Part shown: piece by piece, positions 1-64,000 of the stretch
Layout of the letters: every line of letters begins with the position of its first letter
Numbering within the stretch: the stretch's first letter is position 1
Assembly (NCBI GenBank): GCA_965649205.1
Contig: CBFGJV010000007.1
Location: 17,466 to 81,465 of the forward strand
Source: a candidate division WOR-3 bacterium
GTDB taxonomy: Bacteria > Hydrothermota > Tepidihabitantia > Tepidihabitantales > Tepidihabitantaceae
DNA: 64,000 nucleotides
Direction: 5' to 3'
Made by a program: the position numbers and the translations under genes
Notes under the pieces: model-generated
What the model saw: the letters and a program-made list of their open reading frames with translations, nothing else
What the model was told of the DNA's origin: nothing
The model's database searches: none

Positions 1-3000
1 GTCGGTGATAGTGGTGGACCCGACCTTGAAGCTGCATCAGTGCAGTCTTCCGAAGGAGATGGCACTGGAATTGTTCAAGCCGATGATTTTGCGGGAACTG
101 GAAGCAAGACATCTAGCCGAGTCAGAGCGCGGAGCCAAGTCCATGTACCGCCGAGAAGCGCCGGAAGTGTGGGAAGTGCTGGAAGAGGTCACTAAAGACC
201 ATCCGGTACTGCTGAACCGGGCACCTACTCTACACCGGGTTTCCATAGAAGGATTCTTCCCGGTTTTGTCCGAACAGAGGGCCATCGGCATACATCCTTT
301 GGTCTGTCCGCCTTTCAACGCCGATTTTGATGGCGATACGATGTCCGTGCATGTGCCTCTGACTCCAGAAGCCATCATGGAGACCGCGGTACTGACGCTG
401 TCTTCCCACAATATTCTGTCGCCGGCCCACGGTCGGCCCCTGATGGTTCCTTCTCAGGACATCGTGGCGGGCGTGTACTTTATGACCAAGGAGAGACCTT
501 CCCTGGGAAAGGCGAAGAAGCATTTTGATGACTTTGCCACGGTGCGTTCTGCCTACGAGCTGGGTGAGCTGCAGGTGCACGAGCCGGTAGTGTTCCATTA
601 TGGCGGCCAGCGGTACGAAACGACAGTGGGGCGTGTATTGTTGAACGAGGTGTTGCCCGAACAGTTGCGGTTTGTGAATGAGACCTATGCGAAGGACAAG
701 CTGACGGCATTGATCGATCGGTGTGCCCGCAAGCTGGGTATGGATACGACTGCGCGGTTGCTCGATGCTATAGAAGAGCTGGGTTTTGAGATGGCTACCA
801 AATCCGGTCTGTCTATCGGGATGGAAGATGTAGCTGTGCCGGAGGAAAAGGCAGAGGTTTTGGAGCGTTCAGAGAAGGCGTTGCGGCGGGTGTACCGGGC
901 ATACGAGAAAGGTCAGATGACAGACTCAGAAAAGTACAATCTGGTTGTGAATACTTGGACGCTGGCCACGGCAGAAGTGGAAGAAGCGTTGATGAAGAAG
1001 CTGAGCCAGGATAGAGAAGGTTTTAATCCGGTATTCATGCTGATTGACTCGGGGGCACGAGGTTCACGCACGCAGGCCGCGCAGATCGGCGGTATGCGGG
1101 GGTTGATGGCGAAGCCGCAACGTCGTTCGGTGGGCGAAGAAGTAATAGAAACACCCATAAAGAGCTCTTTCCTCGAAGGACTGTCGGTGTGGGAGTATTT
1201 CATTTCCACCCACGGCGCACGCAAGGGGCTTACCGATACGGCTCTGAAAACAGCCGAGGCCGGGTATTTGACCCGCAGGCTGGTGGATGTGGCCCAAGAC
1301 GTGGTCATCACGATGGAGGACTGCGGTACCATTCTGGGGCAGGAGGTAACCGCGCTCCGTGAGGGGGGCGACATAGTTGAGCCGTTGTCGGAACGTATTG
1401 CCGGTCGGTTTGCGGTGGACGATGTGGTCAACCCGGTGTCAGGTGAAGTAATCGTGCGGGCGGGGGAGGAAATTTCAGACGAGGCAGCGGAGGAGATTGA
1501 AGATTACGGTATCGAGTCGGTACGGGTCAGGTCGGTACTCACCTGCGAGGCTCCTACCGGTTTGTGCGTAAAATGTTATGGGCGGAATTTGGCCACGGGT
1601 CGTCTGGTGGAAATCGGTGAGGCGGTGGGTACAGTGGCGGCCCAGTCTATCGGGGAACCTGGAACTCAGCTCACCTTGAAGACTTTCCACGTAGGCGGTG
1701 TGGCCGCGCGGGTGGCAGAAGAAACCAAGGCGGTGGCCAAGTTTCCCGGCAAGGTCAAGTTCGAAGGTTTGAATGTTTCGGTTCGAAGCGATGGCGAGAC
1801 TGTGGCTCTGGATCAGGGTCGGATTATTGTTACCGCGCCGGACCGTGCTGTGCCGTTCAATGTCCCAGCCGGGGCAGTGATAAGGGTGAAAGACGGCCAG
1901 GATGCGACAGAAGGCGAAATTCTGTTTGAGTGGGAGCCTTATTCTATACCGATAATGGCCCGTGTGGCGGGAAAGGTTGTCTATCACGATATTGAAGTGG
2001 GAATTACGCTGCGGGAGGATATTGACGAACATACCGAGAGGATGCAGCGCATTATTACCGAGGACCGGCGGCGCAAGTTGCATCCTCGGATTACGATAGT
2101 TGACGACAAGGGTAAACCGCTGGACAACTACGCTCTACCTACGGGTGCATATCTGGTGGCGGACAATGGGATTTCGGTCTTGCCGGGTGACACCCTTGCC
2201 CGTTTGCTCAAGGAGATGGGGCGTACCCGAGACATAACTGGCGGTCTGCCCAAGGTAGCCGAGCTGTTTGAGGCCAAGCATGTCAAGGACCCGGCGGTAA
2301 TCTCCGAAATAGACGGAACGGTGTATGTGGGTGAGCCCAAGGAGGGCGTGCGGGAGGTTAAGGTTGTGTCCGAGGGTGGTACGGAGAAGGTCTACGAGAT
2401 TCCCTACGGTAAGCATATGCTGGTGCAGACTGGCGATAAGGTGGCTGCCGGCGATAAACTGTGCGAGGGAGCGGTGGATCCCCACGATGTTCTGCGGGTC
2501 AAGGGCTGGCTGGCAGTGCAGGAGTTTCTCACCAATCAAATTCAGGCAGTTTACCGTTTGCAGAAGGTGAAAATAAACGATAAACATATCTCGGTGATCG
2601 TGCGGCAGATGTTACGCAAGGGCAAGGTTCTGGATGCGGGTGATTCCAGCTTTATAGAAGGTGAGATTGTAGAACGGCGAAGACTCTACGAGGAAAACCA
2701 GAAACTGGTGGCGGAGAATCTGCGCCCGGCAACGTTTCAACCCATACTTCTGGGTATTACCCGGGCCGCACTGCTTACCGAGAGTTTCCTTTCTGCAGCA
2801 TCTTTCCAGGAGACTACCCGGGTTTTGTCCGAAGCTGCGATTCAGGGACGCTTGGACAGACTGCGTGGTTTGAAAGAGAATGTCATCGTGGGACGGCTGG
2901 TTCCGGCCGGAACCGGCTTCCGCGAGTTCAGTCGTATCAAGCTTGTGGAAGACGAGAAGAAAAAGCCGACACATGAGGCAAAGGAAACACAGGAGGTGGC

Positions 3001-3010
3001 GGAAGAATGA
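1..3010 (+). CDS. rpoC: DNA-directed RNA polymerase beta' subunit, 3' part (gene continues upstream of the window)
   Basis: 1001-aa ORF with the catalytic NADFDGD motif near its start and a typical beta' C-terminal region; the ORF is open at the window edge. Confidence 0.95.
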   Translation, partial: SVIVVDPTLKLHQCSLPKEMALELFKPMILRELEARHLAESERGAKSMYRREAPEVWEVLEEVTKDHPVLLNRAPTLHRVSIEGFFPVLSEQRAIGIHPLVCPPFNADFDGDTMSVHVPLTPEAIMETAVLTLSSHNILSPAHGRPLMVPSQDIVAGVYFMTKERPSLGKAKKHFDDFATVRSAYELGELQVHEPVVFHYGGQRYETTVGRVLLNEVLPEQLRFVNETYAKDKLTALIDRCARKLGMDTTARLLDAIEELGFEMATKSGLSIGMEDVAVPEEKAEVLERSEKALRRVYRAYEKGQMTDSEKYNLVVNTWTLATAEVEEALMKKLSQDREGFNPVFMLIDSGARGSRTQAAQIGGMRGLMAKPQRRSVGEEVIETPIKSSFLEGLSVWEYFISTHGARKGLTDTALKTAEAGYLTRRLVDVAQDVVITMEDCGTILGQEVTALREGGDIVEPLSERIAGRFAVDDVVNPVSGEVIVRAGEEISDEAAEEIEDYGIESVRVRSVLTCEAPTGLCVKCYGRNLATGRLVEIGEAVGTVAAQSIGEPGTQLTLKTFHVGGVAARVAEETKAVAKFPGKVKFEGLNVSVRSDGETVALDQGRIIVTAPDRAVPFNVPAGAVIRVKDGQDATEGEILFEWEPYSIPIMARVAGKVVYHDIEVGITLREDIDEHTERMQRIITEDRRRKLHPRITIVDDKGKPLDNYALPTGAYLVADNGISVLPGDTLARLLKEMGRTRDITGGLPKVAELFEAKHVKDPAVISEIDGTVYVGEPKEGVREVKVVSEGGTEKVYEIPYGKHMLVQTGDKVAAGDKLCEGAVDPHDVLRVKGWLAVQEFLTNQIQAVYRLQKVKINDKHISVIVRQMLRKGKVLDAGDSSFIEGEIVERRRLYEENQKLVAENLRPATFQPILLGITRAALLTESFLSAASFQETTRVLSEAAIQGRLDRLRGLKENVIVGRLVPAGTGFREFSRIKLVEDEKKKPTHEAKETQEVAEE

Positions 3011-3043
3011 TATATCTGATGTTATGTCGGGAGGCGGACTAAT

Positions 3044-3427
3044 ATGCCTACAACAAACCAACTGGTAAGAAAACCGCGTGTCAAGGTACCGCCGCGGTCA
3101 AAAACACCGGCTCTGCGGGGCAATCCGCAGAAGCGGGGTGTGTGTACACGCGTCTATACAACTACACCCAAGAAGCCCAATTCTGCCTTGCGTAAGGTTT
3201 GCAAGGTGCGTCTCACGCACGGTCAGGAAATAACCTGCTACATACCGGGCGAGGGACACAACCTGCAGGAACACGCTGTCGTGCTTGTACGCGGAGGACG
3301 TGTAAAGGATCTCCCTGGTGTACGTTATCATGTAATACGAGGTGTACTGGACGCAGCCGGGGTAGAAGGACGCAGGCAGGGACGCAGCCTGTACGGCGCC
3401 AAACGGCCTAAGAGTCAATCTGGATAA
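3044..3427 (+). CDS. rpsL: 30S ribosomal protein S12
   Basis: 127 aa starting [12 protein letters not shown], a classic uS12 N-terminus. ATG at 3044 preceded by GGGAGG. Confidence 0.97.
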
Positions 3428-3439
3428 AGGGAGGTACGG

Positions 3440-3910
3440 ATGGCACGCAGACGAAGAGCTACTCCCAGGATACCTGCGCCCGATCCGCGTTACAATTCGA
3501 CGTTCGTCGCTAAGTTTATCAACAGTATGATGTGGGACGGGAAGAAGACCGTAGCCCAGCGGATATTCTATAGCGCCATGGACCTGATTACCGAACGTAC
3601 GAAAGAAGACGGCTATCAGGTTTTTGAGCGGGCGATGAATAACGTCAAACCCGTGCTAGAAGTACGACCCCGGCGGGTGGGGGGCGCTACCTACCAGATT
3701 CCTATGGAAGTGCGTCCCGCGCGTCGTGATCGTCTGGCGATAAAATGGGTCATAGACGCGGCTCGCAGTCGCAGCGAGCACACGATGATAGAAAGACTCG
3801 CGGCCGAACTGATAGATGCCAGCAAAGGCCAGGGCGCGGCGGTGAAGAAGAAGGAAGACACGCACAAGATGGCGGAAGCGAACCGCGCTTTTGCTCATTA
3901 CCGCTGGTAG
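3440..3910 (+). CDS. rpsG: 30S ribosomal protein S7
   Basis: 156 aa starting [10 protein letters not shown] with a uS7-like body. It follows rpsL by 12 nt. Confidence 0.97.
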
Positions 3911-3928
3911 GCAGCTCAGAGTTTTCCT

Positions 3929-4879
3929 TTATTCCTGCAGGAGAATAAGCGCCAGGTTGCGGCCGGTGGGTTGGTTCCGCCGGGCAGAGTAAAACAGGGC
4001 GGGGTTCTCCTTACTGCATAGATTTAGCGAAGCTGTTTCGGTCAGTCCTAGTTCAACAAGCTGCCAGCGATTGGCAGCGCGCAGATCAAGATGGTACAAT
4101 TCTCCAAGATGGCTTGGTAACGATCCAATGCGGGTGAGTGCTATTTGCTCCGGCGGGAGGAGGAACTTTTCTGCCAGCGGGTAGGCACGGCGAAACGCGG
4201 CCGCAACGTCTTCACCTACCGTGTAGCAGTTGGTACATATGCATGGGCCGAGGGCGAAGCATAACTCTGTGAGGGGAAGCGATAACTGGCAGGCCATCTG
4301 CCGGGCAAGCTTCTCTGCCAGCCTGGCGGCGGTACCGCGCCAACCGCAATGGGCAAGACCAATGGCCCGCTGGCGAAGCGAGAATATGTACACAGGAAGA
4401 CAGTCTGCCACCTTGATGCCCAGAGCAAGAGAAGGAATATTCGTGAAGAGGGCATCGCCCTTTTCCGCATCCGGTTGAGGAACTGTATCCGACACGGGCA
4501 GGATTATGTCGGAATGAGTCTGTTGCAGGGTAACCAACTCCAGGTTTCGGCGAGGCGAGTGCGCCTGCACGGAAGATGTCCACGTATCCCGCAACGCCTT
4601 GAGTAGGCGGACGCGGTTCTCGGCGACTGCGGCCGGCAGGTCTCCGACTTCAAAGGACAGGTTCCACGAGGCGTAGAGGCCGGTTGAGACTCCTCCTTTT
4701 CGGGTGGTAAAAATAAGGCGGAGGCAGGAAGTGGGTCGCAGTTCGTAGAACTCAACACCGTGTAAATGTTGCAACTTCCAGTCGGGTTTTTTTTCTGGAG
4801 AAGGTGAGAGTGGAAAAATGCGTTTCTGCGTTTTGAACCTCTTGTGGCTAAAGACTGTTTTCGCTCGTGCGCAGGTCAT
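3929..4879 (-). CDS. PgeF/YfiH-family protein (purine nucleoside phosphorylase / peptidoglycan-editing factor family, DUF152)
   Basis: Contains the ADCLPV and HCGWRG motifs typical of the YfiH/PgeF family. The annotated start is probably too far upstream (it overlaps the recJ 3' end by ~30 nt); the true start is uncertain. Confidence 0.65.
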   Translation of the reverse strand: MTCARAKTVFSHKRFKTQKRIFPLSPSPEKKPDWKLQHLHGVEFYELRPTSCLRLIFTTRKGGVSTGLYASWNLSFEVGDLPAAVAENRVRLLKALRDTWTSSVQAHSPRRNLELVTLQQTHSDIILPVSDTVPQPDAEKGDALFTNIPSLALGIKVADCLPVYIFSLRQRAIGLAHCGWRGTAARLAEKLARQMACQLSLPLTELCFALGPCICTNCYTVGEDVAAAFRRAYPLAEKFLLPPEQIALTRIGSLPSHLGELYHLDLRAANRWQLVELGLTETASLNLCSKENPALFYSARRNQPTGRNLALILLQE

Positions 4880-6605
4880 GAAGCGTCAGATGGATGGAGC
4901 CGCGTCCTTGATACGTATTCTGTTCCACGCTGAAACACACATCCAGACAGCCGGGGCGATCAGACGCTATGCTGGGCAAAAAGTCGCTCCGGCCCCAGGC
5001 GAGTGCAGGCAGTATCTTCTGGTTGGAACGCAATGTCAGTCGCAGATGGTTTTTGCCCACCCGACGAGGATAACCCACTACTTCCAGTCCCAGCGCTGCC
5101 AGAACGGGTTTGCGATTTTCCGGACCGTAAGGTTCGAGTTGAGCCAGAAACTTCAGCAGTTCTTCGTCAATTTCCTCCAAGCGGCAGAGAGCATCTATCT
5201 TGATACTGGGCTGGTATACCTCTGCGGGTAAACTTGCGGCATACCGGTTTATAGCCTCGGCAAAGGCTGGTATGTTCTGACGCGGGAGGTTGATGCCGGC
5301 AGCGTATTTGTGTCCGCCAAAACCGGATAGATGTTCGGCACTGGCCTGCAGAGACTCGTACAGGTTGAAACCATTGATGGAACGTCCCGAACCCTTGCCC
5401 TGATTTCCCTGGAGAGCGATAACGAAACTGGGTCGATAGTAACGTTCAACCAATTTGGAAGCAACGATGCCAATGACACCCTGATGCCAGCCGTCTGCGG
5501 CCACCACGATAACCAGTTGTTCGTGCAGTTTATCTTGTTCTATGCGTTCGATGGCCTGGGCTAAGGTCTGTTCGCCCAAGTTCTGCCTTTTTTGGTTGTG
5601 GACGTGCAGAATTTCTGCTAAGCGTTCAGCCCGAGCCTGGTCCTCGGAAAGCAAAAGCTCCAAGGCGATGCCGGCATGACTTATGCGTCCCGCGGCATTC
5701 AGGCGCGGAGCCAATACGAAGCTTACGTCGTGGCTGGTGAGTCGTCGGCCGGCAATGCCGGCCCGTTTCAGGAGCGCCCGCAAGCCGACTCTACTGGTTT
5801 GGCGAAGGGCAGAAAGACCAAGCCGGGCGAGGATGCGATTTTCTCCTGTCAGAGGTACCATATCGGCGATGGTGCCGATGCCGACCAGGTCAAGCAGGAT
5901 GGTCAGCTCCTCACGCGGACGGCCGAGAGCGGAAAGCAGGCTCCAGGCGACTTTGAAGGCCACGCCCACTCCGGCCAGCTCGGCAAAAGGATAGGTAGAA
6001 TCTGGCCGTTTTGGGTTTACGAAGGCCAGCGCCGGCGGGTATACAGGGGGAACTTCATGATGGTCGGTGATAATAAGGTCAATACCCGTCTGTGCGGCCA
6101 ATTGGGCTTCGATATGGTCGGTAGAGCCGCAGTCGGTAGTTATCAGTAACCGGACGCCCTGTTTTTGGCAGAAGTCAATGCCGGCAGGGGAAAGACCGTA
6201 GCCTTCAGATTCCCGATGGGGCAGGTACCAGATTACATCCGCTCCCAGCTGGCGGAGCGTAGAAAAAAGCAGGGCGGTACTAGTGATGCCGTCAACATCG
6301 TAGTCACCGTAGATACATACGCGCTCACCTTTCTTTAAGGCGTCTAGCACACGTTCGGTGGTGATTTTGATATCCGGCAGACTGGCAGGTTGATGCAGTC
6401 GCGCCGGCGAAGGCGAAAGAAATTCGCGTGCTGCCTCGACAGTCGTAAATCCGCGGTGCAGCAGCAGACGTGCTGCCAATTCTGATAGGCCCAGTTCCTG
6501 CCGTAGAACCGCCACTTCGGCATCAGAAAGTTCTGGCAGTTGCCAGCGAAGAGATGAAGTCAGTTCAGACACGTCAATTTCTAGCCGGTAGAATACAGAT
6601 GTCAA
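4848..6605 (-). CDS. recJ: Single-stranded-DNA-specific exonuclease RecJ
   Basis: DHH-family motifs (DVDG, ITDHH) and a DHHA1-like C-terminal part in a 585-aa ORF. TTG start at 6605; the true start could be internal. Confidence 0.85.
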   Translation of the reverse strand: MTSVFYRLEIDVSELTSSLRWQLPELSDAEVAVLRQELGLSELAARLLLHRGFTTVEAAREFLSPSPARLHQPASLPDIKITTERVLDALKKGERVCIYGDYDVDGITSTALLFSTLRQLGADVIWYLPHRESEGYGLSPAGIDFCQKQGVRLLITTDCGSTDHIEAQLAAQTGIDLIITDHHEVPPVYPPALAFVNPKRPDSTYPFAELAGVGVAFKVAWSLLSALGRPREELTILLDLVGIGTIADMVPLTGENRILARLGLSALRQTSRVGLRALLKRAGIAGRRLTSHDVSFVLAPRLNAAGRISHAGIALELLLSEDQARAERLAEILHVHNQKRQNLGEQTLAQAIERIEQDKLHEQLVIVVAADGWHQGVIGIVASKLVERYYRPSFVIALQGNQGKGSGRSINGFNLYESLQASAEHLSGFGGHKYAAGINLPRQNIPAFAEAINRYAASLPAEVYQPSIKIDALCRLEEIDEELLKFLAQLEPYGPENRKPVLAALGLEVVGYPRRVGKNHLRLTLRSNQKILPALAWGRSDFLPSIASDRPGCLDVCFSVEQNTYQGRGSIHLTLHDLRTSENSL

Positions 6606-6644
6606 GTTTTGGAATTACCGGCAGAAGGGAATGCTGTTTTAGAT

Positions 6645-8771
6645 TCAGTTGGACTCGCCTTTTCTTCTTGCCAAGTGTGATTCCACCATGAGCAGCGAGG
6701 AGCGGGCCGCTTCGTGGTTCGGGTCAAGCTGTAGAGTTTGTAATAGTTCAGTCCTTGCTTGTTCCAGACTGTCCATGGAAACGAAGACCAAGCCCAGCAG
6801 GTAGTGATGCTCGGCGTTCAGAGGGTCCAGCGCCACTGCAGAGAGATAATGAAGTCGTGCTTGGGAAAAATCCCGACGAGCGATGGCTAGACGTCCGCCA
6901 GCCAGTTCGGCGAGTACGCGGTTACGGGGATCAGTCCCCATCACCCTGGTCAGTTCTCTATATTCGGCTTCAGCTTCGGGGATTCTGCCCATACCCGCAT
7001 AGGCGACGAAGAGACCGTAGCGGGCCACAGGATTAGCCGGATTTGCCTGCAGGGCGCGGTGGAATGCTTCGAACGCCTGTGCGTTTGACATTGTCATATA
7101 CGTATTACCGGCTTGGGTCCAGGCTTGGGCTGAGTAGGTGCGACGATCGACTGGTATCAGGTTGGAACCAATGTAGAGGAGGGCGGCCAGACCAAGGACT
7201 AGAATGACTTGCAGTTTTTTTCCTGACTTGGCCGCGGTCACGGTTTCAATCACGGCGTATCCTGCAAACATCAGGAGAAAAGGAATTACCGGGGCACGCA
7301 GCCGGGAAAGTACATAAAAGACAAGAGAGGATAGCAGATAAGCGCAGACAAAAAGAAGTGGATAGAGATGAAGCGATCCCAATGCTGGTGCTTCTTCTTG
7401 CACCCTTGTGAGTTTTTGTTTGTCTCGCTTTACCACGGTACGACGCAGGGAAAGAAAAATTCCCCCAATACCCAGTGCGGCAATGGCGCCGAAATTCAGA
7501 AATGACAGTTTGAGGGCCAGTGAATAGGGCCAGGCTGTTTCCGGATAGTAGTTGTTGGGCACCTCGTAGTTCGTCCAGAAAAGAAGGAATTTCCGGCCGA
7601 GCAGCCAGAGTGCGCGTCCGGGATTGGACACTATGAACGCCAGAGCCTTGCGCGTCCAATGTGCGGAGGCTTGCGACCAGGATACTTCTCTGCCGTCTAT
7701 TATTCTGCTAGTACGTTTGAGTTGCTGATGGGAAAAACCAGTGGTACGTTCCAATTCGGTCTGTTGCCAGGTGCCGTCGGTCCACTGATTCCAGCCGTAG
7801 TAGAGATTTATGCCGGAGTGGGCGGTGAACAGTATGGGCTCACGAGCCACCAGAAAATTGCGCACGGGCAAAACTGCCACAGTAAGCAGTGCGCCCAAAC
7901 CTAAAGTGAGAACCGCCTGAAAACGTTTGCTTCTTTCCTCTGGGCGGAATACTGATGAAATTCCGCGGCCATCCAGGTTAGAGCTGGAAACAGACGATGG
8001 TGCAGGCCCGGTCTCTGCTGGGGCAAAGAGAAGCAGCAAAACAAAGGCAGGTAGCAGAATAAGCATTTCCGGCCGGCAGATAACCAAGAGTCCCAGAGAA
8101 ATACCGGCGACAGCCCAGCGCCAGTTGTGTTTACCGCGTTTTGGGGAACAAAGGGCAGATGAGAGCAACTGAATGTTGCGCAGTATAAGCCAGAGTGTGA
8201 GTAGGGAGAAGAAAACGGTTATCTCCACATAGAGGAGTGCGCCGGTGTAGAACACCAAGATTCCGGTCAGAGCGAATCCGAATGCGGTCAATAAGGCAGT
8301 AGTACGGCCGAAGATGCGGCGGGTAGAGTCGTAGAGCAGATAGCAAGACGCAGTTGCCAGAATGCACTGAAACAGCTGTACCGCCAATACCTTAGGCCCG
8401 AATACCGCATACAATCCGGCAAGAAGATAGGGATAGAGTGGTCTCAGAAAGAACACGTCATTGCCCCAGAAGTTGCCGCGCAGGATATCCAGAGCCCAAG
8501 TATGATAGTACCAGGAGTCAATAGTTTGGGGTGAGATGACAGAAAAGGGGTGACCACGCATTTCCAGTATAAACCAGAGCCGGATGCTGAAAGTCAGCGC
8601 CATTGCCAGCATGGGCAGTAGCATTGGTCTTTGCGGTTGACTGGAGACGGTTCGGGCACTGGGCCGTGGCATGCTAGCTGGGACTATCTTAGTTCTACCA
8701 CAAACAGGGTCAAGGTTGCGCGGATATTTTCCGCTTTGGTTTTTCCGTCTACGAAGTACTTCCGGGCCCAA
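6645..8771 (-). CDS. GT-C type membrane glycosyltransferase (ArnT/PMT-like) with a C-terminal TPR-repeat domain
   Basis: N-terminal half is multi-transmembrane with an ArnT/PMT-like profile (WYYHTW...FFLRPLYPYLL). C-terminal ~170 aa are TPR-like repeats. The start is more likely the Met at MPRPSAR (about 8672). Confidence 0.55.
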   Translation of the reverse strand: MGPEVLRRRKNQSGKYPRNLDPVCGRTKIVPASMPRPSARTVSSQPQRPMLLPMLAMALTFSIRLWFILEMRGHPFSVISPQTIDSWYYHTWALDILRGNFWGNDVFFLRPLYPYLLAGLYAVFGPKVLAVQLFQCILATASCYLLYDSTRRIFGRTTALLTAFGFALTGILVFYTGALLYVEITVFFSLLTLWLILRNIQLLSSALCSPKRGKHNWRWAVAGISLGLLVICRPEMLILLPAFVLLLLFAPAETGPAPSSVSSSNLDGRGISSVFRPEERSKRFQAVLTLGLGALLTVAVLPVRNFLVAREPILFTAHSGINLYYGWNQWTDGTWQQTELERTTGFSHQQLKRTSRIIDGREVSWSQASAHWTRKALAFIVSNPGRALWLLGRKFLLFWTNYEVPNNYYPETAWPYSLALKLSFLNFGAIAALGIGGIFLSLRRTVVKRDKQKLTRVQEEAPALGSLHLYPLLFVCAYLLSSLVFYVLSRLRAPVIPFLLMFAGYAVIETVTAAKSGKKLQVILVLGLAALLYIGSNLIPVDRRTYSAQAWTQAGNTYMTMSNAQAFEAFHRALQANPANPVARYGLFVAYAGMGRIPEAEAEYRELTRVMGTDPRNRVLAELAGGRLAIARRDFSQARLHYLSAVALDPLNAEHHYLLGLVFVSMDSLEQARTELLQTLQLDPNHEAARSSLLMVESHLARRKGESN

Positions 8772-9040
8772 TGCGTTGCGGTGTCAGGTTCTTAAGTTCC
8801 GGTTCTGTTTGATGGCGAGGGGTGTTTACCGTCTGCTTCTGCGTGATTACAGGCCCAAGGGTGATTTGCCAGCGGACTGCACACCAAAGAGGAGCGTCAA
8901 TAGTCAGGGTCGGTCCGCTAGCTGACAAGAACCAACTACCTCGTTGCCTAGAGGAAGTGGGTTTGGTAAGCGGTATCGATAAGTGCATAGAAAACCGTCA
9001 GATAACAAACTCGACTTTTGGCGTGTGATTTGAGTTCTGG

Positions 9041-9085
9041 CCCGGCAAGAAAAATACCCCCTCAAGGGGGGAGTGGCTCCCCCAG
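9041..9085 (-). terminator. Candidate intrinsic terminator on the minus strand
   Basis: On the minus strand: GGGGGAG-CCA-CUCCCCC and CCCCC-UUGA-GGGGG stems sharing a C-run, followed by UAUUUUUCUU. No annotated minus-strand gene lies immediately upstream of it. Confidence 0.4.
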
Positions 9086-9491
9086 CGGTTGGGATCTTTG
9101 TAGGGCAGAGCAAGCGCAGGGTAAGATACGATGCAATCTTCAGAAGAGTCAGGGGATTGTAGAACTGTCTGATAAACTGCGCCGGTTAGCCTTCTAATTG
9201 CTTTTAGAATTGCAAGTTGACGGCGTAAGTGATGGGCAAGGATATGGCTGGTTCAAATGATAGGGTCATAGTGTAGCTGATTACCCGGTGAGTGTCGGGT
9301 GTTTTTCACAGGCAGGGTTGCGTGTAGAACTTGGATTCTGTTCTGGTGCCTGGCTTCGGGTAGGCAGGGGCAGGAATACGCATATCTGAACACGGTTGGG
9401 GCTAGACCGGGATTGTAATGCTGGACACGGCATCAGCCCGGGATTAATATCAGCGGGCGGTATGAGGGTTCTTGCGAGAGGAGTAATCAGA

Positions 9492-11878
9492 ATGTGCACG
9501 ATATCTTTCTTCCTGTTGGTAGTAGTTGGGGCAACGGCTGGGCCGGTTGGCTCGATTTCAGGCCAAGTGTTTGATCGGAGCACGCGGACTGGTCTGGCGG
9601 GAGCAAATGTTGTGGTAGTAGGCACTGAACTTGGCGCTTCTGCAGATGAAGCGGGTCGGTTTCTGATACAGAATGTGCCGATTGGAACCTACACCGTGGA
9701 AGCTTCTATGATGGGATATCAGACTCAGGCTCGTGCGAACGTAGTAGTGCAGCCTGGTCGTACAAGTGAACTTGCCTTTGGCCTTGCCCAAGAGGCAATT
9801 GCGTTGTCTGTGGTGACGGTCAAGGCTGACTATTTCCCCAAGGTTAAGGATGCACCGGTTTCCGAGCGAAACTTTGGCGCGGACGAAGTAAAGGTAGCTC
9901 CCGGCGGCTTGGGCGACATTCAACGAGTAGTGCAGGCAATGCCTTCGGTAGTTTCTTCCGGGGATCAAGATAACGAAGTGGTGGTACGAGGAGGAAATCC
10001 GGGGGAGAATCTGTTTCTTCTGGACGGTATAGAACTGCCTTATCCGAATCATTTTGGTTCCTTTACAGCGCAGGGAGGGGCGATAAGCATGCTCAATTCT
10101 CTGCTTATACGCGAGGTGGATTTTATCGCCGGTGCTTTTCCGGCTCGTTATGGGAATCGCGCTTCCTCGGTGATGGACATCAGTTTGCGTCGCGGTTCCA
10201 CGCGGGAGCTGGACGGAAATGTGGATATGGGCATGGCCGGTATGGGGATGGTAGCTGAATTTCCGCTGCCGGGTAAGGACAATTCTTTTCTGGGGTCATA
10301 TCATAAGAGTTTTCTAGAGTTGATGGCCAAGGCAGGGGTGTGGGGGATGAGCGCGGTTCCCTACTATGATGATGCCTTGGGGAAGGCGACGATACGACTG
10401 CACCGTGCACATGAGCTTTCGTTGCTTGGTTTCTGGGGAAAGGATTATATCTTCATCGAGCCGGGCCAGGGTATCACCAAGGAAACATATACGGTTACGC
10501 AGACTACTTCACGGTTGGTGGCAGGCGCGACTTGGCAAGCTTTGTACGGGGATAAGGGATTTGGCCGACTCCTTTTGTTTGGCAACGATAATGTCTGGGA
10601 CGGGTTTGCTTACGAGAGTACGGACGTTGCTGATACGCTGATGTTTAATCGCTCGCGGGAAGCAAGCATAGGGATAAAGTATGACATGTCGTATCGTTTT
10701 GGGTCCGGACATGAGATTCAGGCGGGCGTAGGTTGGAACCGTTCGCCGGCAGATTTTCTGTACCGTTTGAAGCCGTTGCCAGTCTACCGCTACGTGTACA
10801 ATCCTGATAGTACGGTTAGAGATTCGGTTCCTCTTCTTGACTCTTTGGGTAATCCTGTTGTCTGGAAATTCAATTGTGAGGGAGCTGGTGCATCCGGGAA
10901 CGTAAATGGCTATGTACAGCACCGAGTGCAGCTGGGCGACTTGGGCGGGCTTACGGTCGGCCTGCGACTGGACCGATTTGGGTACACCGGTTACACCGCA
11001 GTTGCTCCCCGACTGGGTTTTTCTACGCGCCCGCTGTCAGCCGGAATATCCTTGCACGCGGGCTGGGGTTGGCATTATCAGCCACCTGCGTGGTACATTC
11101 TGTTTGGGATTCAGCGGCAAATCGAAATCTGCCGGACAGGCGTTCTGACCATTACGTTGCGGGGTTGGAGCGAGTATTTGGCGAGGATGTAAAGTTATCA
11201 CTGGAGCTGTATCTGAAGAACAATCTGCGCCAGCCAATACCATACTCTTGGACAACGCCGGATACATACGACTATCCTGCACGCTATGTGCCCGTAGGTC
11301 GTGGCGGAGCTACAGGGCTGGAGCTGTTTCTGCAAAAGAAGCATGCGGCTAACTGGCACGGAAGCGTAGCTTATTCTTTGTCCCGGAACTGGCGTAATGA
11401 CCCACTAGATAACACGCGGCAGATACCAGGGGATTACGATCATCGGCATGTGCTGACCTTGAGCGGGACATACATAATGGAGTTTCATAAACAGAAATGG
11501 TATCAGAGATTGCCGGGCTGGTTTCGGGCAACAATAGGCGGCTTTTTCTTTTCAGATGAGGCTGGACTGGGTTTGCGTTTTCGTTATATGTCCGGCCGAC
11601 CTTTTACTCCGCCGGTCTGGAATCCGGAAATAAGACGCTGGGTAGCTGCGTCGGAATTGCCCAATACAGAACGTTACCCTGACTATCATCGTTTGGATGT
11701 GCGTTGGGACCACAAGTTTGTCTTTCCTCGGTGGAGTTTTTCTTGGTACTTTGAGGTACAGAACATATACAACCGCAGGAATGTCTGGGGCTACCGCTAT
11801 GTGGACGGCACGGGAGAACGACAGGAATTGAGCGGTCTTGCTTTCTGGCCGATTGCCGGTCTGGTTATTCAGTTCTAG
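9492..11878 (+). pseudogene. TonB-dependent outer-membrane receptor (signal peptide, carboxypeptidase-regulatory-like domain, plug, barrel) broken by a frameshift near 11085-11100
   Basis: ATG at 9492 with AGGAG 7 nt upstream and a signal peptide. CarbopepD_reg-like segment (GRFLIQNVPIGTYTVEASMMGYQT). Plug motifs (RGGNPGENLFLLDG; PARYGNRASSVMDI). The barrel continues in a second frame (11069-11878) and ends in a terminal Phe. This is either a true pseudogene or an assembly indel. Confidence 0.6.
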
Positions 11879-12401
11879 ACGTTACAGCATATCCGGATGC
11901 GGGAAGCGAATGAATTGATTGAAAAGGGACGTTTTACGCACGCGTAAGGAGCTAATTTCCATACCGCAACTATCGTCGGGTTCGTCACTTTCCATCAGCC
12001 CAAACCAGGAGAGGGACTCTATGACGTGGGAGCGGATGATCCAGAGTTCCATCTGTTCCAGCGGTAACGTGGAGCAAGGTTTTGCTATGTCTTGGCGTAC
12101 GTAAGGCAGCAGGATTTCAGCGGGGAGACGAGAGAATATTCAATCCAGTTGCCGGCGACCACGGACAGGCGCCAGAGGATTATGGTAAACAATTCCTGCA
12201 GGGAGGGAACTCGGAGCAGGTTCAAATAGTCCAAATCCAGATGCCGAAAGAAAGAGACGAAAAGAAGCCAATAAAGACTACCAGCATTTTCTTCTGCCAA
12301 CAGTTCCCGACCAAGTCTGGTTAGATACAACCGACCTTGGCGTTTCCTGACCAGACCGGCATGATATGATACGGCATGAATGTAGAGCAGGGGCGGGATG
12401 T

Positions 12402-12917
12402 TTACCTCCGGTATTCTGCAAAACCCATTTCTTGATTGACTTGTCTTCGCATGTCAGCCCACTGCAGGTGTTGACACTTAAGCAGCACGGAAGCGCGGTT
12501 CAGACTTCCTCGGGCAGTCAGCCCTAGTCCTTGCTTGTGGCCTACGAGCTGAAGAAATTTTCTGGCCTGGTCGAAGAAGAGCGTATTTTCTATCTCTTGT
12601 GACAACAGGTTGGCGGACAGTTTCATAGGCGATCGGGGGTCGTCCCGGTCCGTAGTCAGCAGGTTGAGCAGAATTTGCTCCAGCCATGCCCGAGGAGTGA
12701 GCTGGTCTACTAAGTCGGGCAACGAAGGAGGGGGCAGGTTGTTTTCGAATCTCACCATAAGAGAAAACAGGGAGTCAAAGCTATTCTGACGCCCTTCGGG
12801 AAACACAATGGTCAGTTTGACAACCGGTTCTGGCATGGTAACATATCTGTCCGCGTAAAAGAAAAGTAAACGGTCTGACCTTGAGCTACACTGGAGGGTC
12901 AGGTAGATGACTAGCAA
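12402..12917 (-). CDS. Hypothetical protein, possibly a disrupted longer gene together with the 81-aa ORF at 12085-12330
   Basis: 171-aa ORF with no motif I can recognise. A second same-strand ORF follows about 70 nt downstream in a different frame. Confidence 0.3.
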   Translation of the reverse strand: MLVIYLTLQCSSRSDRLLFFYADRYVTMPEPVVKLTIVFPEGRQNSFDSLFSLMVRFENNLPPPSLPDLVDQLTPRAWLEQILLNLLTTDRDDPRSPMKLSANLLSQEIENTLFFDQARKFLQLVGHKQGLGLTARGSLNRASVLLKCQHLQWADMRRQVNQEMGFAEYRR

Positions 12918-12944
12918 TCAGCAATTTTTCTAGCTGGAGGTATA

Positions 12945-13526
12945 ATGTCAGAAGTTCTGGAAATACGCTGGCACGGCCGCGGCGGGCAGGGCGCAAAGAC
13001 AGCGGCGCTTCTGTTTGGCGAGGCTGCGCTCGATACCGGCAAATTCATTCAGGCTTTTCCGGAGTACGGGCCGGAGCGAATGGGCGCGCCAGTACAGGCT
13101 TTTAACCGGCTCTCGGATAAACCAATTAGGACTCACTCCGGCATCAAGGAGCCGAAGATAGTCGTGGTACTGGATGCTTCGCTCATCGAAACAGCTCGGG
13201 TCACCGAGGGTCTGAAGGAGGGTGGTATTCTGCTAGTGAACACCACCGAAACGCCTGAGGAGTTGCGTAAGAGGTTAAAATTGCCCGAGAACATTAAGGT
13301 TTACGCAGTTGATGCGTCGAAGATAGCGATGGAGACAGTGGGAAAGAACGTGCCCAATACACCAATGCTTGGAGCGTTGGTCAAAGTTACAGGCGTTTTG
13401 GATTTCGAGTCAATGATGAGGGCTATCGAGCAGAAGCTCTCGGAGAAGTTTAGAGGCGGCAAGGAAAAATTCATCAAGCCCAACTTGGAGTCGGTGCGTC
13501 GGGCGTATGAAGAGGTAAAGGGATGA
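12945..13526 (+). CDS. porG: 2-oxoacid:ferredoxin oxidoreductase gamma subunit (pyruvate/2-ketoisovalerate type)
   Basis: MSEVLEIRWHGRGGQGAKTAALLF is a typical POR/VOR gamma N-terminus. ATG with GGAGG upstream. First gene of a gamma-delta-alpha-beta operon. Confidence 0.85.
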   Translation: MSEVLEIRWHGRGGQGAKTAALLFGEAALDTGKFIQAFPEYGPERMGAPVQAFNRLSDKPIRTHSGIKEPKIVVVLDASLIETARVTEGLKEGGILLVNTTETPEELRKRLKLPENIKVYAVDASKIAMETVGKNVPNTPMLGALVKVTGVLDFESMMRAIEQKLSEKFRGGKEKFIKPNLESVRRAYEEVKG

Positions 13527-13551
13527 GGGAAAGTAATAGAAGGACGGCGAT

Positions 13552-13842
13552 ATGGCGAAATTGAAAAGCTGGAAGGAACTGCCCTGCGGGGCGATTATTG
13601 ATGACCCGAAGGCGGTACTGGAGAACAAGACCGGTGCTTGGCGTTCGCAGCGGCCGGTGTGGAACAAGGACAAATGTCTCCATTGTTTGACTTGCTGGAT
13701 TTACTGTCCTGACGCAGCCATCATTGTCAAAGACGGTAAGAATTACGGTATAAACTACGATTATTGTAAGGGTTGCGGTATCTGTGCTTCGGTTTGTCCA
13801 AAGAAGGTGCAGGCGATAACGATGGAACAGGAGAGAAAATGA
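13552..13842 (+). CDS. porD: 2-oxoacid:ferredoxin oxidoreductase delta subunit (2x[4Fe-4S] ferredoxin)
   Basis: 96 aa with two Cys clusters (CLHCLTCWIYCP; CKGCGICASVCP). Confidence 0.85.
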   Translation: MAKLKSWKELPCGAIIDDPKAVLENKTGAWRSQRPVWNKDKCLHCLTCWIYCPDAAIIVKDGKNYGINYDYCKGCGICASVCPKKVQAITMEQERK

Positions 13843-14993
13843 TACTGGCGAAAACAGGTAACGAGGCTTTGGCGTACGCGATGAAGCAGATAAATCCGGA
13901 CGTGGTCGCTGCGTATCCGATAACGCCTTCTACGGAGATCGTGCAGATATTCGCTGGCTATGTGAACGACGGCCTAGTGGATTCAGAATTTGTGGCGGTG
14001 GAGTCGGAACACTCCGCCATGGCTACCTGCATCGGGGCCGCGGCCTGTGGTTGCCGAACTATGACCGCAACCGCATCTCAGGGTCTGGCTCTCATGCACG
14101 AGATGTTGTTCATTGCCGGCGGATTGCGTCTGCCCATTGTAATGCCGATTGCTTCCCGGGCGCTTTCTTCGCCTTTGAATATTCACGGGGACCATTCTGA
14201 TTCAATCGCCTCGCGCGACTCGGGCTGGATGCAGTTTTTCTGTGAGACGGTGCAGGAAGGATACGACACTCTAATCCAAGCGGTGAAGATTGCCGAAAAG
14301 GCTTCCTTGCCGGCGATTGTGGCGGTGGACGGGTTTATTCTTTCGCATTGTCTTGAGCGCATTGAGACATTTGATGACGACAAGGTGCGTGCCTGGCTGG
14401 GTCGTTGGAAGCCGAACTGGGACCTTTTGGACTACAGGCATCCGATTCTTGTCGGTCCGGCCACAATGCAGGATTACTACTTTGAGTTCAAGCGCAGTCA
14501 GATAGAAGGGATGAACAAGGCGTTGGCCATAATAGAGGAAGTGCAAGCCGACTTTGCGCACAATTTCGGCCGGCGGTACGGGGTCATTGAAGAGTACAGA
14601 ACCGAAGATGCGGAAGCAGTCGTGCTGCTGATGGGCTCGGCCTGCGGCACGATGCGGGAGTCAGTGGATGCATTGCGCCAACAGGGGAAGAAGGTGGGCA
14701 TGGTGAAGCTGCGCGTATTCCGGCCGTTGCCGCATACGATTCTGAAGCCGGCTTTGTCCCGATTTAAGACAGTAGCGATAATGGACCGGGTCGATGCGGT
14801 GAATTCGTATGCCGGCCCCCTCTATACCGAAGTTACGTCTTTGCTTTATGACCTGCCGCAGCGGCCCAAGGCACTTGCCTACGTGTATGGCCTCGGCGGT
14901 AAGGAGTTCACGCCTGAGGACGGAATTGGTATTCTCGAACAGGCGCTAGCGGGAAAGAAGGATGAACTGGTGACCTACGTGGGAGTGAGGTGA
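13839..14993 (+). CDS. porA: 2-oxoacid:ferredoxin oxidoreductase alpha subunit
   Basis: ATG at 13839 overlaps the porD stop (ATGA). MILAKTGNEALAYAMKQINPDVVAAYPITP is a typical alpha N-terminus. The ORF-track start at 13773 lies inside porD. Confidence 0.85.
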   Translation: MILAKTGNEALAYAMKQINPDVVAAYPITPSTEIVQIFAGYVNDGLVDSEFVAVESEHSAMATCIGAAACGCRTMTATASQGLALMHEMLFIAGGLRLPIVMPIASRALSSPLNIHGDHSDSIASRDSGWMQFFCETVQEGYDTLIQAVKIAEKASLPAIVAVDGFILSHCLERIETFDDDKVRAWLGRWKPNWDLLDYRHPILVGPATMQDYYFEFKRSQIEGMNKALAIIEEVQADFAHNFGRRYGVIEEYRTEDAEAVVLLMGSACGTMRESVDALRQQGKKVGMVKLRVFRPLPHTILKPALSRFKTVAIMDRVDAVNSYAGPLYTEVTSLLYDLPQRPKALAYVYGLGGKEFTPEDGIGILEQALAGKKDELVTYVGVR

Positions 14994-15064
14994 GTGATGA
15001 GGACTGATTTCAGACACCAGATACCAGATGTCAGATTGCAGAACAGGATGCAAAAGGAGCAGAC

Positions 15065-16003
15065 ATGGCGCGGCTAAAGGACCTGTGTAAGAATCCGGAG
15101 TTGTTTTCAAGCGGGCATCGGGCGTGCGCCGGCTGCGGTGAGGCGCTCGCAGTCAGGCAGGTACTGCTTGCCACTCCGCCCCATAAGGTGGTAGGCATTA
15201 TGCCTACGGGGTGTACCGAGATATTCTCGTCCATCTATCCGCATTCGGCTTGGCAGATTCCGATGATTCACACCGCTTTTGAGACTGCGGCTTCGACTGC
15301 GGCCGGAGTAGAGACTGCGTACCGGTTCAAGAAGAAGATGGGACTCATTCAGGACGACCTCAAGTTCATAGCTTTTGGCGGAGACGGCGGCACTTATGAC
15401 ATTGGATTCCAGGCCATCTCTGGCGCATTTGAGCGTCGGCACCGATTCCTTTACGTGTGCACGGATAACGAAGGCTATATGAACACTGGCATTCAGCGGT
15501 CATCGGCAACGCCCTACGGCGCCCACACTACCACATCGCCGGCCGGCGAAGTAGTACCCGGCAAGCAAATGCATCGCAAGGACATAATGGAAATCATTAT
15601 CGCCCACAATCCGGCTTATGCGGCTCAGACTACCATCGCGTTGTGGAACGACCTTGTGACTAAAGTGCAGAAAGCCCTGGCTGCGGACGGTCCGTCATTT
15701 CTGAACATACTGGTGCCGTGTCCTCTGGGCTGGGGTCATCCGGGTGACATGACGATTGAATTATCCCGGCTTGCTGCCGATACCTGCTTCTGGCCGATGT
15801 ACGAGTACGAGAACGGCAAGTACAAGATAACCTATGAACCGAAAGAGAAGAAACCGGTCGAAGAGTTCATGAAGCCGCAGGGGCGCTTTGCGCATCTGTT
15901 CAAGTCAGAGGCCGGCAAAGCTATAATTGCAGAAAACCAGCGCTACATTGATGCACAATGGTCACTCCTGCACAAAAAGCAGGAAGCTCTCTGCGTTCCG
16001 TAG
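15065..16003 (+). CDS. porB: 2-oxoacid:ferredoxin oxidoreductase beta subunit (TPP-binding)
   Basis: CxGCG motif (HRACAGCGEA) and a TPP-binding GDG region (FGGDGGTYDIG). Confidence 0.85.
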   Translation: MARLKDLCKNPELFSSGHRACAGCGEALAVRQVLLATPPHKVVGIMPTGCTEIFSSIYPHSAWQIPMIHTAFETAASTAAGVETAYRFKKKMGLIQDDLKFIAFGGDGGTYDIGFQAISGAFERRHRFLYVCTDNEGYMNTGIQRSSATPYGAHTTTSPAGEVVPGKQMHRKDIMEIIIAHNPAYAAQTTIALWNDLVTKVQKALAADGPSFLNILVPCPLGWGHPGDMTIELSRLAADTCFWPMYEYENGKYKITYEPKEKKPVEEFMKPQGRFAHLFKSEAGKAIIAENQRYIDAQWSLLHKKQEALCVP

Positions 16004-16051
16004 GCGACGCTATCCCTAACTGTCTCGCTTTACGCCAGTAAAGTCAGGCGT

Positions 16052-16696
16052 CTAGTCGAGTTTCTTGTGGCAGAACCACCAGTCGTAGCATTCGTACTGG
16101 TTTGGCCGTTCGGCTGCAGTTTTCTCATCCCGGGCTGGCGGGATAATGACACGGTCGCCTACCAGTTCGTTGTGGGGCCAGTTTGCCGGCATTGCCACCT
16201 TGTTGGCGTCGGATACCTGTAGCGCTTTCACTATCCGCAGCAATTCGTCCATATTCCGGCCCAGTTCCTGCGGATAATAGAGAATGGTGCGCACGACGCC
16301 AGCCGGGTCCACCAGGAACACCGCCCGTACTGTGCTCGTGCCCTTGCCTGGATGAATCAGTCCCAGGCGCATCGCCACCTTGCCCACATCGTCTGAGATT
16401 ATGGGGAACTTGATTTCGACGCCAAGCTTCTCCTTTGTCCACTGCACCCATTTGATATGAGAGAATACCTGGTCGATGCTCAGACCGATGAGTTCACAAC
16501 CGAGTTTCTGAAACTCGTCCCAGCGCTTCTGGAATGCTACGAACTCAGTCGTGCATACCGGCGTAAAGTCGGCGGGGTGGCTGAATAGAATAAACCACTT
16601 GCCCTTGTAATCTTGGGGCAGGTTCTTAGGTCCGTGCGTGGTGTGCACGGTGATGTCAGGGAACTTATTCCCGATGAGCGGCATTACGTTATCCAT
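16052..16696 (-). CDS. Peroxiredoxin (1-Cys Prx / Prx6-like)
   Basis: FTPVCTTE peroxidatic-Cys motif; 214 aa. ATG with AAGGAGG upstream on the minus strand. Confidence 0.85.
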
Positions 16697-16879
16697 ATTT
16701 ATCCTCCTTGCCGCAATGGCGCGGCGGTTATGTTGACATTAGCCTTAGCTCACAGTCCTGCTTGTGTTTTTCTTGTTGAACATGACTACAAAGTTAGAAA
16801 TAACGAGAACGTCTCTGCTGACGGCGCAGTCTGGAACGAAGCAGAAAGCCAATGTTGGCTTGGACATAAGCAGTACCTT

Positions 16880-19118
16880 TCAGTCTAGCTTAAGCAGGCT
16901 GATAGTGGTCTGGCGACGGTGGGCTTGCAGTCGGCAAAAGTAGACGCCGGGCGGAGCAATTGCTCCTGTATTGGTTCTGCCGTCCCAGACGATACCGCCG
17001 GTTTTTGTCTCTTCCCCGCTGAGTATAAATCTGCGCATCAGAGAACCGGATGCGTCAAAGATGGAAAGTTCGGCACTCTGGCTGGAACCAGGAAGCAGGC
17101 GCAGGAAAACTGAACTGCGAAAAGGGTTCGTCTTTGCCTCCAGAAACAGATAGGGGTAGGGGGAGGCGTTGTGTTCTTCTATACCTGCGCCCGGGAAGAC
17201 CGTAACGAACTTGGACATGGCGTTATTGGCCAGATTTACGTCGTCTGCTATCTGCAGAGTACAGCAAGCAAGGTGCGTTCCTGACGTGCGGGTCTTCCAA
17301 TAGGGGAAGGTCAGTGTGGTCTCGCTTCCCGGTTCTATATTCTTCTGCCCGCTGCGAAAGTAATTGTCGCCAGGTATGCGGAAGATGCCGCGCACCTGTT
17401 CGGTTGTCGTACCGTAGTTTTTCAGCCGTATGCGGGGGAAGATGGTCGCGCCTGTGTCTACAGTATCCGGCGGCACCTCGATAGCTGTGATAGCGATATC
17501 TCTAACTCGTACCAGCACGGAGTCGTCGTTGTAGTCGTTTTCCGGGTACTGGTCCGTGGCTAGCGCGGTTGAACAGCGGGAGCGGAACAGGCCGCGGGTG
17601 GGTGCAGTCCAAGTGCGGAAGGAGACTCTTACCGTGTCACGGGGGGCGAGATTTGTCACCTGTTGGGTGTCGCAATAGGTGGAGCCGATGCGCACTATGA
17701 CCGGGAAGGAAACAGGTGAATGGCTGAAGTTGCCCACGAGTGCCTGGGGCACAGCGGTCTGACTGGAGTCGTATATTCCGACTGGTGTTGGTCCGTCCAG
17801 GAGGGCAACGTCAGGATTATAGGGACGCACACTGGCAAGAGCATATACCATCTGCCAAGTGTCAGGTATGGCCAGTGGCGTTTCCCGCGAGGGAATAATA
17901 TTGCCCCAGGGGAGAAATTGAGCAGAGTAGTAAGTCACTTCTCCAAATTTGCCGTCCGGCAGGTCGTCGTAGCAGGAGATAAAGACAGAATCGGTAGTGC
18001 CGTCGCGGATGTAGTCGGAACCGTCAGTTAGGTCGAAAACAATCCTGTGGGAAGGAAACGGATGGTCCACGCTGGCCTGGCGCCAGCCACGGAAGTCACG
18101 GAACCATAAAGGGGTCTCGCGCGGACCAACCATAAACGAGATACCCAGGCGGTCGCGAGCCGGATGATTGATGCGTACCCGGGCGTACATCTGGGGGACG
18201 AAACCGACTGTATCCTCCAACCACCCTACCTGCAGCATGGAAAGAAATGCGTCCATGACCGCCGTATACGACATCCAGAAGTAGCCGGCCTGTCCCCAGC
18301 CAGTTCCCCAGGAGTCTACACAGCGAAATGCTCCCTTTCCGTCGCGGGTAGTCAAGGTGTCGTCGTATCCTACTATGGTTATTAGGTGGCCGCCGCGATT
18401 GGAGCCAGTACGGTCAGCAGAACAATACGTGTAGTTATGCAGGTGGATTTTATCAAAGTTGTCCCACACCCATATGGCGAGGCAGGAAGTAGAAGCCGTT
18501 GTTCAGCAGCTGCTTGATAATGGCTATGCCGGAGGAATCTCGGGTGTAGGCCCAATGCCAATCCTTACAGCGAAAAGGAATCGCATTGTAAAACGCCTGT
18601 TCAGTGGGCCAAGTCACCGGGTCACGGTCGTTGTAAGGGCAGTCAGCCAGGCTGGCCGCACCCTGCTCACAAATGAGGCCGAAATTGTTGGAAAAACCGG
18701 AGCCCCGGTCGGCGCCGCCATTTACCTGATTGTAGGTAAACGCCGGGCTGAACTGGTGGCGAGGGTTGGTCAGATCCCAGCGTCGTTCAGCATACTCAAG
18801 CTGGGTGCGGTGATAGTAGGTGGTTGCCCAAGAAGCGCAGGAACCCTGGCCGCCCTGGTTTCCCACGGGCGGCATCTGGTCTGACAGGTCAACTCTGATT
18901 ACATTCTTGTAACATTGGGCTCCTGGCGCTGCCGCGACGAACTTTACCTCGCGAGCCGGTGCCGTTCTGCTTAGGTCTTCGTAGTTAAAACCAAGTGGAT
19001 GTAATTCTGCGTAGGCTAAATCCGCAAAAAGAAAAGCAAGACAGGCAAGGCAGAAGATAGGATATAGTTTCCGGGGCAATTTTTCTCCTTTGTTTTTGGC
19101 TAGGGATGTCCGATGCAT
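16880..19118 (-). pseudogene. Secreted papain-like (C1 family) cysteine peptidase with a T9SS-type C-terminal sorting domain, split by a frameshift near 18455-18480
   Basis: The N-terminal ORF (18453-19118) has a signal peptide and a Cys box (QGGQGSCASWATTYY). The downstream ORF (16880-18469) carries the His region (GGHLITIVGYDD) and ends with a Por_Secre_tail-like domain (LSIFDASGSLMRRF...GVYFCRLQA...SLLKLD). A single-nucleotide frame change near CCTGCCTCGCC joins them. Confidence 0.6.
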
Positions 19119-19235
19119 TCATTTCAATATAACATAGGCGAGGAATGGGTCAAGAATACTTACTGCCTGCGTTCTCTCAGTCCCAACTAACTCTAACTTC
19201 CAAAGGTTCTTACTTGGATACCGGCATGCGGCTTC

Positions 19236-19263
19236 TTGACACAGAAAGCGAAGTATATACACT
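19236..19263 (+). promoter_or_regulatory. Candidate sigma70-type promoter for adk
   Basis: TTGACA (19236-19241), 16-nt spacer, TACACT (19258-19263), about 20 nt upstream of the adk ATG. Confidence 0.35.
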
Positions 19264-19283
19264 TGCGCAGGTGTAAACTCTGT

Positions 19284-19952
19284 ATGAGTACGAAACCCCT
19301 CAATATTGTTTTGCTTGGGCCGCCCGGAGGCGGGAAGGGCACGCAGGCAGAGCTTATGCGCGAGCGGCTTGGGTTTGTGCACTACTCCACCGGGGATGTT
19401 TTCCGGGATCACATAAAGCGTCGGACTTCTGTCGGACAGCAGGTAGAAGAGTTTGTGACATCAGGCAGGCTGGTGCCGGACAGAATAGTTCTGGAAGTAG
19501 TAAGCGTTTTTCTGCAAGAAAACGCCGGTAAGTCTATTCTCTTCGACGGCTTTCCCCGCACAGTTCCTCAGGCCGAAGGCCTTGAGCAGGTTCTTGAACA
19601 GCATCAATTGAAAGTAGACCGGGCCGTGCTGATTGAATTGAGCGATGAAGAAGTGGTCAGACGTTTGTCCGGTCGTAGGCAGTGTCGCAGTTGTGGCAAG
19701 ATATATAACCTTACCTTCAGTCCCCCTAGAGCCGAGGGAATCTGTGACGCGTGCGGCGGCGAATTGTATCAGCGTGACGATGATAGAGAGGAGACCATCC
19801 GAGACCGACTGAGGGTGTATCATCAACAGACAGAGCCGCTGGTTGATTACTATCAGAGGAAACAAAGGCTAGAACGCATACCGGGTGATATAGGTAGAGA
19901 CAGGGTGTTTGAGCAAATCCAAAAGATAATCACCGCCGCGCGTCAGTTGTGA
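19284..19952 (+). CDS. adk: Adenylate kinase (with a Cys4 zinc lid)
   Basis: Internal ATG at 19284 gives MSTKPLNIVLLGPPGGGKGTQAE (P-loop). Lid carries CRSCGK...CDACGG. The ORF-track start at 19236 would include the promoter. Confidence 0.9.
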   Translation: MSTKPLNIVLLGPPGGGKGTQAELMRERLGFVHYSTGDVFRDHIKRRTSVGQQVEEFVTSGRLVPDRIVLEVVSVFLQENAGKSILFDGFPRTVPQAEGLEQVLEQHQLKVDRAVLIELSDEEVVRRLSGRRQCRSCGKIYNLTFSPPRAEGICDACGGELYQRDDDREETIRDRLRVYHQQTEPLVDYYQRKQRLERIPGDIGRDRVFEQIQKIITAARQL

Positions 19953-19961
19953 GGCAGAACC

Positions 19962-20708
19962 TTGCCGGTGCACATAAAGACCGAAAGAGAGATTGCCGGT
20001 ATTCGCCAGTCGGGGGCTATCTGCGCCGAGGTGTTTCGTTTGATGGAGTCGGCAGTAGAGCCGGGTATCAGTCTGAAGCAGCTGGAGAGGATATGCGTGG
20101 AGTGCATCCGTTCGTATGGCGCCGAACCGACTTTTCTGGGATACAGAGGTTTCCCCGGTGCAGTTTGTCTTTCTGTGAACGAGGAAGTGGTGCACGGTAT
20201 TCCGACTGAGCGCAAATTGGTGGAAGGAGATATTCTGAAGGTTGATGTAGGCGTGACCAAGGACGGGTTTATTGCCGATGCGGCCAGAACATATGAAGTG
20301 GGTAGAGTAAAACCGGAAGTGCATGCGTTAGTGCTTGCGACCGAACAAGTATTCCGCTTGGGAGCGGGACAGGCCAGGGCGGGTAATAGAGTAAAAGACA
20401 TTAGTGCGGCTATACAACGGTACGTGGAAAAGCGGGGCTACTCGGTGGTTCGGGATTTGTGCGGTCATGGAGTAGGTCTGGAGCTGCACGAGGAACCGCA
20501 GGTGCCTAACTTTATCGGTCGCAACAAGGGTTTGAAATTGGTGCCGGGAATGACCTTGGCGATTGAGCCGATGGTGAATATGGGCAGTTGGGAAGTAGAG
20601 ACGAAAGATAACGGCTGGACGGTGATAACGCGAGACCGTTTACCCTCGGCCCATTATGAGAACACCGTACTTGTTACTGAGGACGAACCGGTTATACTTA
20701 CTACGTAA
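19962..20708 (+). CDS. map: Methionine aminopeptidase type I
   Basis: 248 aa with a MetAP fold pattern (HGIP...D..VD.G; HGVG..LHE). TTG or GTG start at 19962/19968. Confidence 0.9.
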   Translation: MPVHIKTEREIAGIRQSGAICAEVFRLMESAVEPGISLKQLERICVECIRSYGAEPTFLGYRGFPGAVCLSVNEEVVHGIPTERKLVEGDILKVDVGVTKDGFIADAARTYEVGRVKPEVHALVLATEQVFRLGAGQARAGNRVKDISAAIQRYVEKRGYSVVRDLCGHGVGLELHEEPQVPNFIGRNKGLKLVPGMTLAIEPMVNMGSWEVETKDNGWTVITRDRLPSAHYENTVLVTEDEPVILTT

Positions 20709-20762
20709 TACACGGTTATGGTTTGTGCGGCGATAGGCAAAAATAGCAATCGGTAATTAGGT

Positions 20763-20981
20763 ATGGCAAAGAAAGACCTTATACAGCTTGAAGGAGTGAT
20801 TACCGAAGCTCTTCCCAATGCGACCTTCCGGGTTGAGCTGGATAATGGTCACAAGGTGCTTGCCCACGTGTCTGGCCGCATGCGGATGAACTGGATAAGA
20901 ATACTGCCCGGAGATAGGGTGACGGTGGAATTTTCTCCTTATGACCTGAACCGCGGCAGGATTATATATCGTTTCAAGTAG
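20763..20981 (+). CDS. infA: Translation initiation factor IF-1
   Basis: 72 aa: [41 protein letters not shown]. Confidence 0.95.
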
Positions 20982-20989
20982 GAGGTTTT

Positions 20990-21106
20990 GTGAAGGTTAG
21001 AACTTCAGTGAAACCACGTTGTGCTCACTGCAAGGTGGTCAGACGCAAGGGCGTGGTGCGGGTAATCTGTAAGCGCGAACCCAAACATAAACAGAGGCAG
21101 GGCTAG
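20990..21106 (+). CDS. rpmJ: 50S ribosomal protein L36 (zinc-binding type)
   Basis: 38-aa GTG-initiated ORF: (M)[37 protein letters not shown]. Absent from the ORF track because it is under 60 aa. Lies 8 nt after infA. Confidence 0.85.
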
Positions 21107-21171
21107 AAGATGCCCGTAGCCGCGTGTCCGGCACGGCGGCTGATGTACGGCAGTAGGCCCCTGCGAACCTG

Positions 21172-22776
21172 ATGGCCAAGTACATTTTTGTCACAGGCGG
21201 GGTAGTTTCGTCGCTAGGCAAGGGTATCGCTACTTCTTCCATTGGCCTTCTGTTGAAGAGCAGAGGGTTGACCGTGGTACCCTTAAAGTTTGACCCATAC
21301 GTGAACGTTGATCCGGGAACGATGAGTCCTTTTCAACACGGGGAGGTTTTTGTCACAGAGGACGGGGCGGAGACAGACTTGGACTTGGGGCACTATGAGA
21401 GATTCATCGACCTAAACCTGTCTCAGGACAACAACCTTACTACGGGACAGATTTATCTATCCGTCATAGAGAAAGAGCGGCGTGGTGAGTATTTGGGTCG
21501 TACCATTCAAGTAGTTCCTCACATTACAGGTGAGATAAAGAGTCGCATCAGAAAGTTGGCAGACCGTCGGGATGTGGTTATTACCGAGATTGGAGGCACG
21601 GTCGGCGATATCGAAAGTCTGCCATTCCTAGAGGCGGCCCGGCAGTTTGCACTGGAAGAGGGCAAGGAGAATGTACTTTACATTCATCTTACCCTGGTAC
21701 CTTATATCAGTGCTTCATGCGAATACAAGACAAAACCTACTCAGCATTCGGTAAACAAGTTACGCGAGATCGGTATTCAGCCGGACATATTGATGTGTCG
21801 GGCAGAGTCTCCTCTTCCGCCTGAGGCCCGAGAGAAAATTGCGCTGTTCTGCAATGTGCGGCCTGAAGCGGTGATCGAAGCTATAGATGTGGACAGCGTG
21901 TATAAGGTTCCTTTGGTCTTTGCTGCGCAGAAACTGGATCAACTGGTCTGCAAGATGCTGAAATTGCGCTGCCAACCATTGCAACTGAGCTCCTGGAAAG
22001 AGTTTGTGCATAGATTAGAAAACAGTTCCCAGACACTGGAGATAGGCCTTTGCGGCAAATATGTGGGCCTGCACGATGCTTACAAATCGGTTATCGAGGC
22101 AATTCATCACGCGGCTGCGGCTCTGGGCGTAAAGGCGCAGATACGTTGGCTGGAAGCGCAGGAGATAACTGCCGCCACAGTGGAGCAGAAGCTGGCCGGC
22201 TTGGCCGGCCTGGTGGTGCCGGGAGGATTCGGAGTGAGGGGAATGGAGGGGAAAATAGAGGCTATTACATTTTGTCGCGAACGTGAATTGCCTTTTCTGG
22301 GACTATGTGTGGGTATGCAGGTGGCGGTTATAGAGTTTGCCCGTTCCGTATGCGGTTTGAAAGACGCTAATTCCACCGAGTTTAATCCTCGTACCAGGCA
22401 TCCCGTTATCTTTCTGCTGCCGCAGCAGAGAGGTATTAGGCGTAAAGGCCATACCATGCGGCTTGGTTCCTATCCCTGTCGTCTGCGTCGGGGAACATTG
22501 GCTTACCGGTGTTATGGTCGTGAGAGTATTGCGGAGCGACACCGTCATCGCTATGAGTTCAACAATCGGTATCTGCAGGAGCTGGAACGGCGCGGGATGA
22601 TAGCAAGCGGGAAATCGCCGGATGGAGAGCTGGTAGAGATAGTGGAGCTCAGAGGTCATCCCTTTTTTCTGGCTTGTCAGTTTCATCCGGAGTTCAAGTC
22701 CCGTCCTTTGAGACCCCATCCTTTGTTTCTGGGATTCCTCAAAGCCGCGCGTAAAGCGGCATCTTCGCCTGCATAA
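21172..22776 (+). CDS. pyrG: CTP synthase
   Basis: MAKYIFVTGGVVSSLGKGI synthetase N-terminus and a GATase domain with GLCVGMQ in a 534-aa ORF. Confidence 0.95.
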   Translation: MAKYIFVTGGVVSSLGKGIATSSIGLLLKSRGLTVVPLKFDPYVNVDPGTMSPFQHGEVFVTEDGAETDLDLGHYERFIDLNLSQDNNLTTGQIYLSVIEKERRGEYLGRTIQVVPHITGEIKSRIRKLADRRDVVITEIGGTVGDIESLPFLEAARQFALEEGKENVLYIHLTLVPYISASCEYKTKPTQHSVNKLREIGIQPDILMCRAESPLPPEAREKIALFCNVRPEAVIEAIDVDSVYKVPLVFAAQKLDQLVCKMLKLRCQPLQLSSWKEFVHRLENSSQTLEIGLCGKYVGLHDAYKSVIEAIHHAAAALGVKAQIRWLEAQEITAATVEQKLAGLAGLVVPGGFGVRGMEGKIEAITFCRERELPFLGLCVGMQVAVIEFARSVCGLKDANSTEFNPRTRHPVIFLLPQQRGIRRKGHTMRLGSYPCRLRRGTLAYRCYGRESIAERHRHRYEFNNRYLQELERRGMIASGKSPDGELVEIVELRGHPFFLACQFHPEFKSRPLRPHPLFLGFLKAARKAASSPA

Positions 22777-22885
22777 GCCCTAGGTTCTGTTTCCGACTTG
22801 ACCGGGCGGGTTGTTTGTTCAGCCCGTTGACAGGACTGTGATTGTGGGTCAGAATGACACTAACACAAATGAGGTACCAAGCAGA

Positions 22886-23542
22886 ATGAAAACGGCAAGG
22901 CATAGCTTCTTGTTGTCAGGCAGAAATTCGAGGGCTTTCGTAATCAGTTGCGATGCAAGAACCAGCACAGCAGACTGCGTATGGTGTCTGCTTTTTGTCA
23001 TCTTGGTGCTGCTGGGGACGGGATGTCCTGAGTCCAGGACAGGGTTGGATTCAGGTGTCCGTCCCAGTCAGATAGTAGAAGAATTTGTGCTGCACGAGAG
23101 TGCGAGCGGGGAGAGACTGTACACACTTAGAGCCGAGACCGCGTATGTATATGATGCGGAGCAGCGCGTCGACGTGGTGGCTCCATGTGTATTTTTCTAT
23201 GAGGCGGGCAGAACGATACACGCACTTCTAACCGCAGACCGGGGCGTGGTGTATTCTCAGACAGAAGACCTGGTAGCGCATGGTAAAGTGCTCGTTGTCA
23301 CTGAGGATAGTACCAAGCTGTGGACCGATTCTCTATTGTGGAATAACAGAACCAAACTGATAACGACCGATGCCCCGGTAGAAATCCAGACGCCGAAGGG
23401 GCGCATTGTAGGAGTGGGACTGGTGGCTGATGCCGGGTTGACGAAAATTGAAATTCTAAGTGCGGTTCAAGGTAGCTCCAGCTATAAGTTTGAGGTAGGC
23501 GCCGAAAGTAGTCCCGGTGCAGAAAATGCAGGCGAGCGTTGA
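22886..23542 (+). CDS. lptC: LptC-like LPS export periplasmic protein
   Basis: N-terminal membrane anchor and an LptC-like core (LWTDSLLWNNRTKLITTDAPVEIQTPKGRIVGVGL). Sits at the head of an lptA-lptB-rpoN array. Start approximate; the ORF track starts at 22811. Confidence 0.5.
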   Translation: MKTARHSFLLSGRNSRAFVISCDARTSTADCVWCLLFVILVLLGTGCPESRTGLDSGVRPSQIVEEFVLHESASGERLYTLRAETAYVYDAEQRVDVVAPCVFFYEAGRTIHALLTADRGVVYSQTEDLVAHGKVLVVTEDSTKLWTDSLLWNNRTKLITTDAPVEIQTPKGRIVGVGLVADAGLTKIEILSAVQGSSSYKFEVGAESSPGAENAGER

Positions 23543-23547
23543 CCGGT

Positions 23548-24558
23548 ATGCAGAATGAGATTGTTGCTGCTGCAGGAGGGTTTTCGGTGTCAGTCCTCCT
23601 GCAGGTAGGCTTTATCAGAGCGAACTTCAGTATTCCCAAAGCCTGCTTCTTTTTTGTTTTGGGACTGGGGTTGTGTTTGTTCGGATTGGCAGCGGCGGCA
23701 GATTTGTATGCGAAGAAGATGGAGATTGTGCGTACCGCGGAAGGACAGGTTACTTACTTCCAGGATAGTGTGCGTATCAGCGATGGTAGAACTCTTATCA
23801 CCGCCGGTTGGGCCCGGGTGAACGAATCACGGGGTTTGGCGGTGATTGGGGAGTCGGTTGTAATTGAGAATCCAGATGTATTGATAACTGCTGACTCGTG
23901 CGTGTATCACATGGATACGCGGCGAACGGAATTGACCGGTAGAGTGAGAGTAGAACAGGATTCGCTTGTCATCCTTGCGCCCGCGCTTGAGTATGTTCTG
24001 GACGGCAGGACAGTTTCTGCCGGAGCGGGGTTGGTAGTGCAGGTCAAGGAGGGAAAGACAGTGATTACTGGCGAGCGAGGCAGTTATGACCTTGCCAAGG
24101 GATTGGGCATCGTGGACCAAAGGCCAAGAATGATTCAGAAACAGGAGACTGACTCGGTGGTGGTAACGGCAGAACGAATGTCCTGGCTGGCCGGGGAATC
24201 ACGCGCAGGAGCATACGGGAATGTGCGGGTGATGGCAGGAGGAGCAGAGATGAGTTGTGAATCTCTGGAATATGTGACAAGTCAGGATTCGGGATTTGCC
24301 TGGGGTTCGCCGGTGCTTACAGACAGCGTAAGCAGGACCACTGGTGATACGGTCGGGATATTAGTGCGGGAGGGTAACTTATACCAGGTGACTATCGCAG
24401 GAAATGCTACGAGTCGGTATCGTACGCAGAGCGGAGAGTTAATAGAGGTGTCGGGGAGAATCATATTGGTGCGGTTGGATGCGGGAAAGATTGACACGAT
24501 TGATGTTGTGGATTTGGATTATGGTCGTGTGATCAGACAGCCGGAAAGTGGTACCTGA
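23548..24558 (+). CDS. lptA: LptA/OstA-like periplasmic protein (tandem OstA-like domains)
   Basis: Signal peptide followed by repeated OstA-like beta-jellyroll segments. Located between the lptC-like gene and lptB. Confidence 0.5.
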   Translation: MQNEIVAAAGGFSVSVLLQVGFIRANFSIPKACFFFVLGLGLCLFGLAAAADLYAKKMEIVRTAEGQVTYFQDSVRISDGRTLITAGWARVNESRGLAVIGESVVIENPDVLITADSCVYHMDTRRTELTGRVRVEQDSLVILAPALEYVLDGRTVSAGAGLVVQVKEGKTVITGERGSYDLAKGLGIVDQRPRMIQKQETDSVVVTAERMSWLAGESRAGAYGNVRVMAGGAEMSCESLEYVTSQDSGFAWGSPVLTDSVSRTTGDTVGILVREGNLYQVTIAGNATSRYRTQSGELIEVSGRIILVRLDAGKIDTIDVVDLDYGRVIRQPESGT

Positions 24559-25372
24559 AATGGGAAACGACTCTCAAGGCAGCGATGCTCGGCAGGTAAG
24601 TGCGGGTAAAGGAACGCAGCCCTTGCCTCCGTCTCGGCCCGGGGAAAACGGTAAGCGGCTACGGGCAGAGGGTCTGGTAAAAACCTACGGAGGCAGAAAG
24701 GTGGTGAACGAGGTTAGCCTGGAGCTATCTCAAGGAGAAGTGGTAGGTCTATTGGGCCCCAACGGTGCGGGAAAGACTACTACATTTCATATGATTACAG
24801 GCTTTGTCCGACCCGATCAGGGGCGAATCTGGTTAGATGGCACTGATATGACGGGAATGCCGGTGTATCGGCGTGCGCGGTTGGGACTGGGGTATTTGTC
24901 CCAGGAGCCCTCTATTTTTCGCAAGCTTTCCGTGCTGGACAATGTGAGGGCAATTCTGGAAATGGTGGGCTATGAGCGAGCAAGGATTGACGAGCGGGCA
25001 AGGGAGTTATTGGCCCGTTTTAATGTGTTGCACCTGGAGAAACAGCAGGGTGCCACTCTTTCTGGAGGAGAAAGGCGGCGGGCAGAGCTGGCTCGGGCTT
25101 TGGCTAGCGCACCTCACTTTTTGCTGCTTGATGAGCCATTCACAGGGGTTGACCCCATAGTGCGGGCGGAAATTCAGGACATAGTGCGTGGGTTGAAAGA
25201 AGACGGACTGGGAATTCTCATTACCGATCATAATGTGCGCGAGACGCTGGAGATAACTGATCGAGCTTACATTATGTACGATGCGCAGGTGCTGCTTTCT
25301 GGTACCTCGCATGACCTGGTGAACGACCCGAAGGCAAGACAGGTTTATCTGGGAGAAAGGTTCCGAATATGA
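24548..25372 (+). CDS. lptB: LPS export ABC transporter ATP-binding protein LptB
   Basis: Walker A (GPNGAGKTT), ABC signature (LSGGERRR), Walker B (LLLDEPF); 274 aa directly upstream of rpoN. Confidence 0.85.
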   Translation: MVPEMGNDSQGSDARQVSAGKGTQPLPPSRPGENGKRLRAEGLVKTYGGRKVVNEVSLELSQGEVVGLLGPNGAGKTTTFHMITGFVRPDQGRIWLDGTDMTGMPVYRRARLGLGYLSQEPSIFRKLSVLDNVRAILEMVGYERARIDERARELLARFNVLHLEKQQGATLSGGERRRAELARALASAPHFLLLDEPFTGVDPIVRAEIQDIVRGLKEDGLGILITDHNVRETLEITDRAYIMYDAQVLLSGTSHDLVNDPKARQVYLGERFRI

Positions 25373-26865
25373 AACAAGAGCTGGGAATGGGGTTGGACCA
25401 GAGGCAAGTACTGGGTCAGTACCTAACGCCGCAGCTGGTTCTTAATTTGAAGTTGCTGCAGATGCCGACACTGGAGTTGGAAGCGGTGATTAGGCAGGAG
25501 TTGGAGGAAAATCCGGCGTTGGAAGAAGCAGATGACGAGGATACAGAAGTTACGGCATGGGAAAGAGAAGAGGAGCCGGTTTTGCAGGTGGCAACCGATA
25601 CGACAGAGGAATCTGAACAATCGCTACTGCCGGGAGCAAACGAGGGGTCTCTGGAGCTGCGACCCGGTGAAGTAGACACTCCGGAAGAGCTGCCAGCTGA
25701 TGCCTATTCATTGGAAGACCTGATGCCTGATGACGGCGATTTGCCGAGTTTGCCAAGTTCTGCAGGAGGAGAGAATGCTGCTGAGGTCTGGGAGGTGGTG
25801 TCCGAGCCGGAGCCGGACCTGCGTGAGGCGTTGCTGCCGGTACTGCAGACTTTGTTGTCTGCAGATGATGCAGCGGTTGCAGAGAATATTTTTGACTACC
25901 TGAACGAGGACGGATTCTTAACAGTAGAAGAGGGGGAACTGGCACAGATTCTGCAGGTTGACCCTGCCCGCCTGCAGCGAATACTACAGATAATACGGCA
26001 GATTGAACCGGGCGGAATCGGTTGCCGCAATCTGCAACACGCATTTCAGGTGCAGTTGGAGCTTTTGGGTTTTGAGCCGACCAGCTTGGAAAACCAGTTA
26101 GTGACTGCGTACTGGGAATTGCTTTTGGCAAAGAAGATAGACAGAATTGTCCAGTGCTCGGGCGCAAGCGAGGAGCAGGTAAGAAAAGCGCTGGCAAAGA
26201 TACTGACTCTGGAGACGAGACCGGCCAGAAGGTTTTCCGCGGTGCGGACTGAGTATGTAATGCCTGATTTCAGCGTGGAATTACGTGAAGGCCGGCCGGT
26301 GGTGGAGGCAAACGACAGTTCCCTACCTCGGCTGAAACTGTCTCGGCAATACGCGGAGATACTGCGTAATCCCAAAGCCTTTTCCAAAGAACAGGTTCAG
26401 TTTGCCCGCGAAAAGTTCAACCGCGCGCTCATGTTCCTGCGGGGAATAGAGTCACGGCGGCGTACGCTCAGGCGACTTATGGAACTCGTGGTCGAGGAAC
26501 AAAGGGACTTCTTTCTGAAAGGACCGGAGTACCTGAAACCGGCTACATTGAAAGAGGCGGCTGAACGACTGCAGGTGCACCCTTCTACTGTTTCCCGGGC
26601 CACTGCGGGTAAATATGTGGAGACCTGCTATGGCATTTTCCCGCTTAAGCATTTTTTCCGGGCCGGGACAGGCGACAGATCGCGTATGAGTATCAGGGAG
26701 CGCATAAGGCAGATGGTGGACAATGAGGATAAATCTGCTCCCCTGAGTGACGACGATATGGTTGCATTGCTGCAAAAGGAAGGTATCAAGGTGGCGCGGC
26801 GGACCGTGGCTAAGTATAGACAGGAACTGGGTATTCCGGGAAGAAATCAAAGGTTGAGAGTTTGA
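25369..26865 (+). CDS. rpoN: RNA polymerase sigma-54 factor
   Basis: N-terminal Gln/Leu-rich region, acidic linker, HTH (LQVHPSTVSRA) and RpoN box (ARRTVAKYR). Confidence 0.9.
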   Translation: MKQELGMGLDQRQVLGQYLTPQLVLNLKLLQMPTLELEAVIRQELEENPALEEADDEDTEVTAWEREEEPVLQVATDTTEESEQSLLPGANEGSLELRPGEVDTPEELPADAYSLEDLMPDDGDLPSLPSSAGGENAAEVWEVVSEPEPDLREALLPVLQTLLSADDAAVAENIFDYLNEDGFLTVEEGELAQILQVDPARLQRILQIIRQIEPGGIGCRNLQHAFQVQLELLGFEPTSLENQLVTAYWELLLAKKIDRIVQCSGASEEQVRKALAKILTLETRPARRFSAVRTEYVMPDFSVELREGRPVVEANDSSLPRLKLSRQYAEILRNPKAFSKEQVQFAREKFNRALMFLRGIESRRRTLRRLMELVVEEQRDFFLKGPEYLKPATLKEAAERLQVHPSTVSRATAGKYVETCYGIFPLKHFFRAGTGDRSRMSIRERIRQMVDNEDKSAPLSDDDMVALLQKEGIKVARRTVAKYRQELGIPGRNQRLRV

Positions 26866-26884
26866 TCAGAGAAGGGCAGGAGCG

Positions 26885-28786
26885 GTGCACGTAGTAGTCG
26901 GTACTGCGGGCCACATTGACCACGGGAAGAGCGCCTTGGTACGGGCGCTTACTGGTACTGACCCGGACCGTCTCAAGGAAGAGAAAGAAAGGGGGATGAC
27001 CACAGATTTGGGTTTTGCTTTCCTGGGAGACAACATAACCATTATAGATGTGCCCGGGCACGAGAAATTCGTCCGTCATATGCTGGCTGGTGCTAGCACC
27101 ATTGACCTTGTGTTGCTGGTGGTGGCTGCGGATGACGGAGTAATGCCTCAGACCAGAGAACATTTTGAGATATGCAAGCTTATGGGAATACGCAAGGGAT
27201 TGGTGGTAATAAACAAGGCAGACCTGGTGGATGCAGAAATGCTGGAGCTGGTAAGGCAAGAAATAGCTGCGCTGGCGCAGGGGTCGTTTCTGGAGGGTGC
27301 GCCTGTTTTGGTGGTTTCAGCTCTCACTGGTCAGGGAGTGCCAGAACTCAGGGAGGCTATAGTAGAGATGGCCGGCAGGGTAGAACCCAAGCCGGACAGA
27401 GGTGTTTTCCGTATGCCGATAGACCGCTGTTTTTCTTTGCGGGGTTTTGGTACAGTGGTGGCGGGTACAATTCTTTCTGGTCAAGTACGGGTGGGAGAGC
27501 GACTGGAACTTCTTCCTGCTCAGATGGAAGTGCGGGTGCGGGGAATACAGAAACACAACCGGCCAGCAGATTCTGCCGGTCTGGGAGAAAGAGCAGCGCT
27601 GAACCTGCAGGGCGTGGAGCGGGAGACTGTGACGCGGGGCTGGGTTCTAGCCACCCCAGGCTATTACCAGCCTATGACCAGGTTCAATGCCTGGCTGTAT
27701 CTATTGAGACAGGACACACGACCTCTGCGGAATCTTACGAGGTTGAAGCTGCATATCGGTACGGCAGAAAAGATGTGCCGGATTGTGCTTTTGGACAAGA
27801 AGGAACTTCTGCCCGGGCAGGAAGCGTACGTGCAATGCCGGGTAGAAGAACCGGTGGTATGTGACTGGAATGACCATTTTGTCATCCGTACGTTTGCGCC
27901 TCAGCAGACGATAGGCGGCGGGGTAGTTCTAGAGACGAATTCGGATAAGGAAAAAAGGTTTGACGATGCGGTCATTCAGCGACTCCGGGCGTTGCGTTCA
28001 GGAGAAGCGGGTAGTGTGCTGGAACAGTATCTGATAAAAGCGGGACCAGAACCCAAAACTATGTTTCAGGCATGCCGGGACCTGGCCCTGGCTGAGGTGG
28101 AGGCGACAAAGATGCTGGAGGTGCTGGTGCGAACCGGCAGGGTGCGTCGGTTTCAGTGGGAAGCAAAGGAATGGTTAATACATGAACAGTCTTTTGCCCA
28201 GGCAGTGGCTGCAATTGAGTCTTTTCTGGCGGATTTTCACCGGCAGAATCCTTTTCGCCTGGGATTGAGGCGGCCCGAGTTGCGGGTAAAGGCGGGGTTG
28301 CCGATTGCGCTTTATGAGGCGGCACTGGCACATTTGGTGAGCACAGGCCGCATCGCGGTTGAGGCAGAGCGAATAAGGTTTGCAGAACACAGGCTGCAAC
28401 TGAGTCCAATCGAGCAGAAACACTTTGATCGACTGAGCAATACTTTTCGAGAGGCGGGTCTGCAGGCACCTTCTCTGGCAGAAGAACTGGCGATGCTGGA
28501 GAAGAGAGTGGCAGAAAGAGTGCGGGCTGCGTTGCTGGAAACAGGCACTCTTGTAGACTTGGGTGAGTCGGTGGTGCTGCATCGCGACACAATACGGGCG
28601 GCAGAGGACAAAATACGGCGTCTGTTTTCCCGCAAGCCGGAGCTGACTGCTTCGGAAATCAGGCAGGAGCTGGGCACGACTCGCAAATATCTGATTCCTC
28701 TGCTGAACTACTTTGACTCCCGGGGTATAACGCAAAGAAAAGGCGAGGTAAGGATTTTAAAGCAGAAAGGAACTACTGACCTGTGA
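26885..28786 (+). CDS. selB: Selenocysteine-specific translation elongation factor SelB
   Basis: GTP-binding N-terminus ([19 protein letters not shown]; DVPGHEKF; NKADL) plus a long C-terminal winged-helix extension; 633 aa. Confidence 0.85.
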
Positions 28787-28861
28787 CTTGTCTGCAGTTA
28801 CAAGGATCGAGTCTATTACTGGCGCCAAAGAACCGGCGGCAAATAACCGATAAGGAGTCTA

Positions 28862-29902
28862 ATGGGTAGGAAAGGAATACTGGCCACGGTAAGTTGTGCA
28901 GGTTGAGCGTCCAAGCTTAGTAAGGCGCAGTTGGCGCTCGTACTTGACAAACTGAGAAGACACGAGGACCCCAGACTGCTTGTGGGTATTAATACTGCGG
29001 ACGACGCCGGGGTTTTCTTGTTGCGACCTGATCTGGCATTGGTGCAGACTGTGGATTTGCTCACGCCTATGGTGGAGGACCCCTATGTCTTTGGCCGGAT
29101 TGCGGCTACTAATTCTCTTTCAGACGTTTATGCCATGGCCGGCACGCCGGTGACAGTTTTGAACATAGCCGGTTTTCCGGCGCCCGCGGACAAATCCTGG
29201 CTTGCCGCTATATTGCAAGGCGGTGAGGACGCAGTGGCTGAGGCTGGGGCGGTGGTATGTGGCGGTCATACTTTCAACGAAAAGGAAATAAAGTTTGGGC
29301 TGGCCGTGACCGGTACCATTGATCCGGGGCGGATTGTAACTAATGCCGGCGCCAAGCCCGGAGACGTTCTGGTTCTGACCAAGCCTTTGGGAACAGGGAT
29401 ATTTGCACAAGTGATGATGAACGAAGATAAGGTTGATGAACGACTTTATCAGGCGGCAGTTCAATCGATGATGACCTTAAATCGGGCAGGGTCAGAGGCT
29501 ATGGTTCAACTGGGGGCGAATGCAGCAACGGATATTACCGGTTTTGGTTTGCTTGGACACGCCCAGGAGATGGCTCAGGCCAGTAGAGTGAGTATAAGGC
29601 TGGAGTTCAGCAGGATTCCCCTTCTGCCTGGGGTACGGGAGCTGGCGCGGGCCGGTATAGTGGATGCGGGGGTGGCTATGAATATGTCCAGTTTCGAGCA
29701 GTATGTGCACTGGGCCGAGTCCATTGTTGAATCTGACCGCAATTTGCTTTGGGAGTCAGAAAGTTCCGGTGGTCTTCTAGTGAGCCTTCCTCAGGAAAGT
29801 GCAGAACGGTATCTGGAAGCGGTGGGTGAGAGGGGGGTACAGGCAGCGGTAATCGGCGAAGTGCGGACAGGACCGCCTGGCGAAGTGGAAGTAAGGAGTT
29901 AG
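28862..29902 (+). CDS. selD: Selenide, water dikinase (selenophosphate synthetase) with an in-frame TGA at 28904-28906 read as selenocysteine
   Basis: ATG at 28862 (AAGGAG upstream) gives MGRKGILATVSCAG-U-ASKLSKAQLALVLDKL in frame with ORF 28931-29902. This aligns with E. coli SelD HGAGCGCKISPKVLETIL, the TGA replacing the catalytic Cys17. The rest is a typical SelD/AIR-synthase-related fold. Confidence 0.85.
28920..28943 (+). promoter_or_regulatory. Candidate SECIS hairpin 13 nt downstream of the selD UGA
   Basis: GUA-A-GGCGC-[AGUUG]-GCGCU-CG-UAC stem-loop. The apical loop contains GU, and spacing from the UGA is similar to bacterial SECIS elements. Confidence 0.4.
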
Positions 29903-29904
29903 TT

Positions 29905-30759
29905 ATGTTCTGGCAGGCGCTAAAGACACAGTTTTTCAGTCCGGAGAAACTCGTTGATTATGCAGTCAGGGCCATTCAGATAGTTCTGGTCTTGGTAGGA
30001 GCCTGGTTGGTTTATCTGGTGGTTAGTAGAATTCTGCGTCGGGCGCTAAGTCGGGCACAATTGCACGAGCGACGGGCAAGAACGCTTCTGTCTCTTATTC
30101 AGAGTCTGCTTGGTTACGGTATTCTATTTGTGGCTATCGTACTGGTATTGCGCATTCTGGGAGTAGATTATACGGCGATCCTGGCCGGAGCGGGTGTGGT
30201 GGGTCTGGCGGTAGGTTTTGGCGCGCAGACGCTGGTGCGAGATTTTATATCAGGCTTTTTTCTTCTTTTTGAAGATTTGATTAGCGTAGGGGACTTTGTC
30301 ACGGTAGGCGACATTTCCGGCACGGTGGAAAGAGTGGGATTAAGGATAACTCAACTGCGGGGTTTTGACGGTACCCTGCATGTGGTGCCCAACGGAGAGT
30401 TGACCAAGTTTGGTAATGCTAATCGCGGTTTCTGCCGGGCTCTGGTAACGGTGGATATGGCATACGAGCAAGATACGCAGAAAGGGCTTTCTCTGGCCGC
30501 GGAGGCGGCAAGGCGGTGGTATGAGGCCAATAGAGAATTGGCTCTGGAACCGCCAGAGGTTCAGGGCATAGTGGCTTTTGGCGAATCGGGTGTGAGAATC
30601 CGGGTGGTGGCGAAAGTGCAACCTATGCAGCACTGGCAGGCCGAACGTTCCTTGCGTCTGGTTCTAAAGGAAGCCTTTGATGCCGCGGGGATTGAGATAC
30701 CTTTTCCGCGACGGGTGGTGTATGCCAGACAGGAAAAGTCTGGTACTACCCACGGTTGA
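29905..30759 (+). CDS. Mechanosensitive ion channel, MscS family
   Basis: Three N-terminal TM helices and an MscS beta domain (DFISGFFLLFEDLISVGDFV...GTVERVGLRITQLR). Confidence 0.8.
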   Translation: MFWQALKTQFFSPEKLVDYAVRAIQIVLVLVGAWLVYLVVSRILRRALSRAQLHERRARTLLSLIQSLLGYGILFVAIVLVLRILGVDYTAILAGAGVVGLAVGFGAQTLVRDFISGFFLLFEDLISVGDFVTVGDISGTVERVGLRITQLRGFDGTLHVVPNGELTKFGNANRGFCRALVTVDMAYEQDTQKGLSLAAEAARRWYEANRELALEPPEVQGIVAFGESGVRIRVVAKVQPMQHWQAERSLRLVLKEAFDAAGIEIPFPRRVVYARQEKSGTTHG

Positions 30760-30774
30760 GCTCTGCCGGTTATT

Positions 30775-31188
30775 CTAGTCTGACAGGTGGTTTTCCCTGG
30801 CCGAATCGGTCCGGTCGGCTTCGGCTTGAAGACGATGTAGTTCCTCGTCGGTCAGCCCGAAGTAGTGACCAACCTCATGGATTACCACCTTGCGAACGAG
30901 AGCGCGTACTTCGTCTTCGGTACGGCACTGACGTTCTATCGGAACTTGAAAAATAAGAATGCGGTCAGGCAGAACATTGCCGTACCAGGGACCGCGACGC
31001 GAGAAGGGCACACCTTGATACGCACCTAGCAACTGCAGCGGGTGATGACCCAGCTGCTCGGCCAGAGCTGGAGGGGCGTAGGGCATCGTCTCAATTCCAA
31101 TGTTTTCGAATCTCCTGCGGAAGTACTCGGGAATTCCAGCTACTGCTTCTTCTACTAGCTCGGCGAATCGCTCCGGACTCAGCTTCAC
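30775..31188 (-). CDS. Zincin-like metallopeptidase-fold protein (DUF1025-like)
   Basis: HEVGHYFGLTDEELH is an HExxH motif in a short zincin-like protein; 137 aa. Confidence 0.5.
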   Translation of the reverse strand: MKLSPERFAELVEEAVAGIPEYFRRRFENIGIETMPYAPPALAEQLGHHPLQLLGAYQGVPFSRRGPWYGNVLPDRILIFQVPIERQCRTEDEVRALVRKVVIHEVGHYFGLTDEELHRLQAEADRTDSARENHLSD

Positions 31189-31242
31189 CTTTCTCTGCCT
31201 CCAGTTTTTCTGCCTGTCATTTACTCAGAAATTCCGAACGGT

Positions 31243-31971
31243 CTAAGTCGCCTGATCTCTGGGGCCGAAAATTGCGGTGCCTATGCGAATGATGGTGGCT
31301 CCCTCCTCGATGCCCTGTACGAAATCAGACGACATTCCCATAGACAGATGCGGAAGGGGAATCGAAAAACGTTGCCGCAGTGTTTCTGCTAGCTGGCGCA
31401 GGAGTCGAAAGCAGGGCCGGGAAGCTTCCGGGTCTTCTACCGCCCAGCCCGGGCCGATGGTCATCAGGCCTACCAGATGCAGTTTGTCTAACTGTAAAAC
31501 AGTTTCAACGAGCTCATTGAGCTTTTCTGGAGCAACACCAAACTTTGTTGGCTCTTTGGAAGTATTGACCTCGATAAGCACGTCCATAGTAGTGGCCATC
31601 TGTTCACACCGTTTCTGCACTACAACGGCAAGGTGCGGAGAATCAATGCTTTGTAAGACGGAAAATAGTTCCAGAGCCTTCTTGACTTTGTTGGTCTGGA
31701 GATGTCCAACAAGATGCCAGGTGGCCGGAAGGGTCACTAACGGCTTTTTGGCCGCTGCTTCTTGCACGCGGTTCTCTCCAATGTTGGTGATGCCGGCTCG
31801 AATCGCAGCGGTGATTTCCTCGGGGGTGCGGGTCTTGGAAACGGCTACCAGGGTAATTTCCTGTCGCTGTCTTCCTGAGCGGTGGCAGGCGGCGCAAATC
31901 TTCTCTTCTAGTCTCTTTACGTTTTCGGCAATACTCACGCCAGAGTATAAAGCGGGAACTAACCTAATCAA
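31243..31971 (-). CDS. yggS: YggS-family pyridoxal phosphate homeostasis protein
   Basis: Alanine-racemase-N-like fold with the PLP lysine region ([14 protein letters not shown]) and a YggS-like C-terminus ([25 protein letters not shown]). Confidence 0.8.
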
Positions 31972-32645
31972 GATTCGGCTGGCGTGACCTTACACGTGAA
32001 AGAAAGTGTGGCTTGTTTCAGGCGTACTCAGGAAAAGGGACTGCGATTAGGGCAAAGGTGCGGGGAATAACAGGCAATATACCGAACGAGGTGACTATTC
32101 AGGTGAAGGGAGAGGTGGTAGAGGTTGGCGGTTTGCAGACTGGAACCAGAACTTAAGAGGAGCAGGGAGCGGTACCGGTGGCAGCATTAGCTAGCCGAGC
32201 AGAAAGGAGGGCTATTGAGAAAGCACAGGAGGAAGTCGGGCGGAGGGTAACAGACAGAATGATATAAGAAGTCGAGGGGGGAGCCGCCTGGGGAACGGCT
32301 CGGGGGCAGCCCCCCGGCTGGGGATACCTGCAAAGCGGTTATTATCTAACTAAGTGTAAAAATGGGAGTTAGTCAGTTGTTATCGCGAGGGTGGGTACTT
32401 TGAGTTTCATGGTCATGATCGTTCATCAGTATGCTCAACTTGAGTAAAGGGGTATGGCCTGCAGTTTTGTCGGGGAATCAGGCCGGTAGGATAAGTAGGA
32501 TAAGTCCTAGCAAAGCTGATTCGGGAAGAAATAACAGGCGGGGTTGCCGGTGGGACGGTAAGGCTGGGCCTGTATTTTGGTTGCTTGACAGAACGGACTA
32601 GACGGCTATCTTGGGCAGCAGATGCATACAGAATCGCACCGGCCA

Positions 32646-33575
32646 ATGAAGGTAGCAGCGCGAACTTCTCCTCGGGAGGATGGACGGGAAGCGACAAGAG
32701 TTTCCAGCTGGCGTAGGAAGAAGATAGGTATTATTGGCGCAGGCCGGGTAGGAAGTGCGCTGGCAGTACACTGCAAGCGTTTGCGCCTTCCGCTTGTTGG
32801 AATTGCGGATAAGCGGAGTAAGCAGGCCTGGGTGGTTTACAGTTTGTTGAAAATACCATATCAGAGATGGAAACCAAGCGAACTGGCGGCCGGCAGTGAT
32901 ATTCTTTTTCTTACTGTTCCGGATGGGCAGATAGAACCGTTGTTCTTGGCTATACGCAAGTGTTTACGGCACGGAACGTTGGTGGTGCACTGTTCCGGAG
33001 TGTTGGGGGTGGATGTGTTCAAGGGCGCGCAGGAATTGGGAATTGAAACACTGGCTTTGCATCCCATACAAAGTTTTTCCAGTCATGCAGAGGCAATTCG
33101 CACCCTACCCGGTTCTTTCTTCGCCTTGGAGGGAAGCCGAGCTGGTCTGGCTTATGGTCGCAGACTGGTGCGGCAGCTGGGTGGAAACTGCGTTGAGGTA
33201 GCCGCTCCCGATCGGCCTTTATACCATGCGATGTGCGTATTTGCCTCAAACTTCGAGAATGCACTGGTGGATGCGGCAGAAAGTATTGCAGCCCGTCTGG
33301 GAATCGGCCGCAGGAGGGCAGCGAAGATGCTGGCGCCGCTGATGCGAGCAGTGCTGGATAATGCCGTGAGCTACGGTGCGCTGGCGAGTTTGACTGGACC
33401 GGTGCAGAGAGGAGATGTGAAGACTGTGGCCCGGCATCTGCAGGCGCTGTCGTCGCGGGCACCGGAGCTGGTTCCTCTGTATCGGGAGTGCTCTCTGCGT
33501 CTGCTGGACATGGCACGACGGCAAGGGTTGGATAGCAAGTCGGCATGGGAAATCAGGGCCTTGCTGCGGGGCTAG
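32646..33575 (+). CDS. Rossmann-fold NAD(P)-binding oxidoreductase, DUF2520 family
   Basis: KIGIIGAGRVGSALA dinucleotide-binding motif with a DUF2520-like C-terminal half. Start taken at ATG 32646 (ATG 32622 also possible). Confidence 0.55.
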   Translation: MKVAARTSPREDGREATRVSSWRRKKIGIIGAGRVGSALAVHCKRLRLPLVGIADKRSKQAWVVYSLLKIPYQRWKPSELAAGSDILFLTVPDGQIEPLFLAIRKCLRHGTLVVHCSGVLGVDVFKGAQELGIETLALHPIQSFSSHAEAIRTLPGSFFALEGSRAGLAYGRRLVRQLGGNCVEVAAPDRPLYHAMCVFASNFENALVDAAESIAARLGIGRRRAAKMLAPLMRAVLDNAVSYGALASLTGPVQRGDVKTVARHLQALSSRAPELVPLYRECSLRLLDMARRQGLDSKSAWEIRALLRG

Positions 33576-33594
33576 AACGAAAAGAAAGACTGCA

Positions 33595-34647
33595 GTGAAT
33601 AGAAAAGCAGCTGTGTTATTGCTGGTTGGGGCGATATTGTGTGGTGTAGGAGGATGTGCTAAGAAGATGTTGCCTCCCAGTCCGGACAGGTTTACCCCGA
33701 ATCTGGAGGAAATAGTTACCCGCAATCGGGTCCGGCTGGAATTGAGGTTTGACGAGGATTTGGATCCAACACGGATTTCTGCCGACAGCTTTACTATTCA
33801 AGGACCAGAAGGCAGATCTTTGACGGTAAGAGTAGCCACGGCCGGTCGCAGGACCGGAACGGTGGAACTGTGGACAGAGCCTCAGGAGCCGGTTCTGTAT
33901 CGCATCACAGGGACGGTAGCGGATAGAGCAGGCAATATCCGCAGGTTCAATAGCCGTTTTCGAGGGTCGGCAAGAATGGATACGATTGCTCCCCGGGTGT
34001 TGAAGATTACTCCGGAGCCGGGCAGTGCAGGCAGGCGCAGACCTATTGTGAGGATAGATTTCAATGAACCGGTGGATACCGCCCCGGGTCTTTCTTTCTT
34101 GTTCGTGCCCGCAGCCGCAGATAGTTTTTTCCATACTCGCTGGGAACCTGATGGGCAGACGGTGATATGGCAGTTGGGGGAAAGAGGAGAGGGCGGGAAA
34201 GATTCGACTTTAGGAGGGAGGGATTCTGTTGCTGATGTGCGCGCGATACTTTCCGGCGTTATCTATTTTGCGCTTCTGCCCGGGGTAACTGATTTGGAGG
34301 GTAACCGCAGCGAAGAACCAGTTTTTACTTATTTTACGGCTGATTCGGCGTTATCGGCTCTGCCGGTGAGGGGGCGGGTAGTGTCTTCTACAAGTTGGCA
34401 GGTTGCTTTGGTGTTTTTTTATTCTCCGATCAGTCCCGGTTTGGCAGTGGTGCGAGCAGACGGCTCTTTCTCGACTGTTTTGGCGGCCGGGAAGTATAGA
34501 GTGTGGGCTGCGGCGGATGAAAATGGAGATAATCAGGCAGAGCTGGTCAGCCCGACAACAGAGTTTGCTACCGAGCAGGAAAGTCTTAATCTCCATCTGC
34601 AATATTCCGAAACGCGTAAACCGCTTGCTGCCTACAGGCAGCCGTAA
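33595..34647 (+). CDS. Lipoprotein with bacterial Ig-like (SbsA/Big_5-type) domains
   Basis: Signal peptide with a lipobox-like LCGVGGC, followed by two Ig-like segments. Confidence 0.45.
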   Translation: MNRKAAVLLLVGAILCGVGGCAKKMLPPSPDRFTPNLEEIVTRNRVRLELRFDEDLDPTRISADSFTIQGPEGRSLTVRVATAGRRTGTVELWTEPQEPVLYRITGTVADRAGNIRRFNSRFRGSARMDTIAPRVLKITPEPGSAGRRRPIVRIDFNEPVDTAPGLSFLFVPAAADSFFHTRWEPDGQTVIWQLGERGEGGKDSTLGGRDSVADVRAILSGVIYFALLPGVTDLEGNRSEEPVFTYFTADSALSALPVRGRVVSSTSWQVALVFFYSPISPGLAVVRADGSFSTVLAAGKYRVWAAADENGDNQAELVSPTTEFATEQESLNLHLQYSETRKPLAAYRQP

Positions 34648-34660
34648 GTGGGTTGTGTCT

Positions 34661-36637
34661 ATGGATATCATTTTGACCGGATTACTGCTGCTGCTGGCGG
34701 TGGCGATGTACTTCCGCAACCTGCGCGAGGCGGGTTGGCTGCTGGTGCTGCGGTTATTGGTAGTGCTGCTTCTGGCGGCAATACTTTTAAATCGTACTCT
34801 CAGCTTTCATTGGCGGGTAAAACCGGGAAAGGTGGCGGTGCTGATTGACCGTTCTCTGAGTATGGTGCACGGCCGGGCTGATATACTGGCAGTCGCCGCG
34901 GCCCGACGTTTTCCGGTGCCGGCCGGACTGGCAACCGAGTGGTGGGAGTTTGCTGACGGTGTCTGGAGGACGAGGTCTTTGCGTGCCGAGCCGGTGGCTA
35001 CAGGTGATACGGCAGGCAATCGCCGTACGCGGCTGGGGCCGGCGCTGGCAACGATCATCAGGACTAGACCCGCAGCCGTGGTGGTAGTGAGTGACGGCCA
35101 AGATAATGGCGAGCTGAGCCCGGTGCAGGTGGCAAGGAACAGTGGTGTTCCCATCTATACCGTGGGGTGCGGGGTCACGGGGTTACGTAATGTAGAGGTG
35201 ACGGGGCTGCAGGTACCGCCGGTGGTCTATGCGGGCGATACCTTCACCGTTACCGGCCGGATACGTTATTCTGGTTTTCGTTCTGAGCCGGCAACAGCCC
35301 GGGTTGGACAGAAGGTTATAGCTCTTACTTTGGGCGAAGAGACAGCAGAGCAGGAGTGCAGTTTCACTCTGACCGCGGAGGGTATCGGCTACCAACTGGT
35401 GCGGTTCCAAGTGGACACTCTTCCGGACGAATTTGCTTATGCTGATAACTACGCAGAGACAGGGGTAGAAGTACTACCAGGTCGTATCCGGCTGGCGTAT
35501 GTTACCAACCGGCCTAGCCCGCAGACGCGGTTTGTGACTGATGTCATCAGACGGGAACCCAGGATGGAGTTGGCGCAGGTAGTAACACAGCCAACTGGAA
35601 GTTCCAGTGTTGCTGAGGCTGATGTTTATGTGCTAGACAACGTGAACGAGCCAGACTGGTCGACAGCCCAGAGGGACTTGCAATATCTGGTACACAAAGT
35701 GGAAAACGGCGCTGGGGCGTTGATTTTGGCCGGACCTGACTTTTTTCCTGTCCAACTGTTGCGAGAGTTGCTGCCCAGTGGTGCAGGTGTGAATAGAAAA
35801 CAGGGTAGCTTTCTTCCGCAGCTAGCCGAGGCGGGCAGGGTGTATTCCTGGCTTGCTGGTATTCGCTTCGAACGGTTGCCGCCGTTTGGCGAATTATTTG
35901 AGCCGGTCATAAATGGTCAGACTGAAGTCTGGGTGACCACATCTGAAAATGTCTTGCCGGTGATTATGGCCTACCGGGTAGGCAAAGGAAGGGTGGTGTA
36001 CGTGGCCGGACATCCTTTGTGGCGATGGGGTTTTGGTGCAGATATCCAATCGAGGAATGAGAGTCAACTCAGTATGTTTATTGTTGGTGCGGTTCGTTAT
36101 CTGGCGGAAAGGGAAAGACAACTGTTTCGTATGGTAACTGACAAATCCACTTATCTGCGTGGAGAGCCAGTGCGGGTGACGCTACATGCCTTGACGCCTG
36201 ACGGCTCGGCCTGGGTTGGACTGGATGCAAATCTGTGGGTCGATTCTATCCGACAGCTGCCCATGCGGGAGAGGGCAGCTGGCGCATATGAAGCCAACGT
36301 GGCCGCACTAGTTCCTGGCTACCATACCTTACGGGCCGAAGTCTTTCTGGGTGATTCACTGGTGGGAACCGCTGCTGTTTCTTTTGCCGTGTCCGCACGC
36401 GAACTGGAATTGTCCCGGTTGGGTCTGGACCGGCAGATGCTTGTCGCATTAGCCGAAGCGAGTGGAGGTCAATATTTTAGATGGGATAGTCTGCCGCCTG
36501 AAGGCTTTGCACTGGCGCAGGCTTCCTACCGTCGCAGTCTGGCATTCGAGCCGAGAAGAAGTTTCTGGGTCTATGGGTTGGTGGCTGTCCTCCTGGGGGC
36601 CGAGCTGGTACTGCGGAGGAAGAGAGGTCTATTGTGA
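34661..36637 (+). CDS. BatA-like membrane protein: N-terminal double-transmembrane anchor plus a von Willebrand factor A domain and a large C-terminal extension
   Basis: ATG at 34661. Two TM helices then a MIDAS-like DRSLS motif (VAVLIDRSLSMV), SDGQDNG and TVGCG VWA motifs, and a C-terminal TM helix. The ORF-track start at 34403 overlaps the upstream gene. Confidence 0.55.
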   Translation: MDIILTGLLLLLAVAMYFRNLREAGWLLVLRLLVVLLLAAILLNRTLSFHWRVKPGKVAVLIDRSLSMVHGRADILAVAAARRFPVPAGLATEWWEFADGVWRTRSLRAEPVATGDTAGNRRTRLGPALATIIRTRPAAVVVVSDGQDNGELSPVQVARNSGVPIYTVGCGVTGLRNVEVTGLQVPPVVYAGDTFTVTGRIRYSGFRSEPATARVGQKVIALTLGEETAEQECSFTLTAEGIGYQLVRFQVDTLPDEFAYADNYAETGVEVLPGRIRLAYVTNRPSPQTRFVTDVIRREPRMELAQVVTQPTGSSSVAEADVYVLDNVNEPDWSTAQRDLQYLVHKVENGAGALILAGPDFFPVQLLRELLPSGAGVNRKQGSFLPQLAEAGRVYSWLAGIRFERLPPFGELFEPVINGQTEVWVTTSENVLPVIMAYRVGKGRVVYVAGHPLWRWGFGADIQSRNESQLSMFIVGAVRYLAERERQLFRMVTDKSTYLRGEPVRVTLHALTPDGSAWVGLDANLWVDSIRQLPMRERAAGAYEANVAALVPGYHTLRAEVFLGDSLVGTAAVSFAVSARELELSRLGLDRQMLVALAEASGGQYFRWDSLPPEGFALAQASYRRSLAFEPRRSFWVYGLVAVLLGAELVLRRKRGLL

Positions 36638-37398
36638 GCACAGCAAAGAAAGCCCGACCTTGGAGTTGCAGTTTTCAGTTTCGCGCGTGGATTTCAACCG
36701 TTGTCTTTCTGGGCGTATTTCTTACCCTGGGGGGAACAGGAAAAGCTTCAGAAAACGTAGATGAGCCGAAGAGGGTAGTAGTCTGCACCGAGTCGTCAGC
36801 GGTCCATCTTGGTTTTGGAGCCAAGTTGGCGCTGCGCCTCAGAGAGCGGGGCATAACCCCGGAGCTGGTGGTTACTGCTATTGCCATGTTGCCGATTGTG
36901 GAATTGCGAGGTGCGGTGCCTGTGGGTATTAACTTGCTAGGTATGCCGTGGTACCGGGCAGTGTTGTTTGCTGTGGTTGGCAATCTGCTGCCTATTCTAT
37001 TCATCCTGTTCATGCTGGAGCGGCTGGTTGCGTGGCTGGGTAGACTGCCTCTGTTGCGCAGATTTTTTGACTGGCTGTTTGCCCATGCTAAACGGAGAAG
37101 CGGCGTGATAGAGCGGTATGAGTTCTGGGGCTTGGTGGTATTTGTCGGCATACCTTTGCCCGTGACCGGCGCCTGGACCGGTTCGATTGCTGCGGTCTTG
37201 TTGGGTTTCGGTTATGGCCGAGCTTTGCTGGCGCTTACGCTTGGCGTCCTGATTGCCGCCGCGATAGTTACAGCGCTTTCCCTGCTGGGTGCATGGGGAG
37301 CGCTGATCGCCTTGGCTGTATTGGCGGCATTAGCTGGCAATGCGGTTTTGTCGGGCAGGAGGCGGGGAAAGAAGGGCATGGCAGACCAGCGGCAATAA
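36634..37398 (+). CDS. Small membrane protein, PF06695-like (putative small multidrug export family, COG2426)
   Basis: ELRGAVPVGINLLGMPWYRAVLFAVVGNLLPILFILFML core with four predicted TM helices. Start uncertain. Confidence 0.45.
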   Translation: MSTAKKARPWSCSFQFRAWISTVVFLGVFLTLGGTGKASENVDEPKRVVVCTESSAVHLGFGAKLALRLRERGITPELVVTAIAMLPIVELRGAVPVGINLLGMPWYRAVLFAVVGNLLPILFILFMLERLVAWLGRLPLLRRFFDWLFAHAKRRSGVIERYEFWGLVVFVGIPLPVTGAWTGSIAAVLLGFGYGRALLALTLGVLIAAAIVTALSLLGAWGALIALAVLAALAGNAVLSGRRRGKKGMADQRQ

Positions 37399-37400
37399 TT

Positions 37401-39392
37401 CTACCTGCCCAGTTTTTCCAGAAACATTCTGACCTTGGTTGCTTCCTGCGCGTCCGGAGCTGTGTTCAAGTAAGCCTGCAGGTAATGCCGAGCACTGTCC
37501 GGTTGTTCGGCGTAGAAGAACACTATCCCCTTGTTTTCTATTGCGCTGGCATATTCTGGGAAGTAGCGTAAGGAGAGATTGAAATCGGCCAGAGCCTTGG
37601 CGTGGTCTCCAACGCGGAAGTACAGAATGCCTCTGCGGTTGGCCGCGGCCGCGAAACGACGACACAAGTCCTGTGATTCTTTTTCGCGGAATAATCTCGT
37701 ATTGTATCGTTCCGGGCCGGGAAAGGTAAAGTTTGAGGGAATGTAGAGAGAGTCAGCTGCAGAAGCGGGTAACAGCCGATAAGTTAGCCCTTGCATCTGC
37801 AGACGGAATTCATGCCACGACTCTGGCCAGGACTGGAAATCTGCCGGCATCCAGAAAATCGGTCGGGTAGTTATCCATTCCTGTACCAGAAGAAATTTTA
37901 CTTCCTGCGTCGTGTTCTTAGCCAGTTCGCCAAAGCGGGCACCGGTTGCTTGACTCTGCCAGAGTCGTCGGGCAAGAGCAAAGGCGGGTTCGGGTACGAC
38001 TGCACGTTTGCTCAGAGCTTCCAAATACCAAGGGAAAGCCAGCAAGTGTTCGTTCACTAGCAGGAATTGTTCCCGGTCCTGTTCGGTAAAGAGCCAGCGT
38101 AATCCTTGGGTAGTACTGTATTCATCTGTGAACAGGATTGAACCTGCGGGTATTTCTCTGAGCAGCGAGCTACTCAAGTCGCGCAGGCCGTGCAGATGGC
38201 GCCGGTTGTGGACCGGATAATGGAGAATCAGTGGCAGCAGATGCAGGGCGAAGCCAGCTGCAAGAAGCCATTTTCTTTTCCGCCGATTGATATAAGCAAA
38301 TCCCAAGCCGATGAGAAGGACAAGGGCAAAGTAGGCGGGCAGGAAAAATCCTTCCTTGTCAGGAATGTTGTAGGCGAGAGCAAAGCCGGTACAAAAGACA
38401 AAGCTTAAGACCAGAGCCAGACAGAGTCTTTTGTTCTCTTTGAAACAGCAATATATCCCCGGAAAAAGAAAAAGCCAGGAGGCAAGGAACTGTTTGGCCA
38501 ACAGTCCGGGCAGCAGACTAAGTTGGTTGGCAAAATAACCCGGGACCCCGCCTTCAAGTCGGTAGCGATAGGTCCGGCTGGTGACAAATTCGTACCAGTC
38601 AGAAAGACTGTCAACCCCTCCCCAGCCTCCCAGCTGATCAGGTCGGGAGAGAAACGGCAAGGTAGCATACAGAAAGGGACCGACCAGCAGCAGAAGCAGG
38701 AGAGTTAGAATCTGTACACGTCCTAAGCGGAAAGTGGGATGCATAGTTGTCAGCAGGAGAAGCCCGGGCAACCAGAACAGTATTGTCAGGTGATTAGCCA
38801 TACCCAGTCCGAAGGTGAAAGCAGCCAGAGTTAGGAGTCCTAGTGCAGAGCTGGTGGAACCACGGGTGGAGTCACCACTGGTGGCCGCTGGCATTGGACG
38901 CGAGTGGACAATTCCAGGGACAGCCCAAGTTGTAACCGCATAAACGCAGACGGACAGAAGAAACGCATTCAAGGCATAGACCTCGAGAGCAGTAGCCTGG
39001 TTCCAGAGTTCGAAAGAGAAACCCCAGGCCAGAGCGGTAAAAAGTCCGGCCCAGCGGTTATTGGTCAAGCGGACGAGTGTCAGATATGTGAACAGACAAG
39101 AACCGGCTGCGGCGAGAGACGAAAACAAGTTCATCCGGAATGGCATTGACAGTAGAGGGATAAATGACAAGACCCGGAGGAGAAGGGTCAGTAATGGATA
39201 GCCTGGCGGGTGAGCCATACAAAACAGACGCCCGCACAGCATCAGTTCAGTGGCGTCGGTCCAATAGATGTCCCGGCAGGCGGTCGCCAGATACAAAAGG
39301 AAAGGTATGAAAAAAGAGCCGAACGGAGGGAGACTTTGGAAGATAGAAGACCGGGTAGTCTTGGCAGCGAGTGCCAGACCAAAGCGTTTCAC
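37401..39392 (-). CDS. DUF2723-family (TMEM260-like) multi-pass membrane glycosyltransferase-like protein with a C-terminal TPR region
   Basis: N-terminal signature TDATELMLCGRLFCMAHPPGYPLLTLL, at least 10 TM helices, and a TPR-like C-terminal ~120 aa. Confidence 0.6.
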   Translation of the reverse strand: MKRFGLALAAKTTRSSIFQSLPPFGSFFIPFLLYLATACRDIYWTDATELMLCGRLFCMAHPPGYPLLTLLLRVLSFIPLLSMPFRMNLFSSLAAAGSCLFTYLTLVRLTNNRWAGLFTALAWGFSFELWNQATALEVYALNAFLLSVCVYAVTTWAVPGIVHSRPMPAATSGDSTRGSTSSALGLLTLAAFTFGLGMANHLTILFWLPGLLLLTTMHPTFRLGRVQILTLLLLLLVGPFLYATLPFLSRPDQLGGWGGVDSLSDWYEFVTSRTYRYRLEGGVPGYFANQLSLLPGLLAKQFLASWLFLFPGIYCCFKENKRLCLALVLSFVFCTGFALAYNIPDKEGFFLPAYFALVLLIGLGFAYINRRKRKWLLAAGFALHLLPLILHYPVHNRRHLHGLRDLSSSLLREIPAGSILFTDEYSTTQGLRWLFTEQDREQFLLVNEHLLAFPWYLEALSKRAVVPEPAFALARRLWQSQATGARFGELAKNTTQEVKFLLVQEWITTRPIFWMPADFQSWPESWHEFRLQMQGLTYRLLPASAADSLYIPSNFTFPGPERYNTRLFREKESQDLCRRFAAAANRRGILYFRVGDHAKALADFNLSLRYFPEYASAIENKGIVFFYAEQPDSARHYLQAYLNTAPDAQEATKVRMFLEKLGR

Positions 39393-39489
39393 GGCGGGAT
39401 TCTAAGACAGGCTGAGATGCAGTCAAGGCAAATTGACTCCGACAGGTGGTAAGTGTATTATCATAGTAAACTAACTCATTCTGTTGGTG

Positions 39490-42400
39490 ATGTTCCGCAA
39501 CCTATTTAGCACCCTGCTCCTGCTGGCAAGCAGCCAGTTTGCAGGAGTAAGTGGCTTACCCGCGGGCAGGGTGGCTTTCGACACCAGCTACTATAACAAC
39601 TATGTGCGGACGATGCGTAAAATAGATTCTCTGGTTTCCTTGCGTCCCAGCATAGCTTCGCTTGAAACTATTGCTGTTACCGAAACCGGAGGGCGGGCGG
39701 TAGTGGCGGTGAAACTGGCTGGCACTGCAAGCTCCCAGGGAACGACGCCCGCGATTCTTTTTGATGGAGCCCACCACGGTTGCGAGGTGCTGACGAGTGA
39801 AGTGTGTTTGAAGCTTTTGGCCTATCTGATTGCGGGGTACGATTCTAGCCCTGTTTTGCGGCGTTACATTGACTCTTTGCGCATTTTCATAGTGCCGCTG
39901 GTGAACCCGGACGGCCACGAAGTGAACTTTGTTACTCCTGATACTCTCTGGCGTAAGAATACCAGGGACAATAACAGCAACGGTTACTGGGACCCCGAAG
40001 ACGGAGTGGATTTGAACCGCAACTATCCGTTTCTCTGGGACATCGGGGGCAGTCCGTTTCCAAGTGACCGCGAGTACAGGGGACCTTATCCTTTGAGCGA
40101 AGCAGAAACGCAAGGCATGGTTGCTTTGTGTGCGCGGGAGAAGTTTCTTACCAATATCTGTTATCATTCCAGCCTGGAGGCGGAGGGCTGGGAAAAAATA
40201 TACTATCCCTGGGACTGGGGCGGTGTTCGTTCGCCGGACTATGACATCATCCGCCCCATAGCTATAGCGCTGGCCTCCAGCATCCCTAATCTCGCCGGTA
40301 CGGGTACTTATTCGGCGGCGATAGGGAATGCCCTTTCCGGCGGGATGTACCGTAACTGGTCATACTACAATTACGGTGTTTTCTCCTACACCGTAGAGAC
40401 CGGTATTTACTACCCTTCTCCGGCTGCAGCCGAATCTATCTGCGCGAACAATATACTTGGTGCCCGCTATCTTCTGGGTCGGACTCTTGGTTCGGCTGTT
40501 TGGGGTCGGGTTACTGATTCGGTCGATGGTAAACCTCTGGCTGCTCAAGTACTGTTGCTGGAAGTGGATACTCTTTCTCCGCGGCCGATTCTGCCGCGGA
40601 CTTCTGACTCTGTTCAGGGCCGTTTCTTTCGGCTTGTCAACCCGGGCGCCTACACTTTTCGTGTTTCGCGGCCGGGATATGTAACCAAAACAGTGTCTGT
40701 AACTGTACAAGAAGGACAACGGTCGAATTTAGAGGTGAGGCTGGCTAAACCTTCGGTTACAGTGGTTAGTCCGAATGGAGGTGAAAGCTGGATGGGTGGT
40801 ACCACTCAGACTATTAGGTGGCGAAAAGCAGATGCCGGATTCGCTACCTATCGGATTGTGCTTTCACGCGACGGGGGGCTAACCTATGCCGACACTATTG
40901 CCCGTAACATACCTGCAAGCGAGACGACTTTTCGTTGGATTCTGTCTTGGGTAAATTCTGCCACCTGCAGAATAATGGTCCAGGCTTTGGATAGCACAGG
41001 TGCGTTTATCTGTCAAGATGTCAGTGATGGCAACTTTGTTATTCAGACTGCGGTAACAGTACTCGTTCCCAATGGTGGGGAGATTTTGGGTGGCGGTCTA
41101 CCTTATACCGTAAGATGGCGAGTGATAGGTACGGGTTTTGCATTCTTGCGAGTGTTGCTTTCCACCAACGGTGGAATGACGTACACAGATACGATTGGTC
41201 AGGTGAGCGTGCAGGAAAGTGTCATTGTGTGGACACCGGCCTGGATGAATGTGAATACATGTCGTATCAGGGTTCAGGCGTTGGACAGCAGTGGCGCGGT
41301 GGTGGTGCATGATGCCAGCGACGGTAACTTCGCGGTGCGGACAGCAGTGACTGTAATGTCCCCGAACGGGGGTGAGTTTTGGGCCACTGGTGGTTATCGG
41401 ACGGTAAGATGGACTCGAACAGGTGGTGGATTCAGTGGCTATAGACTTCTTCTTTCTATGGATGGCGGTTTTACCTTTAAAGACACCATCGCCCGGGATG
41501 TGAACCCGGCCGAGAGTAGTTTTGTCTGGGTGATACCAACCGCTAACTCCAGTACCTGCTGGCTTATGGTTCAGGCGTTGGACAGCGCAGGCGGCGTGGT
41601 ATGTCAGGACGCCAGTGATGGCAGCTTTACGATTGCCGGCGTGGTAACCGTGTCGGTGCCAAATGGGGGAGAAGTCTGGGCCGGGAACGGCTTCCAGAAC
41701 ATCTATTGGAAGAAAACGGGCGTCAGTTTCGAATATCACCGGCTACTGCTTTCGCGCAACGGGGGACTTACCTATTCCGACACTATCGCGGCATATGTGG
41801 CGGCCGCAGAAAGCTCATACAGATGGCAGGTGTTTCCCGTCAATACGGATAAGTGTCGGGTGTGCGTGCAGCTAGTTGATGCGTCTGGTCAGGTGGTGGC
41901 TGCGGACTGGAGCGATCTTGATTTTACAATTGATTCGGACCCGCCTCTGGGTTTCAATCTGGTTCGACCGGCCAACTCTGCCTGGGCTAGCGGCACTCCG
42001 ATTTTTATATGGAACAGCGCCAGGGACAATTTCGGTATTGGCTATTACCAATTGTTTGTAGATGGGATATTGCGTATGGACAGTATTGCCGATACTGTTT
42101 GTACGTTTCTGCCGCCGGCCCTCGGTGAAGGCCTAAGAACCTGGACGGTGAAGGCAGTAGACCGGGCTGGAAACGCACGGCAATCAACGCAGACTTTTTC
42201 AGTCCGTATAGATACCACCCCTCCAGGTCCTTTTCATCTGCTTGCTCCAGCCGAGAGTTCCTGGATCAGCCGGAGTCTGTCGGTCCTTTCTTGGCAAGCC
42301 TCGTATGATGTTGGTTGTGGGCTTGCCGGTTATCAGTTATGGATTGACGGAGTTCCTAACCGGACGGATCTGTCCGCAAGTCAGACTTCGTGCTTGCCCG

Positions 42401-45400
42401 TTGCTCCTCTGAGTTTAGGATTGCACTCTTGGCAAGTACGGGCAGTGGATAGCGTAGGCAATGTGCGGGTATCGACACAGACGCGTACGTTCGGGGTGGA
42501 CACTGTCCCCCCAGAACCTTTTACTCTCGTTTTGCCCGATGATTCAAGCTGGGTTTCTGGGCGCCCTCGGTTTGTCTGGCACCAGTCGACTGATTCTTTG
42601 AGTGGTATCTGTCTTTACCGTGTGTATGTGTCCGGAACTGGGCGAGTGGATAGTATTCTGGCAACGGACACCAGCACGGTACCGACTTCTACCCTCGCCG
42701 AAGGACCGGCTACCTGGTACGTGCAGGCGATTGACCGGGCAGGCAATATACGTCACAGCCCGGTCCAGCGGATATTCGTGGATACCACCCCCCCCGCTGC
42801 ATTCAGCCTTGTTTCTCCGTCTGATGGGGCGTACCAGACAATGTCCTTGCCGGAATTTATCTGGCGGCAGAGTACGGACGCAGGCGTTGGGTTCCAGAAG
42901 TACGAATTGTGGATTGATGGGGTACGGAACAGAGAAAGCTTGGGGATGCTGGATACGATGGCTTTGCCAGCCACGGCTCTGAGCGAAGGGATTCATGTCT
43001 GGCAAATACGGGCCTACGACAAAGTGGCTAACGTCCGCTTTTCTAATCAGAGTCGTCAGGTTACTTTGGATTGGACCCCGCCCGACACTTTCAGTCTTTC
43101 GTTTCCCCGCGAAAATGATACCACCTATGTACAACAGCCTGTCTTCTTCTGGCGGCCGGCACGCGACAGGGTTTCCGGTTTGTCCCGATACCAGTTGCTG
43201 ATTGATGATACAGTCAGCAGAGACAGTATTGCGGAGTCTGATACCTTCGCCGTTCTGGTTTCTCCGCTTTCCTTTGGCAGCGTGGTCCAGTGGAAGGTGA
43301 AGGCTATTGACCGTGCCGGATTGGAGCGTCAATCCAGCAAGACTCACAGGTTGTATGTTGTCAAGGACAGCATTCCACCGACGATTCCGATTCAGGTGGC
43401 CCCAGGGCACGGTACCTATTGTCGGGATAGTGCGCCGACCTTCCGTTGGCGACGTTCCAGCGATACCTACAGTGGGGTGAGTCACTATTCTCTCCAGTAT
43501 GCGACAAACCCTGTTTGTAGCATGGGAATTACCGTGATGGTGAGCGATACTTTCTATCAAGTTCCTGGCCGGCTGGCCGATACGGTCTGGTACTGGCGAG
43601 TGCGGGCTCATGACCGGGTAGGCAATAGGAGCGACTGGTCTTTGGTGTGGTTTTTTGAAGTGGATACTCGCATTCCGGCCGCTCCTATGCTGCAGCGACC
43701 TGTGCGAGGAGCCTGGTGTAACAGTCGGGAGGTGGTTTTCAGCTGGACGCCAACGTCTTGGGGCATACTGTCTCCGGTCCGTTACATACTGCAGGTGGAT
43801 ACTGTTGTTCATTTTACCCATCCGCGGACAGATACGACTGCTGCCACTATGGACACAATGAATCTGTTAGAGCGCAAACGTTACTACTGGCGAGTGCGTG
43901 CCTTTGACTTAGCCGGAAACCAGGGTCCTTTTTCAGCAATAGACAGCTTTGGAGTGGATGCGGATGTACCGACGGTTCCGGCTCCGGTTGCTCCTGACAG
44001 CGGCGGATTGCTCAATGACTCGCTTGTTCGATTTGTCTGGCGGCGTAGCTCAGATGCCCTGAGCGGAGTACGACATTACGTTTTGCAGTGGGCACCTGAT
44101 TCTGATTTCGTTGGTGCTGTCACCAGAGATTCTGTTACGGATACAACCTGGGTGACAACGCCGCCGCTGATTGACACTGTTTGGTATTGGCGAGTAAGAG
44201 CGGTGGACAGAGCCCACAACCAGAGTAACTGGTCTTCAGTCTGGTCTTTTGCCAAGGACGCAACAGCTCCGGCGGTGCCGTTGCTTTTGGAACCAGTTCG
44301 GGGTTCCTGGAAGAACGCCCTACGTACTGTTTTTCGCTGGTCGCCGGTAGAGGATGAATGGCAGGGGTCTGGCTTTGGAATTTGCTCGCCGGTGCGTTAC
44401 ATAGTGCAGGTGGATACACTGCGCAGTTTCGTTTCTCCGTTGGTTGTAGATACCACCGCGTTCACCGAAGACACATTCGAACTTGGGGAGCGGGGGCGTT
44501 ACTACTGGCGTGTGCGGGCTTTTGATTTGGCCGGAAACCAGGGCTATTTTTCCAGTTTGGACAGTTTTGGTATAGACTACACGGCGCCAACTTCTCCGAT
44601 CATTGTGGCTCCGGACAGCGGCAAGGTATGTAACGATTCTGTGATGCGTTTTGTTTGGAGTCGGGCCAGGGACGTTTTGAGCGGCGTGGATCATTATCAG
44701 CTGCAGTATGGCCAAGACCCCGAGCTGGCTGATTCTGTTACGATTGATTCGCTTACGGATACAACTGCTGTTGTGGCACTGGTTGACGCTATTTGGTATT
44801 GGCGGTTGAGAGCGGTAGACCGGGCAGGCAATTTCAGCCTTTGGTCTAGCATCTGGAATTTTGAAAAAGATACAAGAGAACCCGAGCAGCCGACTCTTTT
44901 ATCGCCGGTAGGAGGTGTTTGGATTGCGGACAGCTTCGTATGCTGTAACTGGAGTCGGGTTTTTCTGAGAGGAGCCGGAACGGGATTGTTTTGTACTTTG
45001 CCGAGTAATTCGGAGTGGGCCGAGCGGGTTCCTCTTTCTTTGGTGCGTTACATACTGCAGATAGATACGACGCTGGCTTTTGTACGGCCGCGAGTAGACA
45101 CGCTTGATGATACAACCGCGACAGTAAACCGAGGAGAGGGACGTCATTTCTGGCGCGTGCGGGCCTTTGACCTGGCAGGTAATCAAGGAGCTTTTTCTCA
45201 CGTGGACAGCTTCGGCGTAGATTTAACTAGACCGACGGTGCCGATGCTCGAACATCCGCCGGATAATTTTACACTGGTCGACTCCTTATGTACTTTTATT
45301 TGGCACTATGCCCAGGACTGGCCCAGCGGAGTGGCGGACTACAGACTACAGGTGGCATCTGATACCGGCTTCAGCCGGTTGCAGCGTGACACGGTAGTAG

Positions 45401-45816
45401 CTGATACCAGTTGTCGGTTGCTGGTCGCTGATTCGGTTTGCTACTGGCGTGTGCGTTGTAAAGACCGAGCCGGTAACCTGAGCAATTGGTCGGTTAGGCG
45501 CAGGTTGCGAGTAATCGGTCCGGGGGCAGTGGTGGAAAGGTCTCCACAACTGTTGTCGGGTGTTTTGGAGCTGGCGGGACCGGTTGTGTTTCGTGATCGC
45601 CTGGTGCTGACCTGCGTTCTAAGAAGAGAGGTGGTAGTGCGACTTTCTTTGTACAACAGTGCAGGTCGGGAGATGACGGTTTTTTGGTCAGGCAAACAGC
45701 CTGCTGGGAGATACAAGATTACCTGTAACAGTTTATCGATCCCTGCCGGCATCTATTTTCTCAGTCTGGATGCAGACGGTCTTGTGGCAAAACTAAAGGT
45801 GGTAAAGGCCGAATAG
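39490..45816 (+). CDS. 2109-aa secreted protein: signal peptide, M14 zinc carboxypeptidase domain, prealbumin-like domain, about 5 Kre9/KNH-like ~100-aa repeats, about 13 Ig/FN3-like ~135-aa repeats, T9SS C-terminal sorting domain
   Basis: ATG at 39490 (MFRNLFSTLLLLASS). M14 motifs HGCE (HxxE), VDLNRNY, ICYHSS, YTVETG. Repeats of SPNGGE.W..G....I.W. then repeats with W.W..S.D..SG...Y.L..D and YYWRVRA.D.AGN. C-terminus LSLYNSAGREM...GIYFLSLDADGLVAKLKVVKAE. Confidence 0.75.
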   Translation: MFRNLFSTLLLLASSQFAGVSGLPAGRVAFDTSYYNNYVRTMRKIDSLVSLRPSIASLETIAVTETGGRAVVAVKLAGTASSQGTTPAILFDGAHHGCEVLTSEVCLKLLAYLIAGYDSSPVLRRYIDSLRIFIVPLVNPDGHEVNFVTPDTLWRKNTRDNNSNGYWDPEDGVDLNRNYPFLWDIGGSPFPSDREYRGPYPLSEAETQGMVALCAREKFLTNICYHSSLEAEGWEKIYYPWDWGGVRSPDYDIIRPIAIALASSIPNLAGTGTYSAAIGNALSGGMYRNWSYYNYGVFSYTVETGIYYPSPAAAESICANNILGARYLLGRTLGSAVWGRVTDSVDGKPLAAQVLLLEVDTLSPRPILPRTSDSVQGRFFRLVNPGAYTFRVSRPGYVTKTVSVTVQEGQRSNLEVRLAKPSVTVVSPNGGESWMGGTTQTIRWRKADAGFATYRIVLSRDGGLTYADTIARNIPASETTFRWILSWVNSATCRIMVQALDSTGAFICQDVSDGNFVIQTAVTVLVPNGGEILGGGLPYTVRWRVIGTGFAFLRVLLSTNGGMTYTDTIGQVSVQESVIVWTPAWMNVNTCRIRVQALDSSGAVVVHDASDGNFAVRTAVTVMSPNGGEFWATGGYRTVRWTRTGGGFSGYRLLLSMDGGFTFKDTIARDVNPAESSFVWVIPTANSSTCWLMVQALDSAGGVVCQDASDGSFTIAGVVTVSVPNGGEVWAGNGFQNIYWKKTGVSFEYHRLLLSRNGGLTYSDTIAAYVAAAESSYRWQVFPVNTDKCRVCVQLVDASGQVVAADWSDLDFTIDSDPPLGFNLVRPANSAWASGTPIFIWNSARDNFGIGYYQLFVDGILRMDSIADTVCTFLPPALGEGLRTWTVKAVDRAGNARQSTQTFSVRIDTTPPGPFHLLAPAESSWISRSLSVLSWQASYDVGCGLAGYQLWIDGVPNRTDLSASQTSCLPVAPLSLGLHSWQVRAVDSVGNVRVSTQTRTFGVDTVPPEPFTLVLPDDSSWVSGRPRFVWHQSTDSLSGICLYRVYVSGTGRVDSILATDTSTVPTSTLAEGPATWYVQAIDRAGNIRHSPVQRIFVDTTPPAAFSLVSPSDGAYQTMSLPEFIWRQSTDAGVGFQKYELWIDGVRNRESLGMLDTMALPATALSEGIHVWQIRAYDKVANVRFSNQSRQVTLDWTPPDTFSLSFPRENDTTYVQQPVFFWRPARDRVSGLSRYQLLIDDTVSRDSIAESDTFAVLVSPLSFGSVVQWKVKAIDRAGLERQSSKTHRLYVVKDSIPPTIPIQVAPGHGTYCRDSAPTFRWRRSSDTYSGVSHYSLQYATNPVCSMGITVMVSDTFYQVPGRLADTVWYWRVRAHDRVGNRSDWSLVWFFEVDTRIPAAPMLQRPVRGAWCNSREVVFSWTPTSWGILSPVRYILQVDTVVHFTHPRTDTTAATMDTMNLLERKRYYWRVRAFDLAGNQGPFSAIDSFGVDADVPTVPAPVAPDSGGLLNDSLVRFVWRRSSDALSGVRHYVLQWAPDSDFVGAVTRDSVTDTTWVTTPPLIDTVWYWRVRAVDRAHNQSNWSSVWSFAKDATAPAVPLLLEPVRGSWKNALRTVFRWSPVEDEWQGSGFGICSPVRYIVQVDTLRSFVSPLVVDTTAFTEDTFELGERGRYYWRVRAFDLAGNQGYFSSLDSFGIDYTAPTSPIIVAPDSGKVCNDSVMRFVWSRARDVLSGVDHYQLQYGQDPELADSVTIDSLTDTTAVVALVDAIWYWRLRAVDRAGNFSLWSSIWNFEKDTREPEQPTLLSPVGGVWIADSFVCCNWSRVFLRGAGTGLFCTLPSNSEWAERVPLSLVRYILQIDTTLAFVRPRVDTLDDTTATVNRGEGRHFWRVRAFDLAGNQGAFSHVDSFGVDLTRPTVPMLEHPPDNFTLVDSLCTFIWHYAQDWPSGVADYRLQVASDTGFSRLQRDTVVADTSCRLLVADSVCYWRVRCKDRAGNLSNWSVRRRLRVIGPGAVVERSPQLLSGVLELAGPVVFRDRLVLTCVLRREVVVRLSLYNSAGREMTVFWSGKQPAGRYKITCNSLSIPAGIYFLSLDADGLVAKLKVVKAE

Positions 45817-45906
45817 AAGACCAGACAGCGGGAGTTTTCTTGAAAACAATGATTGAAGGTCAAAAAACGGTTTTGGAGATGGCGAAATTTGGCTTAATTT
45901 TCAAGG

Positions 45907-45934
45907 TTGACAAAATGAGTTCTTTGGCTATATT
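45907..45934 (+). promoter_or_regulatory. Sigma70-type promoter of the S10 operon
   Basis: TTGACA (45907-45912), 16-nt spacer, TATATT (45929-45934), about 120 nt upstream of rpsJ. Leader contains a GNRA-capped hairpin GGCGCUA-GAAA-UAGUGCC (45943-45960). Confidence 0.5.
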
Positions 45935-46052
45935 ACACGCCAGGCGCTAGAAATAGTGCCAGGGGCAATCCGCCCTTCCGCCCTGAAAAGACTAACAGGC
46001 AGCGGTAGATGTTTAAAATAGTGATAGAGAGGTTTTGTTTCTGTATTGAGTT

Positions 46053-46376
46053 ATGAGCCTGATAAGGACATCGAAGAAGATACGTATTAAGCTTAAGGCT
46101 TACGACCACCGGGTGCTGGACCAGTCCGCTCGCGATATAGTGGATGTGGCCAAGAGGACTGGTGCTCAGGTTTCCGGGCCGGTGCCGTTGCCCACAAAGC
46201 GTACGCTGTTCACTGTACTGCGTTCTCCTCATGTGGATAAGAAGTCGCGGGAACAGTTTGAACTGCGGGTGCATAAGCGCCTGATAGAGATTTCTAATGC
46301 TACCGCTGAAATGGTGGATGCTTTGATGAAGCTGGAAGTACCTGCCGGCGTAGAAGTAGAGATTAGGTCAGCTTGA
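46053..46376 (+). CDS. rpsJ: 30S ribosomal protein S10
   Basis: [42 protein letters not shown]. Confidence 0.95.
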
Positions 46377-46381
46377 GCAGT

Positions 46382-47059
46382 ATGGAGAACAAAGATAGCC
46401 GGAAAGCAAAGAATGCTAGCGCCCTCTTGGGTTTGAAAGGAACGATGACCCAGTTCTATGACAAACAGGGCCGTGTGGTACCGGCAACCGCAATAGAGGT
46501 AGGGACTAATTGTGTCGTGGTCGCGCGCCGGAGCGTGGAAAGGGACGGCTACGAAGCCGTCCAGCTTGGATTCGGCCGCGTGAAGCCGAAGCAGGTCTGT
46601 AAACCGTTAGCCGGACACTGCAAGCGAGCTGGCCTAGAGCAGGTTCATTTCCTTTGTGAAGTTCCTGCTCAGGGCAATGAGGGGCTGAAGCCGGGTGAGA
46701 CGGTGGGGGTGGAAGTTTTTAAAGAGGGAGATTTGGTCCAGGTTACCGGTCGTACCCGGGGCAGAGGATTTGCAGGTGGAGTAGAGCGTTGGAACTGGGC
46801 GAGTGGACCACGTAGTCATGGCTCTATGTCTCACCGTCGCATAGGTTCAGTAGGTGCAGGGTCTTCACCCGGTCGAGTGCTCAGGGGAAGACATCTTCCC
46901 GGCCATTACGGGGTGGAGCGGGTGACGATACGAAAGCTGCACGTGGTAAAAGTGGAGCCAGAAGCAGGCAGACTATATGTCAGCGGTGCAGTTCCTGGTT
47001 GTCGGGGTAGTTTGCTTCTGGTGAGAAAGATGAAGGTAAGAGGCAAGGCTGAACAATGA
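46382..47059 (+). CDS. rplC: 50S ribosomal protein L3
   Basis: [25 protein letters not shown]...[13 protein letters not shown]. First ATG after the rpsJ stop is at 46382. Confidence 0.93.
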
Positions 47060-47826
47060 ATCTGACGGTTTTAGCGGTGGATGGTACCACTAAAGGGACA
47101 GTAGAGGTGCCAGATTCACTGTTTGGTCTTAAGCCTGAGAGGGGGCTTCTGTGGGAGACCGTACACGCTTACCTCTCTAATCAGCGTCAGGGTAATGCTT
47201 GTACCAAGACTAGAAGTACTGTTTCTGGCACCGGGAAAAAGCCTTATCGCCAAAAGCATACAGGGCGGGCACGACATGGCTCACGACGTTCTCCTATTTT
47301 TGTAGGTGGCGCCATCGCCTGGGGGCCGAAACCGCGTGAGTACTCCTTGTCTTTACCCAAGCACAAGAAGCGGTTAGCACTGCTGTCTGCTCTTTCAGCA
47401 CAGAGGGAGGAAGGCAGGATTGTTGTTGTAGAAGATTTTGAACTAAGCCAGCCCAAAACCAAGGAGCTGGTGAGCTTGCTTGCCGCAATGGGTATTTCAG
47501 ACAGGATGCAGGTAGCCACAATAACTCAGCCAGAGTCAGAACAGCAGCCGGTAGTTGAAGAGAGTTCGGTGCAACCTGGAGGCGAAGAAAAATTGACGGA
47601 AAGTGGAAAAGGTAAACTCAAGATGGAGCGGCAGCGTATTCTCCTACTGGTACCAGAGGCCAATCAGAATCTGGTAAGAGCTAGTCGTAACATTTCTTGG
47701 TTGACGGTGATGCCGGCTTCGCTTCTGAACACCTACGCTGTGCTTGCGCACAATCGGGTGATTTTTACAAGAAGCGCTCTGGAGCGGTTTATTTCTGTTC
47801 ATGGTAAGGAAGGACAGGCAGAATGA
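47056..47826 (+). CDS. rplD: 50S ribosomal protein L4 (with a ~40-aa acidic insertion)
   Basis: uL4 core (KKPYRQKHTGRARHGSRRSPIFVGGAIAWGPKPREY). Start overlaps the rplC stop (ATGA). Confidence 0.93.
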   Translation: MNLTVLAVDGTTKGTVEVPDSLFGLKPERGLLWETVHAYLSNQRQGNACTKTRSTVSGTGKKPYRQKHTGRARHGSRRSPIFVGGAIAWGPKPREYSLSLPKHKKRLALLSALSAQREEGRIVVVEDFELSQPKTKELVSLLAAMGISDRMQVATITQPESEQQPVVEESSVQPGGEEKLTESGKGKLKMERQRILLLVPEANQNLVRASRNISWLTVMPASLLNTYAVLAHNRVIFTRSALERFISVHGKEGQAE

Positions 47827-48110
47827 AGGACCCGGACACTATTATCCTTGGCGCCTTGGTAACGGAAAAGGCTGAGCGGCTCAAGGCCGGACATAATAAA
47901 TATACTTTTCGAGTCAATCCCAAGGCGAACAAAATTGAGATACGGCGTGCGGTTGAGCGGTTGTTCAAGGTACACGTGCAAGACGTTAAGGTGATGAATT
48001 TTCTGGGCAAACGCCGACGGATGGGGATGTTTTCCGGACGCAAACCGGATTGGAAGAAGGCAGTTGTTACCATAAAAGAAGGCGAAACAATACAGGCTCT
48101 GGAGCGGTGA
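47823..48110 (+). CDS. rplW: 50S ribosomal protein L23
   Basis: 95 aa uL23-like; ATGA overlap with the rplD stop. Confidence 0.93.
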   Translation: MKDPDTIILGALVTEKAERLKAGHNKYTFRVNPKANKIEIRRAVERLFKVHVQDVKVMNFLGKRRRMGMFSGRKPDWKKAVVTIKEGETIQALER

Positions 48111-48937
48111 TGGCACTGAAACAGTATCGACCGGTTACTCCGGGACAGAGACATCGCACCGGTTACACTTTTGAGGAGATTACGAGGACGGAACCTTACC
48201 GCCCCCTGCTTACGGTTATGCGTAAAAAGGGGGGTAGGAATAATCTGGGCCGTTTGACGGTAAAATGCCGTGGAGGCGGAGAGAAACGTCACTATCGTTT
48301 GATAGACTTTCAGCGCAGTAAGCGGGGTGTACTGGGGACGATTGTTTCTGTGGAGTACGATCCCAATCGTTCTGCTCGTATAGCCCTAGTTAAGTATGCG
48401 GATGGTGAGCACCGTTACATACTCCACGCTGAGGGGATGCGGGTCGGAGATCAGGTGGCGGCTGGTAGAGAATTGCCCATCAGAGTTGGTTATGCTATGC
48501 CCTTGTCTGATATACCAGCTGGAGTAGAGATCCATAACCTGCAGTTGGAACCTGGGAGCAAGTCCTTTTTGGTACGTTCAGCCGGTACAGCGGCTCAGCT
48601 AATGGCTAAAGAAGATAAGTGGGGGGTGGTGAGACTGCCTTCCGGGGAGATTCGCAAGTTTGATTTGGGTTGCTATGCAACCATAGGTAGGGTATCCAAG
48701 GCCGAACATAAGGATATTTCCATTGGTAAGGCAGGAAGGACCAGACATATGGGGCGTCGGCCTCGAGTCAGGGCAGTCGCCATGAACCCGGTTGACCATC
48801 CCATGGGTGGCGGCGAGGGTAAGAGCTCAGGAGGTAGGCACCCTTGCTCTGAGTCTGGTTTTCCGGCTAAAGGAGCCAAAACACGCAATCGGAAGAAGAA
48901 GTCAACGCGTCTGATTGTGCAGAGGAGAAAGAAGTAA
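48110..48937 (+). CDS. rplB: 50S ribosomal protein L2
   Basis: [16 protein letters not shown]-terminus at ATG 48110, overlapping the rplW stop. The ORF-track start at 48050 is an upstream extension. Confidence 0.96.
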
Positions 48938-48939
48938 CT

Positions 48940-49233
48940 ATGGGGCGTTCCATTAAAAAAGGACCCTATATTGACGAAAAGCTTTTTCGTCGCATAAAGC
49001 AGATGGCCGAATCGGGAGAGAAACGGACCTTGAAAACCTACGCACGACGCAGTGTTATTCCTCCAGAGTTTGTCGGTTTTACGCTCGCGGTGCATGCTGG
49101 CAACAGGTTTGTTCCGGTGTACATTACTGAGCGTATGGTAGGTCACAAATTAGGTGAATTTGCACCTACGCGCGTTTTCCGTGCTCACTCGGGGCCACGC
49201 AAGAAAGGTGAGGAGCAGGCACAGACCACATGA
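48940..49233 (+). CDS. rpsS: 30S ribosomal protein S19
   Basis: [15 protein letters not shown]...[28 protein letters not shown]. Confidence 0.96.
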
Positions 49234-49616
49234 TAGAAGCAAAAGCAGTATCCAGATTCCAACGAGGTTCAGCGAAGAAGCTCCGACTGGTATGCGAATT
49301 GGTACGCGGAAAGGAAGTTCCTGAGGCAATGCGCATTTTACACTTCTTGGCTAAGCCAACCAAAGCTCCGGTGTTGAAAACACTACGTTCGGCGGTTGCC
49401 AATGCCATTTCTCTGGCCGGTAAGGCTAGGCTGAGCGAAAAGGATTTGGTAATTACCGACATACGAGCAGATCAGGGTCCAATGATGAAACGCTGGCGTC
49501 CTGGTCCCCGCGGAATGGCTTCCATCATACGTAAGCGTACTGTGCATGTGACGGTGAAAGTTTCGGCAAAAGAGCAGACTAAAGAACAGCCCCGGAGATC
49601 AAAAGGTAAGGACTAG
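49230..49616 (+). CDS. rplV: 50S ribosomal protein L22
   Basis: [21 protein letters not shown] uL22 N-terminus; C-terminal basic tail. Confidence 0.95.
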
Positions 49617-49617
49617 T

Positions 49618-50256
49618 ATGGGACAAAAGACGCATCCTTTGGGCTTCCGTTTGGGTATAACCAAAGGTTGGAAGTCAGCGTGGTTCGATAAGAAGAATTA
49701 TCTGACTTATCTGCATGAGGACCTGCAGATCAGGCAGTACATAGAGGCCAAACTGCCGGAGGCCATGATCTCCAATATAGAAATCAGACGGGTGGCCAAT
49801 CGTACCACCGTTACTATTTTTACGGCTAGACCCGGCATGGTTTTTGGTGCTCGACGGCAGAACCTGGAACTATTGCGAGAAGAGATAAAGAGATTGGTGG
49901 GCAGAGATGTGCAATTACTTGTAGAGGTGGTGCGGGTGCCTGAGTTGGAGGCAAAACTTGTGGCCCAGAGTATAGCTAGGCAGTTGGAGCAACGTGTGGC
50001 TCATCGCCGAGCGATGAAGAGAGCTGTCACTCAGGCACTCAGGCTTGGGGCACTCGGTATTAAGGTGATGGTAGCAGGTCGTCTGGGTGGGCGGGAAATA
50101 GCGCGTAGTGAGTGGTATCGCGAAGGTCGAGTCCCTTTGCATACACTGAAGGCAGATATTGACTACGCAGTGGATGTAGCAAAGACTATTGCGGGTACTG
50201 TGGGAGTAAAGGTTTGGATTTATAAAGGCGATATAGCTCTAGAACAGAAGGCGTAG
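49618..50256 (+). CDS. rpsC: 30S ribosomal protein S3
   Basis: [23 protein letters not shown]. Confidence 0.96.
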
Positions 50257-50260
50257 TATT

Positions 50261-50689
50261 ATGTTGATGCCCAAACGCGTAAAGTATCGCAAGGCGCAAA
50301 GAGGCCGGAGGAGCGGCAAGGCTACTGCGGCTAATCGGGTGGATTTTGGCGAGTTCGGATTGATGGCCTTGGAGCCGGCCTGGATAACTGCCAAGCAGAT
50401 TGAAGCGGCCAGGTTGTGCTTGTCCAAGGTACTCAAACGGGCCGGAAAGTTGTGGATAAGGATTTTTCCGGACAAACCGGTTACCAAGAAAGCAGCTGAG
50501 TCTCGTATGGGTAAAGGCAAGGGTACGCCCGAGTTCTATGTGGCCGTAGTTAAACCAGGAACTGTCATGTTCGAGTTAGGTGGGCTTTCAGAGGCGGAGG
50601 CTCGTGCGGGTCTGGCTCTGGCTGCAAGCAAGATGCCATGTCGTACGCGTTTTGTGATGCGACAGGAGATGAGTTATGAAGGCTTCTGA
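50261..50689 (+). CDS. rplP: 50S ribosomal protein L16
   Basis: [17 protein letters not shown] uL16 N-terminus. Confidence 0.96.
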
Positions 50690-50894
50690 GTTGCGCGAGC
50701 TTAGTACAGAAGAATTGGCCCGGCGTTTAGCAGAGTTGCGGGATGAATTGTTCAAGTTAAGATTGCGCCGGGCCAGTGAACCTTTGCCTAATCCACTGCG
50801 GTTGCGGATGTTGCGTCGCGATATTGCACGTTGTCTAGGCATTATGCGGGAGCGGCAGGTGTCTGAGAAACCAGCGGTGAGGAATGATGGATAG
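50676..50894 (+). CDS. rpmC: 50S ribosomal protein L29
   Basis: [31 protein letters not shown]. Confidence 0.93.
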
Positions 50895-51126
50895 GAAGCG
50901 CAGGACGGTGATAGGTACGGTGGTTTCTACGGCAATGCAGAAAACCGCGGTGGTTTTGGTAAACCGGCTGGAACTGCATCCAAAGTACAAAAAGTACGTG
51001 CGTCGGCGAACCAAGCTTTACGCACACGACGAAAACGATGAATGTCAGGTAGGTGACCAGGTGTTGCTAATGGAGACGAGACCGCTGTCCAAATTGAAAC
51101 GCTGGCGGGTGGTGAAGAAGATATGA
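50884..51126 (+). CDS. rpsQ: 30S ribosomal protein S17
   Basis: [34 protein letters not shown]. Confidence 0.95.
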
Positions 51127-51491
51127 TTCAAGAATACAGTCGTTTGGTGGTTGCAGATAATACCGGAGCACGCATAGCGATGGTGATTCATGTTTACGGC
51201 GGCTCCAAACGCAAATTTGGATATCTGGGTGATACGGTATTCGTGACGATAAAAGATGCCATACCATCGGGGCCGATAAAGAAAGGTGACAAGGCAAAGG
51301 CGGTTATCGTCAGAACAAGAAAAGAGAGTAGAAGACCGGATGGAAGCTATGTGCGTTTTGACGATAATGCCTGTGTGTTGATTGATGACAAAGGGGAGCC
51401 GCGGGGCACAAGAGTATTCGGGCCGGTAGCGCGTGAGCTGCGTGAACGGAGGTTTACGAAGATTGTATCACTAGCCGCGGAGGTGGTGTAG
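51123..51491 (+). CDS. rplN: 50S ribosomal protein L14
   Basis: [17 protein letters not shown] uL14 N-terminus. Confidence 0.96.
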
Positions 51492-51814
51492 TGAATCTAC
51501 GGAAGGGCGATCTAGTCGAAGTTATAGCTGGCGACGAACGTGGACGCCGCGGCAAGATTCTCCGTTTGGAAGCCGACAGGAAAACGGGACGGGTGAGGGC
51601 AATTGTGGATGGTCTTAACTTGGCTAAAAAACATCAACGTCCTCAGGGGGCTACCAAGCCTGGCGGAATTATGGACCTGCCCAGTCCTATAGATATTTCT
51701 AATCTTGTGCTTTTGTGTCCGAAGTGCGGTAAGAAGGCTAAAGTTAGGCGGGAGCCGCACGAAGGTAGGCGGGTGCGGGTCTGCCGCGAATGTGACGAGA
51801 TAATTGACGCATGA
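51491..51814 (+). CDS. rplX: 50S ribosomal protein L24 (C-terminus carries a CxxC-x18-CxxC motif)
   Basis: GTG start. KOW region ([21 protein letters not shown]). C-terminal [34 protein letters not shown]. Confidence 0.93.
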
Positions 51815-52356
51815 TACCACGATTGAAAGAACAGTATTTGAAAAAGATAGTGCCTGCATTGATAAAGGAATTCGGGTACAAGAACAGGCATCAGGTACCA
51901 AGACTACTAAAGGTGGTAGTGAATGTAACTACCAAGGATGCGGTTGCCGATCCAAAGGTGTTGGACATTATCGCTGAGGACTTGGCTAAGATTACAGGAC
52001 AGAAGCCGGCACGTACTCAAGCTAAGCGCGCTATCTCTGCGTTTAAAATACGCAAGGGCATGCCATTGGGATTGCGTGTGACTTTGCGCGGTGATCGTAT
52101 GTATGAGTTTATAGATCGATTCTTCAATTTTGCCGCGCCTCAAATCCGAGATTTCCAGGGGTTTTCACCCGATTCGTTCGATGGTCGCGGCGGGTACTCT
52201 TTGGGTTTGTCTGAGCAGTTGATTTTCCCCGAAATTGAGGCGGCAAAAGTGAAAAAGGTAACCGGGATGAACATAACTTTTCAAACCAACGCCCGGCATG
52301 ATGACGAAGCTAGGGCACTGCTGGCTGCACTTGGCTTGCCCTTCAGGAGGAAGTAG
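51811..52356 (+). CDS. rplE: 50S ribosomal protein L5
   Basis: [25 protein letters not shown] uL5 N-terminus. Confidence 0.96.
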
Positions 52357-52359
52357 AGA

Positions 52360-52545
52360 ATGGCTAGACTCTGTCTTATTGTAAAATTCAAGCGCACACC
52401 TAAGTTTAAGGTGCGTAAGCATAACCGCTGCTTGCGCTGTTTCCGGGCGCGGGCAGTCTATGCTAAGTTTGGTCTATGTCGTCTATGTTTCCGGGAGTTG
52501 GCTCTGAGGGGTGAGATTCCGGGCGTGCGTAAGGCTACTTGGTAG
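52360..52545 (+). CDS. rpsZ: 30S ribosomal protein S14 type Z (zinc-binding, 61 aa)
   Basis: [25 protein letters not shown], the Cys4 short form of uS14. Confidence 0.95.
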
Positions 52546-52556
52546 GAGGAGTTGAG

Positions 52557-52946
52557 TTGGACCCGATTGCCGATTTTTTGACCCGTATTAGAAATGGTAT
52601 TGCCTGCAAGAGCAGGCAGGTGCGTGTACCTTATTCTAAGATGAAGTATGAATTGGCGCGTATTTTGTTGGAAGAAGGTTATATAAGCAATTTCCAGGTG
52701 GAAGGCGAAAAAGTGCACAAGAATCTGGTGATAACCTTGAAGTACACCGAAGACGGCAGTTCGGTAATAAGAGGCTTGGAACGTGTATCTAGGCAGAGTC
52801 GTCGGGTGTATGTTGACGCAAACTCGATTCCTCGTGTTTTGGGCGGGCTGGGGCTGGCCATAGTGACCACTTCTAAGGGCGTGATGACGGGACGCGATGC
52901 GGAACGTGAGCGTGTAGGTGGAGAACTTATTTGTAAGGTGTGGTGA
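52557..52946 (+). CDS. rpsH: 30S ribosomal protein S8
   Basis: TTG at 52557 with AGGAGGA 6 nt upstream gives (M)DPIADFLTRIRNG, the canonical uS8 N-terminus. The ORF-track start at 52539 overlaps rpsZ. Confidence 0.93.
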   Translation: MDPIADFLTRIRNGIACKSRQVRVPYSKMKYELARILLEEGYISNFQVEGEKVHKNLVITLKYTEDGSSVIRGLERVSRQSRRVYVDANSIPRVLGGLGLAIVTTSKGVMTGRDAERERVGGELICKVW

Positions 52947-52949
52947 GAA

Positions 52950-53519
52950 ATGGCAAAAGCCTATCGGCCGATTGAGGTTATTCCGGGGGTCCAAGTAACG
53001 ATAACAGAGGGAGCGGTTACGGTGAAAGGCAAACTCGGTTCCCTGAGTGTTCCGATCCCTCCCGGTCTTGTGGTCAGTACGGATGGGAAGTATATCACCG
53101 TGGAGCCGGGACCTGACGTTGGCCGGATACTGGTTGGTACGATGCGTTCTCATCTACGCAATGCCATGATAGGTGTGACTAATGGATTTGAGAAAGTGCT
53201 TCAGGTAAGGGGTATGGGCTATCGTGTGCAGAAGACTAAAGAAGGCGTACAGATATTATGTGGTTTTTCCCATCCGGTGGACGTGGCTGCTCCCGAAGGT
53301 ATTACTTTCGAGGTTACCCAGAGTCCTAATCCGGATGATGTCAAGGAGCAGATGTTTGAGATTGCTGTTCGGGGCTTAGACAAACAGAGAGTAGGAGAGG
53401 TTGCTGCGCGAATCCGGGCCATTAAACCTCCTGACCCTTACCGGGGAAAGGGGATTCGCTATCGCGGAGAATACGTTCGTAAGAAAGCCGGCAAGCGAGC
53501 GGTAGTGGCGCAGGCGTAA
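52950..53519 (+). CDS. rplF: 50S ribosomal protein L6
   Basis: MAKAYRPIEVIPGVQVTITEGAVTVKGKLGSL uL6 N-terminus; 189 aa. Confidence 0.96.
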   Translation: MAKAYRPIEVIPGVQVTITEGAVTVKGKLGSLSVPIPPGLVVSTDGKYITVEPGPDVGRILVGTMRSHLRNAMIGVTNGFEKVLQVRGMGYRVQKTKEGVQILCGFSHPVDVAAPEGITFEVTQSPNPDDVKEQMFEIAVRGLDKQRVGEVAARIRAIKPPDPYRGKGIRYRGEYVRKKAGKRAVVAQA

Positions 53520-53543
53520 TCTGCTTGAATTGAACGAAGATTA

Positions 53544-53575
53544 CAGTGCGGCGAGATGCCGCACTGTTTGTCTTT
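53544..53575 (+). terminator. Rho-independent terminator ending the rpsJ-rplF block
   Basis: Perfect 9-bp stem CAGUGCGGC-[GAGAU]-GCCGCACUG (53544-53566) followed by UUUGUCUUU, 25 nt after the rplF stop. Confidence 0.75.
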
Positions 53576-53661
53576 GCGGGGTGAAGTGTGCTTCTTCGGG
53601 TTGGGAAGATCTCTATTTTCGCGCTTCCCTGGCAGCGCGTTTGATGCAACCCAATACTGAT

Positions 53662-53691
53662 TTGACAGATCGCAACTGCTACTGCTATTAT
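53662..53691 (+). promoter_or_regulatory. Near-consensus sigma70-type promoter for tamA
   Basis: TTGACA (53662-53667), 18-nt spacer, TATTAT (53686-53691), 48 nt before the tamA ATG at 53739 (AGGTGG RBS). Confidence 0.5.
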
Positions 53692-53738
53692 CTGAAGGTG
53701 CTTCTAGCTAGTGGTGCGAGCCGTCGAAGGTTAGGTGG

Positions 53739-55475
53739 ATGATAAGTCTGCTTCATCTCTTGACACTGTTTCTTATCGGAACAGGAACTGCTGATTCAGT
53801 AGAATCGGTGAAGTTTGTGGGCGGGCATGCTTTTTCGGCGCGGGTTCTGGGTTCACAGGTCAGTCTGCGACGTGGACAGATTCTGGAGGAACAAAAGATT
53901 GAAGAGTCTGCACGTAATCTGGAACATTTCTTGCAGGCAAATGGTTTTCGCAGGGCCCGTGTCAGTTGGTACCTGAAACCGGGAAAAAGGCACAACATTG
54001 TAGTGTTTCAGATTAATGAGGGAAGGAGAGCAAGGGTGGGTTCATTGAATATTTTGGGGGTGCAGAGTTTTGACAGTGTACGTCTGGTTAGGCTGTTGCC
54101 GGTTTCGCCTGGGAAATTTTACACATCAGCCGCGCTGGAGCTTTGCGAAGAAGCTGTAAGAACCTTCTACCAAAATTCTGGGTTTCCTTTTGTTGAGGTG
54201 CAGGCCAATTGGAGTTTTGATGTAGAAAACGGTAGACGGGAAGAAGTAAACGACACCCTGGCTCATTTGGTGTTGAAGGTAGCAGAAGGGACGCGCTGCT
54301 ATCTGGGCGATATCAGGGTAAGAGGGCTACGCACAATTCGTCCTGCTACTGTGACTAGGGTTACGGAATTGCGGCCTGGCGAAATGTTCAGTCAACGACG
54401 TTTGCAGGAAGCCAGTCGCAGACTCTATGCCACTCATTTGTTCCAGCGCGTTTTCTATCATGTTCTCTGGCCTGATTCAACAAAGGACACGGTTGCTGTC
54501 CGGTTTGACGTTGTAGAACAGGAATATAGAGCGTTTTCGGTTGGAGCAGGGTTGGAAGCACCCCCGTGGCGAGCAGTGGCGTCTGGCGGGTGGGAGCATA
54601 ATAATATTCTAAACCGGGGCCAGCAGCTTGAAATAGCCGCGGACTTTGGTTTTGATGTCAAGAGAAACTATCGTGCCTCCATAGATTTGCACTACCGTGT
54701 TCCGTATTTGGTCTTGACCAGGGTTGATTTTCAATCCCATCCTTTTTTCTACTGGGAAAAGGTTGATTCATCGTTTTGGCGCGAATACGGTATCGAAAAT
54801 GGTCTTAGTCACAGTCTTTCCAAGTACGTTAACCTGGGGTTGTCTAACCGGTTTCGTCTGGTAGCTGATACCAGTCGGGGCATTACAAACCTGCTGGGAT
54901 TGATTGCCCAGCATGATTCCCGTAACGATATTTTTGAACCGAGGGAGGGTATGTATCTTAGATTTGGAGCAGAGGCGGCGGGGGGAGTGTTACGAGGAGA
55001 CAATGATTTTTACCGCCTGACCGGTGAGCTGAGGAGTTTCTATTTCGTAGGTTGTGTACTTGCTTGTAGGGTTTTCGCCGGCAGGTGTTTCCCCTATGGG
55101 AGAACCCAGCGCATTCCGTATTATGAGGGGTTTACTTTGGGTGGGCGCAACAGCCTACGGGGTTACGCAGATCAATCGCTTGGTCCAGATTCAGGCGTGG
55201 CAGGAAGGTTCGGTCCGGCGGTTTTGAATCACAATTTGGAGTTGCGTCTCGGTTATTTGTGGGGACGGTTGGGTGCGGTTTTGTTTTGGGACGGGGGAAT
55301 GGTAATTGATTGGCCGGTTGGTAAGGATATGCCGACGTATGAACAATCTGCTGGCGCAGGACTCCGGATCCGTACCCCTATTGGTCCTTTGCGGTTGGAC
55401 TGGGGAAGACGTTTGAGAAATGTACCTCCCGAAGATAGAGGTAGATTCTATCTAGGCTTGTTGCATGTTTTTTAG
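53739..55475 (+). CDS. tamA: TamA-like Omp85-family outer-membrane protein (about 3 POTRA domains plus beta-barrel)
   Basis: 578 aa (TamA-sized rather than the ~800-aa BamA). Signal peptide, POTRA-like repeats, and a C-terminal Omp85/surface-antigen barrel ending in an aromatic-rich strand (FYLGLLHVF). Followed by a TamB-like gene. Confidence 0.65.
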   Translation: MISLLHLLTLFLIGTGTADSVESVKFVGGHAFSARVLGSQVSLRRGQILEEQKIEESARNLEHFLQANGFRRARVSWYLKPGKRHNIVVFQINEGRRARVGSLNILGVQSFDSVRLVRLLPVSPGKFYTSAALELCEEAVRTFYQNSGFPFVEVQANWSFDVENGRREEVNDTLAHLVLKVAEGTRCYLGDIRVRGLRTIRPATVTRVTELRPGEMFSQRRLQEASRRLYATHLFQRVFYHVLWPDSTKDTVAVRFDVVEQEYRAFSVGAGLEAPPWRAVASGGWEHNNILNRGQQLEIAADFGFDVKRNYRASIDLHYRVPYLVLTRVDFQSHPFFYWEKVDSSFWREYGIENGLSHSLSKYVNLGLSNRFRLVADTSRGITNLLGLIAQHDSRNDIFEPREGMYLRFGAEAAGGVLRGDNDFYRLTGELRSFYFVGCVLACRVFAGRCFPYGRTQRIPYYEGFTLGGRNSLRGYADQSLGPDSGVAGRFGPAVLNHNLELRLGYLWGRLGAVLFWDGGMVIDWPVGKDMPTYEQSAGAGLRIRTPIGPLRLDWGRRLRNVPPEDRGRFYLGLLHVF

Positions 55476-55496
55476 TCACGGAGAAAACAGGGTAGA

Positions 55497-58400
55497 ATGA
55501 AGAAACGTCAGGCGGCGCGGGCGGGTGTTGTAATTGCAGGGTTATTAGGAGTAATAGTCCTGGGGGCTGTCTTGCTGAGTTGCTTCCGGCAGCAGATAGC
55601 GCGGTTGGTAGCCGACGCGGCGGTTCACTACGTCGGTCATTTACTCTCGGTAAAGATTACTTACAGACGTTTTTCTGGGAATTTATTGCGTACACCTAGG
55701 TTCGAGGACGTGGGCGTAGTTTTCGGGAAGGATTCCGTTAAAGCAAGTGAGATAACATTTAGCTATGATCCGCTGGGGTTCTTGCGCGGTTCAGTTCCGA
55801 TTTCTGAGGTTGAAATACGAAACCCTACTGTGTTTATACATACGCAGTCAAGAGCCGGGGACAGAGAGCGCACATCTAAAACTGGCTGGAGGATAGGCAG
55901 ATATCCTCGTTGGTATTTGCGTCGATTGCACTTGGACGGCGGAATGTTGTTCATGGACAATGAGCTAAGACTGGAGTCACTGGCCTTGAATGTGCGTGCG
56001 CATTCGAGGGTAGACCTTTTGAAGGCAGAACTTAGAGGAGGACGAGGAAAGTTCGTTAGGGAAAACATCAGTCTGCAGGAAATGCATGCCGATTTGATTA
56101 TGACCGCTGATTCTCTTGTGCTGGAACAGCTGGGTGGGTCTACTTCTGGTTCGAACGTAGTGGGCAGACTGAGTATTAATTTGAGTCGGCAGGAGCTGAC
56201 GGTGGTCCTAGACAGTGTCGTTATTGACTTGGCTGAGTTTGTGTCCATTCCGGGCAGAATTGGGATAAAGGGTTCGGGAACGAAAGGTGCTGTGAGACTT
56301 GAGGCAGAGGGTAATTACGTAATTGAAGGATTAAGGCCTGCTAACGTCTGTCTGCCTAGGATTGCAGGTAAACTCAGTTTGTGCGACAAGGGTATTGTTT
56401 TTGAAGCAGCAGGAGCAGATTCAGAACTGGGTTCCCTTGAGGCTCGGGGTACGTTTGAACTGAAGGAAAGACGCTATTCCGTGGAATTGAAAGTGACAGG
56501 AATGAAGCTAAGTGCGATTAGACCTTCGTTTGCTCCTGTTCGAATGACCTTTGACTTGCAGGCGAGAGGATACGGAGGCGACTCGGTGGCATTTTGGGCT
56601 GGGGCTCAGGTTCCGGAAGTGGGAGTGGAAACTTTACTGGTTTCCGGAAGGTACTTTCGTAATCGGTTTGGGTTGAAGCAGCTTGAACTACGGGGTGGGG
56701 TAGGAAGGCTCACTGTATCTGGTGAGGTGGAGCTGGGTGGGTTAGGAAGTAAAATTTTCTTGTTATCCATACCTGCTTGTTCAGTCAAGGCGGACAGTTT
56801 TGATTTGGGGCTCATAGCAGGATTGTGGTGCATTCCTGTTGCGGGCACACTCCGAGGAATATTGAGTGGGGCAGGTACGGTAGACAGCTTCGCTTTGCAG
56901 GGGAGTATGAGGGCTTCGGGGGTGAAGCTGTTCGGTCTCGGTATCACTTCTGCGCTGGCGGAAGTTGATGTAACTGTAAACAGTGGACTACGTGGTAGAC
57001 TCGTGCTGGGAGCTGAGGGACTCAAAGGAATGGGTATCGAGGCTGATGCGGCGCAATTTGTTTTGCTTGATTCTGATGTGGATTTTCGCATTGACCGACC
57101 AGAGGACAGAGTCCTGGTCGGGGGGAATTTATCGTTGACTAAGAACAGAATCGAATGTGAAGTGCGCAGGCTGGAGTTTGCAACGCGAGAAGAAACGTTG
57201 ACGGCAAACAGGCCATTTGAGTTTTATCTGGATAAGGATTCGGTGTTGGTTCGAGGGGTTAGTCTGCGGGCAGCTGACGGGGAACTGCAGTTTCAAGCTA
57301 CTGTGGGTGCTCGGGTTCGTCGTGTGGAAGCAAAAGGAAGCAACTTCAACCTCCGCAAGTTGCAGAAGTTGTTACACTTGCCAACGGAAGTGTGGGGAAC
57401 GTGTGATTTTGAGGTGTCGGGACAAGATACTTATCATTTGCGAACAGTAGTGAATGACCTAGAGGTTCCTTCAATAGGAATGAGGATGAAGAATCTGACG
57501 GCAGAGCTGGCAGCGAACGATAGCTGGGTAGAAATCAGAGATTTCAGGTTTGTTCATGTGAAAGACACCACCCGCGTTCATGGTAGTTTTTCTTATAACC
57601 CTGCGCATGGTCTAGTTCCTCGCCGTGTGAGCATACAGGCGGACATTGCTGACCCGGGAAGTTGGCCTATGTTTTTTCTCAGGCCAACGTTAGAGTTGGT
57701 GGAAGGCAAGCTGTTCGCCCGGCTCAGCTGGGAAGGAGATGTTTCAGAGCCGAACTTGAAAGGCAGGTTCAGAGTCGTATCAGGAAGATTGAAAGTTCCG
57801 GCGTTGAATCTGGTCTTAGAGCGAACAAATGCGGAATTCTCGGTACAGGGCAAGCGAATAGAGTTGGAGAAGTTGTCTGGTACTACCGGGGCTGGGTTGG
57901 TTACCGCCAGTGGTTTTGTAGACCTAGATGTGGGTTGGCTGGTGGATTCGTTACGGTTCAGGATAAGGCCGGAAGGGACAATAGTGAATCCTTTGCCGGA
58001 AGTATATGCAGTGATAGGAGGCGATATAGCGGTTGTCTGGCAACGGGGTTCTCCTTTGTCTTTGGAGGGTACGTTTGACGTAGCGGAAGCGCTGCTGGCT
58101 ATTGGCTTTGGTCAGTCTGCGATTGCCGGGTCAAGTACAGATTCCGTCATCTACGACCTGCGAATTAGAGCTGAGCGCGGAGTTTGGCTACGAAACCCGA
58201 TGGCGGACATTGAAATGTCTGCCGACCTGTTTTTGCGTAGAACTATGGAACGACAGATGTTCTCCGGTACTTTGAAGTCGCGGCAAGGAAGTATTTATTA
58301 CCTGGACCATACTCTGAGAGTGACTCGTGGTACTATAGGCTTTGAGGGTATAGAACGCCTTGATCCAACATTGGATATTGAGGCTGAGTTGCCGGTGCGT

Positions 58401-58892
58401 TCTCGTTCGCGAGCTGGCGGGAGAGCACCGGATAAAATTATCCTGCATATTGCTGGAAGTTTGGAAAAGCCAGAGTTCAAATTTTCTGCTGAACCCCAGT
58501 TGTGGGATGAAGGACAAATTATTGCCTATCTGGGACTGAACGTTACTGCTGCTGATGTTGAACTTATGGACAATACGCAGAGGGCAACCCAATATTTGTC
58601 GGAGCGGCTTCTGGCTTATTTGCAGACGGAGGCGACTAAGCAGGTGCGACGGTTTGTGGGCTTAGACGAACTTCGGTTTGAGAGCGTTTTAGCAGGAGGG
58701 GAAGGTTATAGGGTAACTGTGGGCAAGTACGTGGGACGTAACCTGTATGTTACCTACACTCAGAATCTTGCCGGCGTGATGCAACCGGCATTTTCAATAG
58801 AATACTACCTAGACCGTCGCAATGAGATTGTCGGTGAGAAATCTCCTGCGGGACGGTATTCCATCAGGTATCGGTATAAGTTGAGATACTGA
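55497..58892 (+). CDS. tamB: TamB-like translocation and assembly module protein (DUF490 C-terminal region)
   Basis: 1131 aa. N-terminal signal anchor, long beta-rich body, DUF490-like C-terminus (GKYVGRNLYVTYTQNL...IEYYLDRRNEIVGE...RYRYKLRY). Confidence 0.65.
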   Translation: MKKRQAARAGVVIAGLLGVIVLGAVLLSCFRQQIARLVADAAVHYVGHLLSVKITYRRFSGNLLRTPRFEDVGVVFGKDSVKASEITFSYDPLGFLRGSVPISEVEIRNPTVFIHTQSRAGDRERTSKTGWRIGRYPRWYLRRLHLDGGMLFMDNELRLESLALNVRAHSRVDLLKAELRGGRGKFVRENISLQEMHADLIMTADSLVLEQLGGSTSGSNVVGRLSINLSRQELTVVLDSVVIDLAEFVSIPGRIGIKGSGTKGAVRLEAEGNYVIEGLRPANVCLPRIAGKLSLCDKGIVFEAAGADSELGSLEARGTFELKERRYSVELKVTGMKLSAIRPSFAPVRMTFDLQARGYGGDSVAFWAGAQVPEVGVETLLVSGRYFRNRFGLKQLELRGGVGRLTVSGEVELGGLGSKIFLLSIPACSVKADSFDLGLIAGLWCIPVAGTLRGILSGAGTVDSFALQGSMRASGVKLFGLGITSALAEVDVTVNSGLRGRLVLGAEGLKGMGIEADAAQFVLLDSDVDFRIDRPEDRVLVGGNLSLTKNRIECEVRRLEFATREETLTANRPFEFYLDKDSVLVRGVSLRAADGELQFQATVGARVRRVEAKGSNFNLRKLQKLLHLPTEVWGTCDFEVSGQDTYHLRTVVNDLEVPSIGMRMKNLTAELAANDSWVEIRDFRFVHVKDTTRVHGSFSYNPAHGLVPRRVSIQADIADPGSWPMFFLRPTLELVEGKLFARLSWEGDVSEPNLKGRFRVVSGRLKVPALNLVLERTNAEFSVQGKRIELEKLSGTTGAGLVTASGFVDLDVGWLVDSLRFRIRPEGTIVNPLPEVYAVIGGDIAVVWQRGSPLSLEGTFDVAEALLAIGFGQSAIAGSSTDSVIYDLRIRAERGVWLRNPMADIEMSADLFLRRTMERQMFSGTLKSRQGSIYYLDHTLRVTRGTIGFEGIERLDPTLDIEAELPVRSRSRAGGRAPDKIILHIAGSLEKPEFKFSAEPQLWDEGQIIAYLGLNVTAADVELMDNTQRATQYLSERLLAYLQTEATKQVRRFVGLDELRFESVLAGGEGYRVTVGKYVGRNLYVTYTQNLAGVMQPAFSIEYYLDRRNEIVGEKSPAGRYSIRYRYKLRY

Positions 58893-60832
58893 TGGGAAAT
58901 AAGCAGCGTAGAGAGACTGATGCGTACGGAGCTACTTGGCAAGAGCCGGTGTCGTCAGATGCTTTTTCCTCGCCGATGGCTTTCTGCAATGTAGTAATCC
59001 GTCGTACCCGGCTTGATGCGCTAACCTACCATTATGATCCGGCTACATCGGGAGAATTGCATGTTGGAGACTGCGTGCAGGTGACGCTGCGGGGTCGGAA
59101 GGTACAGGGCATAGTCACCGAAATTATCAAAGAATCCGAGGTGAAAAAAACTCTTCCTGTCCTTAAGCTACTGGAGCGTTCTCTCGTTAGCCAGCAGTTG
59201 CTGCTCTTGTTCCGGAGGGTTGCAAAATACTACTGGGCAAGATTGGGAGAGGTACTCAAAGTTGCCCTTCCGCCTAACATAGGCGCCTATCGAACTCGTC
59301 GCACCAGAGACGTAGATACGAGTCAGCTCGTAGTCTGTGAGGATGCTACAGACCGGTCGTCTGTCAGTGAGGTACGTTTTCAAGATAACCGATTTCGTGT
59401 GTTTTTTACCTTTGCTGTTGCGTTAAATTCAACGGTGGAAGAGTTCTTACAGGTACGCGGCAGGCAAGGAGGAGTGATTATTCTGCTCCCCATTGAAAAG
59501 TTGCGGGACTGGAAATCTTGTTTGCATTCTCGTTTTGGACAGCGAGTAGTTGAGTATCATCATGAGATGAGCGAAGCACAGAGGAAACGCGCCTGGCAAC
59601 AGATACGCAATCAGCATAATCCTTTAGTTCTTGGTGTGAGATCTGCTGTATTCGTGCCGGTTCAGCGGCTCTCCGGTGTTGTCGTAGTAGAAGAGCATAG
59701 TCCTCGTTTTAAGGAGGAGCGACATCCTGCTTATCACGCCCGAGACGTAGCCATAGCAAGGGCCAGAGTAGCCGAATGTCCGGTTCTTCTCTGTGATTAC
59801 ACGCCTTCTCTGGAAACTTGGTACAATTTGAAAGCCGGAGTTTATGTTCCATTGGGAACAGCCATTGCTGGAGATCACTCTGCCCGCGTTTTTGTTGTTG
59901 ATATGAACCTGCACCGCGAAGGGCTTTTTTCTGAGAGGCTAAGACGCGAAATGGCGAAGGCACTGGAAGGTGGTAGTGTTATTCTCTACATGAATCGACA
60001 AGGATTGTCGCGTTATGTCGTTTGTACGGAGTGTGGCTGTGTTCTGCAGTGTAAACAGTGCAATATTCCGCTGGTACTTTATGCAGATCAGACAATGGTG
60101 TGCAGCTTGTGTGGGGCAAAGGTTCCGGCACCGGAATGCTGTCCTAATTGTCAGGGCTATTGCTTCGAACTTCGCGCCCCGGGAATAGAAATGTTAGTAC
60201 GTGAGGTAAGAAAGCTTTTTCCCCGAGCGCGGGTAGAGAAAGTTAGTGAGCGTGGAAAGCTGCCGTCTGCGCTGCCGGCAGAGCCGGGTACCGTCTTTGT
60301 CGGAGCACAGGCGCTCCTTTATCGCAGCTGGCCAAGCACTACGCGATTGGTAGCTGCGGTGCGGTTTGACTACGATTTGATGCTGCCAGATTTCCGTTCT
60401 CAAGAAAGGGCTTTTCAGACGCTGTATGAAATGGTGTACAGAGCGAAAGCTCTAGGAAGTAAGCTTTTGGTTCAGACTTGGCGACCAGATAACCCGGCTG
60501 TGCGTTGTGCCGTTGAACAGGATCTGACAGGATTCTTGGAACAGGAATTGCAGGCACGAGAGCAGATTGGTTTTCCGCCGGTAAAAAGGCTGGCTCTTAT
60601 CGAACTTTCCGGCAAGAACGAGAGGGCTTGCAGGCATGCAGAAAGGGTATCGGCGCTTCTTAGCCAATATCCAGGTTTAGACACTCTTGGACCTGTATCT
60701 GTACGGTCCGGCCTTTACCGACTGTTGGTGAAGATTCCTCGTTCCACCAGCTTAGACCGATTGATTACTCCGGACCAGCTGTCGACACCAGGGGTGGAGG
60801 TTAGGGTGGACATCGACCCTATGAGGTTATAG
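58892..60832 (+). CDS. priA: Primosomal protein N' (PriA) homolog with degenerate Walker A and B motifs
   Basis: Conserved PriA architecture. Cys-rich region CTECGCVLQCKQCNIPLVLYADQTMVCSLCG...CCPNCQG. C-terminal domain present. Walker A position reads AVALNSTV (expected GVTGSGKT). DEEH position reads VEEH. Confidence 0.8.
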   Translation: MGNKQRRETDAYGATWQEPVSSDAFSSPMAFCNVVIRRTRLDALTYHYDPATSGELHVGDCVQVTLRGRKVQGIVTEIIKESEVKKTLPVLKLLERSLVSQQLLLLFRRVAKYYWARLGEVLKVALPPNIGAYRTRRTRDVDTSQLVVCEDATDRSSVSEVRFQDNRFRVFFTFAVALNSTVEEFLQVRGRQGGVIILLPIEKLRDWKSCLHSRFGQRVVEYHHEMSEAQRKRAWQQIRNQHNPLVLGVRSAVFVPVQRLSGVVVVEEHSPRFKEERHPAYHARDVAIARARVAECPVLLCDYTPSLETWYNLKAGVYVPLGTAIAGDHSARVFVVDMNLHREGLFSERLRREMAKALEGGSVILYMNRQGLSRYVVCTECGCVLQCKQCNIPLVLYADQTMVCSLCGAKVPAPECCPNCQGYCFELRAPGIEMLVREVRKLFPRARVEKVSERGKLPSALPAEPGTVFVGAQALLYRSWPSTTRLVAAVRFDYDLMLPDFRSQERAFQTLYEMVYRAKALGSKLLVQTWRPDNPAVRCAVEQDLTGFLEQELQAREQIGFPPVKRLALIELSGKNERACRHAERVSALLSQYPGLDTLGPVSVRSGLYRLLVKIPRSTSLDRLITPDQLSTPGVEVRVDIDPMRL

Positions 60833-60916
60833 AAAGTTACGATCTGGCTTTTGCTTGACGGCTGTCAATTTGGTTTCTATGCTTACTGATAAAGCTATAT
60901 TACCCGGGAGGAACAA

Positions 60917-62086
60917 TTGTCTGAGAGACAGAAATTGATGCGAAAAAGCAAGACCGGCCTGCAAGCGCAACTGGTTAGGTCACCTGCTTCAAGGCGTGGG
61001 GCTGCGGTGTCCGTGTCGGTGATAAAGGCTGATATCGGAGGTTATGTAGGGCATTCTGCTAGCCATCCGGAGATTCTGGGCAGGGCCCGGGAACTTTTGG
61101 AAAAAGCCAAAAGAAAAGGAGTGCTGATAGATTTTCACGTAACCAACTGCGGAGATGACCTCGATTTGATAATGACCCATACAAAGGGTAATGATAGTCC
61201 GGCTGTCCACAAGCTGGCGTGGGACGTATTTACTAGTTGTACCGCCTTGGCTGCGGAATTGAAGCTCTATGGTGCGGGGCAAGATATATTGGTCGATGCT
61301 TTCTCGGGAAATGTCAAGGGTATGGGCCCTGGGGTGGCCGAGATGACTTTTGTAGAGCGCAAGTCTGAGCCAATTGTTGTATTCTGTGGTGATAAATGTG
61401 CGCCGGGAGCGTGGAATTTACCGCTTTTTCGCATGTTTGCCGATCCTTTTTGTACGATTGGATTGGTGATAGATCCGACGATGCATGACGGTTTTCGTTT
61501 TGAAGTGCACGATGTTCATGGCGGTAAGGATATTTTGCTTGCTTGCCCTGAAGAGATGTACGACTTGCTGGTTCTGGTGGGTGCACCAGAGAACTACGTA
61601 ATCAAGAACGTATTTAGGAAAACCGGGGATATCGCAGCCACCAGTTCTACCCAGAAACTTGCCCTTATTGCAGGGCGGTACGTAGGCAAGGATGACCCGG
61701 TTATGATAGTGCGATGTCAAGCAGGCTTCCCTGCTGTAGGTGAAGTTCTGGAGCCTTTTGCTTTTCCGCATCTGGTTTCTGGTTGGATGCGAGGTTCTCA
61801 TTATGGGCCGCTTATGCCCGTGTCGCAGGAAGAAGCCACTCCTTCCAGGTTTGACGGGCCGCCGCGAGTAATAGCTTTGGGTTTTCAGCTAAATGATGGG
61901 AGATTGGTTGGACCGAGAGATATGTTTGCCGACCCGTCTTTCGATTCGGCTCGTAAGCAGGCCAACGAAGTTGCAGATTATCTGCGGAGGCATGGCCCAT
62001 TCGAACCACATCGACTTGGCTTGAGGGACATGGAATACACTACTTTGCCACAGGTACTGGAAAAGCTCATTGGTAAGCGAAAGTAG
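60917..62086 (+). CDS. fbp: Fructose-1,6-bisphosphate aldolase/phosphatase (class V FBPase)
   Basis: SVIKADIGGYVGHSASHPE matches the N-terminal signature of the bifunctional FBP aldolase/phosphatase family. Start is either TTG 60917 (GGGAGG upstream) or GTG 61007. Confidence 0.8.
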   Translation: MSERQKLMRKSKTGLQAQLVRSPASRRGAAVSVSVIKADIGGYVGHSASHPEILGRARELLEKAKRKGVLIDFHVTNCGDDLDLIMTHTKGNDSPAVHKLAWDVFTSCTALAAELKLYGAGQDILVDAFSGNVKGMGPGVAEMTFVERKSEPIVVFCGDKCAPGAWNLPLFRMFADPFCTIGLVIDPTMHDGFRFEVHDVHGGKDILLACPEEMYDLLVLVGAPENYVIKNVFRKTGDIAATSSTQKLALIAGRYVGKDDPVMIVRCQAGFPAVGEVLEPFAFPHLVSGWMRGSHYGPLMPVSQEEATPSRFDGPPRVIALGFQLNDGRLVGPRDMFADPSFDSARKQANEVADYLRRHGPFEPHRLGLRDMEYTTLPQVLEKLIGKRK

Positions 62087-62092
62087 GTGTAG

Positions 62093-63139
62093 ATGTCAGC
62101 AGTTAATGAGCCTGCGTTGCCGGACTCTTCTTCTACTAGCAGAATGACGTACCAAGCTTCCACAAATGACATAGAATCTGTGCGTAGACTCAAAGATGCT
62201 CGTCAACGAATTGAACAAGAGGTGGAGAAAGTGATCGTGGGACAGAAGCAGGTTGTTGAGCAGGTTTTGGTATGTCTTTTGGCACACGGACACGCTTTAC
62301 TCATCGGCGTCCCGGGACTAGCGAAGACGCTTCTTGTGAACACGTTGGCTAGGGTACTAGACCTTTCTTTTCAGCGCGTACAGTTTACACCGGATCTTAT
62401 GCCTTCTGATATTACGGGTACCGAGATAATTGAAGAAGACCAGACTACGGGCAAGCGAGTATTTCGGTTTGTTGCCGGTCCGGTTTTTGCTAATGTGGTA
62501 TTAGCAGACGAGATAAATAGGACCCCTCCCAAAACTCAAGCAGCATTACTGCAGGCGATGCAGGAATACAGAGTTACTGTGTCTGGCCAGACTTATGAGC
62601 TGCCTGCACCATTCTTCGTGCTGGCGACGCAGAATCCGATTGAGCTTGAGGGTACCTATCCTTTGCCAGAGGCACAACTGGACCGTTTTATGTTCTCCAT
62701 TCGCATCGACTATCCCTCCTTGGAGGAAGAAAGAGAAATTGTAAAGAGCACAACTTCTGCCTACTTACCCAAGCTGGCGAAGATACTTTCTGCTTCTGAG
62801 ATAATAGAATTGCAAGCTTTGGTACGTCGGGTTCCCGTGGCCGACGAGGTTATTGACTATGCGGTAAGGCTAGCCGCGAGCACAAGACCTATGGCTAGTA
62901 GCAGCCCGCAATTTGTTAAAGACTGGGTAAGCTGGGGTGCGGGCCCTCGGGCTTCACAGTACCTGGTTTTGGCCGCAAAGACTCGCGCTCTTTTGGCAGG
63001 ACGTTATACCCCGACGCGGGAGGATGTGAAGTCTGTGGCTCAGCCTGTGTTGAGTCACCGTATTGTTACTAATTTCACAGCAGAGGCAGAGGGTATAAGG
63101 GCAACAGACATTGTTGAACGTTTGCTGGCGCTTGATTAG
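62093..63139 (+). CDS. moxR: MoxR-family AAA+ ATPase
   Basis: GHALLIGVPGLAKTL Walker A, DEINRTPPKTQAALLQAMQE Walker B/sensor, and a MoxR C-terminal lid. Confidence 0.85.
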   Translation: MSAVNEPALPDSSSTSRMTYQASTNDIESVRRLKDARQRIEQEVEKVIVGQKQVVEQVLVCLLAHGHALLIGVPGLAKTLLVNTLARVLDLSFQRVQFTPDLMPSDITGTEIIEEDQTTGKRVFRFVAGPVFANVVLADEINRTPPKTQAALLQAMQEYRVTVSGQTYELPAPFFVLATQNPIELEGTYPLPEAQLDRFMFSIRIDYPSLEEEREIVKSTTSAYLPKLAKILSASEIIELQALVRRVPVADEVIDYAVRLAASTRPMASSSPQFVKDWVSWGAGPRASQYLVLAAKTRALLAGRYTPTREDVKSVAQPVLSHRIVTNFTAEAEGIRATDIVERLLALD

Positions 63140-63166
63140 CAGGATGAGATAGATAGAGGCAAACTG

Positions 63167-63622
63167 ATGAGTAAGGTTAATCCTTGGCTGGTGCATTTAC
63201 GGAGTCTGCACAACGGGGAGAACAAGTTGGCTCTTGAGGTGGATATCGAAGATCTGGGCGGTACAGTGCGAGAGGTTGCTGAAAACCCTTTATTTGAGGC
63301 GTTGCTGGGACCCTTGGCGGCGAGGTTGTTGATTGTGAAGTCGGGAAGGGGCATCATGGTAAAGGGAAAGGTTGAATTCGAAGCGCGGTTGCGATGTGCG
63401 ATTTGTGGTCGGCTCTACGAGAGCAGTTTCTGTGAAGATTTGAGCTGTGAGTTTGTGAGTGAGGAAGAGAGGGAGATAGTAGAAAAAGAGTTGAATGGTG
63501 CAGAGCTTGAACAGGAATGGTTGCAGGGCGATATTTTGAATCTGGCGCGACCGCTAAGAGACACGATACATCTGGCTATACCTATAGCGCCGGTTTGTGG
63601 ACAGGAATGCGAGGTGGAATAA
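63167..63622 (+). CDS. DUF177 (YceD-like) protein
   Basis: 151 aa with paired Cys motifs (CAICGRLY; CGQEC) and an acidic segment typical of the YceD/DUF177 family. Confidence 0.6.
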   Translation: MSKVNPWLVHLRSLHNGENKLALEVDIEDLGGTVREVAENPLFEALLGPLAARLLIVKSGRGIMVKGKVEFEARLRCAICGRLYESSFCEDLSCEFVSEEEREIVEKELNGAELEQEWLQGDILNLARPLRDTIHLAIPIAPVCGQECEVE

Positions 63623-64000
63623 TGAGCGTGAGAAGAAGAGTACGGTGTTTTTTATATTGGTGGCATGTTGAGTTCTCGCTAAGCCGAATTGTGTTGATTT
63701 GCCTGGCTTGGGGGCTCTGTCCAAGATTTGGTTATGCGATGTTCGAACGGAACTGGGCGACTGTGCGTGCTGAGGGTATGGGAGGTGCTTTTGTCGCCAT
63801 TGCTGATGACGCCGGAGCTGCTTTGTTGAACCCGGCGGGTCTTTACCAAGTGGACGTGCGGGAGTTTACCGGAGGGTACAAATGGCTTTACGGAGGAGTA
63901 GGTACAGATCTGCATTCGGCGAATGCCATTTTTTCACTGCCTGTGGCTAGAATTGGAACGACGAGTTTAGCTTTGGTGGAGACCGGGTTTGAACAACATT
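63622..64000 (+). CDS. FadL/PorV-family outer-membrane beta-barrel protein, N-terminal part (gene continues past the window end)
   Basis: Signal peptide then RAEGMGGAFVAIADDAGAALLNPAGL, the N-terminal signature of FadL-like / PorV-PorQ-type barrels. Its ATG overlaps the DUF177 stop. Confidence 0.5.
   Translation, partial: MSVRRRVRCFLYWWHVEFSLSRIVLICLAWGLCPRFGYAMFERNWATVRAEGMGGAFVAIADDAGAALLNPAGLYQVDVREFTGGYKWLYGGVGTDLHSANAIFSLPVARIGTTSLALVETGFEQH

Follow-up and report, generated by a model that had tools for sequence, protein, structure and literature searches.

The selD gene (selenide, water dikinase, also called selenophosphate synthetase) occupies positions 28862-29902 on the forward strand of the window, that is, of the whole 64-kb stretch of DNA analyzed here, and comprises 346 codons including one selenocysteine (Sec) codon. 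Direct reading of the sequence places its ATG start codon at 28862-28864, its TAG stop codon at 29900-29902 and, on the same strand, a Shine-Dalgarno sequence (AAGGAG) at 28852-28857, 4 nt 5' of the ATG; the GGAG core of this element also occurs in relatives of 95% and 82% protein identity. Translation of the frame encounters a single in-frame TGA, at 28904-28906, 14 codons after the ATG, and reads MGRKGILATVSCAG*ASKLSKAQLALVLDKL..., where the asterisk stands for the TGA. The mechanical list of ORFs starts the gene at a TTG at 28931 and covers 28931-29902 only. Because an in-frame TAA is present at 28844-28846 and no start codon falls between it and the ATG, the extended frame can begin only at 28862, and the WOR-3 homologs have a methionine at this same start codon. 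The initial annotation had proposed the ATG at 28862 with its AAGGAG ribosome-binding site, the TGA at 28904-28906 and the ORF call from 28931; these coordinates are all exact, and the read-through translation quoted there was reproduced exactly. The gene should be annotated as 28862-29902, with residue 15 as Sec.

Directly upstream, at 26885-28786 of the forward strand, lies a full-length selB gene for the selenocysteine-specific elongation factor, which ends in an ordinary TGA stop codon 75 nt 5' of selD. Its product matches TIGR00475 with 369.5 bits (cut-off 242.25) and contains the Pfam domains GTP_EFTU, Beta-barrel_SelB, SelB-wing_2 and SelB-wing_3, which confirms the earlier identification of selB as the immediate upstream neighbor. 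The order rpoN-selB-selD-mscS, with lptC-lptA-lptB before the block, is conserved across the WOR-3 clade. An ARAGORN search of the 64-kb window detected no tRNA at all, hence no tRNA-Sec, and selA was not found among the annotated ORFs of the window; likewise, ARAGORN detected no tRNA-Sec within 3 kb of selD in any of the 27 WOR-3-clade loci scanned. In three loci from other phyla (L027, L031 and L035), a tRNA-Sec gene is located immediately 3' of selD. The established bacterial Sec pathway implies a complete Sec machinery, in which selA and selC would reside elsewhere in the genome, and the WOR-3-type lineage is a probable selenocysteine user.

Profile searches were run on the 346-residue product with a cysteine put in place of the TGA. 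The NCBIfam profile TIGR00476 (cut-off 125) matches with 348.8 bits, and residues 10-313 cover profile positions 6-310 of 311. The extended protein contains the Pfam families AIRS (PF00586, 82.5 bits) and AIRS_C (PF02769, 84.1 bits), the AIR-synthase-like N- and C-terminal domains. The alignment to TIGR00476 begins at residue 10, that is, 5' of the TGA, as expected from the earlier proposal that the upstream codons belong to SelD. Among solved structures, the best matches are SelD of E. coli (3u0o, E = 1.3e-60) and of Aquifex aeolicus (2yye, E = 1.3e-57). In the printed alignment with 3u0o the TGA stands opposite Cys17 of E. coli SelD (GAG-C-GCKISPKVLETIL), and in that with 2yye it stands opposite the equivalent Cys position: A G-[UGA]-A-S-K aligns with A G-C-G-C-K of 3u0o and with G-C-A-A-K of 2yye. 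The lysine three residues after the UGA, which is Lys20 in E. coli SelD, is conserved. The UGA Sec codon (residue 15; 28904-28906, forward strand) is located at the catalytic Sec/Cys position in the N-terminal glycine-rich loop, and the claim that it coincides with the catalytic cysteine of E. coli SelD stands, the codon being aligned with Cys17 in GAGCGCKISPKVLETIL. The extended product is a full-length SelD, for which the ATP-dependent formation of selenophosphate out of selenide is predicted.

When one genome per prokaryotic species was scanned, 80 related loci were identified, 79 of them with an assessable N-terminus. The closest relatives in this species-representative scan are MAGs labeled candidate division WOR-3, with at most 70% identity. 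The catalytic codon is TGA in 53 of these 79 and TGT or TGC in the remaining 26; every one of the 27 WOR-3-clade loci with a readable N-terminus belongs to the TGA group. TGA-type loci outside WOR-3 include members of Calditrichota, KSB1, Ignavibacteriales, Zixibacteria, Dehalococcoidia, Fusobacterium and some Bacillota, while those with TGT or TGC come mostly from Bacillota (Lachnospiraceae, Oscillospiraceae and Clostridium type), with one Phycisphaerae MAG. Each of the 27 WOR-3-clade loci encodes the sequence M-x-[KR]-x-GILATV[ST]C[APV]G-U-ASK[LI], with the start codon 14 codons 5' of the TGA. The TGA is also kept in L081 (95% protein identity; Logan SRR32459165) and L082 (82% protein identity; GCA_039801365.1), two closer relatives that come from independent samples and show synonymous differences from the window in the codons next to the TGA. 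A sequencing error, which the initial annotation had named as a possible objection, is therefore excluded by these two relatives, and the presence of TGA in 27/27 WOR-3-clade loci agrees with this result.

Codon-level variation was assessed in an alignment of 25 WOR-3-clade sequences. At residues 5-14, upstream of the TGA, the amino acids are conserved and the third-position entropy is 0.9-1.95 bits; since amino acids are kept while third positions vary freely, the region 5' of the TGA is translated. The best 120 database homologs are 296-330 residues long, with a query coverage of at most 95%, and all lack the catalytic N-terminal loop. Lengths this short are what systematic truncation at a Sec codon would be expected to produce.

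Inside the selD coding sequence, downstream of the UGA, a predicted bacterial SECIS hairpin spans 28919-28944 of the forward strand (MFE -8.9 kcal/mol). Folding of 28912-28947 yields a lower stem (28919-28922/28941-28944) made of the pairs A28919-U28944, G28920-C28943, U28921-A28942 and A28922-U28941, and an upper stem (28924-28928/28934-28938) made of the pair G28924.U28938 and of GCGC (28925-28928) paired with GCGC (28934-28937), capped by the apical loop AGUUG (28929-28933). The clade-conserved core of the hairpin, GCGC/AGUUG/GCGC, extends from 28925 to 28937. The UGA is separated from G28920 by 13 nt (28907-28919). The hairpin previously placed at 28920-28943, 13 nt 3' of the UGA, is present in the window, where the fold adds the pair A28919-U28944.

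The published bSECIS model, that of bSECISearch as summarized in PMC13188914, calls for 3-9 nt in the apical loop, 4 bp or more in the upper stem, a G at loop position 1 or 2 that is usually followed by G or U, a UGA-to-loop distance of 16-37 nt and an MFE of at most -7.5 kcal/mol; greater-than-chance stability is not one of its defining features. The window hairpin, at -8.9 kcal/mol, agrees with every one of these criteria: its loop (AGUUG) has 5 nt, with G then U at positions 2-3, its upper stem of four Watson-Crick pairs plus the G.U pair has the minimum length that the model allows, and the UGA-to-loop spacing is 22 nt. This GU-loop hairpin, which the initial annotation had suggested comparing with a bacterial SECIS model, is in line with the published criteria; it finds no match among Rfam covariance models. 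A cmscan of the whole 64-kb window at gathering thresholds revealed no SECIS or other relevant family, and a search of 28700-29100 at E <= 10 returned only a chance miRNA match on the opposite strand; Rfam may hold no general bacterial SECIS model. Relative to dinucleotide shuffles, the single sequence shows no stability above chance (z = -0.26 and -0.06), so the significance of the hairpin rests on comparative evidence. The MFE fold of the longer segment 28904-28950 is another structure, of -14.6 kcal/mol, in which bases of the UGA itself are paired; it was set aside because it lies outside the RNAalifold consensus of the clade.

This consensus, computed from 33 WOR-3-type sequences, contains the same GCGC/GCGC core together with pairing between 28920-28921 and 28940-28941. 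In the WOR-3-type alignment 95.5% of the cells pair, and sliding the 3' partners by 1-3 columns lowers this share to 9-53%. The core stem hardly varies: only three cells have a double-sided change, all of them from the most divergent sequences. Synonymous sites provide a sharper view. The 25-sequence WOR-3-clade alignment has 78 conserved four-fold codon columns with a mean third-position entropy of 1.47 bits, and zero entropy is confined to two columns, Ala22 and Ala25, each of which is GCG in 25/25 sequences. These two codons form the two arms of the hairpin stem, and the chance that a given pair of columns is exactly Ala22 and Ala25 is about 1 in 3003. In the same clade alignment Gln23 is always CAG, and Leu24 is restricted to UUG and UUA, so that the loop GUU is retained.

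The hairpin also persists where the encoded peptide differs. In L029, which has the peptide SAQLV, the stem is retained by replacement of a G-C pair with A-U. Fifteen Sec-type selD genes from other phyla encode peptides such as LTELG and PKFLA, yet their hairpin still has 6-7 pairs and includes 16 double-sided compensatory cells; its covariation is 0.575 versus 0.323 for shuffles, and none of 500 shuffles scored as high. In these 15 genes the hairpin is 3 nt (one codon) closer to the UGA. The patterns in these alignments indicate that the hairpin is under RNA-level selection, the synonymous constraint being the strongest test.

TGA ends 16 of the 35 long ORFs in the window, selB included, and is the commonest stop codon there; a genome-wide reassignment of UGA to Trp or Gly was rejected on this ground. 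No other credible UGA-containing selenoprotein gene was found in the 64-kb window, so that any further ones, which the initial annotation thought probable, would lie elsewhere in the genome. Two pairs of ORFs in the same frame, 19236-19952/19962-20708 and 52539-52946/52950-53519, were considered as genes split by a TGA and rejected because they are separate genes (adk/map and rpsH/rplF, respectively). Short N-terminal extensions and CxxU-type motifs were likewise rejected as selenoproteins, their translations looking non-coding, and the peroxiredoxin gene at 16052-16696 on the reverse strand has no in-frame TGA.

The preferred reading, with a probability of about 0.93, is that selD (28862-29902) encodes a Sec-containing selenophosphate synthetase whose UGA would be recoded by means of the downstream hairpin and SelB. 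Translation would start at the ATG at 28862, and the hairpin, 13 nt 3' of the UGA at 28904-28906, would act as a bacterial SECIS when the ribosome reaches that codon. Following the established pathway, SelB-GTP loaded with Sec-tRNA(Sec) would bind the apical part of the hairpin via its C-terminal winged-helix domains. Sec-tRNA(Sec) would then be delivered to the A site and Sec incorporated into the glycine-rich N-terminal loop at its catalytic position, in the sequence G-U-A-S-K, three residues before the conserved lysine and equivalent to G-C-G-C-K in E. coli. As SelD would make the selenophosphate for its own Sec, its synthesis would depend on selenium and on pre-existing SelD. This selenium-dependent synthesis, which the initial annotation called autoregulation, is plausible in light of the established bacterial pathway.

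If the TGA instead terminated translation, or had arisen by sequencing error or as a lesion in a pseudogene, the functional product would be a protein of 323 residues starting at the TTG at 28931 and devoid of the catalytic loop. This short form is the one found in the ORF calls and in all entries for the clade in the public protein database searched, and TGA is the stop codon used most often in the window; however, the counterparts of Cys17 and Lys20 of E. coli SelD are missing from it. Moreover, 27 WOR-3-clade loci as well as several other phyla conserve the TGA and the 14 codons upstream of it, the synonymous variation 5' of the TGA marks translated sequence, the TGA is common to the two closer relatives from independent samples, and an AAGGAG ribosome-binding site precedes the ATG at 28862. 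A terminating or erroneous TGA is extremely improbable given these data. Read-through of the UGA without Sec, by near-cognate or suppressor insertion of Cys or Trp or under a reassigned code, would leave SelB uninvolved at this site. The window has no selA and no tRNA-Sec, as such a process would permit, and SECIS-independent read-through of the UGA of an SPS gene is known in insects (PMC4561486). It is nevertheless very improbable here: the code is standard, with TGA ending 16/35 long ORFs including selB; a full-length SelB with winged-helix domains is encoded directly upstream, in an order conserved in the clade; the hairpin fits the bSECIS model and is under synonymous-site selection; and in related Sec-type loci of other phyla tRNA-Sec lies immediately 3' of selD.

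A further alternative concerns the hairpin only. The gene could be of Sec type while the structure at 28919-28944 is a by-product of the conserved peptide K-A-Q-L-A rather than a functional SECIS. The fold energy of the hairpin, which is the same as that of shuffled sequences, its nearly invariant stem with little covariation in the clade and the lack of an Rfam family match are all compatible with a by-product. Conservation of the peptide does not explain why Leu24 is only UUG or UUA and Gln23 only CAG, nor does it fit with both alanine codons always being GCG while other conserved four-fold codons vary. The hairpin also persists through compensatory changes where the peptide is LTELG, PKFLA or SAQLV, and a coding by-product is accordingly very improbable. 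Recoding of the UGA through the hairpin and SelB is the reading retained below.

The result is an annotation correction and not a discovery: a Sec-type selD with its hairpin is a textbook arrangement known from many bacteria, and the understanding of Sec biology is unchanged by it. Its practical consequences lie in the databases. As the best 120 homolog entries, those of the clade included, lack the catalytic loop, metabolic reconstructions and structure predictions that use them get the active site wrong. The locus is a reminder that gene calling in WOR-3-type MAGs should allow for UGA recoding, and it flags the lineage as a probable Sec user, which can help surveys of selenoproteomes in uncultured phyla. 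A full-text literature search for WOR-3 and selenocysteine retrieved no paper on the subject, judging by title or abstract. It is conceivable, if rather doubtful, that the SECIS of the clade, frozen at the nucleotide level and one codon further from the UGA than in sister phyla, reflects lineage-specific co-evolution of SelB and SECIS, and that SelD is an anchor selenoprotein, perhaps the sole one, by which the Sec trait is maintained in the phylum. If true, this co-evolution, with SelD as an anchor, would only extend known patterns; that SelD is able to maintain the Sec trait has already been proposed (PMC1794560).

Compared with known systems, the window protein is alignable to E. coli SelD (3u0o) over residues 12-340 and shares with it GAG-[C/U]-x-x-K, DDA, SD[IV][FY]AM[GA]G and TD[IV]TGFG. 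The two differ at the catalytic codon: E. coli SelD has Cys17, encoded by a UGY codon, and no recoding, whereas the window gene has a UGA and a predicted SECIS. SelD of Aquifex aeolicus (PDB 2yye/2zod) is of Sec type in its native form. In the SECIS of E. coli fdhF, a hairpin immediately 3' of the UGA carries GU in its apical loop and is recognized by the winged-helix domains of SelB. The same logic is found in the window, including the C-terminal winged-helix domains of its SelB, but in another gene and with another hairpin sequence, and the binding of SelB to the window hairpin is predicted.

Sec-containing SelD is itself long established and is among the two most widespread bacterial selenoproteins. 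The window gene resembles other bacterial Sec-type selD genes in its TIGR00476 membership, the UGA at the same catalytic position, the lysine at +3 and a predicted stem-loop SECIS within the coding sequence just 3' of the UGA. SelD selenoproteins have been listed in Geobacter, Desulfovibrio, Clostridium and Moorella (PMC1794560); the host here differs in belonging to an uncultured WOR-3-type lineage. Relative to the selD genes of Calditrichota, KSB1 and Ignavibacteria type, the WOR-3 gene is distinguished by a hairpin whose distance from the UGA is greater by one codon (3 nt).

The order lptC-lptA-lptB-rpoN-selB-selD-mscS is kept across the WOR-3 clade (window 22811-30759; L001-L025 and the closer relatives L081 and L082). 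In this clade selB and selD neighbor the sigma-54 gene, rpoN, and do not group with selA or selC. Scanning 3 kb around selD in 27 WOR-3-clade loci revealed no tRNA-Sec gene. In three loci of other phyla, a Sec-type selD is directly followed by tRNA-Sec (UCA): an unclassified bacterium MAG (L027, 3654-3748), a KSB1 MAG (L031, 1546-1640) and a Caldithrix MAG (L035, 4097-4193).

The 120 best database homologs of SelD (P0001-P0120) are 296 to 330 amino acids long, and query coverage is at most 95% in all 120. Their starts are placed by gene callers 3' of the Sec codon. Considering these entries together with the 27 clade loci (L001-L025, L066 and L077), the catalytic loop is missing from the public SelD entries of the WOR-3 clade because the called starts fall after the Sec codon.

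Two places in the window mimic a UGA-interrupted selenoprotein gene, each with two same-frame ORFs separated by a single TGA (19236-19952/19962-20708 and 52539-52946/52950-53519), but they are actually the separate genes adk/map and rpsH/rplF, respectively. Some members of the peroxiredoxin family contain Sec. The AhpC/TSA-family peroxiredoxin at 16052-16696 (-), which has a 1-Cys Prx C-terminal domain, contains no in-frame TGA and hence no Sec codon.

Elsewhere in the window, a very large ORF of 2110 amino acids lies at 39484-45816 (+). Its product is probably a surface protein, judging from the domains of its homolog in L081 (Peptidase_M14 and CarboxypepD_reg, with faint Ig-like domains). 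The gene at 60917-62086 (+) matches PF01950 (FBPase_3) very strongly (594 bits), a family of the bifunctional FBP aldolase/phosphatase type, known mainly from archaea and from deep-branching or thermophilic bacteria. Two long ORFs on opposite strands overlap nearly in full: 31243-31971 (-) carries an Ala_racemase_N (YggS-like PLP-binding) domain, and 31277-31987 (+), for which no family match was obtained, is likely a shadow ORF. Four sizeable ORFs matched nothing in Pfam at E <= 1e-5: 34403-36637 (+; 744 amino acids), 18453-19118 (-; 221), 11069-11878 (+; 269) and 12402-12917 (-; 171).

In the minimum free energy fold of 28904-28950 (-14.6 kcal/mol), GAGCG, which comprises the last two bases of the UGA codon plus the three that follow, pairs with CGCUC at 28935-28939. 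This predicted alternative structure (28905-28939) might have a role, such as occluding the UGA; it was not chosen by RNAalifold for the WOR-3 clade. In the WOR-3 clade the SECIS hairpin lies 3 nt, that is, one codon, further from the UGA than the hairpin in selD of Calditrichota, KSB1, Ignavibacteria and Zixibacteria, as seen when window 28925-28937 is set against the corresponding columns of L027-L051, and its loop is AGUUG, whereas the selD loops of those four groups read CGGAG or AGUUU.

Follow-up and report, generated by a model that had tools for sequence, protein, structure and literature searches.

A conserved M14 carboxypeptidase of a candidate division WOR-3 bacterium with a stalk of sixteen Ig- and Fn3-like domains and a putative T9SS-type tail

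The window analysed here, a 64-kb stretch of DNA, belongs to an uncultured member of candidate division WOR-3 and encodes an RpoC that is 81-82% identical to RpoC of WOR-3 bacteria. A single unbroken ORF on its forward strand runs from an ATG at 39490 to a stop codon at 45814-45816 and encodes a protein of 2,108 aa, which is identical to entry P0001 of a public protein collection. An earlier, sequence-only reading recognised the single ORF but gave its length as 2109 aa. Its modular description of the protein is borne out in broad terms. The gene lies immediately 5' of the S10 ribosomal operon, likewise in both other assemblies that contain it, and is preceded by a sigma-70-like promoter candidate, a pattern match from a consensus scan that ends 29 nt 5' of the ATG. 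The window also encodes, at 16880-18469 on the reverse strand, another peptidase whose tail is of the same kind. The features of the locus are the following:

39433..39461, + strand: sigma-70-like promoter candidate, TTGACT-17-TATTAT (10 of 12 consensus matches)
39490..45816, + strand: complete gene, 2,108 codons plus stop (ORF list, translation)
39490..39552, + strand: probable Sec signal peptide, aa 1 to about 21, MFRNLFSTLLLLASSQFAGVS (read from sequence)
39577..40404, + strand: M14 zinc carboxypeptidase catalytic domain, aa 30-305 (PF00246, alignment with carboxypeptidase T, conservation)
40498..40743, + strand: CarboxypepD_reg domain, transthyretin/prealbumin-like, aa 337-418 (40.1 bits with PF13620, cut-off 32.3)
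40750..41931, + strand: four K repeats, Kre9/KNH-like and Ig-like (motif positions, pairwise identity, Pfam Kre9_KNH)
41932..43365, + strand: five B repeats, Fn3/Big_13-like, aa 815-1292 (pairwise identity, Big_13, DNA spacing)
43366..45525, + strand: seven Fn3-like repeats in the order A1-C1-A2-C2-A3-C3-A4, aa 1293-2012 (sequence, AlphaFold, Foldseek)
45565..45813, + strand: putative C-terminal sorting-type domain, aa about 2026-2108 (TIGR04183, tail profile, alignment, AlphaFold, Foldseek)

The gene is present in three independent assemblies, the NCBI contig and the Logan assemblies SRR32459165 and SRR8371833, which encode proteins of 2,108, 2,108 and 2,119 aa, respectively, with identical module count and order (4+5+7). 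The two other copies are 90% (2,108 aa) and 69% (2,119 aa) identical to the window protein, and the 90% variant is free of indels. The repeats are orthologous one to one, with 58-81% identity to their own orthologue as opposed to 33-62% to their paralogues. Purifying selection acts on every module (pN 0.10-0.42, pS saturated at about 0.7), and the dN/dS ratio of the repeats is about 0.05-0.16 where dS could be estimated. Tandem Repeats Finder detects no tandem array at the DNA level, where only short matches of 60-83% are found. This bears out the earlier suggestion that the repeats are diverged in their DNA and ancient rather than artefactual. Chimerism, or the collapse or expansion of a repeat array, is a general risk for repetitive genes in metagenome assemblies. 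For this ORF it is effectively refuted by the concordant module order of the three assemblies and the indel-free variant, by the lack of near-identical DNA repeats that could mislead an assembler, and by a GC content that is the same as that of the flanks.

The protein begins with a probable Sec signal peptide, as had been proposed, the cleavage site of which is uncertain and which contains no lipobox cysteine as judged from the sequence. The M14 head that follows matches Peptidase_M14 (PF00246) over aa 44-305 with 153 bits against a cut-off of 21.6. Its zinc ligands H96, E99 and H226, the carboxylate-binding set R155, N176 and R177 and the catalytic residue E303 are invariant among 42 aligned homologues, so that the HxxE (H96/E99), DLNRN (N176/R177), YHS (H226) and catalytic Glu motifs are indeed intact. 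The closest solved structure by sequence is carboxypeptidase T of Thermoactinomyces vulgaris (8qvo and 1obr, among others), which aligns with aa 30-304 from its own residue 5 onwards (E 1e-22). The zinc ligands, the Arg/Asn/Arg set and the catalytic Glu of the two proteins coincide, but carboxypeptidase T lacks a transthyretin-like domain, stalk and sorting tail. The catalytic domain of the window protein starts about 8 residues past the signal peptide and therefore has no inhibitory pro-segment, unlike carboxypeptidase T which is made with one. In this respect, and in the transthyretin-like domain that follows the catalytic domain, the protein is reminiscent of the metazoan M14B (N/E-type) carboxypeptidases D, M and N. 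Weaker matches of the head are to the regulatory carboxypeptidases 1h8l, 1uwy and 2nsm, and the 'GGM' before the conserved Trp is a feature shared with the metazoan regulatory enzymes. In sequence, however, carboxypeptidase T and the A/B type are closer to the head, and the metazoan M14B enzymes are membrane- or GPI-anchored without a repeat stalk. The prealbumin-like domain noted after the head corresponds to CarboxypepD_reg, the best-conserved module of the protein (82% identical in the 69% orthologue).

The position of the substrate-clamping Tyr248 of carboxypeptidase A, which is Tyr255 in carboxypeptidase T, is occupied by Ala281 in the clade of this head, and therefore kinetics or specificity may differ from those of the classical enzymes. 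Together with the fact that repeats make up 76% of the protein, this substitution could indicate a protein that serves chiefly as an adhesin or fibril and has an M14 domain that no longer catalyses but only binds. Such a loss of activity is highly improbable given that the three zinc ligands, the carboxylate-binding set and the catalytic Glu are all invariant and that the head is one of the more strongly conserved modules (pN 0.14 and 78% identity to the 69% orthologue). Furthermore, substitutions of Tyr248 in carboxypeptidase A lower binding without abolishing catalysis.

The stalk is composed of two kinds of repeat. The K repeats (aa 421-519, 520-617, 618-716 and 717-814) are 98-99 aa long and pairwise 44-53% identical, and carry an SPNGGE and an Asp-box-like LSxDGGxTY motif. 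Family and size agree with the description of about five SPNGGE repeats of ~100 aa, but only four are present. They match Kre9_KNH with 36.8 bits against a cut-off of 24.6 and occur in up to 23 copies in other proteins; no solved structure related to them by sequence was found. The second kind, described as about thirteen repeats of ~135 aa, in fact consists of twelve repeats of 93-117 aa that fall into three subtypes. The B units (B1-B5, aa 815-907, 908-1003, 1004-1097, 1098-1193 and 1194-1292) show a two-unit periodicity, with 46% identity for B1/B3 and B2/B4 compared to 35-39% for neighbours, a DNA spacing of 573-576 nt and a summed Big_13 score of 73.6 bits in the whole-protein Pfam search. 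The A and C units (A1 1293-1391, C1 1392-1489, A2 1490-1589, C2 1590-1695, A3 1696-1793, C3 1794-1910, A4 1911-2012) alternate strictly as a super-repeat with a DNA spacing of 615-651 nt. A units carry WYWRVRAxDRxGN and C units carry SPVRYILQVDT and YYWRVRAFDLAGNQG. The 'D..SG...Y.L' motif ascribed to every unit is found in B and A, whereas C units contain an insertion and SPVRYILQVDT instead.

The AlphaFold model of A1-C1 (pLDDT 94.7, pTM 0.81) consists of two 7-strand sandwiches, a predicted Fn3 fold, and its top Foldseek matches are tandem FnIII pairs and the BIg rods of SiiE. The model superposes on the BIg pairs of this Salmonella protein with a TM of 0.6-0.7, although SiiE has no enzyme domain and is an adhesin secreted by a type I system. 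The repeat profile also matches the FnIII domain of chitinase A1 (1k85, E 2.3e-9). In searches with the whole protein, Big_13, Ig_Rha78A_N and an OmpL47-type domain score above their cut-offs, but no single repeat reaches the cut-off of a curated family, and the failure of the sequence-only reading to name the second family is therefore understandable. Rather than an unknown fold this family is a widespread Fn3/Big_13-like stalk module that is present in 65,906 protein clusters. In other proteins it connects Kelch or cohesin heads to FlgD_ig/Por_Secre_tail tails; such proteins, P0254, P0265 and P0391 among them, have 7-56 tandem copies and end in FlgD_ig/Por_Secre_tail, but their heads are Kelch propellers or cohesin and not a peptidase. 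The 16 tandem domains (4 K and 12 B/A/C) would form a rod of an estimated 55-70 nm or so, based on the usual ~3.5-4 nm per Ig/Fn3 domain.

A roughly 13-aa linker that is predicted to be disordered leads into the tail. Although the tail had been called a canonical T9SS domain, it scores 21.0 bits against TIGR04183, below the cut-off of 23, and the protein has no match to Pfam Por_Secre_tail. A local profile built from 15 annotated Por_Secre_tail domains does recognise it (21.8 bits, and 36.1 bits for the orthologue). Furthermore, it aligns over its full length with the Por_Secre_tail-annotated tails of the head homologues, with the conserved G2059, G2087-x-Y2089 and K2103 invariant. The Gly after strand 3 and the last-strand Lys match two motifs that are important in P. 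gingivalis CTDs (PMC11285876). The AlphaFold model of the tail is a 7-strand sandwich with pLDDT above 87 in the folded part. The T9SS CTD of mirolase (8qb1) is its third Foldseek match, the others being mostly generic Ig-like sandwiches with weak E-values, and the N-terminal 'PNPF' motif is degenerate (GPVVFRD). By fold and motifs the tail is probably best classified as a divergent, sub-threshold T9SS type A domain.

None of SprA/Sov, PorV, PorU and PorK/L/M/N is encoded within the 64-kb window, and for this reason we infer rather than observe the export route and the status of the protein as a T9SS cargo in the WOR-3 lineage. WOR-3 is not named among the phyla reported to have a T9SS in the accessible literature. 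This, the lack of T9SS genes in the window, the sub-threshold scores and the generic structural matches would also be compatible with a protein that is not a T9SS substrate, and in which the last domain is a further, FlgD_ig-like Ig module and the product stays in the periplasm or leaves by another route. This is improbable, since the full-length alignment with annotated tails includes the Gly, the GxY and the penultimate-strand Lys, and since the tail invariably closes the protein, in its own family as well as in unrelated proteins with the same stalk. In addition, the product without signal peptide and tail has a computed mass of about 222 kDa, and as a rod of about 60 nm it would be hard to fit in the periplasm.

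The nearest relatives of the head are mostly short proteins of ~450-570 aa comprising M14 and CarboxypepD_reg, and one of them, P0166, bears the name 'M14 family zinc carboxypeptidase [candidate division WOR-3 bacterium]'. P0160-P0169, mostly ~450-540 aa long, share 44-49% identity with the head and transthyretin-like domain of the window protein over about 90% of aa 1-420 and have the same catalytic residues; most carry Por_Secre_tail and/or FlgD_ig, the same tail type. These proteins pass directly from the transthyretin-like domain to the tail or end after it, whereas the window protein adds 16 domains (about 1,600 aa). It therefore looks like a common short carboxypeptidase of this kind with a stalk inserted between the transthyretin-like domain and the tail. 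Intermediate forms with other inserts exist, namely P0007 (1,216 aa) and P0008 (1,445 aa, with CARDB).

A comparable architecture is found in CPG70 (PG0232) of P. gingivalis, an M14 metallocarboxypeptidase that continues into Ig-like (PKD) domains and ends in a cleavable CTD; it is a proven T9SS substrate and is retained at the surface through A-LPS (PMC5445135; PMC11285876). CPG70 is an Arg/Lys-specific enzyme of about 821 aa from Bacteroidota that matures gingipains; the window protein, similar to it in architecture, differs in its stalk of 16 Kre9/KNH- and Fn3-type domains and its WOR-3 host. Since CPG70 processes gingipains and adhesins (PMC5445135) and the window encodes another tail-bearing peptidase, the protein could likewise be a maturation enzyme that chiefly trims C-terminal residues of other surface proteins of its own cell rather than acquiring nutrients. 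This role is quite improbable, as a stalk of about 60 nm would keep the active site off the surface of its own cell, the family of short paralogues without a stalk would be better placed for it, and the head most resembles the broad-specificity carboxypeptidase T.

The same enzyme, exported in the same way, might instead be released, with the 16 repeats binding particles, detritus or other cells rather than serving as a spacer on the producing cell. The sequence holds nothing that points to anchoring, and in P. gingivalis retention requires A-LPS synthesis, strains without A-LPS releasing their cargo (PMC5445135). The repeats are individually conserved and not homogenised, which would fit position-specific binding, and K repeats with their Asp-box-like motif occur alongside carbohydrate-related and BNR-type domains in other proteins. 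Release is nevertheless unlikely, given that no carbohydrate-binding or adhesin family is above cut-off for any single repeat and that the same repeats stand behind unrelated Kelch and cohesin heads, as a generic connector would.

The most likely interpretation, in which we have moderate confidence, is that of an exported and probably surface-tethered exopeptidase for peptide scavenging. It is proposed that the signal peptide directs the protein into the periplasm and that the C-terminal sandwich serves as a T9SS-type sorting domain for passage through the outer membrane. As in Porphyromonas cargo, the tail may then be cleaved off and the newly formed C-terminus attached to the cell surface. 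The enzyme is at the N-terminus, so the rod would display it outward and hold the head and transthyretin-like domain far from the cell. WOR-3 genomes reportedly encode many extracellular peptidases (PMC4411801). The protein elaborates on a familiar type of surface enzyme in a way that is rare but not surprising, and its head would remove C-terminal residues from peptides and proteins in the environment, which may feed a fermentative, peptide-scavenging lifestyle.

The giant gene (39490-45816, + strand) is a single uninterrupted ORF whose product is an M14 zinc carboxypeptidase by its family profile and intact catalytic set, with activity predicted. A mechanical ORF call begins at a TTG at 39484, and translation from the ATG at 39490 gives 2,108 aa identical to P0001, an entry of the public protein collection. 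The Peptidase_M14 profile (PF00246) matches aa 44-305 with 153.1 bits against a cut-off of 21.6 and is followed by a transthyretin-like domain (Pfam CarboxypepD_reg, aa 337-418, 40 bits against a cut-off of 32). The zinc ligands H96, E99 and H226, equivalent to H69, E72 and H196 of carboxypeptidase A, are 100% conserved in 42 aligned homologues. The catalytic E303 and the carboxylate-binding R155, N176 and R177 (Glu270 and Arg127/Asn144/Arg145) are invariant in the 42 heads and line up with carboxypeptidase T, the closest solved structure to the head (E 1e-22). The alignment to carboxypeptidase T begins at its mature residue 5, which falls on aa 30 of the giant protein, and the head therefore has no pro-segment. 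The metazoan N/E subfamily has a similar layout, in which a catalytic domain without a pro-segment is followed by a transthyretin-like domain.

Two positions outside the motifs of the sequence-only reading differ within the family. The position of Tyr248 in carboxypeptidase A (Tyr255 of carboxypeptidase T) lies in a loop of uncertain register and is occupied by Ala281 (nt 40330-40332) in this clade (12 of 42 heads) and by Tyr in 19 of 42, the more distant homologues; a different tyrosine, Y274, is kept in 39 of 42. Two residues ahead of the invariant Trp290, 16 of the 42 heads have Arg (Arg288 here, nt 40351-40353) and 19, in the more distant clade, have Gln; this position corresponds to residue 255 of carboxypeptidase A, which determines S1' specificity. 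Ala281 and Arg288 are best read as leads on specificity, not as signs of inactivity, and could reflect an unusual preference at the C-terminus of the substrate, perhaps for acidic residues.

The head (aa 1-420) is followed by a long stalk of tandem repeats, the boundaries of which were drawn from motif mapping and all-against-all alignment.

aa 421-814: four K repeats of 98-99 aa each, 44-53% identical, with the motif SPNGGE...LSxDGGxTY
aa 815-1292: repeats B1-B5, with B1/B3 and B2/B4 46% identical and neighbours 35-39% identical
aa 1293-2012: A1-C1-A2-C2-A3-C3-A4 in strict alternation, with 35-58% mutual identity among A units and 51-62% among C units

The B, A and C units make up a second superfamily of 12 repeats with the consensus DxxxPxxP...FxW...DxxSG..Y.L...W.V.A.D.AGN. 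The higher identity of B1/B3 and B2/B4 compared with neighbouring units indicates that a two-unit block was duplicated. The spacings of DNA-level repeats (294-297, 573-576 and 615-651 nt) are consistent with this layout. The sequence-only reading had described about five repeats of 100 aa followed by about thirteen of 135 aa; its division into two families holds, whereas the counts and periods are corrected to four of 98 aa and 12 of 93-117 aa. A D-T-x motif is conserved in nearly every B/A/C repeat, with the T nearly invariant, and may be a glycosylation site.

The same reading did not recognise the second family, which can now be assigned to the Fn3 type. An AlphaFold model of A1-C1, made from 27 aligned di-domains, folds into two seven-strand sandwiches (pLDDT 94.7, pTM 0.81). 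In a Foldseek search of the PDB its top 14 matches are tandem FnIII pairs (PTP-delta, LAR, DCC, contactins; E ~1e-10), and the best overall superposition is with the BIg rods of SiiE (TM up to 0.69). A profile built from 24 B/A/C repeats of the two orthologues likewise matches the FnIII domain of Bacillus chitinase A1 (1k85, E 2.3e-9). Curated models recognise these repeats by summed scores over the whole protein, with 73.6 bits against a cut-off of 27 for Big_13, 65.9 against 27.4 for Ig_Rha78A_N and 65.6 against 40 for the NCBIfam OmpL47-type domain NF047446. When the repeats are scanned singly, none reaches a curated cut-off and the matches are weak (best E 2.8e-5); A1 alone, for example, scores 19.8 bits against the Ig_Rha78A_N cut-off of 27.4. 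Against 1.84 billion representative proteins the B/A/C profile finds 65,906 matches at E <= 1e-3, of which 5,162 reach E <= 1e-30, and many of the proteins carry 10-56 copies of the repeat. Six of the best-matching proteins were scanned and consist of a Kelch, cohesin or unrecognised head, many repeats and a terminal FlgD_ig or Por_Secre_tail domain, and here too the repeats gain only summed weak Pfam scores. The B/A/C module thus serves very commonly as an Fn3-type connector in surface proteins with such tails, and it has no dedicated curated model. The K repeat, too, is common and reaches 23 copies in other proteins. Over the whole protein Kre9_KNH (PF10342) scores 36.8 bits (cut-off 24.6; best stretch aa 427-483), and only one of the four K repeats matches it when scanned singly; a K-repeat profile found nothing significant among solved structures.

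The giant gene is present in three independent assemblies, namely the NCBI contig and the Logan assemblies SRR32459165 and SRR8371833, and rpsJ lies directly downstream of it in all three genomes. SRR32459165 encodes the 90% variant P0039 (2,108 aa), which differs by 220 substitutions and no indel. SRR8371833 encodes P0002, a 69% identical orthologue of 2,119 aa in which profiles of each repeat type recover the same 4 + 5 + 7 order. Tandem Repeats Finder detects no array in the gene, the direct DNA repeats are short and 60-83% identical, and the GC content of 0.52-0.54 is the same as that of the flanks. An assembly chimera or artefact was rejected on the basis of the three assemblies, their shared module order and the lack of near-identical DNA repeats. 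In a codon comparison with the 69% orthologue, pN is 0.10-0.27 in every head and stalk module with pS saturated at about 0.7, while the tail is the least conserved module (44% identity, pN 0.42). The divergence of the repeats in DNA, their common order in P0002 and this purifying-type pN/pS bear out the sequence-only view that they are ancient. Each repeat is 58-81% identical to its own orthologue and at most 62% identical to any paralogue, which argues that the array is old and is not undergoing homogenisation. Full-length relatives are limited to P0001/P0039 and P0002 among 8,000 scored candidates from a collection of 5.8 billion sequences, and the sole match among GTDB species representatives is a 26%-identical fragment from Omnitrophota (L002).

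Length variation concentrates in one loop of the C-type repeats, an indel hotspot that follows their second strand.

aa 1590-1695, nt 44257-44574, + strand: C2, with 23 extra residues in the 69% orthologue
aa 1794-1910, nt 44869-45219, + strand: C3, with 17 extra residues in the window protein

Outside these two loops the stalk is essentially indel-free, with one gapped position, in K2. Because all 16 domains have kept their own identity without homogenisation, it is conceivable, if very improbable, that the stalk is a position-specific scaffold that docks secreted hydrolases or binds defined ligands along a rod of about 60 nm, a peptidase counterpart of the cellulosome scaffoldin. Its export would then use a divergent pathway resembling T9SS, a kind of system that is not known to have been described in the WOR-3 phylum.

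A linker of about 13 residues leads into the last domain of the giant protein, which has 83 residues and is probably a divergent T9SS type A sorting domain. TIGR04183 scores 21.0 bits on this tail, below its cut-off of 23, and neither Pfam Por_Secre_tail (PF18962) nor PF13860 matches the giant protein. A local tail profile, for which 15 matches annotated as Por_Secre_tail supplied their C-terminal 85 residues, scores the giant protein at 21.8 bits (E 6e-9 per sequence) and the orthologue at 36.1 bits. The tail of the giant protein can be aligned over its full length with those of head homologues, and in alignments of 12-16 sequences G2059, K2103 and G2087 are invariant and Y2089 nearly so. The motifs kept are the Gly after strand 3 (strand 3/4 loop), GxY and the Lys in the last strand; two CTD motifs that are functionally important in P. 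gingivalis are the equivalents of this conserved Gly and Lys (PMC11285876). The N-terminal PNPF motif is degenerate, reading GPVVFRD here and SPVPFRD in the orthologue. An AlphaFold model of the last 100 residues, based on an alignment of 12 rows, forms a seven-strand sandwich, and its pLDDT exceeds 87 from segment residue 20 onward. Foldseek places the T9SS CTD of T. forsythia mirolase (8qb1) third among its matches (E 1.1e-3, TM 0.61 on target), the other top matches being generic Ig-like sandwiches. The tail had been called a canonical T9SS C-terminal domain; a sorting-type sandwich is upheld, whereas the sub-threshold TIGR04183 score and the missing Por_Secre_tail match speak against canonical. 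At the other end of the protein, a basic residue and a hydrophobic stretch can be read in aa 1-21, a candidate Sec signal peptide.

The assignment to T9SS is probable and rests on this sub-threshold tail. The sequence-only reading had pointed to the machinery genes as a check, and none of SprA/Sov, PorV, PorU or PorK/L/M/N, nor any other T9SS component, is encoded within the 64-kb window; less probably, the giant protein would leave the cell by a route other than T9SS. T9SS is possibly present in several phyla besides Bacteroidota, a list that does not include WOR-3 (PMC11285876), and our literature search found no paper joining WOR-3 with T9SS or 'type IX secretion' and none mentioning Caldifarciminota, now the NCBI taxonomy name of the WOR-3 phylum. 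The window contains a further peptidase gene.

16880-18469, - strand: 529-aa ORF in which a papain-like (Peptidase_C1) fragment is combined with a FlgD_ig/T9SS-like tail at the C-terminus

This product is a second candidate cargo, whose tail is likewise narrowly under the curated cut-off (TIGR04183 18.4 bits against 23; local tail profile 21.9 bits).

Queried on its own, the head region (aa 1-420) retrieves mostly M14-CarboxypepD_reg proteins of about 450-570 aa that are 44-49% identical, one of which is named as a WOR-3 M14 carboxypeptidase. Most of these also carry Por_Secre_tail and/or FlgD_ig, and their tails align with that of the giant protein. Short WOR-3-type proteins of this M14, transthyretin-like and tail architecture are its closest relatives by sequence. 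Intermediate relatives with other inserts also occur, namely P0007 (1,216 aa) and P0008 (1,445 aa, with CARDB). The simplest history would be the insertion of a stalk of about 1,600 aa into a short secreted carboxypeptidase, between its transthyretin-like domain and its tail. The closest characterised analogue is CPG70, the P. gingivalis T9SS cargo that combines an M14 domain with PKD domains and a T9SS CTD, and a comparable role of the giant protein in maturing other surface proteins is a less probable alternative. Overall, the sequence-only description is largely upheld, and the giant protein is an unusually long example of a known modular type of secreted peptidase.

It is proposed that the giant protein would first be exported by Sec and that the tail would then direct its passage across the outer membrane. 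The tail would be removed and the new C-terminus fixed to the surface, by analogy with Porphyromonas cargo (PMC5445135); less probably, the protein would be released rather than anchored. If anchored, the N-terminal enzyme would be carried at the distal tip of a rod of 16-17 beta-sandwich domains, estimated at 55-70 nm from typical domain lengths, where it would trim C-terminal residues off environmental peptides. WOR-3 genomes have been described as belonging to fermenters with an abundance of extracellular peptidases (PMC4411801).

The window is ordinary chromosome, and the RpoC fragment at its start shares 81-82% identity with proteins that are named for candidate division WOR-3. It encodes rpoC, recJ, a TonB-dependent receptor, pyruvate:ferredoxin oxidoreductase subunits, adk, map, pyrG and lptC/A/B, as well as rpoN, selB, selD, mscS, the S10 operon, a BamA/TamA-like protein with TamB, priA, a class V FBPase and MoxR. 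The following features bear on the giant gene and its surroundings.

6645-8771, - strand: GT-C-type glycosyltransferase with TPR, PMT_2-like
26885-29902, + strand: selB and an adjoining selD-like AIR-synthase-family gene
33595-34647, + strand: 350-aa protein with a weak Big_5 Ig-like match, conserved in L003, the locus of the 90% variant
~34660-36637, + strand: ORF of ~658-744 aa after the 350-aa protein, with no Pfam/NCBIfam match, conserved in L003
37401-39392, - strand: GT-C-type glycosyltransferase with TPR, TMEM260-like O-mannosyltransferase, divergent from the giant gene and 97 nt apart
39433-39461: promoter-like site 5' of the giant gene, a pattern match
45907-45934: stronger promoter-like site between the giant gene and the S10 operon, 11/12 matches
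53739-58892, + strand: Omp85/BamA-like protein followed directly by a 1,131-aa TamB-like protein

The S10 ribosomal operon begins at 46053, and since the stronger promoter-like site separates it from the giant gene their co-transcription is not assumed. The TMEM260-like gene also adjoins the giant gene in the 90% variant; the 69% orthologue (L001) shows no trace of it within its 226 nt of upstream sequence, and a link between the two was therefore dropped. The Omp85/BamA-like protein scores 195 bits against the BamA equivalog cut-off of 297, and because it is sub-threshold and directly followed by the TamB-like protein, the two genes are suggestive of a TAM-like pair. The organism probably uses selenocysteine, as its selB adjoins the selD-like gene.

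The translation and transcription clusters have an unusual layout. rpoC (5-3010) lies about 43 kb from the S10 operon (46053 onward), and adk and map (19236-20708, at 19-21 kb), which usually close the spc operon, are apart from the ribosomal protein genes. Every 2-kb bin of the window has positive GC skew, the cumulative skew rises monotonically, and the + strand holds most of the long genes. The window probably lies on one replichore with its genes co-oriented with replication.

The giant protein leaves the current understanding of T9SS cargo and M14 enzymes unchanged. It provides an example of how a surface enzyme can grow, in which a common short carboxypeptidase has gained a 16-domain stalk that is stable in at least three related genomes. 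A specific model for the Fn3-like stalk module, found in about 66,000 protein clusters, would improve the annotation of many giant surface proteins. The giant protein also adds evidence, at the level of sequence, that T9SS-type sorting tails are in use in WOR-3 bacteria; curated models trained on Bacteroidota narrowly miss these tails, and such missed tails matter for the annotation of the secretomes of uncultured sediment fermenters.

What the first reader, a model, noticed from the sequence alone, without database searches (positions are those of the whole stretch)
58892..60832. PriA homolog with inactivated Walker A and Walker B motifs
The protein is collinear with PriA (3'-DNA-binding region, Cys-rich zinc region, C-terminal domain). 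At the P-loop position it reads AVALNSTV instead of GVTGSGKT. The DEEH box reads VEEH. Loss of the Walker A lysine and the Walker B aspartate predicts no ATPase/helicase activity. If real, this is a pseudo-helicase PriA that may act only as a replication-restart scaffold.
Basis: partly seen in the sequence, partly recalled or inferred. Interest (0 to 1): 0.55.

Follow-up and report, generated by a model that had tools for sequence, protein, structure and literature searches.

The report
Motor-dead PriA replication-restart protein (WOR-3)
This gene encodes a well-conserved version of the bacterial replication-restart protein PriA that has lost every sequence element needed to burn ATP, so it probably works only as a DNA-fork-binding scaffold, as already shown for Deinococcus PriA, but here in a different, uncultured phylum (WOR-3).

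Summary
ORF 58892-60832 (+, 646 aa) is a PriA: TIGR00595 scores 296 bits (cut-off 230), and the AlphaFold model matches solved PriA at TM 0.77. It has no P-loop in any reading frame. DEEH reads VEEH, and motifs III, V and VI are also degraded. This is not an artefact or a pseudogene. At least 59 related proteins (40-56% identical, from independent assemblies) share the same losses. They keep the 3' DNA-binding domain, all eight zinc cysteines, the aromatic-rich loop, motif IV and the C-terminal domain. Every named member is 'candidate division WOR-3'. Other WOR-3 bacteria carry an intact PriA in the same Omp85-TamB-PriA gene order, which was seen in none of 80 outgroup loci. The dead version is therefore most likely the orthologue, not an extra copy. 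The most likely function is ATP-independent fork recognition and helicase recruitment. Precedents are E. coli priA300 and the Deinococcus radiodurans PriA pseudohelicase (Lopper 2015). The idea is therefore already known. New here are a second, probably independent and more degraded lineage, and a graded decay series within one phylum. I could not test whether a second intact priA exists elsewhere in the genome.

The parts
58892..60832 (+). priA homologue, 646 aa, intact ORF. The ATG overlaps the TGA stop of the upstream TamB gene (TGATG).
58976..58978 (+). Alternative start codon (Met29, MAFCNVV...). Homology and confident structure begin here. Residues 1-28 are unconserved with pLDDT below 50.
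58976..59275 (+). 3' DNA-binding domain (residues 29-128). It contains RTRLDALTY (38-46), identical to the intact WOR-3 PriA P0144.
   Evidence: (PF17764, 56.4 bits)
59276..59386 (+). Short unconserved linker (residues 129-165) where many PriAs carry a winged-helix domain. pLDDT is below 50.
   Evidence: (best fit is the E. coli WH-deletion PriA 6dcr)
59408..59437 (+). Remnant of motif I / Walker A (TFAVALNSTV, residues 173-182). The loop between strand 1 and helix 1 is shortened by 3 residues and has no Gly, Lys or Thr signature.
59483..59509 (+). Motif Ia remnant (LLPIEKLRD). The invariant Pro is kept. The canonical Glu is Ile201 in this protein (72% kept across the clade). LTPQ is lost.
59687..59698 (+). 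Motif II / Walker B reads VEEH (266-269) instead of DEEH. The first Asp is lost across the clade. The third-position Glu268 and His269 are kept.
59708..59746 (+). Aromatic-rich-loop region FKEERHPAYHARD (273-285). K, R, P, R and D are invariant in the clade.
   Evidence: ARL role from PMC5175346 (title and abstract)
59795..59809 (+). Motif III reads DYTPS instead of SATPS.
59990..60019 (+). Motif IV MNRQGLSRYV. N368, R369 and G371 are invariant in the clade. Its position corresponds to the E. coli ssDNA-pore residues R427/R428.
   Evidence: PMC13594977
60023..60151 (+). Cys-rich region with four CxxC pairs (C378, 381, 387, 390, 404, 407, 417, 420), all invariant. The two conserved CRR histidines of intact PriAs are lost.
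60302..60325 (+). Motif V reads GAQALLYR instead of GTQMxAKG.
60428..60451 (+). Motif VI reads EMVYRAKA instead of QxAGRAGR. Only the first Arg (R517) is kept.
60497..60829 (+). PriA C-terminal domain (residues 536-646).
   Evidence: (PF18074, sub-threshold)
55497..58892 (+). TamB-family gene immediately upstream. This adjacency is conserved in WOR-3 with both intact and motif-less PriA.
53739..55475 (+). Omp85/POTRA gene, first gene of the conserved Omp85-TamB-PriA array.
53662..53691 (+). Near-consensus sigma-70-like promoter (TTGACA-18-TATTAT, 11/12, with TG) after a strong hairpin at 53543-53567. It may drive the Omp85-TamB-PriA unit. This is a pattern match only.

Best explanation
This is the orthologue of priA in a lineage of candidate division WOR-3 that has lost its ATPase and helicase engine while keeping the PriA architecture. 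Shown from sequence: the P-loop is deleted, the Mg-binding Asp of Walker B is replaced, and motifs III, V and VI no longer match, so ATP binding and hydrolysis by the canonical SF2 site is not possible. Also shown: the protein stays under purifying selection, keeps the two RecA-like lobes as folds, and keeps the 3'-end-binding domain, the two-zinc Cys-rich region, the aromatic-rich loop, the motif IV Arg/Gly and the C-terminal domain. Inferred mechanism: the protein recognises abandoned forks or D-loops through the 3'BD and the helicase-core DNA surface. It holds lagging-strand-template ssDNA in the pore lined by motif IV and the CRR. It then serves as an ATP-independent platform that recruits the replicative helicase DnaB, directly or through unknown partners. 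Without a motor it can act only on forks whose lagging-strand template is already single-stranded, or it depends on another helicase or nuclease to expose that strand.
For: Family and fold. Motif loss. Of 109 positions at least 90% conserved in 37 intact PriAs, 56 are kept and 35 lost, with 19 of the lost positions inside motifs I, Ia, II, III, V and VI. Purifying selection: 64 invariant columns among 27 sequences at 40-56% identity. Lobe conservation (0.44 and 0.43) equals that of the 3'BD (0.44) and CRR (0.46), whereas in intact WOR-3 PriAs the lobes are the most conserved parts (0.62-0.64). Clade-wide occurrence in independent assemblies; core-clade bootstrap 100/100. Orthology: Omp85-TamB-PriA synteny is shared by motif-less (window, L081, L086, P0043 contig) and intact WOR-3 PriAs (L082-L085) and was found in none of 80 outgroup loci. 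Shared signatures RTRLDALTY, NRRG[LF]SR[YF] and YKE. The core clade's sister group is WOR-3-only in 80 of 100 replicates. Functional precedent: E. coli K230R, K230A and K230D PriA still assemble primosomes and support the PriA/PriB pathway (PMC5778457; PMC13594977). D. radiodurans PriA lacks ATPase and helicase activity but binds ssDNA, forks and DnaB (PMC4504706).
Against: No biochemistry was done, so the loss of activity and the retained DNA and partner binding are inferred. I could not scan any complete genome of the clade for a second, intact priA or for dnaB, dciA, priB or dnaT. Two CRR histidines that are invariant in intact PriAs are lost in the clade. One aligns with E. coli H455, which stabilises the partner-docking CRR-UP state. 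The E. coli CRR-switch mechanism may therefore not transfer. The precise placement of the core clade in the PriA tree is sensitive to long-branch effects.
Confidence: 0.75

Rival explanations
1. The gene is an extra, specialised paralogue, for example a regulator or competitor at forks or a defence-related decoy, coexisting with an intact PriA elsewhere in the same genome.
For: Intact PriAs labelled WOR-3 exist (P0295, P0302, P0303). No complete genome of the clade could be scanned. Only 64 kb of this contig was available, and it holds one PriA.
Against: The motif-less gene occupies the same lineage-specific Omp85-TamB-PriA slot as the intact WOR-3 PriA, as expected for orthologues in different sublineages. 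None of the 120 closest intact PriAs shares a contig length with any motif-less PriA contig, including the 3.26 Mb contig carrying P0127. A partially decayed second WOR-3 group nests within the intact WOR-3 group (90/100), which fits in-place decay.
Confidence: 0.12
2. The gene is a decaying pseudogene or functionless relic.
For: The catalytic motifs are lost, and the branch leading to the clade is long (root-to-tip about 1.0 against about 0.6 for intact PriAs).
Against: The 646-codon ORF is intact here and in about 59 clusters at 40-56% identity. There are 64 invariant columns, including all 8 zinc cysteines. Domain-wide conservation equals that of the DNA-binding domains. The stop/start overlap with TamB is typical of expressed operon genes.
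Confidence: 0.03
3. The protein is still an active motor that uses a non-canonical nucleotide site.
For: Glu268 and His269 of DEEH and the first Arg of motif VI remain conserved. The review notes reports of a second, weaker nucleotide site in E. coli PriA whose location is unknown.
Against: The P-loop is physically shortened with no Gly or Lys. The Walker B Asp, the motif III Ser-Ala, the motif V Lys-Gly, and the Gln, both Gly residues and second Arg of motif VI are all lost. A single K230R change already abolishes activity in E. coli.
Confidence: 0.03
4. The motif loss is an assembly or sequencing artefact (indels) in this contig.
For: A TonB-dependent-receptor-like gene elsewhere in the window is split into two overlapping frames (9396-11192 and 11069-11878), so indel errors in the assembly cannot be ruled out in general.
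Against: No P-loop occurs in any frame. The reading frame is continuous. The same motif state is seen in dozens of independent assemblies.
Confidence: 0.01

Closest known systems
Deinococcus radiodurans / Deinococcus-Thermus PriA pseudohelicase (Lopper, Boone & Morrow 2015, PMC4504706)
   Same: Both are PriA homologues with degraded Walker A and B motifs that are retained across a whole lineage. The D. radiodurans protein was shown to lack ATPase and helicase activity yet bind ssDNA, forks and DnaB. That is the functional model adopted here.
   Different: In Deinococcus-Thermus a recognisable P-loop remains, with Lys replaced by Arg in GKT. Here the loop is deleted and motifs III, V and VI have also decayed. 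The taxon differs: all named members are WOR-3. The clade shares synteny and sequence signatures with intact WOR-3 PriAs, which points to an independent loss. No Deinococcus-Thermus sequence could be obtained for a direct comparison.
E. coli PriA ATPase-dead variants (priA300 K230R, K230A, K230D)
   Same: These are motor-dead PriAs that still assemble primosomes and support restart through the PriA/PriB pathway.
   Different: They are engineered single-residue changes in a protein with otherwise intact motifs and a winged-helix domain. They depend on PriB and DnaT, which are not known outside some Proteobacteria (the last point is from my own knowledge and was not tested here).
Canonical PriA (TIGR00595; solved structures 4nl4, 6dgd, 6dcr, 8fak)
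   Same: The domain order and fold match: 3'BD, two RecA-like lobes with an inserted 8-Cys zinc region, and a CTD.
   Different: There is no ATP site and no winged-helix domain. The WH domain is also absent from intact WOR-3 PriAs of about 650 aa, so that loss came before the motor loss.
Intact WOR-3 PriA (P0144 / P0297 / P0302 group)
   Same: Same phylum label, same Omp85-TamB-PriA locus, same WH-less architecture of about 650 aa, and shared signatures.
   Different: These keep GVTGSGKT, DEEH, SATPS, GTQxVTKG and QxxGRAGR.
Actinobacterial PriA (NCBIfam PRK14873-type models)
   Same: It is described as 'smaller and very divergent' (PMC1193525). From memory, UniProt flags mycobacterial PriA as lacking detectable helicase domains; I did not verify this here.
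   Different: The window protein matches these models much more weakly (up to 153 bits) than the general PriA models (296-336 bits). It is not a member of that group.

Membership tests
PriA (replication restart protein, TIGR00595 / primosomal protein N') | Whole-protein match above the curated equivalog cut-off | tested here: met
   TIGR00595 scores 295.8 bits against a 230.35 cut-off. A canonical 61-sequence HMM gives E = 1e-121.
PriA (replication restart protein, TIGR00595 / primosomal protein N') | N-terminal 3' DNA-binding domain | tested here: met
   PF17764 scores 56.4 bits against a 22.7 cut-off, residues 45-127.
PriA (replication restart protein, TIGR00595 / primosomal protein N') | Two RecA-like lobes with the PriA fold and domain order | tested here: met
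   The AF2 model has pLDDT 83.6 and pTM 0.80. Foldseek gives TM 0.73-0.77 to 8fak, 6dcr and 4nl4; the next non-PriA hits have TM 0.37 or below.
PriA (replication restart protein, TIGR00595 / primosomal protein N') | Cys-rich region with CxxC x4 binding two zinc ions | tested here: met
   Eight Cys at 378, 381, 387, 390, 404, 407, 417 and 420 are invariant in the clade. The PF18319 hit is sub-threshold. Zinc binding itself is not testable here.
PriA (replication restart protein, TIGR00595 / primosomal protein N') | C-terminal domain (PriA_C) | tested here: met
   The canonical HMM and TIGR00595 align to the last residues. PF18074 alone is sub-threshold (15.9 against 26.9).
PriA (replication restart protein, TIGR00595 / primosomal protein N') | SF2 helicase motifs I, II, III, V and VI (ATP binding and hydrolysis) | tested here: not met
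   The motif I loop is deleted, DEEH reads VEEH, SATPS reads DYTPS, GTQMxAKG reads GAQALLYR, and QxAGRAGR reads EMVYRAKA. There are no PF00270, PF00271 or PF04851 hits.
PriA (replication restart protein, TIGR00595 / primosomal protein N') | ATP-dependent 3'-5' helicase activity and primosome assembly | not testable with these tools
   This needs biochemistry or genetics.
PriA pseudohelicase (as defined for Deinococcus-Thermus, PMC4504706) | PriA homologue with Walker A and Walker B departing from consensus across a lineage | tested here: met
   None of 59 clade members has a P-loop, and the first Asp of DEEH is lost clade-wide.
PriA pseudohelicase (as defined for Deinococcus-Thermus, PMC4504706) | Lys to Arg substitution within an otherwise recognisable GKT P-loop | tested here: not met
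   No P-loop remains in the core clade. In this protein the aligned residues are L178 and N179. One partially decayed WOR-3 relative (P0146) does read GAVGLDRT.
PriA pseudohelicase (as defined for Deinococcus-Thermus, PMC4504706) | Belongs to the Deinococcus-Thermus PriA lineage | tested here: inconclusive
   All named relatives are WOR-3, and synteny and signatures link it to intact WOR-3 PriAs. No Deinococcus-Thermus sequence was available to place in the tree (one search gave none).
PriA pseudohelicase (as defined for Deinococcus-Thermus, PMC4504706) | No ATPase or helicase activity; retains ssDNA, fork and DnaB binding | not testable with these tools
   This is a biochemical definition.

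The most novel reading that the evidence does not exclude
Loss of the PriA motor is not a Deinococcus oddity but a recurrent evolutionary outcome. WOR-3 alone holds intact, partly decayed (P-loop remnant GAVGLDRT, DDEH, SATPS kept) and fully motif-less PriAs at the same Omp85-TamB-PriA locus. Around 20 further motif-degraded PriA lineages appear scattered among intact ones in metagenomes. If so, the universally required function of PriA is ATP-independent fork recognition and helicase recruitment. The 56 kept and 35 lost invariant positions would then give a natural map of which residues serve the scaffold and which serve the motor, including a possibly rewired Cys-rich-region switch, since both conserved CRR histidines are lost.
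Probability: 0.45. Interest if true: 0.6.

Novelty: new member of a known kind. Interest (0 to 1): 0.45.

Why it matters
[quoted passage not shown] Why the motor is so conserved when E. coli can restart without it is an open question. A second, apparently independent and more degraded pseudohelicase lineage bears on that question, because close relatives still have the motor at the same locus. It gives a natural comparison for separating PriA's scaffold function from its motor function. It identifies which conserved residues survive motor loss: the 3'BD, the aromatic-rich loop, the motif IV Arg, the zinc cysteines and the CTD. It also suggests that restart in these bacteria is limited to forks with an already single-stranded lagging template, or relies on another helicase. 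On the practical side, automated annotation as 'replication restart helicase PriA' overstates the activity of this clade.

Tried and rejected
2. An exact look-up of the window's own protein on contigs found nothing on record.
3. The third homology search, using a profile of the other degenerate lineages (A2), returned mostly ordinary PriAs and no informative names. Those lineages remain unidentified, and no Deinococcus-Thermus sequence was obtained.
4. The full NJ tree placed the core clade beside other fast-evolving motif-less sequences in 99/100 replicates. I treat this as probable long-branch attraction, because removing those sequences gives a WOR-3-only sister group in 80/100 replicates, and because synteny and signatures agree with that placement. 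No ML or site-heterogeneous method was available.
5. I considered a hidden frameshifted P-loop and rejected it.
6. I did not attempt dN/dS against the closest relative (56% amino-acid identity, L081) because synonymous sites would be saturated.
7. I rejected a functional link to TamB/Omp85 as an explanation for the motif loss, because intact WOR-3 PriAs show the same adjacency.
8. ARAGORN found no tRNA genes in the window.
Full report
OBSERVATION. The window contains an uninterrupted ORF at 58892-60832 on the + strand, 646 codons ending in TAG. Its ATG overlaps the TGA stop of the upstream gene (TGATG). It is a PriA by four independent measures. Pfam PF17764 (PriA 3' DNA-binding domain) scores 56.4 bits against a 22.7 cut-off, with sub-threshold hits to the PriA zinc ribbon and C-terminal domain. 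NCBIfam TIGR00595 'replication restart helicase PriA' scores 295.8 bits against a 230.35 cut-off. Solved PriA chains 4nl4 and 6dgd match at E about 9e-48. An AlphaFold2 model built on 27 relatives (pLDDT 83.6, pTM 0.80) superimposes on PriA structures at TM 0.73-0.77. The best fit is the engineered E. coli winged-helix-deletion PriA 6dcr, and the next non-PriA hits have TM 0.37 or below.

MOTIFS. The DEEH box reads VEEH at residues 266-269 in pairwise, multiple and profile alignments. The P-loop is gone, not merely mutated. A profile of 61 intact PriAs cannot align its positions 119-244, which cover the winged helix and motif I, to the roughly 46 residues available. MAFFT places a three-residue deletion in the loop, with Lys aligned to L178 and Thr to N179. 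The model shows strand 170-173 followed by a four-residue turn and helix 178-189. There is no Lys between residues 124 and 202 and no Gly between 150 and 189. No strict or relaxed P-loop pattern occurs in any of the six frames across 58701-61000. Motif III (DYTPS for SATPS), motif V (GAQALLYR for GTQMxAKG) and motif VI (EMVYRAKA for QxAGRAGR) are also degraded. By contrast, 61 of 61 more distant database PriAs have G[VI]T[GSA][SA]GKT plus DEE[HQ]. All 80 genomic PriAs from many other phyla have DEE[HQ] and QxxGRxGR.

NOT AN ARTEFACT OR A PSEUDOGENE. The 59 closest database clusters (E of 1e-100 or better, 40-56% identity; from NCBI, JGI, ENA and Logan assemblies) all lack a P-loop and lack precomputed PF00270, PF00271 and PF04851 domains. 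Every hit from the 60th onward has them. An exhaustive profile search of 1.84 billion representatives found about 25 clusters at 50% identity belonging to this group. They form a clade with 100/100 bootstrap support in a tree built with the motif columns excluded. Within 27 members there are 64 invariant columns, including all eight zinc-ligand cysteines. In intact PriAs the two RecA-like lobes are the most conserved regions (mean pairwise identity 0.62-0.64, against 0.49 for the 3'BD, in intact WOR-3 PriAs). In the motif-less clade the lobes (0.44 and 0.43) are as conserved as the 3'BD (0.44) and the Cys-rich region (0.46). The extra constraint from the ATP site has been released, but the fold is still under selection. 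Of 109 positions at least 90% conserved in 37 intact PriAs, the clade keeps 56 and has lost 35, with 18 intermediate. Nineteen of the 35 lost positions lie inside motifs I, Ia, II, III, V and VI, and several more flank motif I. Kept positions include the aromatic-rich-loop residues (K274, R284, D285), motif IV (R369, G371), Glu268 of DEEH, the first Arg of motif VI, the cysteines, and C-terminal-domain residues.

WHOSE GENE IT IS. Every named member of the core clade is annotated 'candidate division WOR-3 bacterium': P0023, P0121, P0127 and P0130. P0127 lies on a 3,261,475-bp contig, probably a closed genome. The window itself is ordinary chromosome: rpoC, rpsL/rpsG, recJ, PFOR subunits, adk/map, pyrG, lptC/A/B, rpoN, selB, r-protein genes L3 to L6, then Omp85, TamB, priA, class V FBPase, a MoxR ATPase and YceD. 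A near-consensus promoter at 53662-53691 follows a strong hairpin after the L6 gene. No convincing terminator lies before priA, and there is the stop/start overlap. Together these suggest an Omp85-TamB-PriA transcription unit, on pattern evidence only.

ORTHOLOGUE OR EXTRA COPY? The intact PriA scoring highest against the clade profile is P0144 (507.5 bits). It represents a group of WH-less proteins of about 650 aa that includes three sequences labelled WOR-3. So both states exist in the phylum. Intact WOR-3 PriAs (P0297; P0302 from GCA_039801565.1) sit directly downstream of Omp85 and TamB. So do the motif-less ones in the window, in L081 (56% identical), in L086 (GCA_040961665.1) and on the 280-kb contig carrying P0043. 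tblastn with the window's TamB and Omp85 found this adjacency in all six WOR-3 loci and in none of 80 outgroup loci. The core clade also shares derived signatures with intact WOR-3 PriAs. RTRLDALTY in the 3'BD is identical between this protein and P0144. NRRG[LF]SR[YF] follows motif IV. The aromatic-rich loop reads YKE instead of YKQ. A second, partly decayed WOR-3 group (P0145, P0146, P0147, P0153, P0154, P0167, P0185) nests with the intact WOR-3 group in 90/100 replicates. In the full NJ tree the core clade joins other long-branch degenerate sequences, which I regard as probable long-branch attraction. With those removed, its sister group is WOR-3-only in 80/100 replicates. None of the 120 intact PriAs closest to P0144 shares a contig length with any motif-less PriA contig, and the 64-kb window has only one PriA. 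Together this makes in-place decay of the sole priA the best reading. I could not scan a complete genome, so a second copy elsewhere is not excluded; I put it at about 12%.

LIKELY MECHANISM. Shown: the canonical ATP site is absent, and the DNA-binding and partner-binding architecture is retained. Established knowledge: E. coli PriA K230R/A/D lacks ATPase, helicase and translocase activity yet assembles primosomes and supports the PriA/PriB pathway, though not the PriA/PriC pathway (PMC5778457; PMC13594977). D. radiodurans PriA has no ATPase or helicase activity but binds ssDNA (Kd about 215 nM), forks (about 109 nM) and DnaB (PMC4504706). In E. coli, motif IV arginines bind lagging-strand ssDNA inside a pore closed by the Cys-rich region, and a duplex lagging strand blocks that closure unless PriA unwinds it. 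Inference: the WOR-3 protein recognises abandoned forks or D-loops through the 3'BD and the helicase-core surface. It holds lagging-template ssDNA via the conserved motif IV and CRR. It recruits the replicative helicase without using ATP. It is therefore restricted to forks whose lagging template is already single-stranded, or depends on another helicase or nuclease. One caveat: two CRR histidines invariant in intact PriAs are lost in the clade, together with a one-residue deletion. One of them aligns with E. coli H455, which stabilises the partner-docking CRR-UP state. The E. coli switch may therefore be rewired.

COMPARISON WITH WHAT IS KNOWN. [quoted passage not shown] The 2018 review treats Deinococcus as the only exception to conservation of PriA helicase activity. 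No paper in the searchable library mentions PriA together with WOR-3. The WOR-3 case differs in degree. Deinococcus-Thermus keeps a recognisable P-loop with Lys replaced by Arg, whereas here the loop is deleted and five motifs are degraded. It also apparently differs in origin, given the WOR-3 synteny and signatures. I could not place a Deinococcus-Thermus sequence in the tree, so independence is inferred rather than demonstrated. Actinobacterial PriA is described as 'smaller and very divergent' (PMC1193525). The window protein matches those NCBIfam models far more weakly than the general PriA models. The missing winged-helix domain is not part of the motor loss, because intact WOR-3 PriAs and several other phyla also lack it.

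VERDICT. This is a new, probably independent and more extreme member of a known kind, the PriA pseudohelicase. Its added value is that the phylum holds an intact, partly decayed and fully decayed series at one syntenic locus. Interest is moderate (0.45). A replication-restart specialist would not be astonished, given priA300 and Deinococcus, but would find the natural scaffold-versus-motor residue map and the apparent recurrence of motor loss useful.

Noticed in passing
Database proteins P0198/P0404/P0405, P0272, P0219/P0260, P0220/P0234, P0156/P0160/P0214, P0164, P0170/P0175, P0201/P0221, P0172: About 20 further PriA representatives outside the core clade have partly or fully degraded motifs I and VI. 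Some keep DEEH, SATPS or GTQM. They are interleaved with intact PriAs in the tree, which suggests several more independent motor losses. Their organisms are unnamed. The search profile was built from motif-less sequences, so it enriches for such hits.
   Followed up: partly
Database proteins P0145, P0146, P0147, P0153, P0154, P0167, P0185: This is a second WOR-3 group of PriAs with intermediate decay. P0146 reads GAVGLDRT / DDEH / SATPS, and P0154 reads DNEH / SATPS with motifs I, V and VI lost. The group nests with intact WOR-3 PriAs (90/100), so the phylum shows a graded decay series.
   Followed up: partly
window 9396-11192 and 11069-11878 (+): A TonB-dependent-receptor-like gene (CarboxypepD_reg plus Plug, then a weak beta-barrel hit) is split into two ORFs in different frames that overlap by 124 nt. 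This is either a real frameshift or pseudogene, or an indel error in the assembly.
   Followed up: no
window 46373-53519, 19236-20708, 3044-3910: The ribosomal-protein cluster runs from L3 to L6 and then stops at a strong hairpin (53543-53567), where L18/S5/L30/L15/secY would normally follow. The adk and map genes, usually at the end of that operon, lie about 30 kb upstream. rpsL-rpsG is not followed by fusA/tuf. The r-protein superoperon is fragmented in this genome.
   Followed up: no
window 26885-29902: selB (selenocysteine elongation factor) lies next to an AIRS-family gene that may be selD. ARAGORN found no tRNA gene, including tRNA-Sec, anywhere in the 64 kb.
   Followed up: partly
window 39484-45816 (+): This is a giant 2110-aa ORF with an N-terminal M14 zinc carboxypeptidase domain followed by many Ig-like, fn3 and SusE-like repeats, probably a surface or secreted protease. 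The neighbouring 744-aa ORF (34403-36637) has no Pfam hit.
   Followed up: no
window 1-64000: GC skew is positive in every 2-kb bin (+0.07 to +0.31) and most long genes are on the + strand. The whole window therefore seems to lie on the leading strand of one replichore.
   Followed up: no
window 60917-62086 (+): A class V fructose-1,6-bisphosphatase (bifunctional FBP aldolase/phosphatase type, PF01950, E = 1e-178) lies directly downstream of priA. From my own knowledge this enzyme is typical of archaea and deep-branching bacteria. It is not conserved next to priA in the related loci examined.
   Followed up: partly
window 4848-6605 (-): A recJ gene (DHH, DHHA1 and RecJ_OB domains) is present in the window. 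A 5'-3' ssDNA exonuclease is one candidate for exposing lagging-strand template ssDNA for a motor-less PriA. This is speculative.
   Followed up: no
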